This document shows positions 1-64,000 of a stretch of DNA of 64,000 nucleotides, one piece after another (the first letter of the stretch is position 1; each line of letters starts with the position of its first letter). This DNA is from Octopus sinensis (lineage: Eukaryota): positions 96,162,001-96,226,000 of the forward strand of contig NC_043005.1 in the NCBI RefSeq assembly GCF_006345805.1, written 5' to 3'. The notes under the pieces are model-generated. The model was given only the letters and a program-made list of their open reading frames with translations. It was not told where the DNA came from and ran no database searches. The translations under genes were made by a program, and so were the position numbers.

Positions 1-308
1 AATTTTGAAGCTATTTTTCGTACCTTTTATAAATGCCAAAAATATAAATTAGTAAGATTCGCTGAAATAGCAATTGAAGCCATTTTATTTCAATCTACTT
101 CCTTGGAATCCTGTTCTGATGCCACTTGAAATTATGTTTATATATTTGGTGCTCTTTTTTTTACATTTTGTTTTGAGGGCTGTTTTATTTTATTTTTTCC
201 CCCTTTTAGTAAATGTCTATTTGCCAAATAAGTATTGCATGCTGCAGTTACTGTCAACATTGTTTTATTGTTCCCTTTTTTTTTTTTATGCTCTACTTCA
301 TGTTGCAG

Positions 309-382
309 GCGTAGAAGACACAGAGAGGAGTTTGAATCACCAAGAGTAAAGAGATCTCGTATGGACTATGACAATAGGAATA
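309..382 (+). CDS. YTHDC1: YTHDC1 coding exon (RRRHREEFESPRVKRSRMDYDNRN)
   Basis: tgttgcag acceptor, gtaagt donor, phase 2 to 1. Confidence 0.8.
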
Positions 383-3300
383 GTAAGTATCAGCAGGAAA
401 TTTTATTCAGTCGGGTTTGTATAACTTAATTTGGAAATGTTCATTATTGTACATCAACATCAAAATAAATATCAAATGGAAATTGTAGTTGTGATACCTG
501 TTCCGGTGGCACGTGAAAAGCACCATCTGAACGTGGCCGTTGCCAGCACCGCCTTGACTGGCTTCTGTGCTGGTGGCACTTAAAAAGCACCAACCGATTG
601 TGGCTGCTGCCAGCCTCCCCTGGCATGTAAAAAGCACCCGCTACAGTCACGGAGTGGTTAGTATTAGGAAGGGCATCCAGCTGTAGAAACACTGCCAGAT
701 CAGACTGGAGCCTGGTGCAGCCGCCTGGCTTCCCAGACTCCAGTCGAACCATCCAACCCATGCTAGCACGGAAAACGGATGTTAAATGATGATGATAAGA
801 ATATAGTTCTAGATCCACATAAAATTATGGTGATAAAAGCTGGGATGTCTTTGATCATAGACTTGCTTGAACCTTGTTGAGTTGTGACTAAACAACAATT
901 ATAGTAATTCAATATACACCAACAGCTTCATTTTTTTTCTTTTTTTTTCTTTCTCATTCCATAACTGTTCTGTATGTTGTTCACATCACTTACTGTTGCA
1001 TGTTGGGATGATGAATTTATAATCAAATTTTATATTTTCCCCTTTGAAAGATCATGTTAGTGAATGGGCAATTGTTACATTATGTCTTTCCATACTTGAT
1101 TCAAATCAATGTAAGATTACTTAGCTAGTTTACAGATAAGATATATTCAAAGCAGACACTTAGTCATGTAATTACTAAGGGATGCAAATTGTGTGTTCAT
1201 ATACTGCCTGTTTACCTCATCCCCCACTTTTGTAATGTTTTGACACATGGTTTTCTTTACTGGCATGACATACTGGCAAGTCACACAAAAACTTACCTGT
1301 ACATGTGATCAGGTTTGATCCTATTTTGCAGCTCTTCATCTACTTAGCAACTTTGAGTAAATTTATGTAGATGGAAACTGTGAAACCCATTGGATTAAGT
1401 GTACCAGCTCTTGTTAGTAAATTGAATTTGTCACCTAGTTTAACACCATCATCGTCAAACCCTTAGTGGACCCTGTTGCAAGCATTTAAACGAGGTTCCT
1501 AGTCTCAAGGTTTATCAGTGAGTGATGGTTTCTTCCTCTCTTCTCTGAACAGTTTTGGAGACTCTGCAAAATATCATTGGTATTGCCTTGCCTCCTCCAA
1601 TAGGAAAAGAATTTTATTTCAAAATAAACTTTACACATGACTGAATAATAATGACATACCCCCTTTCTTTTTTTCATCACATGTTGTTTGGTATTATGAA
1701 AGGAACTCAACCACAAAATGTCCTGTCAAACAATATATCTATCAAAATGTATTAAATTCTAGTGTTCAGTTTCCTTAAAAAATTTTTTTCTTTTAAAACC
1801 CACTATTTCTATATGATGAAAGTTGCATTTTAACTGATTTGTGCCAACTACCTCTGGATATGGAAAGCACTCTCACTTAAATGTATTATTAAAAGATACC
1901 TTAGTTTCTCTTAACCCTTTTTATACCAACCCGGCTGAAACCGGCTCTGGCTCTGAGTACAAATGTCTTGTTTTCATAAGTTTTGAATTAAAATCTCCCA
2001 CCAAACTTTAGTCACAATTTATGTTCCTAACACTAGCTGAATGATAACTAAGTTATTTTACTAAATTCTTTGTTATATTTAAAATAATTGAAAGAAACAC
2101 AGAGCATCTCAACAGAAATACAGTAATGAAAGGATTAATAATGCATTTAATCCTTTAACACTCCTATTGCTCTGTCAAATGTAATACTTATTCTTTTCAC
2201 ATAACTCTACATTATCTTGTACCTTTGAGATTTTGATGATGTAATTGTATACTCATGACAATGTCATTTTAGAGTAGGTGTGTGATGAGAGGTCAGACCT
2301 AATCAGTTTGAACATAAATCAGGTGGAATATTTGAACTGAATATGGTCTGTTTAAAGAGCAGTCAGAATCATAAGAGCATTGGAAAAGATGCTTTACAGT
2401 ATATGTTCTGAGTTCAAATCCCACTATGCTTAATGGCCCTTCATTTATTCAGGGTCAATAAAGTACTGGTCAATTACTGGATTTGGTTTAATCAATAAAC
2501 TTATGGCCCTATGTTTTAAATATTTTGTAACGGACATGAATGATATATATGTGTTTTGTGGATAGGATACAACTATGTGTTGTTAGTTTGGAGGGATGCC
2601 TCATTGGCAGCAGTGGTGGAATATGCTTAACTGTTGTTTTGTCTTTGGTCAGGACTGACCAGAGACTAAACAACAATTAAGCATATTCCACCACTGCCAA
2701 TGAAAGATTCCTCCAAACTAACAACATAGGGCTGCTGACTGGTTTTGTTGAGAAGGTGAGATGTTCCAGTCATGGCCACATACACTCCTCTTGAACACAG
2801 ATGTAATCTGAGTAAGATTTTCGCTATTATGTTTAACAGAAAGTTTGATTGGCTGGTGGCTTTTAAATCTAAATACACAATGCAATCAATCCATAACTTA
2901 AATTGACTTGTTGACTATCACACCTGATTTTAAAAAGTCTTCTCTACAAAGATGTGGGTATTCTGTCTGGTGTGTGTGGTGGTAGTTGAGTACATTTATA
3001 TTAATATGTCTGTAAGAAACAATTATAATTCTGAAAGCATTAGGATTTAACCCATTAGCATTTAAGGTGGTCATATTTGACCCAAATAATCTATTTGTTC
3101 AAACTGGCCAGATCCAGCCTCTCACACCTATACTATAATGTCATTCTAAAAATAAACAATCATACCATCAAAATTTTGAAGCTACAAGTTACAGCATAAT
3201 TAATTACAAAACAGTGTGAATAAATTAGCATTACATTTGACTGAGATCTATAATTTCTTTTTTCCAGATTTAGATGCATATTACAAGGAAAGGCGGCCTG

Positions 3301-6300
3301 ATAGGTAAGTATTTTGCTTTGGAAATATTTAAAACTTAATTACAATCACTGCAATAAAGAAATGCTTATCTCTGTAACCTTTTTCATGCAACTTGGTTAC
3401 GTTGTATCACATTCATAGAGTATAAGATCAGATTTAAATGTTGTTGTCGTGTTACGTGATGTGTGTATGTTTCTGCATTTTCTAGGCCACCTCGTTATGG
3501 CGGAGTTCGCCGAGAAACATTCTTAAATGGAGTAAGTATACATTAACTCTCATTTTTACGTAAATGTCAGAATTAAAAAAAAAAAAAAAGACAAGAGAAA
3601 GCTAAATTTATCATTTTATTAATGTAACAGATGTATTATTTGCTAATTTCCTTTTATTGCTTATTCCGTATTGTATTTTCTTTCTAACTTTCTAATTGGA
3701 AGAACAGTTCAGTAAACATAGATCATGTTCCAATGACACAAACATTAACAATAATAATGTTGAACGACAAACTATTTGTGATTTGAAATGTCTGTGTAAC
3801 TTATTCTTTTCAATGAAGCACCATAACAGCTGTCTATGTGGAATTTTGTTCGGTTATGACACTATATATTTTTTTTAAAAAAAGCTCCCAAATCGCTGAA
3901 GTTAGTCTGGACAAAGCATGTTGATCTGTTGCTTGTTGATTGGCTTCCTTCATCACTTCATCTCTTTATTTTACTATTAGCTTCTTAAATAATGTCATTT
4001 TCTTTCTTCTTTTTTTATTTAGAAATAGTTGTCTTGAGATATTTGTTACTCATTAAGTAATCTTGTGCAGAGATGCTGTTTTAATATGGAACCGTTTTAC
4101 CAAACCTAATTATGAATGAATTTTCTTAGTCTTAAAATATCTAAAAAATATTGAAACTAGGCAACTGAGTTGATATATTACACATACTCGAATGTTACTT
4201 AGCCTCAGGTTCACCATCTTCTTGTATATCAGTGCCTTTTTTTTTTTTTTTAAAGTATGCTAGCATGGAAAAACAGATGCTAAATGATATTGGTGTATTT
4301 GAGAGAAATTAGCTGCTATTTTTAACTGGTCAGTCAACTGCATAAAGACTTGCTCGTTAACTCAATGATATTTTTGTCACAATAGATCTATCCATCTTTT
4401 TTTTTTGCCATGGGGAATTAGAAGAAATAGAGCTTCTTTTTACTTAGAATATCTTCAAATCTTCCCAGTTATTAAGATTTTGGCTTGGTTTTGAAAATCT
4501 TTCTTCACTGATATTTTTTGTAAGCAATGTTTTCTTAGAAAAGCTTAGAAAAAAATTATTAACTAAAGAAAACATTTCTGTTGAAATGCTTAGCGGTATT
4601 TCGTCTGCTGTTACATTCTGAGTTCAAACTCCATCAAGGTCAACTTTGCCTTTCGTCCTTTTGGGGTCAATCAAATAAGTACCAGTTACACACTGGGGTT
4701 GATGTAATCAACTTAAACCCTTTGTCCTTGTTTGTCCCCTCTATGTTTAACCCCTTGTGGGCAATAAAGAAATAAATGTAAGATAGTTTCTGATATATAC
4801 TTCAGTTATACTTCTGATATATCCTTTCAATTCTAAACAATGTTTCTTATACATTTATAACTACATTTCTCATTTATTAATGTGCAGATAGCACACATGG
4901 TAGAGAAGTGGGCTAAATGTTTTTTGTTTCATAATTTTGAATTCATATCCCCCACAATTGTCTGTCAGTAATAAAAGTACATATAGGAATATATATAAAG
5001 TCAAAATGCAATTATAGAAACTATCTATTTTTAATTTTTTATAGGGTCATGTTGCACTGTTTATATACCTGTTATTTTGACAGTTGACAGCGTATCAAGT
5101 TTCAAAGTGTTTAGGTTGTCCTTTACACAGAGAGATAGATGTGTGGGGAGCAAGATTAAATAGCATGTGTTAATGTGTTTCTTTGAAATGAATTTGTATA
5201 TGTGCATGCATGTACAGGATATGTATATGCATGTGCATGCACCACATACTTGCATAAAGAAAATTCAATGTTGAACTGTTACAATGTTCATATTTATTAC
5301 ACGGTAAAGCTGTTAAATCACAATTATTTACCTCTAAACAAATGTTTATGGAACTGCTCTTAGAGAAATAGAAATTCCCAGCATTTTGTTGATTTTTTTT
5401 TTTTTTTCAAACAAAAATTTTTTGAAACCTTAAAAATTTTTGTGAAAAAAAAAAAAAAAATATTGTGGCCTTGAAATTTTTCCTCATCCAAAACTTTTGT
5501 CTAGTGTTTCTTCTGCTCTTCATTTTTCTGCTGTACACAATTCCCACCCCTGGCCCATTCTCCAATATCTCTGGCATATTGCTAAATATTATCGATTTTG
5601 TTTTTGGCTCGCCCAGCAGTGGAACAGTGTGGCGAGCTCATGGACTTATCCAGCAGCAGGGGTACGGCCATTAGTCCGTCCATCTGTACGTACACCATTC
5701 TTTTCACTGTGATAACAGTTAACTATATTAACATTGATATCTTATATTTTATATTGATTTTTAAAGATTTTATTTATTTATATATTTATTTTTTGGAAAA
5801 GAGAAAAAAGAAAATCAGCTAATTACTTTAAAGATTAAAGAGAAAAAGACATCAAATATTTAATGAAAGCATAAAAGACTTCATATTTTCTAGTTAACAC
5901 ATTATCGTTTTAATGTACTCTCCTTGACTTGTTGTTTTCTACCTTTCTTCTGCTAGAAACTACATCAGCCGCCACTTTGTCAAGTTCCCATTTATAATAT
6001 CTTCTGTTAAATGTTTTCTCACTGCTTACATCTTGGTTCTCTTTTCTACAATTTTTTTTTCTTTTATATCACAACAAATACTTTTGGTAGCTAGAATTAA
6101 AATTTAGATTCGAGTTCTCTTTTCTCTAGCTTTTTGTTTTTGTTTACTTTAACTTTGTTATTCTGTATGTTGATAATTAAAAGAAAACTTTTTATTACCA
6201 TGTGGCTCAGTCACTCTGTGCCTCGCTCACCCTGTTACTCAAAATGCAGTGTTAAAAAAAACTAAACTAAAACTTATAAAATATTTACTTTTAGTGTATC

Positions 6301-6440
6301 TGTGTAATTTTTTCATGATAGCTTCATAAGTTGAAACAGAAAGTTTCATTCTCTCTTCTCCATTTGTCATATTTCTTATAGACTTTAGTTTATAATTTTC
6401 CATTATAGATATTCAAGTATCTCCATATTATATAAGTATA

Positions 6441-6480
<40 letters not shown>

Positions 6481-7865
6481 CACACATTTACACATACACA
6501 CACACACACTGCTTTTTTTTTTTAATGCATTTCACCTCGAGTATAAGCAAATTTGCTATTTACACTTTTGGTGTCCACACATGTAACTAACCCCACTCAT
6601 TCTGTAACCTTGATTATCATTTTTATTGGTGTTTCATCTTATTTTCAATTAAAACACTGGCTAGATAGTCCGCTGAACATTGCCAAAGTTTCATTGGTTT
6701 GCCTACCATTGTCATGATCTCTTGCGGAGTAGAGTAACATTGATACTTAAAATTAATTTAAAATTAATTATATAAATCTAATCTTAAAAAATAACGATGG
6801 TGTTTTCTCATTCTAGTGGAATATTTATTTAGAGTTACATCAGCAGTTACAATTTTCCATTGCATTAATTATGCATTTATTTTATCATCATTTGTATAAC
6901 TAATCTTGTATCTTATGAGACTATTGTATATTAAACTTATGGCTAGTTAACACTTCTTACTAAATTATCTTTATGTCCTCTTGCTAATTTCACTGAGTAA
7001 TTTTTATAAGCAGACTCATTGTCTACTTATTTAATCTTTCAGATTTAGGTTTTGATAAATTCATCAGATTATTTTCAATTAGTATCTAGTACTTTCATTT
7101 CTAGCATTTAAATTTTTAAAGTAAACTTTAAAATAGCCATATATTAAAATTAATCATTAACTAAAGTAAATTATTACTGGTTATTACTCTGTCATCCACA
7201 GTAAAATGGGGATTTTTTTTTCCCTTTTATTTTCTGTTTTCTAGTCATATAGTGACTACATGCGAGAGTTCCAACATGTAAGACCTCCACCGCCACCTAT
7301 GTCACCTTATGGCCCACCAGTAAGTCAGTTCAATTTATAGTTTTCACTTTTTGACAATTTTGTAGACCTAATTTTTGTTATAAAAAAAAATCTACATAAT
7401 TTCCAGACTAACATTATTAATGCTGTTGCAATTATCTTCATTGTTTTAGCCTCCTGCATATGGACATCATATGGATCCAATGGTCACCTATACTGGTCAT
7501 TATGATAACCGGCCGAGAAATTACATGACTCCTCCTGAGTATGGCCCAGCTTCGATTTCCAATCCCAGGCGCACAGATAAACGCTCAGCGAGTGCTGTTT
7601 GGGCAGAGAAACGTTCAGTAAGTCAAGTAGTCATCACGTTTTATTATTCTTTTTTTATTCATTCGTTTAATTTTCATTTATTTCTCCTGAGTGCTACATC
7701 TTTTAGTGGCAACCACATGGTTTACTGTTTTATGTAGCACTTCTACTGGCTGCTACATATTTTATCTCTTTTATGCCAGTCACTCTGTGATTTGCATGTT
7801 ATCTAGCTGATAACTATATTTTACTGGTCACTATGTAAATGTGTAGTTACTAGATGCTTTAGTTT

Positions 7866-7912
<47 letters not shown>

Positions 7913-7961
7913 ATATGACTAGTGGTTGCATGTCTTTATGTATTATTATGCAGATGGCTAT

Positions 7962-8009
<48 letters not shown>

Positions 8010-8383
8010 GTGTGTGTATGTGTATATATATATGTATTTTCATCAAACTCTTTCCATAATAATTTGTAATTATTGGAATGCCTTTCTTTTCAATGAAAAT
8101 GTATTTACTCTTTTAAAAGCATTTTTTGTTTTACTAGAGAGGGAGATTTTAACTTTTATACTTGTAATTTTTATTGATAAGCCATTTGCTCATTAATGGA
8201 GGACCTGCTTTCCCCAAATGATATAAGACAAAATGAATGACTAACTGACATAGTTAAGCAATATCCCACAATTCCTTTTGTTTTTTTCTGTTACAGTATG
8301 AGAGAGATGTTGATGATTTCCTCCGTAGAACTACACATGGGAATAGCTCCAGAGACCGACATCGCCACCGAGATCGCCGGTAA
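309..8383 (+). CDS. YTHDC1: YTH domain-containing protein 1 (nuclear m6A reader), 3' part; join(309..382,3268..3304,3486..3531,7245..7319,7450..7617,8297..8383)
   Basis: Six GT-AG exons with matching phases (2/1/2/0/0/0) splice to ...GGVRRETFLNG|SYSDYMREFQHVRPPPPPMSPY...|YERDVDDFLRRTTHGNSSRDRHRHRDRR*. This matches the recalled vertebrate YTHDC1 C-terminus (GVRRDVFLNGSYNDYVREF..., VDDFLRRT, RD-rich tail). The YTH domain lies upstream of the window. Confidence 0.9.
497..796 (+). mobile_element. SINE family A (RTE-type tail ending (TGA)n)
   Basis: GAGTGGTT.G..TTAGGAAGGGCATCCAGCTGTAGAAAC..CCAACCCATGCTAGCA..GTTAAATGATGATGAT. Confidence 0.85.
1915..2134. mobile_element. TTAA-flanked piggyBac-type MITE, family 1
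   Basis: TTAA at both ends, CCCTTT-type TIR; near-identical to 25414..25627. Confidence 0.75.
3268..3304 (+). CDS. YTHDC1: YTHDC1 coding exon (NLDAYYKERRPDR)
   Basis: tttttccag acceptor, gtaagt donor, phase 1 to 2. Confidence 0.85.
3486..3531 (+). CDS. YTHDC1: YTHDC1 coding exon (PPRYGGVRRETFLNG)
   Basis: ttttctag acceptor, gtaagt donor; conserved GVRRxxFLNG motif. Confidence 0.9.
4583..4775 (+). mobile_element. tRNA-derived SINE family B
   Basis: GAAATGCTTAGCGGTATTTCGTC..GAGTTCAAA (B-box)..AAGTACCAGTT..CACTGGGGT.GATGTAATC. Confidence 0.8.
7245..7319 (+). CDS. YTHDC1: YTHDC1 coding exon (SYSDYMREFQHVRPPPPPMSPYGPP)
   Basis: ttttctag acceptor, gtaagt donor; SYxDYxREF motif. Confidence 0.9.
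7450..7617 (+). CDS. YTHDC1: YTHDC1 coding exon (Pro/Tyr-rich)
   Basis: gttttag acceptor, gtaagt donor, 168 nt in frame. Confidence 0.88.
8297..8383 (+). CDS. YTHDC1: YTHDC1 terminal coding exon (YERDVDDFLRRT...RDRR*)
   Basis: ctgttacag acceptor; VDDFLRRT motif; TAA at 8381-8383. Confidence 0.9.
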   Translation, partial: YERDVDDFLRRTTHGNSSRDRHRHRDRR

Positions 8384-10991
8384 AAGCCATCATCAACAAT
8401 TGGATTACACTTGCAATTTAATTGCTACTTAATAACTAGTGGGTTGAAAGATGCTGTAAGCTGCAAAGACTATCTGCTTCTGGTGCTCAGCTATTGGTTT
8501 CGTGAAGTTACTGTCATCATTGTGCTGATATATTTTCTCCGTTAAAGATGAATTACTTCACACTTTCACCCAGCTTAAATCATCTGTCAAAAGATTGCTC
8601 CATCTTATTTTCAAACCCATTGACAAAATGTGAACATTCATTTTTGCCTCAATCTCTTTTACTATCTACAGATATTTTCATTCACTTCACACAATAGATC
8701 CCATGCAATAGTTTAAATATTTTGTAAAAACAAAATATCAATCACTTAAAAAAAAATAAACAAAATTTGAAACAAAATATGATTTTTATTTCTAAATTGC
8801 ATATATCTTTAAAGGGGGAAAAAGTTTCCTCTTTTTTTCCTTTTTTTTTTTTGTCTGTTTAACATCAAACACTTCATTCTTTATTTTCTAGTGATATATG
8901 AAGTACTTTCCTGCTGTATTATAATCCCTGCTTTCTCTGACTTGATCCTAGTATCAGTGTGATATTAGACCATTTTGAAAAAAAGTATTTATATTTTGAT
9001 ACATATTACAAATTTTACTGAAGGAGTTTTCCTCAGTTGACTTCTTTTTCTCTTGTAATATATATATATACATGGCAATGTTACATGGAATCATTGACTT
9101 CCATTCAAAAATATGTGGTAAACGTGATTTGTTTGTTTTTTATGTTTGACTGCTTTAAGACTTCATGTTGTTGGCTTTTAATGTTTGTTCCTTGTAGGAC
9201 TGTGGATGGTATTCAAAGTTCAGCACCAAACAAAAAAGAAATGGCATACTGCAATATGAAGCAGATATATTCACAGTAAAAAAAAAAAAAAAAGAGAGAG
9301 ACAAAGCTACTTTCAGTTTTAAGAAGCTCTAAATTTTAAGTAATTTGGTTATAATATATTGATGTATTTTCAAATTAATCTGAAGGTTTTTCAGTAAACC
9401 AAAACCAACACAATATTTGATATTGAAATATGAGCATATGATAAAAAAATAGTTTGGGTTATATTTCAGGAACTGTGTCTTAATATATAAATGGCTTCGT
9501 TCTATTTAATTTACTGACTGCTAAAAATGAAAATTGCTACATCAATGAGCTGCTACATTCAAGGATATTTTACTGTCTTGATTTTTGATGGTACAATGGA
9601 GATTGGCACAAGAAAAAACTATCAGCTATGAAACAGCTGCTATATTTTGTAAATCCTTCCAACCCGTAATAATTAAGTTTGGAGTATAGATGCTCAAAGG
9701 AGGAAAGAAATTATTATAGTCTTTTAAGAACAGTAATTAATTATAACTCGTAATATTTTTGATGATTCTTAGTTCTATATACTGTAGGAAAAGATTAGTT
9801 TTTGTTTCTAGACTAGTTTGGCTACAACAAATTAATTCACTGATGGCATTCTTGTAGTTCAAAGAAACTCTTATACTACTCTAAGTTGTCTCTTGATTTA
9901 TTTTTTGGAAGCCAACACAAAAGTCTGTTGCACTTTTGAGAATATTTCAGATTTGAAATCATTCTAAGCATTATAAAACTTTCAAACTATTTTGGTACAA
10001 GCCATATTGAGGAAGAACAAGTTGCTGGCTTTAGAAGTTGTCCAAGTACACCCTCAGTCTATATAAGTGTTTTAAAATTTATAAATTTGTTGTTTTTGAT
10101 TCAGGAAAGAACAAATGTTTTAATGAAATGCAGTTGTTGTTAGTTTGTCGCTGAAACATTTCATATTTCTCAGTTGAACAAAATATTGATTTTAATCTCA
10201 CGATGTCAATTTACAAGCAAGCAAAATCAACAAGCTGTTCTCTAATTATCACAATTGATTCTCATTATATTATATTCTTGTTAGAATATTATATGCTACA
10301 CAAGAGTGGTGATCATTTCTGAAACTGTAGAGGGATAAAACTAAATGCATCATAGTATTTGGTTTTTATTCCTCCAGCTTCTGAATCTGGATCTTACTCT
10401 GAATCACTTTGGCTTGCATGATTGTGTGGCAAAGAAGCTTGCTTCATCACGATATTGCTTTCAGGCTCATTCCCACTGCATGGGGATTTGACCAAATGTC
10501 TCTTACCATTACCTCATTGCAACCAAACACTGAAATTTGGTAGGCAGAAACTATGAAACCCTGTCAGAGGGAGTGTTCTTGGGTGGTAGACTTAATCCAT
10601 TGTCCAGTTTAGTATTTGGGTGCTTTAGCAGAGCACATTCTTTTGCAAGCATTTAACTTCCTCCTTTCCTCCCGTCACTCTTCAAGGACCTGTAAAAAAA
10701 TCCCTTTCCTCTCAACTAATTAAAAAAAAATTAATTTTTTTTAATCCTAGTAAGATATTGTGGTCAATTGATCAACTATGCACCACATAAAATATTTGAC
10801 TACGAGAGAAATTATTGTGTATCATTCAATACACTCAAGAACTGACACGAAAAATTTATATTCTGATGATGAGCAAGAAACATTGAGTAAAAGTAATCAA
10901 ATTAAAACACTGTTACTATTCTATTGTGCTAACAAACCATTAAACCAGATCCAAGTTAACATGAAAACCCAGAACCTTATATTTTGAAATT

Positions 10992-11271
10992 GTAGGAAAA
11001 ACAGAATTTAGAAAATGGTTAAATTTTAAAGTCGGAAAACCAGTTCTTTCACTTGTTGACAAGTATTAAAATACATTCAAACTATTTCTTGTCAAATTTT
11101 GTGTTCCAGAAAAAAATATTTGATGATACCAATGTATCATCAAATATTTTTTTCTGGAACACAAAATTTGACAAGAAATAGTTTGAATGTATTTTAATAC
11201 TTGTCAACAAGTGAAAGAACTGGTTTTCCGACTTTAAAATTTAACCATTTTCTAAATTCTGTTTTTCCTAC
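10992..11271. repeat. Perfect inverted repeat, 138-bp arms, 4-nt loop
   Basis: 10992..11129 is the exact reverse complement of 11134..11271; loop CAAT. Confidence 0.97.
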
Positions 11272-11357
11272 GGCCTATTTTTTCACAGGAGTTTTTCATC
11301 TCTTGTATGATGCTTGTATCCTACCAGTCTCAAATCTTTAAGTATGAGCTTCCACAC

Positions 11358-11363
11358 AATAAA
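11358..11363 (+). terminator. Candidate polyadenylation signal (AATAAA) for YTHDC1
   Basis: Canonical hexamer ~3 kb after the stop, with U/GU-rich sequence downstream; not unique in AT-rich DNA. Confidence 0.3.
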
Positions 11364-12263
11364 ATTATAAAAAGACTTAGGTTATTATACTGTTAATGCA
11401 ATTGCCAAATAACCAGTCATTTAGATTCTGAAAAATAAATTTGAATGTGCAATACATTTTGAATTCTAGTATTGTTTTGGTATTTGTGTGACCTTTCAGA
11501 GTAATTATAAACTCGAGAAGAGAAATAGATATAAATCTGGTGTTTATTAGGTAGTAATTTTCTGAAACACTGACTTAATTTAAAACTTTTTTTTTATCAA
11601 GCTTATCAGTTACATGTTAAATATATTTAATATATGAGCTATTTATTTATTTATTACCATTCCCGACATAATTTCATTAAGATGGTCTGAGTTTTTGAGT
11701 TTCTGTTCAGTAATTTGTTTTTTAATTTATGTATTGTAATTTGAGTAAATTAGTTTGCCAATTGCTACTTGTGCTAAAACCTATTAATATGCAGCTGCTA
11801 GGTAAAAGCAGATGAACATGACAGCTCAGGAAGTGTTCAACAGTCACCTTTGTACACAACATGGAGAAACAGATTTTACTTGTAATTGAACTAGTTTAAT
11901 CAAAACTATTTTCAATAAAACAGTTCAATGCAGAAAACTTTTCTTTGTGTACTTTTTTTTCCTCACTAAAATTAACAATTTTCAGTGTAGCTGTATTTAT
12001 ATCTTTGTTATTAGACATAATATCTTAATATTTAATATTTTAAAAATGTGGTCCCTACTTTCAAGATGTCAAAGCATTTGTTAAAGTGTTGCTGCATTAA
12101 GTGAAGCAACTACATAAGAGAACTGTTACTGTCTAGTACAATTCAAAGAACAAACTTTGTTCATTCATTTACTGCTATCTGTTACTACAAATACCAATCT
12201 TTGTTTTCAAATTCAATGTAATTTGTGGGCCATCAGGCAGGTGGTCTGTTTACTTCTAGTTCT

Positions 12264-12500
12264 TCATCATCATCATCGTTTAACGTCCGCTTTCCATGCT
12301 AGCATGGGTTGGACGATTTTGACTGAGGGCTGGTGAACCAGATGGCTGCACCAGGCTCCAATCTTGATCTGGCAGGGTTTCTACAACTGGATGCCCTTCC
12401 TAATGCCAACCACTCTGAGAGTGTTGTGGGTGCTTTTTACGTGCCACCGGCATGGGGCCAGTCAGGCGGTACTGGCAATGATCACGCTCAGATGGTGCTC
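12264..12500 (-). mobile_element. SINE family A
   Basis: Starts (CAT)n CGTTTAACGTCCGCTTTCCATGCTAGCATGGGTTGG. Confidence 0.85.
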
Positions 12501-12950
12501 ATGTCGCAAAATAATTTTTACTTACATATGCATTGCTTGCAGTAGAAATGGGACGATATACTGGGTTATGGGCCATTGCAAAACAAAGTTGCTGATCTCT
12601 TTACTAGACTGAGTCCTGGCATTTGACATCTATGGTACTATTGGACTTACAAAGCATTGCTCTTCATACTTCCATTGGCTACAGCTGTAGTACATGTCTT
12701 CTTGCAGAAAACGGAATGGAATAATTTTCAGCAACTATTAGAGAAAACGGTTATTTTATTTACACACACACAGTCTCATGTGAATCAGTATCTCATACTA
12801 GCTCAGCAACATTGATGTTTCAACAACACTTTGCTCTGATATTGCATTTACTCTACTACAAAGATGGGTTCAATACATTGGCATCAAAGGTCATTATGTA
12901 CAGGAAATATTAATTTTATCAATGAAGTTATTGGTTGAAACTAGATGTAT

Positions 12951-13455
12951 TCATCATCATCATCATCGTCCGTTTTCCATGCTAGTATGGGTTGGATGGT
13001 TTGACCTGGGTCTGGGAAGCCAGATGGCTGCACCAGGCTCCAGTCTGATCTGGCAGTGTTTCTACAGCTGGATGCCCTTCCTAACACCAACCACTCCGAG
13101 AGTGTAGTGGGTGCTTTTTACAGGCCAGGGGAGGCTGGCAACGGCCACGATCAGTTGGTGCTTTTTATGTGCCACCGGCACGGAAGCCAGTCAAGGTGGC
13201 GCTGGCATCAGCCACGTACGGGTGGTGCTTTCTACGTGCCACCGGCACAGGTATCACAGCTACAATTTCCATTTGATTTTTTGATGTTGATGTACTTGAC
13301 TCAATAGGTCTCCTCAAGCACAGCAAGCCGTCCTGCGGTCCAAGGCACTTTTGGATGGGCTGGGGCTTCTATGTGAAGCTGGTGCAGGAAACAGCCATGA
13401 ACTCACGTTATTTGTCGGGTCTTTGCAGTCACAGCATATCTCCAGAGGTCTCGGT
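12951..13455 (-). mobile_element. SINE family A, long copy with internal hairpin units
   Basis: Same family sequence. Confidence 0.85.
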
Positions 13456-13927
13456 ATTGGTTTATAAAACTATTTCACTCTACAATTTGGAAATTGTCAA
13501 ACATTCAACAGTTAAGTCATTGTGTGTGAAGACAGCAATTATGGTTTTATTGAGGAGAACACTGGAGTAGTTCACTGTTATTTAGATCAGGTCATAGTAA
13601 GCTAAGCCTTGCACTGAAAGGTAGCAAAGTACTCATGGCATCTATAGATAATCACTTTGCAGTTATATATTTAGGGATTCCTTCATCACCTAATTGTACT
13701 TTGACGTATTGATGAAAGATCTCAAACTTCTATATAAATGATACTAATTTATATAGTATCATTTATATATAACACTCCTATATAAACGATACTAATTTCA
13801 CTACTAAACCTCTTTCATGTAGATCAGTGATTTCTCAGAGAATATATTTAGACACACTAGCACACAAAGGCATACTTGTACACTGCAAGAAGTATCGAAG
13901 TGCATCAGTAACTTTTTAAAATATATC

Positions 13928-14134
13928 CAAGGGGATGCTGAAAAATTCCTGGCTTTAGGTAAAAGAAAATAAAAGAGGATCAGTTATGATTTTATTGAAC
14001 ATATTCTCTCACATTCACATGCTTATCGCAGTGGTCTTTCCATTTTTCTAAGTTATGTAAAAGAACTCGGAAGGATGGGCCTCTCATCAGGATTTTCGGG
14101 ATACCCTTAAAACCAGGAACTTTACAGCACCTCG
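13928..14134. mobile_element. Mariner-derived MITE (~210 bp)
   Basis: Imperfect TIRs GGATGCTGAAAAATTCCTGGCTTTA / TAAAACCAGGAACTTTACAGCACCTCG followed by TA. Confidence 0.6.
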
Positions 14135-14699
14135 TAATTTAAGGTTATAGAAATTCCATGCTGATGCTAAAGCATTATGAAAAATATGTAAGTCATAAAT
14201 ACAATTAGTAAACATAAATATAATTAGTCCATTCTACTGTAGGCACAATGCATGACATTTTACGAGAACCGGCTTACTCAGATCAACCCCAACTGCTACT
14301 TTGTTTATCAACCCAAGAAGGACAAAAGGTAAAGGTGAACTCAGTGGCATTTCAACTTGGAACATAATACTTGAAGAAATGCCCCTAAGTCTTTGTATCC
14401 AATGTGGTAACAAACCTCCCAGCTTGCCATGTTACACATTATATTTTAATAAAATGAGATAAACAATAGTTTTCTTTACATATCTTTTTATCTTGTTTCA
14501 GTCATTAGACACTGCAGACATGCTGGGGCACCATCTTGAAGAAATTTAATCAAATCACCCCCACGACTTAATTTTTTTTTAAGCCTGGTACTTTATCAGA
14601 CTTTTTTGCTGAACTGCTAAGTTGCAGGGATGTAAACACACCAGCACAAGTTGTCAAGTGGTGGTGGTGGTGGGGGACAAATATACACATATATTTATA

Positions 14700-15830
14700 T
14701 ATAAAATAGGAATTAGAGATAAAACCACTATTATGCAACTCAAACAGTGATATACATAAACCAATACATAAATAACAAATTATATATATATGTAATTTTT
14801 TTTTTTACTATATAAAACTTATAAATTAGATCTCAAAAAGTATAAAATGAATTATAAATATATAATAAGTAAAAACACTACGTACGTTTCATGGCTACAA
14901 TTAAATTCGAATTACAATTAAGTTTAAATTCAATTGAAATAAATTTAAATTTAAATTATAGTCAATCTTCAGGTTAATGATAATAGTTTTTATTAAAGAA
15001 ATAAATAAAATAATAATTTTTCTTATAGAAGAAAATCCATTAACTTAATTAGAAACTTAAAACATTAGGATTATTTCCTACAACACATTTATTATGTTAA
15101 ATATTTATTTTTAAGGTAAAAAAATAGATAGAAATATGTATTTATCTTTGAAGATATAATTTGGCTTTAAAAACATGATAAACTCTTGAATATAACTCAG
15201 TTATATTCCAATATTTAATTACCAAATTATTTAACAAAATAATCACTATTCATATTTTTAGATCTAAGTTCTCATCTAATAATTATAAAATATTTAAAAA
15301 TAAGTATCTAAATTATAATCAACAAATATAGTAATTAAAAATCTAAAATTTTCTCTATCAATAATTATATAGACATATAACTAAAAATAAATAAATTAAT
15401 TAGTCCATTATTACTTACATAAATATTATAAATATCAATAGAATATATTTATGAAATACATTTAAAAATCAAATTAAAAACATAACCTATCTTAAAAGAA
15501 CCGTATAACTATTTTACGATCTATATACCTCAGTGACTAAGTAATATCTTACAATTTACGTACAGTTATAATCTAATAATTAAATATACATATCTAAAAT
15601 ATCAACAACAACTAAATAATTATAGAATCAAATTAACAATCAGTAGTTATTGCAACACTTCTTAAAATGTCATTAACTAAAATTTGAAAACGGGAATTTT
15701 CCATCTGTTTATTCTATTTCTGTTAACGTAATTCCACAAGTTTTCTTATAAACGCTTAAAAGACACGGTTTTCGAGAGTTAAGTAAACCTTTTTCTATTT
15801 AAGAAATTTTAAGATATATAGCTACAAGAT
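14700..15830 (-). mobile_element. Extremely AT-rich decayed element, possibly Penelope-like
   Basis: CTGAAGA...GAAACGTACGTA motif at 14879-14972 (minus); faint TEIE*TDGKFPF resemblance to the PLE RT FTxExE..LPFLD motif at ~15690-15730. Confidence 0.35.
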
Positions 15831-16249
15831 AATGCATGATTGACTGAAAACAATGTGAATAAATAAGCAGTGCATCAGAGTAACCTGAAAGCTAAATGGT
15901 TAAAGTTGGTTGTTTAACCCCAAATCAGCCCTGATTGAGCAAGGCTTTAATTGATGGCCTTCACCATCCATTTCATTTTTTGTGTAACTAATACTACGAT
16001 GTCTAATGTGTTCTTCCCACTTTAAGATGGCTGGGATTGAAAGTGCTTTGGGGAACTTGGCTGCTATTTCTAGCAGGTTGAACTACTGTGTAGATGCTGG
16101 TGTATTTAGAGATGTGAGACTGGCAGAAATCATTCTCTGTTCAAGCTACTTATACTTGTGTCCTGTTTTTAATTAATTGCTACAAACTAATGAAATATTC
16201 CGTTGTACATTACTCCATCTCCTACTCAAGGGGGGCTTGAGCAATGTTA

Positions 16250-16605
16250 TATCAGTTGCCTTGACTGCGGAAAGAGCAGCTTCTCATTGCCAATAGAATG
16301 GAGGTTAGTCTCAGGCTTGGATTTTCAGGCAACCAGGTTGCTATCTTATCAAAGCAAAAAATAAATATCAGAAACTTGTTGCAAGGTAAATGCACAGCAG
16401 GGGAGATATTCAGAAGAACTCCCATCCAACAAGTGTTTTGGCCTTTATTCCTGACAACTCTAAAGGAGCTGGGTCCAACCAGGTCATGGCCCCTAGGTGT
16501 CCTCCTGCTGCTTTCCAAAATCCTGTCTCCAGCAGGATTCAAACCTGGGTCATTCTCCTTGTGATCTTATGTTCCCAGGTCTGTTTCAGACCACTAGGCC
16601 ACACT
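16250..16605 (-). mobile_element. tRNA-headed repeat (A-box TGGCCTAGTGG, B-box GGTTTGAATCC)
   Basis: Plus-strand CCACTAGGCCAC at 16591-16602 and GGATTCAAACC at 16535-16545; no intact cloverleaf. Confidence 0.5.
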
Positions 16606-16659
16606 AACCACCAAAGGAACCAGTTCTCTTCCTTGTATTTCCTATAAATAACCAATGGA

Positions 16660-16775
16660 ATCTATAACTTGGTCCATTGATCATTTCTCCTTGTCCATAT
16701 CCACATTGAGCTCTTTTCAACAACATCAGACAAGCATTTGATTGTGGCCTTTGATACCCAACTGTCCAAGTAGAA
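16660..16775 (-). mobile_element. Possible C-terminal end of an RLE-type (HERO-like) LINE ORF
   Basis: ATIKCLSDVVEKSSMWIWTRRNDQW resembles the recalled AIxxLSxxAExxSxWIWxKR..W terminus. Confidence 0.35.
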
Positions 16776-16863
16776 AGATAGACAGATGAAAGCCATATAG
16801 ATAGACAACAGATAAGAGAGAGGGAGATAGAAGATATGTAGCCAGTTACATAGATAAGAGAAA

Positions 16864-17240
16864 TCATCATCATCGTTTAACATCCGTTTTCCATGCGTTG
16901 AACGATTTTGACTGAGGGCTGGCGAACCAGATGGCTGCACCAGGCTCCAATCTTGATCTAGCAGAGTTTCTACAACCGAATGCCAACCACTCCGAGAATG
17001 TAGTGGGTGCGTTTACATGCCACCAGCATGGGAGCCAGTCAGGTGGCACTGGCAACAACCTTGCTCAAATCTTTTTACACATGACACCGGCATAGGTGCC
17101 AGTAAGGCGATGCTGGTAACGATCACACTCGAATGGTGCCTTTTACATGCCACCGGTATGGAAGCCAGTTAGCCGCTGTGGCAACGATCAGGCTCTTAGC
17201 ACCCTATGAGCACGGGGAACAAGTGCCAGTAAGGCGATGC
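16864..17240 (-). mobile_element. SINE family A
   Basis: Same family sequence. Confidence 0.85.
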
Positions 17241-18735
17241 AGTAAGACAGATAAATAACTTATGCAGCAAGGAGAAGAAACCTTTAACCCTTTAGCATTT
17301 AAACTGACCACATCTGGCTGAAATATTTTACCTGTTTTATGTCCAAACTGGCTAGATATGACCTCTCACAACTATCCTACAATGTCCTTCTAAAAATATA
17401 CAAATAACATCATCAAAATCTCAATGCCACAATATAATAATTAATAGAAAACAATGTCAATAAAGAAGCATTACATTTGACAAAATAATCTGGAAGTTCC
17501 ATGATTGAGACTTCCTCAGGTAAAGCATAGCCTTCTCTCTCATCTCATATAGGTCGTCTCAAAGGATGCCCCATTTTAGGAGTTTCAGGTGCGCATACAA
17601 TAGGAATCATAGGGCACTGCTCCATGTGGTCCTGCAGTTTCCATCTAAGAATATTAGGGTCCCATCCATTTTCTTGTATTCAAGATCTTCTGCATGATAT
17701 CCTGCTTGTTCAAAGCCAGGAATCTGATCTGTTGGGTCCTGCTGATAACTAAATCCATGCCCTACTGCTGACACTTCGATTTATTGTCATTAAGATTTGT
17801 CTGTCTCCTGGTAAGACCTCCTTGAAGATTTCTCTCCCTCCAGCATAGCTCTCCTGGTCAATGGGGCACACAGGCACTTCACTGCAACATGGTACTTGGT
17901 GAATTGGCCATTGACTACACAGTAGTTCTTCTGCCCTTTGACAGGTCTTAATTTATGTCCCGCGGGGTGTCCAACAATCACCCTCCTCACCAAGCAAGCT
18001 AGATAGGATTACCAGTTTAGTCGCCGACAACCCAACCATGTTGTACCGGGTTACATGTTACCAGTAGTGCTCTTTGTATCTGCCAAATAAGTGGTAAGAG
18101 AAACCATATAATGATGTACAATAACATAACGAGTAGACGCACAATTATAACTAAAGGAAAGTATGGATAAAATATCTTCATAAATTTGCCAAGATCAGAT
18201 GAAAATATTATTATACAGATACTATATTTTCCAGGATATAAGTAGAATTTTTCAAACCAAAATTTACAGCCAAAAAAGTTGAGCTGACTTATACATCAAG
18301 ATTAATTTGTAAGATCAAAAATTCCATGTGAAACAGCAGGATTCGAAAAGAAAGTGACAATGTTAGAATGTTTACATAACATATTATATCAACTTGTATA
18401 CCAGAAAATACAGCAGGGTGTCAAGAGACATATTTAGATAGACAGTGAAGATTGTGTATGAGAGAGAGAGACTGAAAGAAAGACAGTTCTGTTCATGCAT
18501 AAAAGAAAAATTAAGACCAGATTCTTTTTTTTATCAAATATCATTTATTTCATAATATTCTCATTCAACATGACTGGTACGTTCCTTCCCCAGACAAATG
18601 GCTGGAACTTGAAATCTGTTTCTTTTGTTTTTTTTGTTTTTTTTATTGTTGTCTTTAATCATTTTTCTTCAGATACATATATACATATACATGTATGTAT
18701 ATATATACACACATATATACATGTGTATGTGTATA

Positions 18736-18769
<34 letters not shown>

Positions 18770-21700
18770 CATACACATATATATATTTATATATATATAT
18801 ACACACACATATGTATGTATGTATATTATAATCACTAGATAAGAGATGAAGTAGAGAAGAGAAAATAAAAATATGGAGGTGGGTGTGGTGGATATGAGAG
18901 CAGCAGTTATTGACAGCGGCAAAGGACTAGGAAGAAAATGAAGGGAGCAAGGGTTAGAGTAACAGAGAGTTATAAAAACAAACATCTTTATTCCTTTTGG
19001 ATGTTCATGGATAGTTTGGAAACTAATGAATTCTTCTGTATGTAAGAGAAAAAAAAGGAAGAGTAGGGGACAATAAAGGCAGCAGGGAGAGGGAGTGAAA
19101 AGATCTGATATAGAGGGCAGTATGTGGTGATGGCGATGGTGATCATTTATTAAATGATGATTTTGAAATGATATTAACATAGAGTAGTGGTGATGGTGGT
19201 GAGATGTTGGGGGAGTTAAAGTATCTCCCTCCCCTGTCACACTGAAAACGAAAATTCAGAAAAAGAAAAAAAAGCGCACTTAAAAAAAAAAAAACTTTTT
19301 TTCTTTTCTTCTTTTTATAAAAAAGACATTAAAAAAAAATTTTCTTACAGAAACATTTGGAGAAGTTTCCAAATATATTTTTTAAAAAAACTCAGTAATT
19401 AAAACAAAAAAATAAACCCAAAAAACAAAAGAAAAACCTGCTAAAATAAGAGAGGGAGAATATAGGTGTCAGGTATTTTGGAAATGAGAAAAAATTTAGA
19501 ACTGAATAGTGTTGAATATGTATATATGTGTATGTGTGTGTGTGTATATGTGTTTGTAAGAGTAGGTGATGGCGGTGGTATGATGGTGATGATGATGGTG
19601 GTGATGGTAAAAATGGATTCATTGAATGATGATGAATGAGCAGTTTTGATTGGCACACAGGTATTTCATTCAGGTTTTACTTCTTTATTTCATTTTGTTT
19701 TTTTAAATTTAAAAAAAAAAATTTTTTTTTTGTTACTGTTGTTTTCTTAATCCAAGAAATTATATCAATTAGAATAACACATGTACACCTTTTTCTTTTC
19801 TTCTTTCTTTTTGAGGGTGGAGAGGGTGTAAGAGAGAGCGGGTAGGGAGTTTTATTTATTTAAATCATTTTTCAGTTGTTAAAGGGTCATGTGTAAGGGG
19901 GACCCCCCAACCCCTGCCCAACCCTCCAGATTCCCCCTTTGTTATCACAAACATGCAATTGTATGTGTATGTATAACACACACACACACACCCTCTCTCC
20001 TTTTCTCTCCCATTCTTTTTCACTCTCTTCTTGATATCTCAATCGGATTATTACAAACATGCAATTGTGTATTGAAGAAATCCCCACCCTAAACTCCCAC
20101 CCAAGCTTGCTGTTATCACAAACACGCATCATAAAGTAATACTAGGTACAAAAGGCACCCCTGCCTTCCCCCAACTGTTATCACAAATACACACAAACAA
20201 ACTATGCTGTGATAAATTGAACAAAATAATAATAAAAAGTGAAGAAAAGAAATCCAGAAAAAAACAAATAAAAAAAAAGGATTCAAATGCAGAAAAATAA
20301 CGTGCTAATAGATTACAGATCTAATTAACTTAGATCTACTTACCAAATGAAAAAAATTTTAAAAGTCCTAAAGAAGGCACACTTAGTGTTTATGAGTTAA
20401 ATTACCTAAGTTTTATATTATTTATTTTATTCTGTATCTTGTAATAGGAAATGAAGAAGCAAACTTCAATATCTCACCCCCACCCCCAAATTTATTTAAG
20501 CAACTTATCTACCAAACTGATAGGAATTAATTTCACGCATCTTCCCACCCCACCCCACAACTGTCTGTTTAATCACTTTTGAGCTATGCACAAGGCCAAG
20601 GGAAAAATGTTTCAAAGAAATTACTCCTTCCACATACACATAAAAAAAAAAAGGTTTTGTAAGAAAACACTCTTGAATATTTTCTTTACAAAACACAATA
20701 TTTCATCTTGGAGGTGTACTTGCCAGGAAAGTGGTTTGATCTGAGTCAGTGTGTTGAAAGTAAAATGATTGCAGTGAAGATGATGATACATATTAGCTTT
20801 TCAAAAACACACAAACTTAACTTCACTTAAAATATTTATTATTTGGTATCAAAATTTTCATCAGAAACGAAATTTTGATACAAATAGTAATTACAGTCTT
20901 CATGTGCTTTTGAGTGGCTAATACGCATCTTCCATTCTGCAATCATTTATTTCATATTATTATACTTTAAAAGAATGAAAAAGATATGCTTTAAAAATCA
21001 GAACAATGAAGTATTGTGCTGCATACTATAAAAGCAACTGGTCGAATCCTCTATTGTAGATGCTATCTTTAGGCAATAAACAGCAGGGTATCTAGACTAG
21101 AAACAGCAACCCAATCTCACCAAATATCATATTTTGATAGAAGAATAGAAGCTATTCAATTTTAAATGAATAAATAAAACAGGGATGGCCTTCCTGCTAC
21201 TTAATTTCATATTACTGTGAATTCCATAAGCTTTGGGTTTATAAAGGCAATATTACATACTCACGATGTGCATACAAAATAGATTAACCTGTTATAGCCC
21301 AAACCTCTCCAAGCCAAATGAGGGAGGATGCATCTAGGCAGTCATTTGATATGCTAGAAATAGTAGCAATCTTTGAAATGATAACTCTATAGTCTTAGAA
21401 AAGGACACAGATCAGTGCTAATGGAACTGCAGATCAATGATCAAAGATGCCCAAGCATTGGTCATCCTGTCTTTCTTTACCCCTGCAGCATTTAAACCAG
21501 CCATATCCAGCTCATTCAAATATTCTAGTCCTCTCACACCTACCTTACAATATCATTCTAAAAATAAGCAACCACATCATCAAAATTCTGAAGCTACAAG
21601 ATAACGCACGATTAATTCAAAATAAATTAATAAACATTACATTTGTAATGCTTATTTTCTTATAAAATAAGCCTCTGCAATAATACCAAAGAGCTTGAAG

Positions 21701-21863
21701 ATGTAATGTAACTTGGACTAGATTACCTAATGTCTTCTAAAACAGTAAAACGTCTCCTCATAAACTAGGTTGGTTTCTAACAAATTATTAGATGAAATTT
21801 GACCTAATTTCAAGAGTATTAAAGTATAGTATTTACCCAAGTAATTTTCTAAAGTAATGATTG

Positions 21864-21897
<34 letters not shown>

Positions 21898-21960
21898 GTA
21901 GTAGTACTAGTAGTAGTAGTAGTAGTAGCAGTAGCATCATCATCATCATTATTATTATTA

Positions 21961-22180
21961 GGGCAGTGAGCTGGTAGACTCGTTAGCATGCCAGGCAAAA
22001 TGCTAAGTGGCATTTTGTCTGCTTTTACGTTTCGAGTTCAAATTCTGCCAAGGTTGACTTTGCTTTTCATCCTCTCAGTGGGGTTGATAAAATAAGTACC
22101 AGTTACGCACTGGAGTCAATGTAATCGACTTGTTCTCTGTAACAAAAATTGCTGGTCTTGTGCCAAAATTGGAAAGAATT
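21961..22180 (+). mobile_element. tRNA-derived SINE family B after a compound (ATT)/(AGT)/(CAT) microsatellite
   Basis: GGCAGTGAGCTGG head, GAGTTCAAA B-box, same body. Confidence 0.8.
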
Positions 22181-22204
22181 ATTATTTATATATATATATA
22201 TATA

Positions 22205-22847
22205 TATAAACAACTTATAAGTGAGGGCTAAAGAAAATTATTTCAAAGCCAATATGCTGATAACAGACTATTAAATCGTCAATTTCCACATATTATTTAC
22301 TCGCTACAGAAAAAAACACGAAGAACTGTAATCAGGCAAGCCGGCTGTTAGAATTTTTTAAAAAGTTTGTTATTTCTATATTGAATCAATTTTCTGTAGA
22401 AAAAAACTTCATCCTATATTAGTAGTAGACTTATTACTACTCGCTATAGGGACTGGTAACCACTATAACCTATAGTGGAGAAGTCAACACGTTGTGCTGA
22501 GGCTGACCAAAGAATTTTATTTTTAGATATATCTGGGGTACTTATATGTACTCATGATTTTTGCTTCGTTTTTTTCCTTGGGCGCATGTAAGTATCTTAT
22601 TTATATTCTTTCGTATGTTCTACTGAAGAGGAAAGAATCTTTTATGAGATTAATTCTGAAATTGATTCAATATAGAAATAACGAACTTTTTAAAAAAATT
22701 CTAACGGCCAGCTTGCCCGATTACAGTTCTTCATGTTTTTTTCTGTAGCGAGTAAATAATATGTGGAAATTGACAATTTAATAGTCTGTTATCAGCATAT
22801 TGGCATTGAAATAATTTTCTTTAGCCCTCACTTATAAGTTGTTTATA
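22205..22847. repeat. Imperfect inverted repeat, ~188-bp arms, ~265-bp spacer (MITE-like or fold-back duplication)
   Basis: 22205..22392 is the reverse complement of 22659..22847 with several mostly transition mismatches. Confidence 0.85.
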
Positions 22848-22935
22848 ATTTTAACCGTAAAGGTATTTTAATATGCTGCCACATGTTTTGATGGAATTTT
22901 TTTCTGTAGAAAAAAACTTCATCCTATATTAGTAG

Positions 22936-22967
<32 letters not shown>

Positions 22968-24404
22968 ATATATTTGCTTTATGTTATTTTTTAAAAAAGA
23001 TCTGAAGATTGGTAATTCAAACAGTAAGGAAAGAGAATGATGATATAAAGTGAAGTGACATAGTCACAACAAAAAAGGACGTCTAGTTTACACTACTTAG
23101 TATTCAGCTAAACAAAATGATAATTCATTTCCCCATTTTTAAATTAGTCTTTTAATATGTATGTATGCATGCATGTATGACCAATACTAATGGGAGGAAA
23201 GATAAGTGAAAGTATATTTTATCAACAAAATAACCAAATAATAATAATGATCATCATGATGCTTTAAAATTTTGGCATAAGGCAGAAATTTTAGGGAAGC
23301 GGGTTAGAAGTCAATTCCATTGACAGCTATGTTCAAATGGTGCTCACTTTATCAACCCCAAAAAGATGAAAGGTGAAGTTGAACTCAGAATGTAAAGAGC
23401 TGGAAGAAGAGCCACCAAACATTTTTGGCTGACATGCTAACGAATCTGTCAGCTTTGCTACCGAATAATAATAATCTTTCTATGATAGGCACAAGGCCTG
23501 CAATTTGGAGAGAGGAGGCTAGCTGATTACATCGATCTCAGCACCCCGCTGGTACTATTTTATCAATCCTAAAAGAATGAAAGGCAAAGTTGACTTTGGT
23601 GGTATGGGGAATGGGTTAGTTGATAACACGTCAAAGAATTCAGTATTAGAGATTCATTTCAGCCAATGTTACTAATTGGTTTCACACTGGATATTAACAG
23701 CATGGTTAAGTAACACCACATGCTCTTCAGAGATGGCAAGTAAGGAAAAAAATAAGTGCACACCCACACACACAGCATAGAATGGTAGCAAGCTCTTGCT
23801 AATTCAAACCCTTTTGGTATTGTTTCTTCTCACTTAGTCCAATAAGTTCAGCCATGGACAAGAACATTCTAAGAGACAGCTCAAATATATAAACATAACT
23901 ACATGATATATAAGATATTTAAGCAATCTTTCCCTAACAGCAGGACTTATTAAGATATTGATTTCAAATTTTGGTACAAGCCCAGCAATTTCAGGGGTTA
24001 AGTCAATTACATTGACTCTAGTGTTCAGCTGGTACTTATTTTATCGAACCGAAAAGAATGAAAGGCAAAGTCAACCATGTGGCATTTTGAGGACTTAAGA
24101 TATTACTCATAATAAATCAGGTCACATTACTAAAAGATTGATTTAATAAAAGCTTACATCACTTAAGGAACACGAAATATTATTACACTTTCAGTAAAAT
24201 CGCAAAACTTTGATAGAGAAAATGTATGTGAATGAGAGGTGGGATGCAGGAGAAAGAAACAAAATTGTTCCAATTAAGAGTCAGACTTAAAGAGTATTAC
24301 AAACTATTAGAATTTAATGTAATGTATACCATTAAAAAAGCAAAAACAAAATCAAGATTACAAGAATATTCTAAGTGCTACATATCACACATAACTGATA
24401 TATA

Positions 24405-24625
24405 TATTTCTTTACTACCCACAAGGGGCTAAACACAGAGGGGACAAACAAGGACAGGCAAAGGGATTAAGTCGATTATATTGACCCCAGTGCGAAACTG
24501 GTACTTTATTTACCGACCTCGAAAGGATGAAAGGCAAAGTCGACCTCGGCAGAATTTGAACTCAGAACGTAACGACAGACGAAATACCGCTAAGCATTTC
24601 GCCCAGCGCGCTATTGTTTCTGCCA
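24405..24625 (-). mobile_element. tRNA-derived SINE family B, young copy (older copies ~23300-23640, 23960-24090, 36990-37320)
   Basis: CpG-rich, near-consensus reverse copy. Confidence 0.85.
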
Positions 24626-25413
24626 GTTCACCCTATATATATAATACACATACATACACTTCCCATATATTGGAAATCAATAGCATCAGTTACTATTATC
24701 AACTCCCAGACTAGAGTCGTAATCCATCTCATTAGGGTTAATTTAAACTTTCATCTCTCCATTACTGATAGTTACCAATAATATATTAGAATCAATTGAA
24801 TAGTTTACACACCCTTCAATAGATTTCTTCCTTTATCAGTACCACTATTGACATTGTATGATGAATCTACTCAGGTTCAATTCCTTGTCAGAGCTACTTC
24901 ACCTACATTGCTTAAACACATGGCATGGACATCAACAACTTCTTATTTTGTCTAAGAAAAAAACAAAAAAAACCTTTATGACAATATGAGAAACAATTTC
25001 CTACAATAACTCAGATTTCCTACGTTAGTAAACAAAGATGTTAAAATAAGCTACCAAATGTTTCAGGCACCAAAGAGAGAAAGAAGACTTTAGTGAACAC
25101 TGGAAGAAGCAAACAGGAGTTGATTAGTGAGAGCCTACTTTGGAAAGTCTGACATCATTGAAATTAGATTAGTCATAACAAAGACATATTCGTCAATCAT
25201 TTAAAAGATGAGACTGGAATTCAACCAAGAAGAACTTTACATGCTCTGAGTGAGAGAGAGAGAAAGGTGGAAGATTAAAGCCTAGTGAATTCAAGTTAGC
25301 TTAATAAAATGATGTTTCTAAAGGAGAAATGTATCTGCATGCACACACACACATAATTTTATGATAAATTTTCATAAAACTATGCTGTTACTGCTGGTAA
25401 ACATACCATTTAA

Positions 25414-25627
25414 CCCTTTCGTTACCAACCTGGCTGAAACCGGCTCTGAGTACAAATGTCTTGTTTTCATAAGTTTTGAATTAAAATCTTTCCCCAAACC
25501 TAAGTCACAATTTATGTTCCTAACACTAGATTAATGATAACGAAGTTATTTTGCTAAATTCTTTGTTATATTTAAAGTAATTGAAAGAAACAAAGAACAG
25601 CTCAAAATAAATACAGTAACGAAAGGG
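25414..25627. mobile_element. TTAA-flanked piggyBac-type MITE, family 1
   Basis: TTAA-CCCTTTCGTTAC...GTAACGAAAGGG-TTAA, perfect 12-bp TIR. Confidence 0.85.
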
Positions 25628-28600
25628 TTAATATTGTTTTGTATATAATTCTAGTTATTAATTTTACCCTATAAGTATACACTTTGTTAAAAGATCTCCA
25701 TCAGTTTAGACTGTGTATTCTAGTTGTTTGATCAACTGAACTACCTGAAGTCAATGAGTATTCCATAGACAAAAATATGCCCTTAACATAAATTTCAGAT
25801 AGAGTCGGCATGGAACTGAGAGACATACACTGGGCCTTTGAATAAGAGGCCTGCACAGTTTCTCTCAATCTTACCTTTAGCATTTAAACCAACCACATCA
25901 GGCCAAAATAGTCTACCAGTTTTCTTGCTCAAACCAGCCAGATCTAACCTCTCATAGCTATTCGACAATGTCACTCTAAAAATAAACAATCATCTCTTTG
26001 AAATCATGAAGCTACAAGATAATGCATGATTAATTGAAAAAACAATGTGAATAAATAAGCATTGCACTTGACAAAGTAATCTGAATGTGCTGAAGGGTTA
26101 AAATATGTGGCCGGGAGAGAAATGCAATTTTCATTCATATACCATTTAATATTGGTTTTTATATAGAATCCTAACTATTAAATCTTTTTTAATGAATATC
26201 AGTTGATTTCAATGATAAATATTCCAAGTTTTTTCATCAACTGAATTAGTATTTCATTTGCGTATAGTGCTGAGCTCAAATCTTCTAATGAATAAATCCC
26301 TTGTTGAAAGAAAGATAGTTACAAAAAAGACAGGAGAAAAAAGTTACAAAAAGACAGGAGGGGTCAGAAACACAAAGGATAAAACTTCTTAGGTTTAGAA
26401 AGCTTTTGAGTATGATGTATTAGCTATTCTCTAGATTTATCTCAGACAATTTGGCTGACTACCATCCCAAAGACTCAACACAATGTTGAAGAAATGGCAG
26501 CATACTGAGGATGATAATTATGCACTTCCAGGGGGACATACTTAGGCCCTTTAAACTGATATCTAAGAATAAGACAAATAAGCAAATATATGAAAGCAAC
26601 AAGCAAACATATTAATGGCAATAATCAAACATAGTGACAATGAAGCAAATTTGGTGAAGATATTTTCTCGTAACACTCACAGCAAACTGAATCATATGAC
26701 ACATTGGAAAGGAGTGAATCTGCATGGCAATTTGAAACCATAATCTTAGGAAGTAACCAAGAACTATCTAACAAAACAATTATCAATTAACATCATAAAT
26801 TAATTTTTGTCTTAAAAAATTGAGTTAAAAAATAAATTAGATGTTCTATATCATTAACTAATTGACCAATTATGTACCCACTCTTGATATGAAAAGGAGA
26901 AGTAGAATAAGACAGTATGATGTTCGGAACTATTTTTCAAGGGTTTAGCAATGTACGATGAAGTGAATTAGCTTCAACAAGAAATCATAATCAATTTGCA
27001 TGTAAGGAATTGGTGGTACTCATCAATTAGAGATGATGACATCAGACAAATATTATATGAAATAATATTTAGTGTGATATTAAGTAAGATATATACATTA
27101 TCTGGATTTTTGGCTATTTCTGGTTGAATTTCAGTAATCGTATAACAGAAATGCTAGCCCCATTTCCTTTTCATTAAACGTAATTTAGAATAAATTCAAA
27201 ATTGTGGGCAGAATTTTTTTCATTTTCTTTTTAAATTTTAACTGTAAACTAAAAGTTGAAAGTATACACCACAAACATTTAAGCCATCTACCAAAACAGG
27301 ACAGTGCTGTTAACCAAGTGAACTGAAGTTAACAGGATGAAATGAATAAGGAAGAACTAAAAAAATAATTTACTTATAAATTGCTAACATTCGTTGTCCA
27401 AACTTTTGCTTCATAATTTCACTGAATAACCAGTGCCTCAGACACAAAAATTGTTAATTCATGGGCTTCTCGATAACTGTTATGAAGTATTTCAGGCACT
27501 CTTGCAGATCTTTCTTTTTATTCAAGATTTAAAATGTTCAATAATTTGCATAATCAATTTTTTTTAATGACTGCAAGGGCAGATACAGTTTTAGGGAAAA
27601 CCTCTCAACAAGTCACGTTCCCAAAATGGTGAGAAGTTAGAATAAATTTTCTCTCATGTATTTTTCTTTTTCTTTTCCCTCTTTTTACAAAAACTATAAA
27701 ATTATTGAGTTAAAAAATAAATTAAATGTTCTGTATCATTAACTATTCGAACAATTATGTACCCACTCTTGATATGAAAAGAAGTGAAGAGAATGAAAAG
27801 ACAATATCTGTTATTTAATCCTAGTAATAAGAACAAACATTTCTTCTATCATTGCCTGTTCTATTTTCAGAAAACATAACTAAATTAGTTTTTAATTAAA
27901 CCAAAGTTCTAGTAAGAGCAGCTAAACTAATTATACCAAATATACTCATTGTGTTTCTACAATTCAAATTCCTGTTAGTTTAAACTTAGTTTCATATACT
28001 TAATTTTGTGTTAATATTTAATATGTTGTAGATAACAAAAGTGATATTGTCGTACATATACTTCACCCAGTTTTCAATAACTTTAATACCTACACATCTT
28101 CTGTAAAATACATTCATATATTATTATAAATAAACACAAAATTAAACCTTAAAAACTTTAGTCTTCTCAAAAATAAGATAATCATTCCACAAACACTTAA
28201 CTAAATTCATTTGTTGGAGTAACTGATAAACTAAATAACTTTATTATCAAGGTTAATGGCAAAATATAAAATGAACCTAGCCCTTCATTTTACATTACAC
28301 ATCTTCTCCCTTACAGCGTCATGTTTATCTATGTTTTTTGTTTCTATATAAATTATATGCCACTCTGTCACCAAACATCAATCTTTATTCTTGCTACTGT
28401 TTAGTCTAGTCACAGTGTTAACAAGGAGGAGACACATTAGATTCACTTGGAATTGGTTCCATTTGATTTAACAAGAGAGTAGCCTGCTGATGTACCTGAT
28501 ATATAGACAATCAGCATTCGTATGTCATTAGCCTTTCACTAGTGATTCATTAAGATAACAAAGTAAATATTTAAAGGGGGGATTAGTTTGAGAAAAAAAA

Positions 28601-28831
28601 AAGCGACATTGAATGAAAATGGTTAGGTAATTTCTTACTCCCGAATTTTAAGGAACAATGGAAACATACTAAATAGATATCATTTCAAGAGGAAGCTGCA
28701 ATTCTTGTCCATCAATCATGGAAATGAAGAAAAGAGGCAGGGAGAAAGAGAGAGAAAGTGAGAGGAGGAGGGGGAGAAGAGGGGTGATTATGTGATTGTT
28801 TAAGCACAAAAGGAAAGGAAAAAGCATACAT

Positions 28832-28832
<1 letters not shown>

Positions 28833-28863
<31 letters not shown>

Positions 28864-30034
28864 GCATGCATAGATGCACCCCCCACACATACACACATAA
28901 TTATATATATATGTATAATAAATATATTGGGCTGGGGAGATCCAATAACAAAACATTAATACTGTATTCAATTTGGAGATCATATCTGGAAGTCCTTTTA
29001 AGACTACATGTCAAAAATTTTTAAGTAATTTTATTCCAATACCCCCACCCTCCCCATGTGGCTTTCCCTTTCATATTTTGCCTACCCTCTAGTTTCATCC
29101 ATCTCTTCAAGTGAAGTAGCAAGTAGAAGTAGAAAAGAATAATGAGATAGGAGTCTCGTTGCTGTTATTTAACCACAAAGAACTTAAGAGGTTCAAATTT
29201 GGTTATAGCAAATAAAATAATAACGGGTAAAATATCTTTTTAATCTGTGGAAAAAAAAAAAAAAAGAAAGGAAAAAGGGGGGGAGTGTCTTTTCCTGGGG
29301 TTGTTTGTTTATCTGTTTTCTCTCTACATACACAGTTGGCATGGATAGCAAGTGGGAAGGAGAGGTTTAAAGTGATAAAAATATTCAACTGGTATTTTTT
29401 TTTTAATAAAATAATTATGACAAGTCAGTAGAAAATTTCTTTTTACACTTAATAAATTTGAATTAGTAATCAGGGTTTCGTCGTAATTTAATTTAAATAA
29501 AAATCTTTTTTTTTCCTTTTCAAGTTTAGAACAAATTAAGGTAGATGAAATATATACATATTAACTACATCTGCACATTCAATACATCATGCATAAGTAA
29601 ACCATTTATGCAACTATCGCATGTGTGTGTACGTGTGTGTGTGTGTGTGTGTATATATATATTTATGTGTGTGTGTGTGTGTGTGTGTACACACAAAATG
29701 CATACACTTGAACATAACAATCAAGTTTTATATATTTAGAAACTTTACACACCCACACATATATAAACTATTATGCATGGAAATACAAAATATATATAGC
29801 ATACATACTACATGATAACACTTAGATATAAATTATATTTATACAAGGGCATGTCAATGTAAACACAAAGATATATATATATATATATATATATATCAAT
29901 CTACATGGTACAATTATGTTCATGTGTGTGTATGTATGTATTATACATACATAAATACACACACAGTACTTCCATATAGATACATTATAGTAATAGCAAT
30001 ACATACATTAAAACTATGTATGTATGCATGTATA

Positions 30035-30086
<52 letters not shown>

Positions 30087-31270
30087 AGCATGCATAGATG
30101 CACCCCCCACACATACACACATAATTATATATATATGTATAATAAATATATTGGGCTGGGGAGATCCAATAACAAAACATTAATACTGTATTCAATTTGG
30201 AGATCATATCTGGAAGTCCTTTTAAGACTACATGTCAAAAATTTTTAAGTAATTTTATTCCAATACCCCCACCCTCCCCATGTGGCTTTCCCTTTCATAT
30301 TTTGCCTACCCTCTAGTTTCATCCATCTCTTCAAGTGAAGTAGCAAGTAGAAGTAGAAAAGAATAATGAGATAGGAGTCTCGTTGCTGTTATTTAACCAC
30401 AAAGAACTTAAGAGGTTCAAATTTGGTTATAGCAAATAAAATAATAACGGGTAAAATATCTTTTTAATCTGTGGAAAAAAAAAAAAAAGAAGGAAAAAGG
30501 GGGGGAGTGTCTTTTCCTGGGGTTGTTTGTTTATCTGTTTTCTCTCTACATACACAGTTGGCATGGATAGCAAGTGGGAAGGAGAGGTTTAAAGTGATAA
30601 AAATATTCAACTGGTATTTTTTTTTTAATAAAATAATTATGACAAGTCAGTAGAAAATTTCTTTTTACACTTAATAAATTTGAATTAGTAATCAGGGTTT
30701 CGTCGTAATTTAATTTAAATAAAAATCTTTTTTTTCCTTTTCAAGTTTAGAACAAATTAAGGTAGATGAAATATATACATATTAACTACATCTGCACATT
30801 CAATACATCATGCATAAGTAAACCATTTATGCAACTATCGCATGTGTGTGTACGTGTGTGTGTGTGGTGTGTGTATATATATATTTATGTGTGTGTGTGT
30901 GTGTGTGTGTACACACAAAATGCATACACTTGAACATAACAATCAAGTTTTATATATTTAGAAACTTTACACACCCACACATATATAAACTATTATGCAT
31001 GGAAATACAAAATATATAGCATACATACTACATGATAACACTTAGATATAAATTATATTTATACAAGGGCATGTCAATGTAAACACAAAGATATATATAT
31101 ATATATATATATATATATCAATCTACATGGTACAATTATGTTCATGTGTGTGTATGTATGTATTATACATACATAAAAACACACACATAAATACACACAC
31201 AGTACTTCCATATAGATACATTATAGTAATAGCAATACATACATTAAAACTATGTATGTATGCATGTATA

Positions 31271-31320
<50 letters not shown>
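28833..31320. repeat. Near-identical tandem duplication, period ~1.22 kb, bounded by (CA)n tracts
   Basis: caagcatgcatagatgcacc recurs at 28861 and 30085; the units match apart from microsatellite or homopolymer length and a short insertion. Confidence 0.95.
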
Positions 31321-31321
<1 letters not shown>

Positions 31322-31351
31322 GCACACACATATATATATATATATACATAC

Positions 31352-31385
<34 letters not shown>

Positions 31386-31491
31386 CAACATAGAACAGTC
31401 ATTTATGCATACATACGCTAGCCCATATATATATATTCATATAGACACAAGCATACATAGATATACATTTACATACTTTTTTATTCTATAC

Positions 31492-31525
<34 letters not shown>

Positions 31526-31869
31526 CAGAAATTTAGTTTTAAACTTCAGAGCTGGATTTCTGTTTCATTACTTTGTCTTCATTATATTTTTCATTTGTGC
31601 TCATTTTTACAATTTCTATATCCAATGTAGAAAGATATCAATATTTTCTGGTAGAAATAAAAAAAAAACAATAAAAACTTAAGGGTTGAAAGCTAATCAA
31701 AATAATAAGTATTGACATCTTTCTAGCGGTTTTATTAGCAGGGAGGAGGAGGAGGAGGAGGAAATATTCTTCTTATACACGTCTCTCTATTTTTCTGTAT
31801 CATCTTTAAACTTTGAGTTTGTTTGTTTCCATTCTGCTGTGTTATTTATGTTATGTGTGTGAAGTACAC

Positions 31870-31877
31870 ATACCTAC

Positions 31878-31931
<54 letters not shown>

Positions 31932-32351
31932 GTGTGTGTGTGTGTGTGTGTGCATGAGTGTATATACATACTTAGACATGCACACACACATGTATATACA
32001 TGCATACATATATGAATATACATACATATGTGTGTATATGCATACATACATATATATGTGTATATACATACATATATACATGTATATATATACATACATA
32101 TGTGTATACACATACATATACACATGTGTACATATAAACATATACACATGTATACATACATACATATACACATATGTGTATATAGATATATATATATATG
32201 TGTACATACACACATATGTGTGTGTGTATATACATATATATATACCTATGTGTATATACATACATATATGTGTATATACATACATATATGTGTATATACA
32301 TACATATATATGTATATACACACATTCATACATATATGTATACACACATAT

Positions 32352-32394
<43 letters not shown>

Positions 32395-32400
32395 ATTATG
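31870..32400. repeat. Long compound (TA)/(TG)/(TACA) microsatellite
   Basis: Directly visible; similar tracts at 7866-8040, 18680-18820, 33000-33210, 38590-38650, 43285-43340, 50285-50340. Confidence 0.95.
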
Positions 32401-32995
32401 TACAAAATTTGTAAGAAGCAAGAAAGATTGACAAGAATTTGGCTAATCCTTTTATATGTAAACATGTATGTATATGTATGTTTAAATATGCATATATATA
32501 TATATATATTTATATAAACACACATACACACATGCTTGCATATACACATTTTTCATTTGTTTTTCCTTTTTTAAATTCTCATCAACTAAAAGCAAAGAAA
32601 GACCTCAATTCCTTTCATTTGCCTCAGGGTCAGATAGAATAGAGAAGTGTCTGAATGGTTGTAGGGCATACAGTGGTTGGGGTGGGGGGGAAGGTGTTTT
32701 TTATATAGAAGGGGGTGGGTGACAGAAGGGGTGATGGGAGGGTACAAGTTGAGAGAGAAAGAGAGATGTAAGAAAAACAAAACAAACAAATATCAACCAC
32801 AGTTAAAGGTTCTGGGGTCAGTTCTATTTAGACAGACATGTCACACAACCATTTTTGCCTATTTCCATGGTTACAGAATTAGCTGGAGTAGGGTTGAAAA
32901 GTCTAGCAGACTTGCTGAGCTCGTTTACTCTCTTCTTTCAATAATTAGAAGACACACGTTCAAATCAGCCACGCTCTCAAAAAGAGTCATATCAT

Positions 32996-33104
<109 letters not shown>

Positions 33105-33128
33105 CACATATATGTGTGTGTACATATA

Positions 33129-33194
<66 letters not shown>

Positions 33195-33448
33195 CGCATA
33201 TATATATATGTAAGGTGAGGTACTGGTGAGACAAGGGAAAAAAAACGAAAACACATCACCAGCATTTTGGCAACAAGAATGATTTCTAGATGGAAAATGG
33301 TAATGATGCAAATAAAAAGTAGAGGGTTGACAGATGTGAGAGACAGAGAGAGAAATAGAGGAACAGAGAAAGAGAGAGAAAGGGAAAGGAAAAAAAAGAC
33401 TGATGTAGAATGGAAGAAGGAGAAGTGTGCTATAGAAAGATTAAATCT

Positions 33449-33646
33449 TCAGGAATAGTCCGTGAAATCTTCGTGAAAAACTTTTGCTTCAGTCCGATCA
33501 TAGCCAGCCCTCTCGTCGGCAGCTGTTTTCAATTTCTCCATTACTTTACTACGTAATCGTTTCATGTGTCTTAGACGTTCCAACCAATTAGATGCAAAAG
33601 GATCTTTAGGGTTACTTTTCTGTCTCCAAAGGACCATAGATGCCAA
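33449..33646 (-). CDS. TSC2: TSC2 terminal coding exon (LASMVL...[12 protein letters not shown]...EDFTDYS*)
   Basis: ORF 33449..33646; tttcag acceptor; TGA stop. Confidence 0.95.
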   Translation of the reverse strand: MASMVLWRQKSNPKDPFASNWLERLRHMKRLRSKVMEKLKTAADERAGYDRTEAKVFHEDFTDYS

Positions 33647-36600
33647 CTGAAATAAAGTAATTGTATAGTAAATATAAATATTTTCTTATTTTTGTACATA
33701 AAAGTTAATAAAATTGTATACACATGTTTAAGCTTTTTGATATGAATCCACTAGACCACATCTGATCCATGATACAAAGACCAGTCATTTTAAAGATTCA
33801 TTGTCTCAATGAAAACCAGTCATCTTAATTCTATTTCAAAAGCTTTGAAGCTGGTGGTCCAAACAACCACCAAATTATGATGAAGTTAAGTTACTAAATG
33901 CTTCCGAATTGATTATTTTCAAAACCAATTGAAACACACATGCAATATGATTCATTAGACGTATAGTCATGAAAGAGTGGAAAACTAAAAACAGAATGTA
34001 CATAACCAATAATCGTATCATGACAAATGAATGTAGGATTATTTTCCAAGTTAATTCAAATTTCTGTAGTTTTTATCGAATATCTGATGATATGTTGTAG
34101 ATTGTATACTGAACAGAAATTTGAATAAATGAAGGAGATAGTCTAATCTATTGATTCCCAATCTGGGGTGCAAGGGAGCATTTCAGCACGTACCACAAAG
34201 AGATAAAGGATATATTTCATTAAAATTATATTCCAAAATAAAATTATTTACTAACTCTTATACTTACATTACAGTGGATTGCCATTAGCCGAACCAAAGC
34301 AGCTAATTTATCGTCGGAAATTGTCTTGGATTCTTGTCCCAAAGATTCAGCAATATCTAAAAGAAAGAAAACAATAAGTGAAATGGAATTATTTCCTGAG
34401 AGGAACATGATAGTAAAATGAGAGTATTCATATAATTTTAAAAATTGTCTTTAATTAATTGTACTGGTGTCACATAAAAAATATCCAGTATGTTTATCTA
34501 TAAAGTGGATGGTGCTAGGAAGGGCATCGAGAAACCATGTAGAAACCAGACAGTAGAGCTTACTGCAGTCCTCTGGCTTCTGTCAAACCATTCAATGAGG
34601 GGAACCTTCAGGTGGCTAATTAGTTTGCTAGAAACAGCAGCCAGGTCTCACTCAATTTGCATCCTATACACATAAGAATAAATCTAAAAATTACCCAGTA
34701 CTGTGCCCGAATAAATGACAAAATGTCACAGACGGAATACTTTATGATTAAAGTTTTTTGTTGAATCAGGACTGATGTATAGTTAACCTTTTAGCATTTA
34801 AACTGGCCGTGTCAGGCTCAAATATTCTACTACTTTTATGTTCGAATCATTCAGATCTGGCCTCTCACACTTACCCTACAGTGTCATTCTAAAAATAAAC
34901 AGACACACATCACCAAAATCTTGAAGTTACAAGATAATGCATGATTAAATTAAAACAATGTGAATAAATAAGCATTACATTTGACAGAGTAATCTGAACG
35001 CTAATCAGTTAACTGCAATAGCAAGTTAATGAACACACCTGTACACCATAACTTCATCTGCTTAAAACAGCGATAAAATCTCTCCATTTAGAAACAGAAC
35101 ACCAGGCAATCTAGTTCTAAATACTCTAAGTTTGATAAACAAAAATAAAAGAAAGAAACAGGCTTTGCACACAGAGAGTGCTTTTGATTATAAATCTGCT
35201 GGATCAGAGTTGACCTGGGGCTGTACAACAATCACCACCACATAACTAAATGTGCCTTTAGTGGAATCTATTCTGATGTAAGTATTCAAGCCAGGTTTTC
35301 AATCTGATGTAACTCTCTCTCTCTTCCTCTCACCACTTTCAAATGCCCTGTAAACACCCACAAATACTGCTTTTCTATTTGTGACTAAAACTTTGAAAAA
35401 AAACAAACAAAAAAACCCTTATAAATAGGTTTTGATTTAAAAATAACAACTGAATACCTTATATGCTCACAGATAGGTTGCACTTTTTTTAACAAAAATT
35501 TCAATACAAATCGCGAGTGCAACCTGTCCACAAGGATCTGAAGCAGATGGCAAAGTAGTGGAGTTGATTTATCAATTAGACTACTTTCATAAAGTCACTT
35601 CCACAAAAATGTCTTAATATTTGTAAGCAAAGTTTTGAAATAAAGGTGAATATTTGATAATATCTAACAAATATTAGTAACATTTACATTAAAAAAGAGC
35701 CATGTAACTCCCCAGATTATCGTGCGACCTATCTGCAAGTCAACCGCAAATATCTACTTTGACAACCCCAAACTAAGGGTGTGACCTATCTACAAGTATA
35801 TACAGTAGATAAAGTAAGTAAAAAAACAAATAAAAATAAAAATGTAGAATCTTACCAGACGTTATAACGTCTTTGACAGCAGCTAAGAGAAGAAAGAAAA
35901 CAAGAAAAAAAAAAAACCATTGTTAGTTAACTTATGACATTTACATTAGATATTAAAATAAAGCTATATTCTATAGAGCACACACATTACATATATATTA
36001 AAATAAAGGAGATATTTACAGTCAGAATTGAAAATTGTTGGACAGAAATTACTGAAATTGCAACAGAAAATAATCCAGAAAGTCATTTATTTTTATCATT
36101 TTTATCATTTATGGAATTTTACTTGTGTAGCAAGCATCTTGATCCAAGAATGGGTGTGGAAACTGAAGCAATTACATCAGCAAAACCATTTTCAGTAATT
36201 TTATAAAACACAAAAATTGTTAGACTCTTTTTCCAGTTATTTTTTCGAGATGTCAAAATTTTTGTTGCGCAAATGGAATAGAACAATGTCAGTAAGGGTG
36301 CAGCAGTAGAACATGTAAAAACCAAACGGAAAATAAAACTGGGTTTGATGGAATTATCTAATACTGTCCCCTTGAAATTATTGGTCTCAGGCAGAATCTG
36401 AAACCTTTATTATTGAGTGAGAGAGCAGCACATGCTGTTGAAGTGACACAGGGGTACAAATATACGAAGCCCAATATACCCATCATGACTACCTGTCTGA
36501 TAAGGGAACACCAGGCACATGCATCACAGCCATACATGTGCGATGTGGTGATCTCATATTAAGATAAACACCACATGACCTTGTAGGTGAGGCTCAGCTA

Positions 36601-38588
36601 GAATTTTCTACAGGTCAAGTAGCCCATCCTGCTCAAAAGGTCCCTGAATAAGGTTTGTTTAAGGATGTTGAACAAAATACCTATGTTTCCAGATGTGAAT
36701 TATTCAAATCCAAAGAATTCCTCTCAGCATATGGTTATGATGCTCCCCAACTTCTTCTGCTCATGATCAGAGATGCATATATTGTCAGCCACCAAGGGAC
36801 ATGCTCAACTGGTTTAGGTCAAGCAACTGACAAGAAAATCTGTGATATTGAGCAGAATATTTGCTGTAGCCCATCTTTTATACCAAGACAAAACAAAGTA
36901 CATGATAACACCTCCAATCAATTAAGATCAAAAGCCATGACAGACACTGCTTGATACTGCATCAGGGCATATTATTATTATTATTACTATTTGGGGTCAA
37001 TAAAGTAAGTGCCAATTGAGCACTGGGGTTGATGTAATCGACTAAACCCCTCCTGTTAAATATCAGGCTTTGTGTCTATATTAGAATTATTATTGAGAGT
37101 AATTCTGTTTTAGAATTCTCTTTCCCCTAAAATTATTGGCCTCTTGCCAAAATTTGAAACCATTATTATTATTATTAAGGTAGCAAGCTGGCAGGATTGT
37201 TAAGCATGATGAAAGAAATGTTGCCAAGCATTTTGGCCATCTTTATGTTTCGAGTTCATTCTGCCATGGTTGACTGCCTTTCAGCACCAGTTGAGCACTG
37301 GGGCCATGTAATCAATTTATTTTAAAATCCTCTGCATTCACTGTGACTATGGGTTCAAGCTTAGCCAAGGAGGTTATGAATACAGTGCATTAAGATTTAT
37401 TAAAGCTCTACAGCAGAGGTTCTCAAACTTTCTGCCCCCCACCCATGGCCACATAATACCCCCAGCGCCCCCACCCCTATTTTTATGTATAAATAAATAT
37501 TTTATATTTTACTAATTTATATATATTATGAATCATTTGATATTTAATATAATAATTTGTATATTATATGGCTTCTGTGCAGGTGGCACATAAAAAGCAC
37601 CATTTGAGCATGGCCGTTGCCAGTACTGCCTGACTGGCCCCCATGCCAGTGGCACGTAAAAGCACCCACTACACTCTCAGAGTGGTTGGCGTTAGGAAGG
37701 GCATCCAACTGTAGAAACTTTGCCAGATCAGATTGGAGCCTGGTGCAGCCATCTGGTTTGCCAGCCCTCAGTCAAATCGTCCAACCCATGCTAGCATGGA
37801 AAGCAGACGTTAAACGATGATGATAATGATGATAATAATATTATTATAAATTCATAGCATCCCCCAATCCACTACCTTCTTCCCAATGCTTCCTTTTTCT
37901 CTACCTCCCCCCTCCACTGCCCCCTTAAGCACCAGCGCCTACCTGGAGAGGTGGAAGCACTCACTTTGCTCTACAGGATAGTCATACCATAACAGAATAA
38001 TAGATAGATATGCCAGTTAAAACTAACAGATAACAATCCTCAAGGTAGAAGAGTGACAGGTGTATAGCAAAGGATATAACTTTCAAAGACGTTCTCACCT
38101 CCGACTATATCTTCATTACAGCACAAGTGAACTTTTACATTAACTCAAAAATCATTTGTTTCAGAAAAAATATATATAAAATTACATATTCTATAGTTCT
38201 TTATAAACCTCAAACCATCTTACAGTTTCCAAAATAACCATGGAATTTCCACAGTTATTCACTATTACTGCTATTTACCACTGCTAGTTATTCCTATTAC
38301 TGTTAAGGCTACCAATGGTTAAGTTGAAAAAGTACAAGCAAACCATAATTTATAAAAGAATATAATGATATAAATCTGGTATGATTCATTTAAGAAATAA
38401 AGAAGTCAAATTTAACAAGAATAATCAAAGAGAAAGCCATGAAATTCTTACCATTTTGGTTTTCTCTGGTAACTATTTTGACTGCATTAGTGTTACAGTC
38501 CAACGGTTCTATGATAATGTTTACAAAATTGAATTCACTCTGCAATGAAAGAGCAATTAAAAATAAAACTCTGCAAATGTATGACTAT

Positions 38589-38653
<65 letters not shown>

Positions 38654-41600
38654 AAGAAATAATATTTGTCCCTTTTTATGGAAACAAAAGTGTATATAGG
38701 ACTGCAAAAAAAAAGTGCTCAAATGTTAATGAGACAAAGATAAGGAAACATTGGTCATAGAACAAACATTAAATTCGAGACAACGACTTTATATATAACA
38801 CCATACCTCAAACATTTAATCATATACAAATATCACCGTGGTTCTTAAACATATAAAAATCTAGAAAAGCACTCGGAAAGCACAGACCTCCGCCAAGCAG
38901 TTCATTTTAAGATAGATACACGAGTAAAATTACTAATAGAGAAACGAAAATAAACTTTGGAAACAGCGATGCCACCATAGGTTACGTGGAAATAATGAAC
39001 GTGTTTTCAAGGGAGATAATCAAAGAACGTAACATTGTAATACTTCATGTAAAGTAAATATAACAAATGAAAAATTCTTCAAGAAACCATAAAAATTCCT
39101 GGATCACTATCAAAATTTCATCATCTGTTTCTTGTGTTATTACCAACTTTTCCTGCAAGTTTCATCAAATACTGTTCACAACTTTTTGAGTTATTTTGCA
39201 CACAGATGGACAAACCAATGCTGATGAAAACATAACCTCCTTCTTTGGCGGAGGTAAAAATATACATACACATAAAAACACAGAACGTAAAAATTTATAT
39301 GGGAATAAAATACAAATAGAACAGCCTATCAAAAAGGTAAATATAAACGACTAAAAATTCATTAAAATTCCTAAGTGTGCCATACTACCAAAAAACTAAT
39401 AAACTAAGATAAAGTAAAATATCAAATGACTAAAAATGTTTTATCAAGCAATTAAGAATAGTTTAAAAAGGTTTTTTTACTCCCCTCACACAAAGTATGT
39501 CTAAAGTTCAATTTTTATAACCATGGTAGGTTAGAGTTCATGAGCAAACAGACTTTCACAAAGGCAAATGTAGTGGTGCAACAATACTGTAGACAGGGCC
39601 ATTAAAGCAAAGAAACAGACCTGGAAGAGTAGGGGCAACAGGGAAGGGAAGCTAGGAGACAGGTATACCTAGCCAAAGGAGAAGTAGAGAAGAAGAAGTC
39701 TGCCAATGTTCAGTGTCATGAGGACAAAAAAACTGAATTATTTCAGCTTGCAAGACAGTGCGTGAGAGAAAACTGTGATGTCATAGGAGAGAAATGTGCT
39801 TGTATGGATGATGGTGCACCTGCTTTTACTAAATCTGCAAAGAAAGGGGCTTAGAGATACCATTATGAAAGACCGCTGAATGTGGAGAATGAATGGGAGG
39901 AGGAGAGCCTGCCGAATCCTGGTAGATAAAGCAATTAAGGATATGAAGACAGGGAAAGCTTCCGGCCCATCAGGAATCACTGCTGAGATGCTTAAAATAT
40001 CTGGCAGTTTGGGTTATGGTCAAGTCACCTGTATTGTAAATCAGGTGGTTCATGAAGGAGTCTGGTGTAGTAGCACCATAGTCAACTGCTACAAAGATAA
40101 AGATGATGCCTTAGACAGAAATAATTACAGAAGTGTCAAATTGTTCGATCAGGTGATGAAAGTTGCAGAGAGAATGCAGTTTGGTTTTGTGTCAGGTAGA
40201 AGCACCATTGATGCTATATTTCTGGTAAGGCAACTGCAGGAGAAATACCTAGCTAAGGATAAACCTCTGTACTTGGCTTTTGTTGACTTGGAGAAAGCTT
40301 TTGACAGAGACCCCACTGATACCTTATCTGGTGCTCAATGTGGAAACTAAGGATAGACGAGAGGTTGGTGAGAGCCTCATACAGGGATGCTACCTGTAAG
40401 GTGAAAGTGGGCAATGAGTACAGTGAAGAATTCAGGGTACAAAGAGGGGTTCACCAAGGATTGGTGCTTAGCCCCCTTTTGTTCATCATAGTCCTCCAGG
40501 CAATAACAGAAGAATTCAAAACAGGTTGCTCCTGGGAGCTCCTCTATGCTGATGAGCTTGTTCTTATAGCTGAATCCCTACCAGAACTACAGAAGAAGAT
40601 CCAGGTATGGAAGCAAGCTCTAGAATTAAAGGGCCTTAGAGTTAACCAAGCAAAAACCAAAGTCATAGTAAGTAAGAAGGCAGACAAATCACATATCCCT
40701 TCAGGTAGACGGTCCTGTTCAATCTGTAGAAAGGGTGTAGGTAGAAACTCCATAAGATGCAGCCAGCCTAATCTTTGGATGCATAAAAGGTGTAGCAACA
40801 TCAGAGGAAGGTTGACAGGGAGACTAACTTTTATATGTGGAAGGTGCACAGGGGCAATAAACACTGAAAATGTGCAGAAAATAGACTCCATCAACTAAAG
40901 GTAGTAGGTAGTTTCTGTTATCTAGGCGACCAAGTTAGTAGTGGAGGTGGATGCTCTAAGAGTGTAGCTGTGAGAATAAGATCAGGCTGAGCAAAATTCA
41001 GAGAGCTCCTACCCCTGCTGGCAACAAAGGGCCTCTCTCTCAGAATGAAAGGCAGATTGTTTGATGCCTGTGTGCGAACAGCCATGCAGCATGACAGTGA
41101 AACATGGGCTATGACAGCCAAGGACATGCGTAGGCTTGAGAGAAATGAAGCCAGTATGCTTTGCTGGATGTGCAATGTCAGTGTGCATGTTTGACAAAGT
41201 GCAAGCATCTTGAGAGAAAAGTTAGGCATAAGAGGAATCAGATGTGGTATGCAAGAGAGACGACTGCACTGGTATGGTCATATGATGCGTATGGACGAGG
41301 ACAGCTGTGTAAAGAAGTACTGATCTCTAACTGTGGAAGGAACCTGTGGTAGAGGTAGACCCGGGAAAACATGGGACAAGGTGGTGAAGCATGATCTTTG
41401 AACTTTAAGCCTTAAAGAGGCAATGACTGGTGACTGAGATCTTTGGCAATGTGCTGTGCTTGAGAGGACTTGTCAAGCCAAGAGCATCAATGCTGGTGGC
41501 ACATAAAGAACATCTTTTGAATGTTGGGCCTCCTGGAGGCAAAGTGACTGAGTTCCTTTCAAGCATTGAGCTTCATAGAGGCAAAGTGGCTAAGTTCCTT

Positions 41601-43279
41601 TCAAGTGTTGGGCCTCCTGGAGGCAAGGTGGTTGAGTTTCTTTTGAGTGTTGGGCCTCATGGAGACAACAACTAAGACCTTTGGTATTATGTCATGCTTG
41701 AGAAGAATAACCATCAAGCCATGCAAAATCGCAGTCATGGCAGATACTGGTGTCACACAAATTAGCACCTATGCTAGTGGCACATAAATGCACTCTGGTG
41801 TCATGTAAATGGCACTCATACCTGCGGCACATAAAAGTACACATTACACTCTCGGAGTGGTTGGCATTAGGAAAGGCATCCAGCTGTAAAAAACCATGCC
41901 AAATCAGACTGGAATCTGGTGCAACCTTCCAGTGTGCCAGCCCAGTCAAACTGCCCAACTCATGCCAGTATTGACAACAGATGTTAAATGATGATGATGA
42001 TGATGATAACATGCCTTTTCAAGTATATTAAATCCCCACATCTCCCAGTCCCTTGTCATTTCGTCAGTCGGGCCCAGTATTTGAAGATCCTTTCTCACCA
42101 CTTCGTCCTATCCATACACACACACAAACTCACCCCACCACCATCATCATCATCCTTTAATGTCCGTTCTCCATGCTAGTATGGGTTGGACAGTTCGACC
42201 GGGGTCTAGGCAGCTAGGAGGCTGCACCAGGCTCCAGTCTGATCTGGCAGTGTTTCTACATCTGGATGCCCTTCCTAACGTCAACCACTCCATGAGTGTA
42301 GTGGGTGCTTTTTACGTGCCAGGCAAGGCTAGCAACGGCCACGATCGGTTGGTGCTTTTTATGTGCCACCAGCACAGAAGCCAGTCAAGGCGGTGCTGGT
42401 AACAGCCACGTTCAGATGGTGCTTTTTACGTGCCACTGGCACAGGTGCCAAGGGAGGCTGGCAACGGCCACGACTGGTTGGTGGTTTTTACGTGCCACCA
42501 GCATGGAAGCCAGTCAGGTGGCGCTGACATCGACCACGAACGGATGGTGCTTTTTACGTGCACTAGCACAGGTGCCAGGGGAGGCTGGCACCGTCCACGA
42601 TCGGTTGGTGCTTTTTATGTGCCACCGGTACGGAAGCCTGTCAAGGCAGCACTGGCATATATATTATATAGACACAAACTTGGGTTTACAAGCAAGAAGA
42701 AAACATACTCAATACAATAACAAAGTATAAATATTCCTACACCTTGTTTAAAGCACCAAAAAGGAAAAACAGTGAAAGTAAAGAACTGACCCGTAGAGTA
42801 GTTACTGCATAGTCTTCTTCGCTATTATTGTACACTATATTCACATAGTCGTTACCAATGTGACGTTTTTTGTTATTTCGAAGTTTATCATTTTTCATGT
42901 TTGGCATCAATGTGGCTATATGGAAGATGACTGAAACAAGTGAAAAAAAAAAAAAAAGTAATCACATGATCAATGATTATTATAATTAATTTATATATAC
43001 ATGTGTGTATTTGCATTTCCTCTAAGAATCTATAAGTCAAAAAAATAGGCACTCATATGTTTGTTAATAGAGAGGATATATTAATCAAAGTCTATGTTAT
43101 TAGAAATCCATTTTATCTTATCTATCAGTTTCACATTGGATATTAGGTAACAGGGCAGTAATCTAAACACACATGCTCTTTGGAGATGGTTGGTATGGAA
43201 TAAATATGCTATCTAATATCCAGTTTGAAACCAGTTGGAAAGATTCGCTTAAATGGACCTACAATATTGTATGCTTTGA

Positions 43280-43342
<63 letters not shown>

Positions 43343-46300
43343 GCTGTACCAGTGCTTGCTTGAGTTTCTAAAATAACTAAAATAAATATAACCAGGAGTT
43401 CACTACTTGGATAAATTGGCTGAAAAAGCAACAGACAATCTTCAGTTCATCCCAAAATGTTGATTTTCTCAAAATTACTGCAGGCGAATCATCCAGATGG
43501 TTTAAGATGAACTTCACAATAATGTGCAAAGTAAGCAAACAAACAAATAAATAAATAAATATGGAACCTAAAACAAAGTCTTGTTTTTACATACATTTAA
43601 AAAATATTTTCTCAGACAACCTGCATTTTCTTCAAAATGCTCTTCTAATTTACATAATTATTTTAAATTAATTATCTTTCTAATTATGAAAAATTTTCCA
43701 ATTTCTACTGCCCTGCTTGGAGTATACAATACTTTTAGTTTCCGTCAGAAGCAAAAAAAAACAAAAAAACTAGCAAAATACACAGAATAAAGAATTAGTT
43801 TATTAGAATTAATAACTATGTTTTTACCTTGCATGAATTCATCATGCCAGCTGTAGGTAAATTGGCCGTCTGATTTTTCCCGTCCATCAAGTCCACCAAG
43901 AAAAACACATTTTCCATCTGTGTCTTTTAAGTGTATTAGTTGTCCCAAGCTTTCTATGAACTTCTGGTACCGATTTGATCCATGTTGGTTGGATAGAATA
44001 TCTACTTCACTATTGCACTGGTGAAAGACAAATAAAGAAAATAGTTTAATATAGTTTCCAGATTAAAAAAAAAAATAGTTGTCAGCATTGTAAAGAGGAA
44101 TAGTAATCTGTAATTTTGTTCTGCCTATTGAAGCATTGTATATTTCAGTGTTAAGCTTTAGACAACATTAACTATGGAATGATATCAAAGACATAACTGA
44201 AATCTCCAACAATGAAGCAAGTTTGAGTATTGTGTTTTAAACAGCCTTAACTACTAAAGACATAATGAAACACTTTAATGTACTGAAACAAAAATAAGAA
44301 GATCTATAAAGCTAACAACAACAACTAAGATCTTCTCTGGTGAACAAAGAGGTTGTAAATGTGGGTCATAAGGATGCAGGGATCAACTGCTGATTAAGAA
44401 GATGATTCTTGACAATTGTCACAGCAGGAAAAAAAAAACCATCTCTTAGTGACCTGGATAGACCATAAGAAATTTTTGATTGTCTTCCTAACAGCTGGAT
44501 AGAGGAATGCCTGGAAGCATTCAAAATTTCATGAGTAATCAGGAATTTTGTATGTTATGTCATGAAACTCTAGAAAACAACACAAATTCTCAATACTGAT
44601 ACTACAAGAATAAAGTCAGGAATAAAGTCCTTTGTTATTCTGTTTAGCACTACTTCCTATAAGCAAAATTCTGAATGAAACAAATTATGGATACAAGCGG
44701 TATGAAAAAATGTCAATCAACTTCTTATGGATGACTTAAAACTGTTTGCAAAAAGCGATCAACAACTGCAGGTACTCTTTCACACACTCAATTTAGTGAT
44801 TACTTCAAAATGGAATTTGGGCTTGACGAATCCAGCAAGGCCACATTTATCAAGGGAAATTCATCAAGAATATGCAACACCAGTATAGATAGATATACTG
44901 AAATAAAAGAATTAGAACCTGAGAGCAGTTATAAATATCTAGGAGTATGTGAAAGAGATGGGATCAAATACTCATTAATGAGAGAAAAAATAAGAAAAAA
45001 GTGCTATTGGAGGGTAAGAGATATTCTGAAAACCCAATTTGAATGCCAAAAACAAAATTGAGGCCATAAGCACGCTGGCCATGCCAGTAATCACATATAG
45101 CTTCAATGTTACAAACTGATCCATCTCTGATTTCAACAAAGGTGATGTCAAAATCCGAAAGTTGAAGAAAATTCATTGTGTGCATCACCCAAAAGCTGAC
45201 AGTGACAAAATAAGGTGATTGGAGATTAATACAATCTCAACTCTCATTGAAAATTGCAACCATGGGACTTTCTGCCATTCTGCAATACACAAATGACTGG
45301 ATGTTAAAACTGGTTCTGAAACATGAACATAAAGAGAGACAAAATGTTACCAAGCATTTTGTCTGGTGTCCCAACAATTCTTTGCCAGCACACTGAACAA
45401 CATCATCATCATCATCGTTTAACGTCCGCTTTCCATGCTAGCACGGGTTGGACGATTTGACTGAGGTCTGGTGAACCAGATGGCTGCACCAGTCTCCAAT
45501 CTGATCTGGCAAAGTTTCTACAGCTGGATGCCCTTCCTAACGCCAACCACTCCGAGAGTGTAGTGGGTGCTTTTATGTGCCACCAGCATGGGGGCCAATC
45601 AGGCAGTAGTGGCAACGGCCATGCTCAAATGGTGCTTTTTATGTGCCACCTGCACAGGAGCCAGTCCAGCGGCACTGGTGACTACCTCGCTCGAATGGTG
45701 CTTTTATGTGCCACCTGCACAGGAGCTAGTCCAGTGGCACTGGCAACGACCTCGCTCGAATGTTTTTTCATGTTCCACCAGCACAAGTGCCAGTAAGGCA
45801 ACGTAGGTAACGGGCGACGCAAGTAACAATAATAACAAATACCTGAAAAAATTGAATAACTCATTTACCTGATTCTCACCAACATATAACACACCAATTT
45901 TGTGCGTTTCATAGGATGGAATAAAGTCTAAGATATCTAATGATCGTTGTGTATCCTGTGAAATAAAAATGGAAAAAAAACACAAATTATTCAAGAAAAA
46001 TTGCTTCAAAAGCTGTTATGATACTTATTTACTAAATTGCTTCCTTCTATATAGATTAAATATTTATACTAGCTCAGTTTTCTCTCACGACTCCTTTGTA
46101 CTGTCATTCATGCATATATACATATATATATATATGCCATTACTCTGTGTATATGTGCATGCACATGATAGCACACAACAGAAAATAGAGAATAACAGAA
46201 ACCAATAAAGTGGTATCAAAGTGAAGACTGACAGAACTGTAAAAAATTTCAAATTTAATGAGGGAGGCAAAAGAGATATTGTGACATCCATACACCTCTC

Positions 46301-49300
46301 AGGAGTATTAGTGACATAAGCAGAATCACAAAAGTGTTACCTCCCAAAACTGAAACCAGCTCCTGGAATCACCAATTTGTCAGAGTACTTGTTAACGCAT
46401 TGATAAAAAAAAGAATGGATAAGTTATATGGATCAAGAAGTAAGCAATTTTTTGTTCTCTAAGGCAGCAGTTCCTAACCAAAGGTATAGGAATCAAAGGC
46501 TGGGGATACGTGACTTTATCTCAAGTATCATTTTGCACAGAAAAAAAAAGATAAAAGAAAAATCCTTTGCCCCTATTCTATTTCAGGTTAACCTTAGTTT
46601 GTAGTGAAAATGGTACACTCCTTCCCACATGACAAAGTGGTATGAGGTTCCATTATAAAGTCAGTTAGTCTTTGTAGGGGGTCAGTAGAAGTAGAGCCAT
46701 TGTACGAGTTCTCAGTTGGAGTTAGTGTCAGTTAAGTGATATATACAAGTTCTAGTTACATCAAGGGAGACGTTTCAAAGTTGTTGTCTTGCGGGGCTAT
46801 CAGCAATAGCATGATAGATGAGTCAAAGATAAGACATGGAATACCGTCACAACATAATAGTGGAAACAAGAATATTACACTACCAATGACAACATACTAG
46901 TGGACAAGGATCCACATTATAACACCTTATTTAAAATAAAACTAAGCCATTAGTATCTTTGGAAACCATACAGGTACCTTATGGGACTGGCAGAGATCAT
47001 GGTGATTTCAACAGTCTGATGAAGGAGTAGTGGGATATATTGAACTTTGGGGGTCTGAAATCATAAAAATAATTAAGATCCACTGCTCTAAGGAAAGGCA
47101 GGAATATCGGAGCTTTTTGAGTACCCTGTATCTGATGGTTGTAGCAATGATGGTTGTTGTTAGTCCAGTAATCAAAGACTACCAACAGCCCCAGTTTTCT
47201 ATTGCTTTCTTCATATCAACAGGAAGACATTAAGTGAGCCTTGCAAGATGTGAAAACACTCATCAATTTGACAGTGCTGCTGCTGCTGGCTTACAGCAGT
47301 GAAGTACTGTGTCACCTGACAGGGCCTACTCACAGTTAGGTGAACTCAGCCACTGTGTATTAAGTATTTCCATCATAGCCAATGTGATGGCAGTTTCAGG
47401 TATGATCCGGTGAATTTTGGAATCAATACCCAATCCATTTGGCCCTTCACACGCTTTAATTTGTGTCTGGCCAAAAGAAATTAATATATAAAGAAAAAAA
47501 GAAACTCACCTGATTGTTGGGTAATAGCAAAGGAATGTCAGGAGGTGACAAGAATATTAACCCATCATACAATTGGAGAAAGACAAAGCTGGGGTCAATA
47601 CCACCCTTTACTTCATCCTTTTCTTCTTTCGTCTTCTGTTGACTGTCTTGCTGCACTTTCTTTAGGTTCTGGTAGGTGTGGTGTGGTGATGGAATTGATA
47701 TTGTCTGACCACGTGGCCTGTGTGGAACTATGGACTCTAAAGAACCATGCTCATCAAAATCATCAGGATCCACATGAGTCGGTGCCACCTTCATACTCAT
47801 TAGTCTTGGTCTGTATCCCGGATCATCATTATAGTAACTACTTGGAATTGGCAAAGGTGGAGTTTGTTGGCGTTTTGGCTGGACTTGTTGCAGCTGTGAC
47901 TGAGAATACTAAAGGATTTAAGAAGAATTGTGATTAATGAGAATATGCCTTCTAAATAGTCTTGGATATGTTTAATTTTCAAAAGTTTGAATAACAATGA
48001 CAGTACCTTCAATGTCTTACATTTAGCACTACCATTTTCTTATTATCATAGAACTTTATTTAAGCATAAATGCTACAGGTCATATCACCCTTATGACCCT
48101 CATCATTAAAGATCCATGTTCTACGCTGGTATGGGTTGGTCAGTTTGACAGGCCCTGATGGTTCCATGGCCTGAATTGTGCTCCAGTGTTTGCTTTAGCA
48201 TGGTTTCTATGTCCCTCTGAATTGTTCCTGGTACTGTGCATCTCTCTTGTACTCTGTTCACATGCACTTCAGATCATCTTTGTTGCCAACTATTACCTCC
48301 CTGACCCATTTCTATTTCCTACCTTCTTCCTTCACCCAAACTGATATTCATCACTGACCATGCTTCACCCATATTCCCCATTCATTGCATTTATCTTTAT
48401 CCATCTGCCAGTTTCCTTTCACATTCTCACAAACCTAACATTCCATTCACCCTCTTTGATCCTCTGACCACTTCTCTCTTATATTCACTTTCCTACAAAT
48501 TGAGGATATAACCTAACACATCCTCAAAACTCCCTTTTCCCAACTGGGGTACCCATATATCTCCTCTACAGCAAGACACTTGCTCCTATCTCTCAATCAT
48601 ACTTTAACTTCTCATCACTTGGCATAAAACCACCTCCCTCAATACTACACTCTCCACTCAGTTGCAAGGTCTTGTCTTGTGACCTGGCAATCTCAATAGT
48701 GCTGATGCCATGAAAAAAAAAAGCACCCAGTATACACTTGTAAAGCGGTTGGTGTTAGGAAAGGCATCCAGCCATAGAAACCAGGCCAAAGTAGACACTG
48801 GGAGCTTGGTGCTGTTGAACCATCTAACCCATGCCAGCCTGGAAAATGGATGTTAAACAATGAAGATGATGATAATGTACATGAGTTCAAGTTGTGGAGG
48901 AGGTAGCAGTTGATAAAAACCAATCCCAGCACTTGGCTGGATAATTTCTTTCTCAAGAAATTAAAAGAGGTAAAATTAACCTCTACAAAATTTGAACTTT
49001 AACTATGTAGACTCATAACCAAATACCACAAAAGACTTTGTTCAATGTTTCACCAATACTACCTTTCCCATCCATAACAAGATTTCATTAGAAATTCAAC
49101 ATTATATAAATAAAAAGAACAATTTACACAATTACAAAAATTTAGCAAATGAATGTAAAAGATTGTCTGAAATTAACATTTTGGGCGACAGTGAATTAGA
49201 TTAACCATGTAAATGAATTAACTAAATCTAAATTATTTTCATGGAGCTAATTGACAGATATATTACAAAATATTTAAAAAATATATTTTTAAATATTTTA

Positions 49301-50292
49301 CATCAACTGAAAATATTTTTTCAAAAAATGTTTAAAATAAGAGATTAACCCTCTCACCATGAGAAAATATGAAACAAGGAAGTTTATTTCAATAAACACC
49401 TTACATGTTAATGCTCACTAACCCTTTGGAACTGTTGCAATAAAACTATCATCATCATCGTTTAACATCTGCCTTCCATGCTAGCATGGGTTGGACAATT
49501 TTGACTGAGGGCTGGTGAACCAGATGGCTGCACCAGGCTCCAATCTTGATCTGGCAGAGTTTCTACAGCTGGATGCCCTTCGTAACGCCAACCACTCCGG
49601 CATGGGGGCCAGTCAGGCGGTACTGGCAATGACCTCGCTCGAATCTTTTTACATATGCCACCGGCACAGGTGCCAGTAAGGCAACGTTTGTGCTAATTAC
49701 AATAAGTCATAAGGAAGTGCAAAGGGATTAACTTAACCATTCAGCATTCAGATTATTCTGACAAATGTATTCATTCACCCTGCTTTGGATTAATTATGCA
49801 TTATCTCATAGCATTGAGATTTTGATGATGTGACTGTTTATTTTTAGAATGACATTGTAGGTAAGTGTGAGAGGCCAGATCTGACTGGTTTGAACACAAA
49901 ACAGATAGAATATTTGGGTTGGATTATGGCCTTAATCCAAAAGGATTAAAGGCTATTTTGGTTGGTGAGAGAGTTAATGCAATCATTACACCATGACATA
50001 TATTAATAATAACAATAATTATGATAATTATTACTGTAATTACAATAAAATGAAATAAAAACAATACAAGCTGCAGCTGATATGAGAATATCAAATAAAA
50101 TAAAATAAAAAATAAAAAAGTAAAATTAAGTGCAGAGTAAATAAAAATAAATTAGAGGACTACTTCAAGTTTGTGTGTTTGTATGTGTCAGGCTTCTTGC
50201 TTTAGAAGAGATCAACACCATCCATAGGTATTTATTATTAATGATGAATCTATACTAAGACATTCTGTACAAATACATCACCATGTATATAT

Positions 50293-50342
<50 letters not shown>

Positions 50343-53300
50343 CACATGGTGATGTAATTGTTTTAGATTTCATTTACAATACTGAGATTAGATTATGTTT
50401 TTTAATCTCAGTATAATGATTTTGCCTAGATATAGCAGCACTAATAACCAGTTGTTAGGACTCAATATAATTATGCTTTAGAGAGTACAGAGTATGGCAT
50501 CAATTAATTAATGGAACAAGAGCAGGAGTCATATAATCACCTTCACTGGCTTACACCTGTTTCTGCTATACAAAGCAGTGTTTGAACAGCATCCTATAGC
50601 TTCCTCGGAGCCATATGTACACACTATGCCTGTATATGTAACATCAAGATTATTTTAGAATTTTGTTACCTAATTTACTAGAAGTAAACGATTGCTGAAT
50701 TGGGTCAGCAACACCCTACAAAGCAGTGACTATAAGGCAGTCTTCATCACCTCAGCAATCAGAGAAAGAACATATTATGCAGGATACTGCTGGAGAAGGA
50801 AGGATCAAATGTCTGGCAATTTCCTCTGGGAATTTATGCATGGATATACAGAGATCAGCAGAATAAGAAGAGCATATATCAACTTATGGAAGATGGAGGA
50901 TATGAAGAGTGTTATGGAAGATCGGAACATCTAATGTGGAAGAGTTATGAGGCGGTATCAAAAACTTTCCTGGACTAGTTCTTTAGCATGCCAACAGATG
51001 GCAGTACACAGTTGCATACATGGTGAGAACTAGCAATGACCTTCATGAAGCAGCGTGCCGAGTGACATTGCTGTGTTTACTTTGCAAGTAGTGAAATTTG
51101 TGTTTTTGAGATCACGTGTTTGCTGTAGTCTGTGATTTTTGTTATGAAGAGGATGCAGGAACAAAGAGCCGACATGAAATTTTGCATTAAACTTGTGAAG
51201 TCTGCTACAGAGACATCAAGCATGCTTTGGCAAGCTTCAAAGTTTCATGTGGCATAAGTGCTTCAAAAGCAGGAGAACATCCCTGGAAGGTCAGCCACAA
51301 ATATCACCCCCGAAAATATGGAGAAAATTCATCAGCTTGTGCATGAGGATAATTGGAGGACAATCAATGATGTTTTGAAGTGCTTGAGGGAGGACATTCA
51401 GGGAAAGCAACTAAATCTGTGGAGCACCAAGAATTGGGTTCTTCACAACAACAATATACTCTGTCACCTCACTTGTGTTTCTCACCAAAAACAACATGGT
51501 ATCGCTTCTGCACCTGCCTTATTCATCCGATTTAGAACCTGCAGACTTCCGTCTCTTCCCCAAGATGAAAATGCAGCTCAAAAGTTTGCCATTTTAACAC
51601 CGTTGTCGAGATCAAGAGGAAATTGCAGAAGGTCCTCGACTCGTTTACAGAAAATTACTTCTAGGCCAGATTCCAAAAGTGGCAGGAATGCTGGGCAATG
51701 TGAGTGTTGCTGTGCAAGGTGACTATTTCGAAAGAAATGATGTTAAAACTTAAGGAAATTATTTTTTATTATACATAACTAGTCTGGGAACTTTTTGATA
51801 CCAACTCATAAATTGTTTTGGGCAACTGGATAGATATGTCTAGGTTATAGTGAATATAAAAGAAAGAATTAGAGAGACAGGCATGAGAAATATTGTGAAA
51901 AGACAATGTAAAATGAAAGACCAGAGAATCCAATGGTGTTAATTTGAAAAATGTTCCCCATAAATGAAAGGGTATTAAATAGAGAACCAAGGAGAAAAAA
52001 CACGAAAGAGAAGAAATTATATAAAATGACAGAGGACGAGAAGAAACAAAGTGAGAAAAGAGAATCATAAAATTATTCTTGCCTTTCAAGAGTGTAAAGA
52101 GGGAAGTTAAAAATTACTAAAATGCTATATGAGTAGCTGAGAGAGAGAATGTGTGTGTGTTAGTTGTAAAGCTACATACGTAACTGAAAGACCTAGCTTT
52201 GTGCAATGCATTTATCAAAAGACTGATGAATACCTCTAAATTATTGAGTCACTTATGAAGCTTTATAGAAAATATATACTGAGTTCTGTTTTTGTCATTT
52301 GTACCACCAGACCTACACACACACCCTATACTGACTTTTATATTCTTTTTAACAATGAAGTAATTTGAAAGGAAAACATGATCATATGAGGAGCAATAGA
52401 AGTCAGATTTGACTGAATAAACAAATATTGTGATCTTAATGAATAAAAATTACTGCTAATACTAATAACAAAGGAATATAACATGAAAAACATAAGTACC
52501 ATTGAATAGAGATTAGTTCCAAGCAATAGAGATTAGTTCTACACTCAAGCTTTGACACATGTAATTGGAGCAGTTTTGTCCTAAATTACCATAAATAAAG
52601 ATGAAAGATTTCAGTGGTTCCGAAATAGTGGTAAAATAACCTTCTAAAACTTATCTGTTTAACCCTTTAACTGTGAAATTAAATTTCATGAATATTTCAG
52701 TAAAAATGTCAGATTTCTAGCACAAAAATAGAATTGGTAATTTCTACAAGTCATGTTGCCACAATAAACTTGACATGTCTGTTTATCTTTTACTTGTTTC
52801 AGCCATTAGACAGCGGCTATGCTGGAGCACCACCTTGAAAAAATTTTGGTTGAATGAGTCAAATCCAGTACTTCATTTTCTTAAAGCCTGGTACTTATTC
52901 TATTGGCCTCTTTTGTCAAACCACTAAGTTACAGGGATGTAAACACACCAGCACCGGTTGTCAAGTGGTGGTGAGGAACAAACACAAACACACACACATA
53001 CATACATACCTATATATGTATATATACACGACGGGCTTCTTTGAGTTTTCATCTACCAAGTCCACTCAGACGGCTTTGGTTGGTCCAAGGCCACAGTAAA
53101 AGACACTTGCCCAAGATGCCATGCAGTGGGACTGAACCCAGAGCCATGTGTTTGGGAAGCAAGCTTCTTACCACACAACTACCCTTGCACCTACCTCAAC
53201 ACAAAAATAGTTTCAAATATGACACTCCTCAACAAAAGATAAACTGATTTATAAAACTGCTTCCTGCAGTTAAGAGTAATGAAATTTTGAATGGATAAAA

Positions 53301-55508
53301 CTAATTTCTGCAGGAAAAGGATTAATGAGTCTTTGAAGTAAACTATTGAGAAATGGAATGACAAATATCAAAGTTGAATTTCAAAGTAATTAAAATTCTT
53401 TTTATGGTCACTGAAAATCACAAGGTAATTATCTATGAAGGAAATGATGATTTTTTAAAGCTAAAAGTGAAATATGAATTCCACTGGATCCATCATTTGT
53501 TACCTGTGTTACTTAAGCTATTCTGTCTTCAAGAAAAATTTTAAAAGCCATGAAGCTTTCTTTTCCTTGAATCTCAGAATAATTAGCCCTTTTACTGTGG
53601 AAATCAGACGTATCCACTTACAATGTCATTACCTTTAAATGAAGAAAGCAGTTTTATATACAAATCTTAATTTTATCCAAGGAATGTCACAAGATATGTT
53701 AGGTTTATTGAGGCAATGTGACTTGCGAAAAGACCTCTTCCAAATAAACTAAATCATTTCAGAGTTATATTTATCTAGCAAGTGAAAATTATCTGAGACC
53801 ATGAGGTTGGAAGTGAAGCAGTGAATTCATAGAAGAACCATTTTAACCATTTAAAAACACAAAATTTGTTAAATTTACTTCTAATTTTTTTTTTTTTTTG
53901 GTGAGGTGTTGAAATTTTCATACAGAAAACTGGATGAACAAAAGGTATGTAGGAAACTAGATAAAACTGAGTATACTACTGGTTAATTATCATATCAACT
54001 TAACAAGAAGATAAAAGACAAAGTTGGCTTCTTTTGGAAGACATTGGGGCTGTAAACAAAATGGAGTTCCTGGCTCTACTATTTTAGCAATCCAGAATAG
54101 TCTACAAATAAACAAACAAATGAAAACTAAAAAAAAATAAAAATAAAACTAAAATAAGAAAGAAAAAGAAACAAAAGTAAGGAAAATAATAAAAGAGATT
54201 TCCAAATGGAAGTAAAAATGAGAGCAGAGAGAGAGAGAGAAAGAGAAAGAGAAATGATACAAACACCAATGACAACAGCAATGAGAAGAGATTTAGCTGC
54301 CAGGAGTTACGGTTTCAATACCATCATTTGATGTGCTCAAAGTAGCAGCTAAATCTCCTTCAATAAACTACTTACCATTATCAAAATAGAGACCACATGG
54401 CTTAGACCCTATATTTAATGAGAGCAAGATCCAAAATCGAGATGGAATGGCTACAGCTAGAAGTACTGATCCAATGATTTGTTTGGTCAGCCTACCTCTG
54501 TGCCATAGACCGATACAAGCAAAGACATGGTACTGAGGTTAAGAAGCTTACTCTCTGACTCAGTGGTTCCAGGTTTAATCCCAGTAGGCAGCACATTGGA
54601 CAACTTGCTTCTATCAATGCCTTAAATTGACTAACAATTTGTGAGTGAAATGTTTGAGTTCTGTAGTCATTATATTATGCTGCAATACTGTATTTACTCT
54701 GTGTGATTTCTGACATAAACCACATGGCTGAGATGGGCTAGTAGATGGAATGTATACATAGAAAATGTGTGTATATATTGGTATCTGTATGAATAAATTT
54801 ATCGGTATGAATATATATTTTTCACTTATATTTTTGTTGGTGTCTCTCTAGTGAGGATTGCAAAGTAACCTTTATTACAGAGCATGAAATCTTAAGATAC
54901 AGGATTATCCAAAACTGTAAATCTTCTTGCTCATTACCTGGCATTCAACCTGGGGTTATAAACTGAGAACAAATTTAGAGTGGGTTGTAGGTATTTAACA
55001 TCTACTTCTAGCGCTGGAATTTCAGTGCTCTTAATTATAATTTTGTAGTTATATACTTAAAAATATATATTTTAAATTAAATATGCTTCTTGACTACAGG
55101 CTCAGGTTCAATCCCACTGCATGGCACCTTGGGCAAGTATCTTCTACTATAGCCCTGAACAAATCAAAGCCTTGTAAGTGGATTTGGTGGATGGAAACTT
55201 GTGTGTGTGTGTGTGTGTGTGTGAAAGAGAGAGAGTGTATGTTTGTGTCTCCTTGTCTTCGTATTATGTGATAGTTGTAAATGATAGTCACTGTCATACA
55301 AGCAGTGTCATTCATTTCTAATATTCTGCACAACATGCCTGGCCATGGGGAAACATTACTTTGCTTGAAAACAGGTAAGGGTTGGCAACAGGATGGGCAT
55401 CTAGCCATTGAAAAGACTACCTCAATAAACTCAATTCGACCCATGCAAGCATGGAAAAGTGGACATTAAAATGAAGATAAAGATGATTATATAAATAATC
55501 TTTCACTG

Positions 55509-55551
<43 letters not shown>

Positions 55552-58500
55552 TAAAGGACATAAACATGGGTAAAAAAAATAGACACTTGCTGTCAGAATA
55601 CATTGAGCCAGGAATTGGTCAAATGGAATCTAATTTGACAAATGGCACTCCTATTCATAAACTGTGAAATAAAACTTTTAAAAATATATAAAATAAGACA
55701 AACATAGCTATTTTGAACAACACCAATAAAATATAAGGTACCAAAAACAACAAATACACAATATCAAAACTTAGCAAAACAAAAAGAAAATGTACTAATA
55801 TGAAAACTTGGCAAGCCATAAAGAAAAAGTACGAATGTAACGAAAATAAAATGAGATGACATTAGACGAAAATTTAAGACACCAACAGGCAAGCTTCGTG
55901 TACTAACTGGGAAAGCGGTATGACTAAGTAACTGGGTTCCAGCTGGTGCTGTCATTGGTTGCTGATGATAATACTGACTGGATATCTGATTCTGTTGGTT
56001 AGTGTCATATTGTGAGTCCGAATTCTTAGTCGACAGATTCAACTGCCGTCTTATACTTCGCAGTAAGTCCTCAAAATACCTACTTCCTCCACTGGCTGAT
56101 GCCTCAATTGGTGCTGTAGAGATGGGCCTCACCCGAGTGAGTCCTGATGCCATACTGCCATCTGTAGTGGAAGTGCCCTTAAGCTGCCTGTCTTTTGACC
56201 GTGAGCCTGATCTGACACAACCTGGTTCAGCTGCAGCATCTGACCCACCCCCACAACTACTACAGCTGTTACTCACAGACAACAGTGATGGAGATGAGGT
56301 ACTCTTCTTCAGCACTTTTACTTTCTGTTCAACGGGATTGCCTCCTTGCTGAAATTAGAAAAGCAAATATATACATGAATATTGCATATAGAACTGGTGG
56401 TGGTTGGATGACTATAATGGTAATGGTGATAATATATAGGGCGAGAATGTGAAGATGACCGATGTTGTTGTTCTGTAGTTTAACAGCAAGCCAGCCCTGA
56501 TTAAGCAAGCCTATGATCAAAGACATTACAATAGTGACTATTCTGCTTTCTTCATCTCAAAGATAATGAATCTAAGAATACATTAGTCAATAGGTTCTTA
56601 CTTTTTCAAGAACAGTAAGATGTGATTTGAGGATGATTTGGTTGATATTTTAAGCAGGTTATGTAACAGCATCAAGGCTTCCTGAATGGATTGTAATATA
56701 TGATGGTGGTGATGACGATGACAATGGCAATGTTGACAACAGGTTTCGTTGAAAGCTCTTTCTTTGGGTAAGAGACATTTCCCCCAAATGCAATGCAGTG
56801 AGATCAAACCTAGGATCTGGAGACTATGGAACAAACTTGTTACCCATTTGAACAAGCTGCATCTATATACAGGGTGTCCCAAAAGTCACTGAGGGGTTTC
56901 AATTTTTAATAACTTCCTTAACTTTACAAATAAATGCATGAAAGTTTGATATAATATAAAGGACATAATGGCAACTAATATGCACAAGTCAAATTTTGCA
57001 ACACCACTGCATCACATATGAAAAATGACATCGCTTAAATGGCAGCCATTTTCAGCTTCGCACAGCCTTGCTCTTTCCAAAACTTGCACCATAACACCCT
57101 AAAGAATTTAAGACCCCCACTTCACTGATTTCTCTATTGATGTTCACCTTCAGTTGCACCAGGGTCTCCGGTTTGTTGATGTAAACCCTCTCTTTCAGGT
57201 ACTCCCACAGGCAAAAAATCCGGGCTAATCAAGTCTGGGGAACATAAAGGTCATTTAAAGTAGACCTCACACATGGTTCCAGCAAGATGGGGTAACTGTT
57301 CATACCACAAGAGAAACAATGCTGTTGCTATGGCAGTGCTTTGGAGAGAGAAAAATCTCCAACTATGGTAATGTCAACTGGCCTTCGTGTTCCCCAGATT
57401 TGACTAGCCTGGATTTTTCATATGTGATGCAGTGGTGTTGCAAAATTTGACTTGTGCATATTAATTTCTATTATGTCTTTTATATTGTATCAAAATTTCA
57501 TGCATTTATTTGTAAAGTTAAAGAAGTTATTAAAAATTGAAACCCATCAGTGACTTTTGGGACACCTTGTATTATACAACACTGCATAGAATATTACAAG
57601 TCAATGAAGTCTCTATCTACATCTGTTCCATAAAGTTATTTAATACAACAACATAAAAATAGGCAACACTTATATCAGTGGCTGTTCAAATTATTGTAAA
57701 ATCTATTGTCATAAAACAAGCTTGAGGAGACATAAAATAAAATTTGTTTTACAGAGAATTCAAGATCAAATCTAACTGAAACCAAACATTTGATGCCAAC
57801 CTGTTCCTGAGCATTGCTACCTGAAGGCTTCTTCTTCTCTTCTTCCTCCTCTTCTTCAGGACTGGAAGCTGCTGCATCTGGAAAAAAAATTGAATAATAC
57901 AGTTTAATACAAAAATGTGTAAGGAGGAAAGAGAAAATCATAATTCAATACAACACTGATTTCTAAGGTTGGGATAAAACTACAAACTCTATCATATCAG
58001 TCGTTAGTTATCGGAGCACTGCATCCTTCAAAACTTCCATCCTTCCTGAGATTCGCCAACACTACACCTGATTTTCTCCCCTCCATACACACGCAAGCAT
58101 GTATCTGACTCATACACTGTTCACTTCCCAGACATTTGTACATTACTGCATATGCTTTATACGCACTTTTGACAAGTTGTGGTGCACCTGAGCACTGTAG
58201 ACAATAATTTCATTATTATTATTATTATATATGTGTGTGTACATGCATGTGCGTGTGTTTGTGTGTGTGTATATGAGAGAGTGTTTGCAGTTCTTTGTCT
58301 TATTGCATTGTTGTAAATGAATGTCATTCCTTTCCAATATTCTTCAAAAATAAATCTGGCCATGGAGAAATATTACCTTGCTAGATAAAAGGTGTGTGGT
58401 GACAGGTAGGGCATCCAGCTGTAGCAAATCTGTCTCATTAAACTCTGTTCAACCCATGTAAGCAAGGAAAAGTGGGCATTAAATGATGATACTAGAGTGA

Positions 58501-61500
58501 CTAGACTGAGAGCAAAAGAAAAAAAAAAGTCCATTACCTTCTTTATTTGTAAAATCTGTGTTTCTATGATGCTTTAGTTCCTGGTCTAAAGATGTCTGCT
58601 GTGTGGAATGGTTCTCATATTCATCGTCGCTAAATGTACCACTACTATAACATTTCTCCCGACTCTTGAAGAACTGACTCTGTTGTTGTACAGGTATCTG
58701 TAGAACACTGATGTCAGCTACTGGAAGATCGCTGGGGCAGCTGTAAGGGTTTAGGCTGTTTTCGATCCGCATCATCCATGAAATGCTACCGCTAGGGGAG
58801 CGGATACGCACCTCAGCCCAACCAATAGTCCAACAGTTGCACTGATTTGGCAAGAACATCGTACTGGAAGATGATGAACTCTTTTCTTCTGGAAACAAAT
58901 AAGTAAATAAATAATTATTATTACTTTACTTTGCTGGTGTTATACAGAAAGCAGCCAGTCCACTCTGTAAACTGGTTGGCATTAGGAAGGGCCTCCAGCC
59001 ATATAAACCATGCCAAAGCAGACAGTGAAGCTTGGTGCAGGACTCAGGCTTAGCAACTCCTGTTGAATTGTCCAACACATACCAGCTTGGAAGGTGGACT
59101 TTACACTGATGATGATGATGATAATAATAATAATAATAATAAATAATAATAACAATAATATAATAATAATAATAATACGATAGAATATAATTAGTGGATG
59201 GTCAAACTACCCCAAAATGAATACAAAAAATGCCATCATAAAGTAGCAGTGCGAATACACTAGGAATTGTACAAGAGATATGGGTTGGAATGTTCTAACA
59301 AGTGGTATAAGCACCAACATTTTACCAGTAGCAGAGACTCACATGGGATATGTTAATATATACAATCAAAAAGTTGCATCATAACCAATTGGATATCATT
59401 CTCCTACTGCAAGAGTCCAAAGAATGGACCCACATCAATATAGCTCTACCTGCAGACCAAAATACTAAGACAGAGGACAAGAAAGTCAAGAAGTACCAAG
59501 ATTAGAAATGAAAAGAATCTATCGAGTGTGGTACCTATTCTGATCAATGTACATGGGAACCAGCTCGAAAAGAGTAATATCCTGCCACCAAAAGCTGCAA
59601 ATACCAAACTTCTTAGGAAGCATTCCGACAGCAGCAATACTTGGAACAGCCCATGTGTTGAGGAAAGTGTTGTGTCTCTAAACTGTGGGATGGAGCTGAG
59701 ACAGGATACAGATAAATCAGAAGTAAACAAAAATTTCTACTCTCGGCCTGAAATTTTCTTGGGGAGGGTTTAGTCAATTACATTGACTCAGTGTTCAACT
59801 GGTACTTATTTCATTGACCCCAGAAGGATGAAAAGCAAAGTCAATCCTGGCAATATTTGAACTCAGATCATAAATCAGCAAGAAATGCCACTAAACACAA
59901 TGTTCAGTGCAGTAATGATTCCACCATCTTGCCACCTTAATAATAATGATCTTTTTTACTGTAGGCATAAGGCCTGAAATTTTGTGGGAGGAGCTAGTCA
60001 ATTAGGGACTAGTCGATTACATTGACCCCAGTATTTCACTGGTACTTAATTTATAAACTCTAAAAAGATGAAAAGCAAAGTCGACCTTGGTGGAATTTGA
60101 ACTCAAAACGTAAAGATGGACGAAATACCATTAAGCATTTCGTCAGCTCACCTTCCAATTTAAGCACAAGGCTATCAATTTTGATGAGAGGGTACTAGTT
60201 GATATTGACCCCAAAAGGATGAAAGACAAAATTAATCTTGGCAGGGTTTGAACTTAGAATGTAAAGAGCTAGAACAAATACCACGAAGCAGTTTGCCTAA
60301 TGCTCTAATGGTTGTGTCAATCCAGCTACACCTTTCTCGGTGCTGGAAGGTGGGTAGATATAGCCAACTGAATTAACCCCACTTCTACTGTATAACAGGT
60401 ACTTATTTTATCAACCATAGAAAGATAATAAAAAAGAAGATAAAGTTGACTCCTAATGTGCTTTTGAACTCCAAAACAAAGGAACATAAACTAAATACTA
60501 AACAAAATTTTTTTTTTTATTAAAAATTACTTCACTAATCTTTCTTGAATGAAAAGTCTATGAATTCAACTTACCTGGAAGGATATGTGGACTAGATTGA
60601 AAAAAAGTTTTCGTATTCTGGTTTTCAACCAAAGGATCGTTTTCGTCTAAAAAAACAGACTGGTCTGAATCCAGCAGCCCCATGTCGTCTACCGCTCGCT
60701 TCTTTTCTCCCACTAGATCTTCTGACCCATTGCTATTGTGTGTGTTATGATGTGTCTGCTCAATGTGGCTGTTGCTACGAGTGTACAATCCAGCCAATTT
60801 ATGACGCTGTTTCTCCTTAGCTGTCTGTTTGGCTTTCTTTGCTGAACTGTCTTCCCAAGCTTGCCTGTACAACATGATACATTTTTCACAAACTCCAAGT
60901 GAACCAACTTTCTTACCACCACCGCTTGTGGTGATGGAAATGATCTTGTGTCCAACAAGCCAGGATTTTGAGCGACCACCAGCAAGTAAAAATTCTATCA
61001 AAGGTGGTCTGAAAAAAAGATCCAAACAGGAAAATGCCAATAAATATGTAAAACATGACAAATTTCTTTTTTAATAGTTAATAGTTTCAATGGCAAATTT
61101 TGGGCAACTTCTAAAACAACAATTTCTAACTTTGGCACAAACACAAAATAAATAAATGAATTTATGAAAAAGTGGTCAGATCAGTTTAATGGATGACAGT
61201 ATTTAGACTGGAATTAACTTTATCAACCCAAAAAGGATGAGAGGCAGAGTATACCTCTCTTTTTCTCTGCCTTTCATCATCATCATCATTTAATGTCCAC
61301 TTTCCATGTTAGCATGGGTTGGACAACGTGACTGAGGGCTGGTGAACCAGATGGCTGCACCAGGCTCCAATCTTGATCTGGCAGTGTTTCTACAGCTGGA
61401 TGCCCTTCCTAACACTAACCACTCCGAGAATGTAGTGGGTGCTTTTTACGTGCCCCCAGCACGGGGGCCAGTCAGGTGGTACTGGCAACGACCTTGCTCG

Positions 61501-63051
61501 AATCTTTTTACACATGCCACCGGCACAGGTGCCAGTAAGGCGACGTTGGTAACGATCACGCTTGAATGGTGCCCTTTTACGTGCCACCAGCATGGAAGCC
61601 AGTTGGCTGCTCTGGCAACGATCAACTAAACACAGCAAAATGTTTGGTCTGGTTCTACTTTTTCCAACCTCTTTTTAATAACGATATAATGTTAGTAAGG
61701 ATAATGATGATGATGATATTTAACCCCAGGTCAACTCTGATTATACAGGCTTACAATCAAAAGCATATCAGCCATGGTCATTCTATCTTTTGTTTTTATA
61801 TTACTGGGGAATGTGTCATTCTTTAAGATGATAGTATGAGAATTGAAGGAGATTTGGATGCCATTTCTAGAAGGTTAAGTGACCATGAAACACTTCTCTA
61901 ATTAGCTCACAATGGTAATGATGGTGGTGACGACGAGGAAGAGGAGGATGGTCATTACAACCATTAAATTGTCTTTGAGTAGGTGTAATGGAAGAAATAC
62001 CCTGTGTTATTTATTGTTACCAGAACATTCCTTTATCACACACAGTGAATGACTAAATAGAAATCTAAATCCAATCTCCCATATATTGTTCACAAACTGC
62101 ATGATATAAAATCAAGCCAGTCATAGCCAATTTGATCAATTCAGACCATATTTGGAATTTGACCAGTTTTAAATATGCTTAAGGGAATAGGATGTTGGGC
62201 TCATAAGGTAGGTAGGTTTGATTCCTGGACTGGCCAATGCCTCATTTTATGCTACTCCAGTCTACTCAGGTGAACATGAGTACCAGCTGAGTACTGACTC
62301 AGGTCTCCCTCTCCTTCATCAGTTACATCATTGATGTTTTGCTCCTGGATCAAGGGTGAGAGAGCCGAGAAGGTCTTTATGTCTGCTACAACTAAATTGG
62401 TACTTCAAACAATCAGCAGAGTACATGAAACCATGTCATCCACCCTGTGAATGATGGTTAAGTTATTTTAATCATTTAATATTTAGATTACTGTCAAATG
62501 TAATGTTTATATAATAGCATTGTTTCAAATCAATTCTTTTGATACCAACTTGACCAAGACTACTTATGGTTCCATAATACAAATTTTGTGTTTTAACGCT
62601 TTCTAATTTAAAACTTTTTGTTAAAGTTCCATATTAATTTAATAAGCTTAATAATGACAGAGTTATATCACTAAATTCTTCATAAATTTCAAAATTAATT
62701 GCAACAAAGCAGTGTATTTCAACAGAAATATGGTTACAAAAGGGTTAGCCATGCATTATCTCAAAGCTTCAATATTTTAATGATACTGTTTATTTTTAGA
62801 ATTATATTTTAGTGCACATGTGAGACCGGATCTAGAATATTTGGGCTGAATATGGCCAGTTTAAATGGTAACGAGTAAAATGTAATTGAAAGCCATACCT
62901 TTTGGGGACAGCAGCAAAATTTGCATGAGTATAGCGACTCATCATATCTACACAGGTTTCAGTTAACTCCATGTGAAACTGGTACGTTTTCTCATTGATA
63001 GGCAGGTTAGTTGAAGACTCTTGTAAAGACGATCCATATTTAAAACGCCGC
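33449..63051 (-). CDS. TSC2: Tuberin (tuberous sclerosis complex 2), C-terminal ~881 aa including the Rap/Ran-GAP domain; complement(join(62899..63051,60575..61008,58538..58888,57801..57877,55908..56348,47510..47908,45869..45955,43828..44017,42791..42930,38452..38539,34268..34356,33449..33646))
   Basis: Twelve GT-AG exons with consistent phases. Motifs match human TSC2 as recalled: [126 protein letters not shown]. Confidence 0.95.
34268..34356 (-). CDS. TSC2: TSC2 exon ([30 protein letters not shown])
   Basis: Matches the SDRNLPFVARQMALHAN block; cttttag acceptor, gtaagt donor. Confidence 0.92.
34785..35012. mobile_element. TTAA-flanked MITE, family 2 (related copies ~2146-2380, 3048-3245, 17285-17490, 21480-21645, 25870-26100, 49736-49945, 62480-62870)
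   Basis: Shared core CCTCTCACAC..ACAATGTCATTCTAAAAATAAAC..GCTACAAGATAATGCATG, with TTAACC..TAGCATT termini. Confidence 0.7.
37562..37835 (+). mobile_element. SINE family A
   Basis: Same family sequence, TGA tail. Confidence 0.85.
38452..38539 (-). CDS. TSC2: TSC2 GAP-domain exon ([29 protein letters not shown])
   Basis: Matches the GQFNFVHVIVTPLD block; tgcag acceptor, gtaaga donor. Confidence 0.92.
38860..39257. mobile_element. Non-autonomous element with subterminal inverted repeats (HINE/DINE-like, tentative)
   Basis: ACCTCCGCCAA near the 5' end and TTGGCGGAGGT at the 3' end; A/T-rich flanks; family assignment from memory. Confidence 0.45.
39560..42006 (+). mobile_element. 5'-truncated, degenerate RTE-clade LINE (RT, PHD-like finger, 3' tail ending in (TGA)n)
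   Basis: Broken ORFs with [42 protein letters not shown], GVHQGxVLSPLLF, LLYADE (YADD decayed), [10 protein letters not shown]; frameshifts and stops; TGA-repeat tail. Confidence 0.9.
42139..42658 (-). mobile_element. SINE family A with ~6 internal tandem units
   Basis: Repeated GGTGCTTTTTA(C/T)GTGCCA units. Confidence 0.85.
42791..42930 (-). CDS. TSC2: TSC2 GAP-domain exon ([11 protein letters not shown]...[15 protein letters not shown]...)
   Basis: Contains the KKRHxGND catalytic 'Asn-thumb' motif; phase 1 to 0. Confidence 0.95.
43828..44017 (-). CDS. TSC2: TSC2 GAP-domain exon ([14 protein letters not shown]...[14 protein letters not shown])
   Basis: Conserved motifs; phase 0 to 1. Confidence 0.95.
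44330..45390 (+). mobile_element. Degenerate Dong/R4-type LINE reverse transcriptase fragment
   Basis: [53 protein letters not shown] and HHPKAD motifs, with many stops. Confidence 0.75.
45401..45815 (-). mobile_element. SINE family A
   Basis: Same family sequence. Confidence 0.85.
45869..45955 (-). CDS. TSC2: TSC2 GAP-domain exon ([29 protein letters not shown])
   Basis: Hallmark GAP N-terminal motif; cacag acceptor, gtaaat donor. Confidence 0.95.
47510..47908 (-). CDS. TSC2: TSC2 exon (...RPRGQTIS...[12 protein letters not shown]...LPNNQ)
   Basis: ORF 47456..47854; gtgagt donor; nearby in-frame AGs make the acceptor slightly uncertain. Confidence 0.9.
48690..48875 (+). mobile_element. 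SINE family A / RTE-tail copy
   Basis: Same 3' tail. Confidence 0.7.
49447..49690 (-). mobile_element. SINE family A
   Basis: Same family sequence. Confidence 0.85.
50690..50940 (+). mobile_element. Old 3' end of a second RTE-like LINE
   Basis: ORF 50692..50934 has [13 protein letters not shown] and MEDR motifs resembling RTE C-termini. Confidence 0.5.
50948..51808 (+). mobile_element. Internally deleted mariner transposon
   Basis: TA TSDs at 50946-47 and 51809-10; imperfect TIRs TGAG..GGTATCAAAAA.TT.CC..GACTAGT; remnants [19 protein letters not shown] and [20 protein letters not shown] (YSPDL-like). Confidence 0.88.
52785..53185 (-). mobile_element. tRNA-headed SINE family C (related ~14480-14680, 55090-55470(+), 58150-58485(+), 63180-63520(-))
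   Basis: GGTTCA.TCCCACTGC.TGGCA.CTTGGGCAAGT head with internal CA/TG microsatellite. Confidence 0.65.
55908..56348 (-). CDS. TSC2: TSC2 exon ([22 protein letters not shown]...HTAFP)
   Basis: KSTSSP resembles human KSSSSP; tttcag acceptor; gttagt donor chosen for phase 0, so the 3' boundary is less certain. Confidence 0.75.
56870..57569. mobile_element. Non-autonomous Tc1/mariner-superfamily element (maT/rosa-like), ~157-bp terminal inverted arms
   Basis: TA-CAGGGTGTCCCAAAAGTCACTGA...TCAGTGACTTTTGGGACACCTTG-TA; minus-strand remnant [18 protein letters not shown]...[11 protein letters not shown]. Confidence 0.88.
57801..57877 (-). CDS. TSC2: TSC2 exon ([26 protein letters not shown])
   Basis: ttttccag acceptor; its phase bridges the flanking exons (1 to 0). 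Confidence 0.75.
58538..58888 (-). CDS. TSC2: TSC2 exon (...[22 protein letters not shown]...)
   Basis: Inside ORF 58479..58898; phase 1 to 1. Confidence 0.92.
58950..59120 (+). mobile_element. SINE family A / RTE-tail copy followed by (TAA)n
   Basis: Same 3' tail. Confidence 0.7.
59215..59680 (+). mobile_element. Degenerate 3' (RLE endonuclease) end of a Dong/R4-type LINE
   Basis: Decayed [27 protein letters not shown]...KKVKKYQD and VVPIL motifs. Confidence 0.55.
59760..60500 (-). mobile_element. Cluster of about four tandem family-B SINE fragments
   Basis: Repeated AAAGGATGAAA.GCAAAGT..AC..GGCA.AATTTGAACTCAG. Confidence 0.75.
60575..61008 (-). CDS. TSC2: TSC2 exon ([21 protein letters not shown]...SSPHILP)
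   Basis: Inside ORF 60558..61061; tttttttcag acceptor, gtaagt donor. Confidence 0.92.
61276..61625 (-). mobile_element. SINE family A
   Basis: Same family sequence. Confidence 0.85.
62899..63051 (-). CDS. TSC2: TSC2 exon (...[27 protein letters not shown])
   Basis: cag acceptor and gtatgg donor on minus, phase 2 to 2. Confidence 0.9.
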
Positions 63052-63579
63052 CTGTTTACAAGCAGAAAGGAATGAAAACTAATATGTATCTAATTATTCA
63101 ACATAAATCAATAATTTGCATTTTTTGTTTTTCTTCCATTTCATTTTTATTTAGAGAATTAATACAGGAAATAAAAATACACTTTTATTCTTTTACTTGT
63201 TTCAATTGGACTGCATCCAAGCGGGGGCACTACCTTGAAGGGTTTTAGTCAAACAAATCAGCCCCAGGACTTACTCTTATAAGTTCAGTACTTATTCTGT
63301 CAATCTCTTTTGCCAAAAGCAAGGTTACAACATTGGTTGTCAAGCAGTGACAAACAAACACAAAAATACACATACATATATGTATGGTGGGCTTCTAAAC
63401 AGTTTGCATCTACAAGACAAAGCTTGCCCAAGGCTAAGCACTTGCTAAAGATGCTGTATAATGGGATTGAACCCCAAACTACATTGTTGCAAAGCAGACT
63501 TTTTAACCACATGGCCATACCTGCACCTATGTATAATCTTAATTATTTAAATTTCTTCTATTTTAAAATTTATTGCTTT

Positions 63580-63902
63580 TCATCATCATCATCGTTTAAC
63601 GTCCGCTTTCCATGCTAGCATGGGTTGGATGATTTGACTGAGGACTGGCGAACCAGATGGCTGCACCAGGCTCCAGTTTTGATCTGGCAGAGTTTCTACA
63701 GCTGGATGCCCTTCCTAATGCCAACCATTCCGAGAGTGTTTTTATGTGCCACCAGTACGAGGACTAGTCTGGTGGTACTGGCAACGGCCACGCTCAAATG
63801 GTGTTTTTTATGTGCCACCTGCACAGGAGTCAGTCCAGCGGCACTGGCAATGACCTCGCTCGAATGTTTTGTTCACGTACCAGTAAGGCAAAGCAGGTAA
63901 CG
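63580..63902 (-). mobile_element. SINE family A (an opposite-orientation partial copy follows at ~63912-64000)
   Basis: Same family sequence. Confidence 0.85.
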
Positions 63903-64000
63903 ATATATAGCTGAGGGGTCTTGGCTTATAACTGCTGCTGGTGCCATGTAAAAAGCACCCAGTACGCTCTATAAAGTGGTTGACATTAGGAAGGGCATCC

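What the first reader, a model, noticed from the sequence alone, without database searches (positions are those of the whole stretch)
10992..11271. Perfect 138-bp-arm hairpin just upstream of a polyA signal, in the putative YTHDC1 3' UTR
Seen: the arms are exact reverse complements with a 4-nt loop (CAAT), no TIR/TSD signature and no other copy in the window. It lies 2.6 kb after the YTHDC1 stop and ~87 nt before an AATAAA (11358). Established: long perfect dsRNA is an ADAR and Dicer substrate, and coleoid cephalopods have very extensive A-to-I editing. Inference: if transcribed, it could be a hyper-editing, nuclear-retention or endo-siRNA module on the m6A-reader mRNA. Zero mismatches imply a very recent fold-back duplication, ongoing arm conversion, or an assembly fold-back artefact.
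Basis: partly seen in the sequence, partly recalled or inferred. Interest (0 to 1): 0.7.

Follow-up and report, generated by a model that had tools for sequence, protein, structure and literature searches.

The report
Perfect 280-bp palindrome downstream of YTHDC1
A flawless 138-bp-arm inverted repeat really is in the sequence 2.6 kb after a YTHDC1-like gene, but it looks like a brand-new snap-back duplication (or an assembly error) in non-coding DNA rather than an evolved RNA module, and nothing here shows that it is transcribed.

Summary
Arms 10992-11129 and 11134-11271 are exact reverse complements around a CAAT loop. There is no other copy in the 64 kb. The next-longest perfect short-spacer palindromes are (TA)n runs of 29 nt.

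The upstream gene is a YTHDC1-like gene (stop TAA 8381-8383), so the hairpin starts 2,608 nt after the stop.

- 16% of all window positions have an AATAAA within 100 nt downstream, so that proximity alone means little.
- A proximal AATAAA at 8755 would give a ~0.4 kb 3'UTR, the octopus median. The hairpin needs a ~3.1 kb distal isoform.
- Weak sequence signals favour such an isoform: no AATAAA from 8761 to 11357, T>A skew to ~13.5 kb, and a GU-rich element after AATAAA 11434.

No read, transcript or orthologous locus could be reached, and the cephalopod origin was not verified.

Best reading: one recent template-switch (snap-back) inverted duplication of unique non-coding DNA, probably neutral. 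The main rival is an assembly artefact. A palindromic MITE is not excluded, because a TA target-site duplication would be hidden inside the palindrome. Interest is low to moderate.

The parts
10992..11129 (.). Left arm of the palindrome (138 nt, 26% G+C)
   Evidence: Exact reverse complement of 11134-11271. Unique in the window.
11130..11133 (.). Central 4-nt spacer CAAT
   Evidence: Read directly. It forms the tetraloop in both the RNA and the DNA folds.
11134..11271 (.). Right arm of the palindrome (138 nt)
   Evidence: Its first base G equals the first base after the arm (11272), so there is 1 nt of junction microhomology if this arm is the inserted copy.
8297..8383 (+). Last coding exon of the YTHDC1-like gene (YERDVDDFLRRTTHGNSSRDRHRHRDRR) with stop TAA at 8381-8383
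   Evidence: An AG acceptor precedes 8297 and the frame was read. The peptide YERDVDDFLRRTT is shared with P0001, which follows a YTH-domain ORF on Logan contig L001.
8755..8760 (+). Proximal AATAAA, 372 nt after the stop. It is the only AATAAA between the stop and the hairpin.
   Evidence: It would give a ~0.4 kb 3'UTR, the size of the O. vulgaris median (PMC9699675). Its downstream element is weak (rank 54 of 132).
11358..11363 (+). First AATAAA after the hairpin (87 nt after the right arm)
   Evidence: Its downstream element is unremarkable (rank 27 of 132).
11434..11490 (+). Best candidate distal polyA site: AATAAA 11434-11439 plus the GU-rich run TTGTTTTGGTATTTGTGTG at 11472-11490
   Evidence: Third-best GU-rich downstream element among 132 plus-strand AATAAA hexamers. 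This is motif-level evidence only.

Best explanation
The palindrome is a real but very young structural mutation. In one event, a nascent or repair DNA strand snapped back on itself. It copied 138 nt of the adjacent unique sequence in reverse complement and then returned to the original template. In the four-point template-switch model this is: leave at about 11133, restart at 11129, copy back to 10992, and resume at the base now numbered 11272. The event inserted one arm next to its source and left a 4-nt loop. It lies in non-coding DNA between two convergent genes: the YTHDC1-like gene on the plus strand and a tuberin/TSC2 orthologue on the minus strand. It has had no time to accumulate mismatches and is most likely neutral and possibly polymorphic. 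If the YTHDC1-like gene uses a distal polyA site at about 11.36-11.46 kb, the long isoform would carry a 138-bp perfect dsRNA stem, which would be an ADAR and Dicer substrate. That would be a by-product, not an evolved function. Shown here: the structure, its uniqueness in the window and the gene context. Inferred: the mechanism, the age and any transcription.
For: - Both boundaries are abrupt. Identity is 100% over 138 nt and then there is no complementarity at all beyond 10992 and 11271. This is the signature of a single copying event rather than a decaying old repeat.
- The source and the copy are adjacent, 4 nt apart, as in short-range template switching. That process is documented to create perfect hairpins in one step, also at sites with no pre-existing repeat (PMC10710096; PMC5453318).
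- The arm is unique sequence, not part of the SINE-like or mariner-like families present in the window.
- Against an artefact: the window has no N in 64 kb, and unique sequence continues on both sides. The documented long-read foldback artefact joins two whole read halves and would not give a 138-nt internal insert (PMC12338684).
- Real AT-rich near-perfect palindromes of 190-600 bp exist in animal genomes, for example the human PATRRs (PMC1851657).
- Weak support for transcription through the site: AATAAA runs at 0.34/kb against 1.34/kb for TTTATT across 8383-11357, the same sense-strand depletion as in the YTHDC1 introns (1.19 against 2.98). The two become equal, at 2.37/kb each, across 11358-16000. 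AT skew stays negative to about 13.5 kb.
Against: - No raw reads, second assembly or orthologous locus could be examined, so neither the genomic reality nor the ancestral empty site is shown.
- 138 nt is much longer than the template-switch events characterised in primates. The miRNA study cited above screened for stems of 30-55 nt.
- Junction microhomology is only 1 nt, which is the chance level.
- Base-skew comparison cannot tell which arm is ancestral.
- A second near-perfect duplication lies in the same window: a 1.22-kb tandem repeat at 28844-31335. This could mean either a duplication-prone genome or an error-prone assembly.
Confidence: 0.55

Rival explanations
1. It is an assembly or polishing artefact. 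The genome has only one arm, and the assembler, gap-filler or polisher walked back along the reverse strand for 138 nt before rejoining the true path.
For: Zero mismatches and razor-sharp boundaries are what software produces. Perfect long palindromes with tiny spacers are unstable in vivo (established knowledge; PATRR literature). Another essentially perfect duplication sits in the same window, the 1.22-kb tandem at 28844-31335. No independent sequence of this species could be found to confirm the centre or the junctions.
Against: The window is gap-free, and unique sequence continues for more than 10 kb on the left and more than 50 kb on the right. An internal 138-nt inverted insert needs two precise breakpoints. 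The described long-read foldback artefact has one breakpoint near the read middle, with arms running to the read ends, and occurs in a minority of reads (PMC12338684), so it should not survive consensus.
Confidence: 0.28
2. It is a copy of a palindromic (fold-back or MITE-like) transposable element of the Tc1/mariner kind. It would be inserted at a TA, and the duplicated TA would be hidden as the outer bases of the palindrome.
For: TA occupies 10993-10994 and 11269-11270, just inside the palindrome ends. The extra G/C pair outside could be a 1-in-4 coincidence. Tc1/mariner-like elements with about 160-nt terminal inverted repeats are present in the same window, at 22205-22847 and 56867-57572.
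Against: There is no second copy, even a diverged one, in 64 kb that carries 12 or more copies of a SINE-like family. The termini (GGAAAAACAG) resemble neither of the mariner-like elements in the window. The arms are 100% identical, whereas those elements have 94-96% arms. Exact-match scans for the arm found nothing in the metagenome or viral contig collections, although these are poor proxies for an animal genome.
Confidence: 0.08
3. It is a selected RNA element: an hpRNA or endo-siRNA source, a hyper-editing or nuclear-retention module, or a nascent miRNA, in a long YTHDC1 3'UTR isoform.
For: A 138-bp perfect stem would be an excellent ADAR and Dicer substrate (established knowledge). In O. 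vulgaris most A-to-I editing falls in introns and 3'UTRs where hairpins lie (PMC9699675). There are weak signs of a distal polyA site just after the hairpin. Template-switch hairpins can seed new miRNA genes (PMC10710096).
Against: A perfect palindrome carries no signature of selection, because there is no covariation or conservation to measure. The arms match no other sequence in the window, so no target is evident. Rfam gives only sub-threshold, both-strand hits to unrelated miRNA families, for example mir-649 at 49 bits against a gathering score of 100 and plant MIR828 at 48 against 69. That is generic hairpin scoring. Functional hpRNAs in Drosophila derive from their target genes (PMC10317233).
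Confidence: 0.05

Closest known systems
Short-range template-switch mutations (four-point model; Loytynoja and Goldman 2017, PMC5453318; Monttinen et al. 2023, PMC10710096)
   Same: A reverse-complement copy of immediately adjacent sequence is made in one event. It yields a perfect hairpin with a short loop, with no need for a pre-existing repeat.
   Different: Documented events are mostly tens of nucleotides; the miRNA study screened stems of 30-55 nt. Here the copied tract is 138 nt. The ancestral state is not available to confirm the event.
Human palindromic AT-rich repeats (PATRR11, PATRR17, PATRR22; PMC1851657)
   Same: These are near-perfect, AT-rich palindromes of a few hundred bp (190-600 bp) with little or no spacer, located in non-coding DNA. 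They are cruciform-prone and technically hard to sequence.
   Different: PATRRs are polymorphic, are known translocation hotspots, and are usually not 100% symmetric. No instability or polymorphism data exist here.
Drosophila hairpin RNA (hpRNA) loci producing endo-siRNAs (PMC10317233)
   Same: Both are long inverted repeats able to fold into an extended dsRNA stem.
   Different: hpRNA arms derive from, and target, other genes. They are independently transcribed, are defined by Dicer-2-dependent 21-nt reads, and have imperfect arms. None of this is shown here, and no target homology was found in the window.
Palindromic MITEs that give rise to miRNA hairpins (for example human MADE1 and the mir-548 family; cited from my own knowledge, not checked here)
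   Same: Almost the whole element is one inverted repeat with a tiny loop. The TA target-site duplication blends into the palindrome.
   Different: Those are high-copy families of about 80 bp with diverged copies. This is a single 280-bp perfect copy in 64 kb.
Foldback artefacts in long reads (Heinz, Meyerson and Li, PMC12338684)
   Same: Forward and reverse strand of the same locus are joined head to head, so the result looks like a perfect inverted duplication.
   Different: The artefact spans whole read halves with one breakpoint near the read centre. Here a 138-nt inverted insert has two breakpoints and unique flanks.

Membership tests
Template-switch (snap-back) inverted duplication | A tract that is the exact reverse complement of nearby sequence on the same chromosome | tested here: met
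   138 of 138 nt are complementary and the source is 4 nt away.
Template-switch (snap-back) inverted duplication | Ancestral or outgroup allele lacks the inverted copy (empty site) | not testable with these tools
   Ten ORFs around the site are absent from the protein/contig index. The loop-spanning translation found only spurious hits. A related species exists in Logan (L003-L005, 84-89% identity), but its hairpin locus could not be fetched.
hpRNA / endo-siRNA locus | Arms homologous to a target gene | tested here: inconclusive
   The arm has no similarity to anything else in the 64-kb window. The rest of the genome was not available.
hpRNA / endo-siRNA locus | Transcription and Dicer-sized small RNAs from the arms | not testable with these tools
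   No RNA data for this organism were reachable.
miRNA precursor | Match to a curated family at its gathering score, and a stem of about 60-90 nt with typical imperfections | tested here: not met
   The best Rfam hits are all below gathering, fall on both strands, and belong to unrelated human and plant families: mir-649 at 49.4 against 100 bits, MIR828 at 48.1 against 69, and mir-4659 at 46.3 against 92. The stem is 138 bp and perfect.
MITE / fold-back transposon | Target-site duplication flanking the inverted repeats | tested here: inconclusive
   There is no direct repeat outside the palindrome (flanks ...GAAATT and GGCCTA...). However, TA at 10993-10994 and 11269-11270 could be a hidden TA duplication.
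MITE / fold-back transposon | Multiple dispersed copies | tested here: inconclusive
   It is a single copy in the window at word size 7. There were no exact hits in the metagenome or viral contig collections. Genome-wide copy number is unknown.
PATRR-like palindromic AT-rich repeat | Near-perfect palindrome of hundreds of bp, AT-rich, with a minimal spacer | tested here: met
   280 bp, 74% A+T, 4-nt spacer; the DNA hairpin folds at -156.5 kcal/mol.
PATRR-like palindromic AT-rich repeat | Size polymorphism, or breakage and rearrangement at the centre | not testable with these tools
   No population or read data were available.
3'UTR element of the YTHDC1-like mRNA | Lies between the stop codon and a polyA site that is actually used | tested here: inconclusive
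   Stop at 8381-8383. A proximal AATAAA at 8755 lies upstream of the hairpin, and distal AATAAA hexamers at 11358 and 11434 lie downstream. There is an AATAAA-free gap of 2,603 nt (P(0) = 0.024, although gaps of 2.3-2.5 kb occur elsewhere). AATAAA 11434 has a strong GU-rich element. No transcript evidence was available.
Long-read foldback artefact | A single breakpoint with the two halves of a read mapping to the same place on opposite strands | tested here: not met
   The structure has two breakpoints, 138-nt arms, and unique sequence on both sides, unlike the description in PMC12338684. Reads themselves were not available, so other kinds of artefact remain open.

The most novel reading that the evidence does not exclude
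The palindrome is genomic, lies inside a neural-type long 3'UTR isoform of the nuclear m6A reader YTHDC1, and was born in one template-switch step. It would be a newborn 138-bp perfect dsRNA that is already hyper-edited or diced, and so measurably changes YTHDC1 mRNA fate. That would be a caught-in-the-act example of a regulatory dsRNA module arising de novo on an RNA-modification reader.
Probability: 0.05. Interest if true: 0.55.

Novelty: new member of a known kind. Interest (0 to 1): 0.22.

Why it matters
If it is genomic, it is an unusually long and clean example of a one-step snap-back duplication. It would be useful as a natural test of how long a perfect AT-rich palindrome survives in an animal germ line. 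If a long YTHDC1 isoform includes it, it would also show what a cell does with a newborn perfect dsRNA in an mRNA. If it is an artefact, it flags a class of assembly error worth screening for, because the same window also holds a near-perfect 1.22-kb tandem duplication. Either way it tells us nothing yet about YTHDC1 regulation.

Tried and rejected
1. Orthologous or independent sequence.
- The C-terminal YTHDC1 peptide found only one distant transcript ORF (P0001, 68% identity). Its 3'UTR shows no real similarity to the window.
- The YTH-domain search returned no cephalopod protein; the best named hit was Lottia at 71%.
- Exact look-up of ten ORFs around the hairpin found none in the collection.
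- A tuberin exon search uncovered genomic Logan contigs of a related species (84-89% identity).
- An HMMER search of 1.84 billion representatives with the loop-spanning 52-aa translation gave only three low-complexity hits.

2. Exact DNA scans with arm segments in the metagenome contigs (two scans) and viral contigs gave 0 hits.

3. Papers citing the SRA runs: none found, so the organism stays unverified.

4. Rfam gave only generic sub-threshold hairpin hits. I rejected a miRNA reading.

5. Which arm is ancestral: the AT skew of each arm matches its own flank, so this is uninformative.

6. Considered and rejected without dedicated tests:
- a parvovirus or densovirus terminal hairpin, or a hairpin-telomere junction (no dedicated search for viral genes was made near the hairpin; the stem is simple, unbranched and AT-rich);
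- a Helitron 3' hairpin (far too long);
- a transposon excision footprint (far too long).

7. Pfam on nine minus-strand open segments between 16 and 41 kb gave no hits.

Full report
**Observation**

The window contains a perfect palindrome. Positions 10992-11129 and 11134-11271 are exact reverse complements (138 nt each) separated by CAAT.
- No dinucleotide-preserving shuffle of the window gives any match.
- Among all perfect inverted repeats with spacers of 0-10 nt, the next longest are 29-nt arms made of (TA)n microsatellite.
- Complementarity stops abruptly at both outer ends.
- The arms are 26% G+C.
- The RNA fold is -230 kcal/mol (z = -39.7). The single-stranded DNA fold is -156.5 kcal/mol.
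- blastn at word size 7 finds no other copy, even a diverged one, of the arm or of either flank. The nearest repeat is a SINE-like family that begins about 1 kb to the right, at about 12262.
- The window has no N.

**Gene context**

Three open segments on the plus strand end in a last coding exon at 8297-8380 (YERDVDDFLRRTTHGNSSRDRHRHRDRR). The stop TAA is at 8381-8383.
- The concatenated peptide matches one protein in the 5.8-billion-sequence collection, P0001, at 68% identity.
- On its Logan transcript contig, P0001 directly follows, and slightly overlaps, an ORF carrying Pfam YTH (PF04146).
- That YTH part matches YTHDC1 proteins across animals. The closest named hit is Lottia gigantea at 71%.
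- The YTHDC1-like call is therefore supported, and the hairpin starts 2,608 nt after the stop.
- No cephalopod protein appeared in any search, and the run accessions are cited in no held paper.

On the minus strand lies a tuberin/TSC2 orthologue.
- It has a Rap_GAP exon at 43748-44062.
- Three stretches align to human tuberin 7dl2_A, including the last coding exon at 33452-33685.
- The two genes are convergent. The hairpin lies in the 25-kb stretch between their stop codons, close to the YTHDC1 end.

**Is it in the 3'UTR?**

Evidence against, or neutral:
- The AATAAA 87 nt downstream (11358) is not informative by itself. AATAAA occurs 2.06 times per kb on this strand, and 16% of all positions have one within 100 nt downstream.
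- An AATAAA at 8755, 372 nt after the stop, would give a UTR of about 0.4 kb. That matches the 350-380 nt median measured for Octopus vulgaris (PMC9699675). The hairpin would need a roughly 3.1-kb isoform.

Evidence in favour, all weak and at motif level:
- There is no AATAAA between 8761 and 11357. A first-order Markov model expects 3.9, so P(0) = 0.024, although gaps of 2.3-2.5 kb also occur elsewhere.
- Sense-strand depletion of AATAAA relative to TTTATT is seen in the YTHDC1 introns (1.19 against 2.98 per kb). It continues to 11357 (0.34 against 1.34) and then vanishes (2.37 against 2.37).
- AT skew stays negative to about 13.5 kb.
- The AATAAA at 11434 is followed by TTGTTTTGGTATTTGTGTG. 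That is the third-best GU-rich downstream element of 132 hexamers.

My estimate is that transcription through the hairpin is about as likely as not, and that it is unproven.

**What is it?**

The sharp boundaries, the perfect identity, the adjacency of source and copy, and the unique non-repetitive sequence fit a single snap-back or template-switch event.
- That mechanism is documented to create perfect hairpins in one step, even without a pre-existing repeat (PMC5453318; PMC10710096).
- In the four-point description, the strand leaves at about 11133, restarts at 11129, copies back to 10992 and resumes at 11272, or the mirror image of this.
- Junction microhomology is 1 nt (G), which is no more than chance.
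- The tract is several times longer than the primate events studied so far.
- Perfect identity over 276 paired bases implies a very recent event, or ongoing conversion between the arms.
- I saw nothing that suggests selection, and a perfect palindrome offers no covariation to test.

**Rivals**

*Assembly artefact.* This cannot be excluded without reads.
- The described long-read foldback artefact joins whole read halves at one breakpoint (PMC12338684). It does not naturally give a 138-nt internal insert with unique flanks in a gap-free contig.
- However, the same window holds a second essentially perfect duplication, a tandem of period about 1222 nt at 28844-31335. That keeps suspicion alive.

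*Palindromic MITE.*
- Mariner-like elements with 160-nt terminal repeats are present in the window.
- Against this reading, the element is single-copy in the window, its termini differ from those elements, and its arms are perfect.

*Selected RNA element.* There is no positive evidence. Rfam gives only sub-threshold hits, on both strands, to unrelated miRNA families.

**What could not be done**

I could not reach reads, transcripts or an orthologous locus.
- Ten local ORFs are absent from the contig index.
- Arm segments have no exact match in the metagenome or viral contig collections.
- A loop-spanning translation found only low-complexity hits among 1.84 billion representatives.
- A related species, 84-89% identical over window 47351-48847, exists as Logan genomic contigs from SRR11869390, SRR11869391 and SRR11869394. 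Assembling its version of this site is the most direct evolutionary test.

**Verdict**

My probability estimates are:
- a recent, probably neutral snap-back inverted duplication: about 0.55;
- an assembly artefact: about 0.28;
- a transposable element: about 0.08;
- a functional RNA module: about 0.05.

It is a new member of a known kind and of modest interest.

Noticed in passing
window 28844-31335: A near-perfect tandem duplication with a period of about 1222 nt (blocks 94-100% identical, several at 100%), containing microsatellites. It is a second 'zero-age' duplication in the same window, and is either very recent or an assembly duplication.
   Followed up: partly
window 33452-61070, minus strand: A tuberin/TSC2 orthologue. 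It has a Rap_GAP exon at 43748-44062, an exon at 47459-47908 ([13 protein letters not shown]...) and a last coding exon at 33452-33685 (...[12 protein letters not shown]...EDFTDYS). It is convergent with the YTHDC1-like gene.
   Followed up: partly
window 22205-22847 and 56867-57572: Two Tc1/mariner-like elements with terminal inverted repeats of about 160 nt (96% and 94% identical). The second appears TA-flanked, and the open segment at 57259-57447 reads like a transposase remnant, although it gave no Pfam hit. A further transposase-like open segment lies at 51258-51719.
   Followed up: partly
window 621-796, 12262-12500, 12950-13127, 16863-17055, 37596-37832, 42142-42321, 45403-45636, 49448-49597, 61273-61499, 63579-63803: A SINE-like repeat family of about 240 nt with at least 12 copies in both orientations, 74-95% identical to one another.
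   Followed up: no
whole window: The polyA hexamer shows strand asymmetry that tracks the direction of transcription. AATAAA is depleted relative to TTTATT across the plus-strand gene (1-8382: 10 against 25). The reverse holds across the minus-strand gene (38001-57000: 47 against 8). AT skew flips sign near 13.5 kb.
   Followed up: partly
L003-L005 (Logan SRR11869391, SRR11869394, SRR11869390), matching window 47351-48847: Genomic contigs from a related species, 84-89% identical across exon and intron. They show that public reads of a close relative exist and could resolve the ancestral state of the hairpin site.
   Followed up: partly
window 18650-18830 and 31880-32400: Long compound microsatellite arrays of the (TATG/TACA/TA)n type. 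They produce many spurious low-identity inverted and direct repeat pairs.
   Followed up: no
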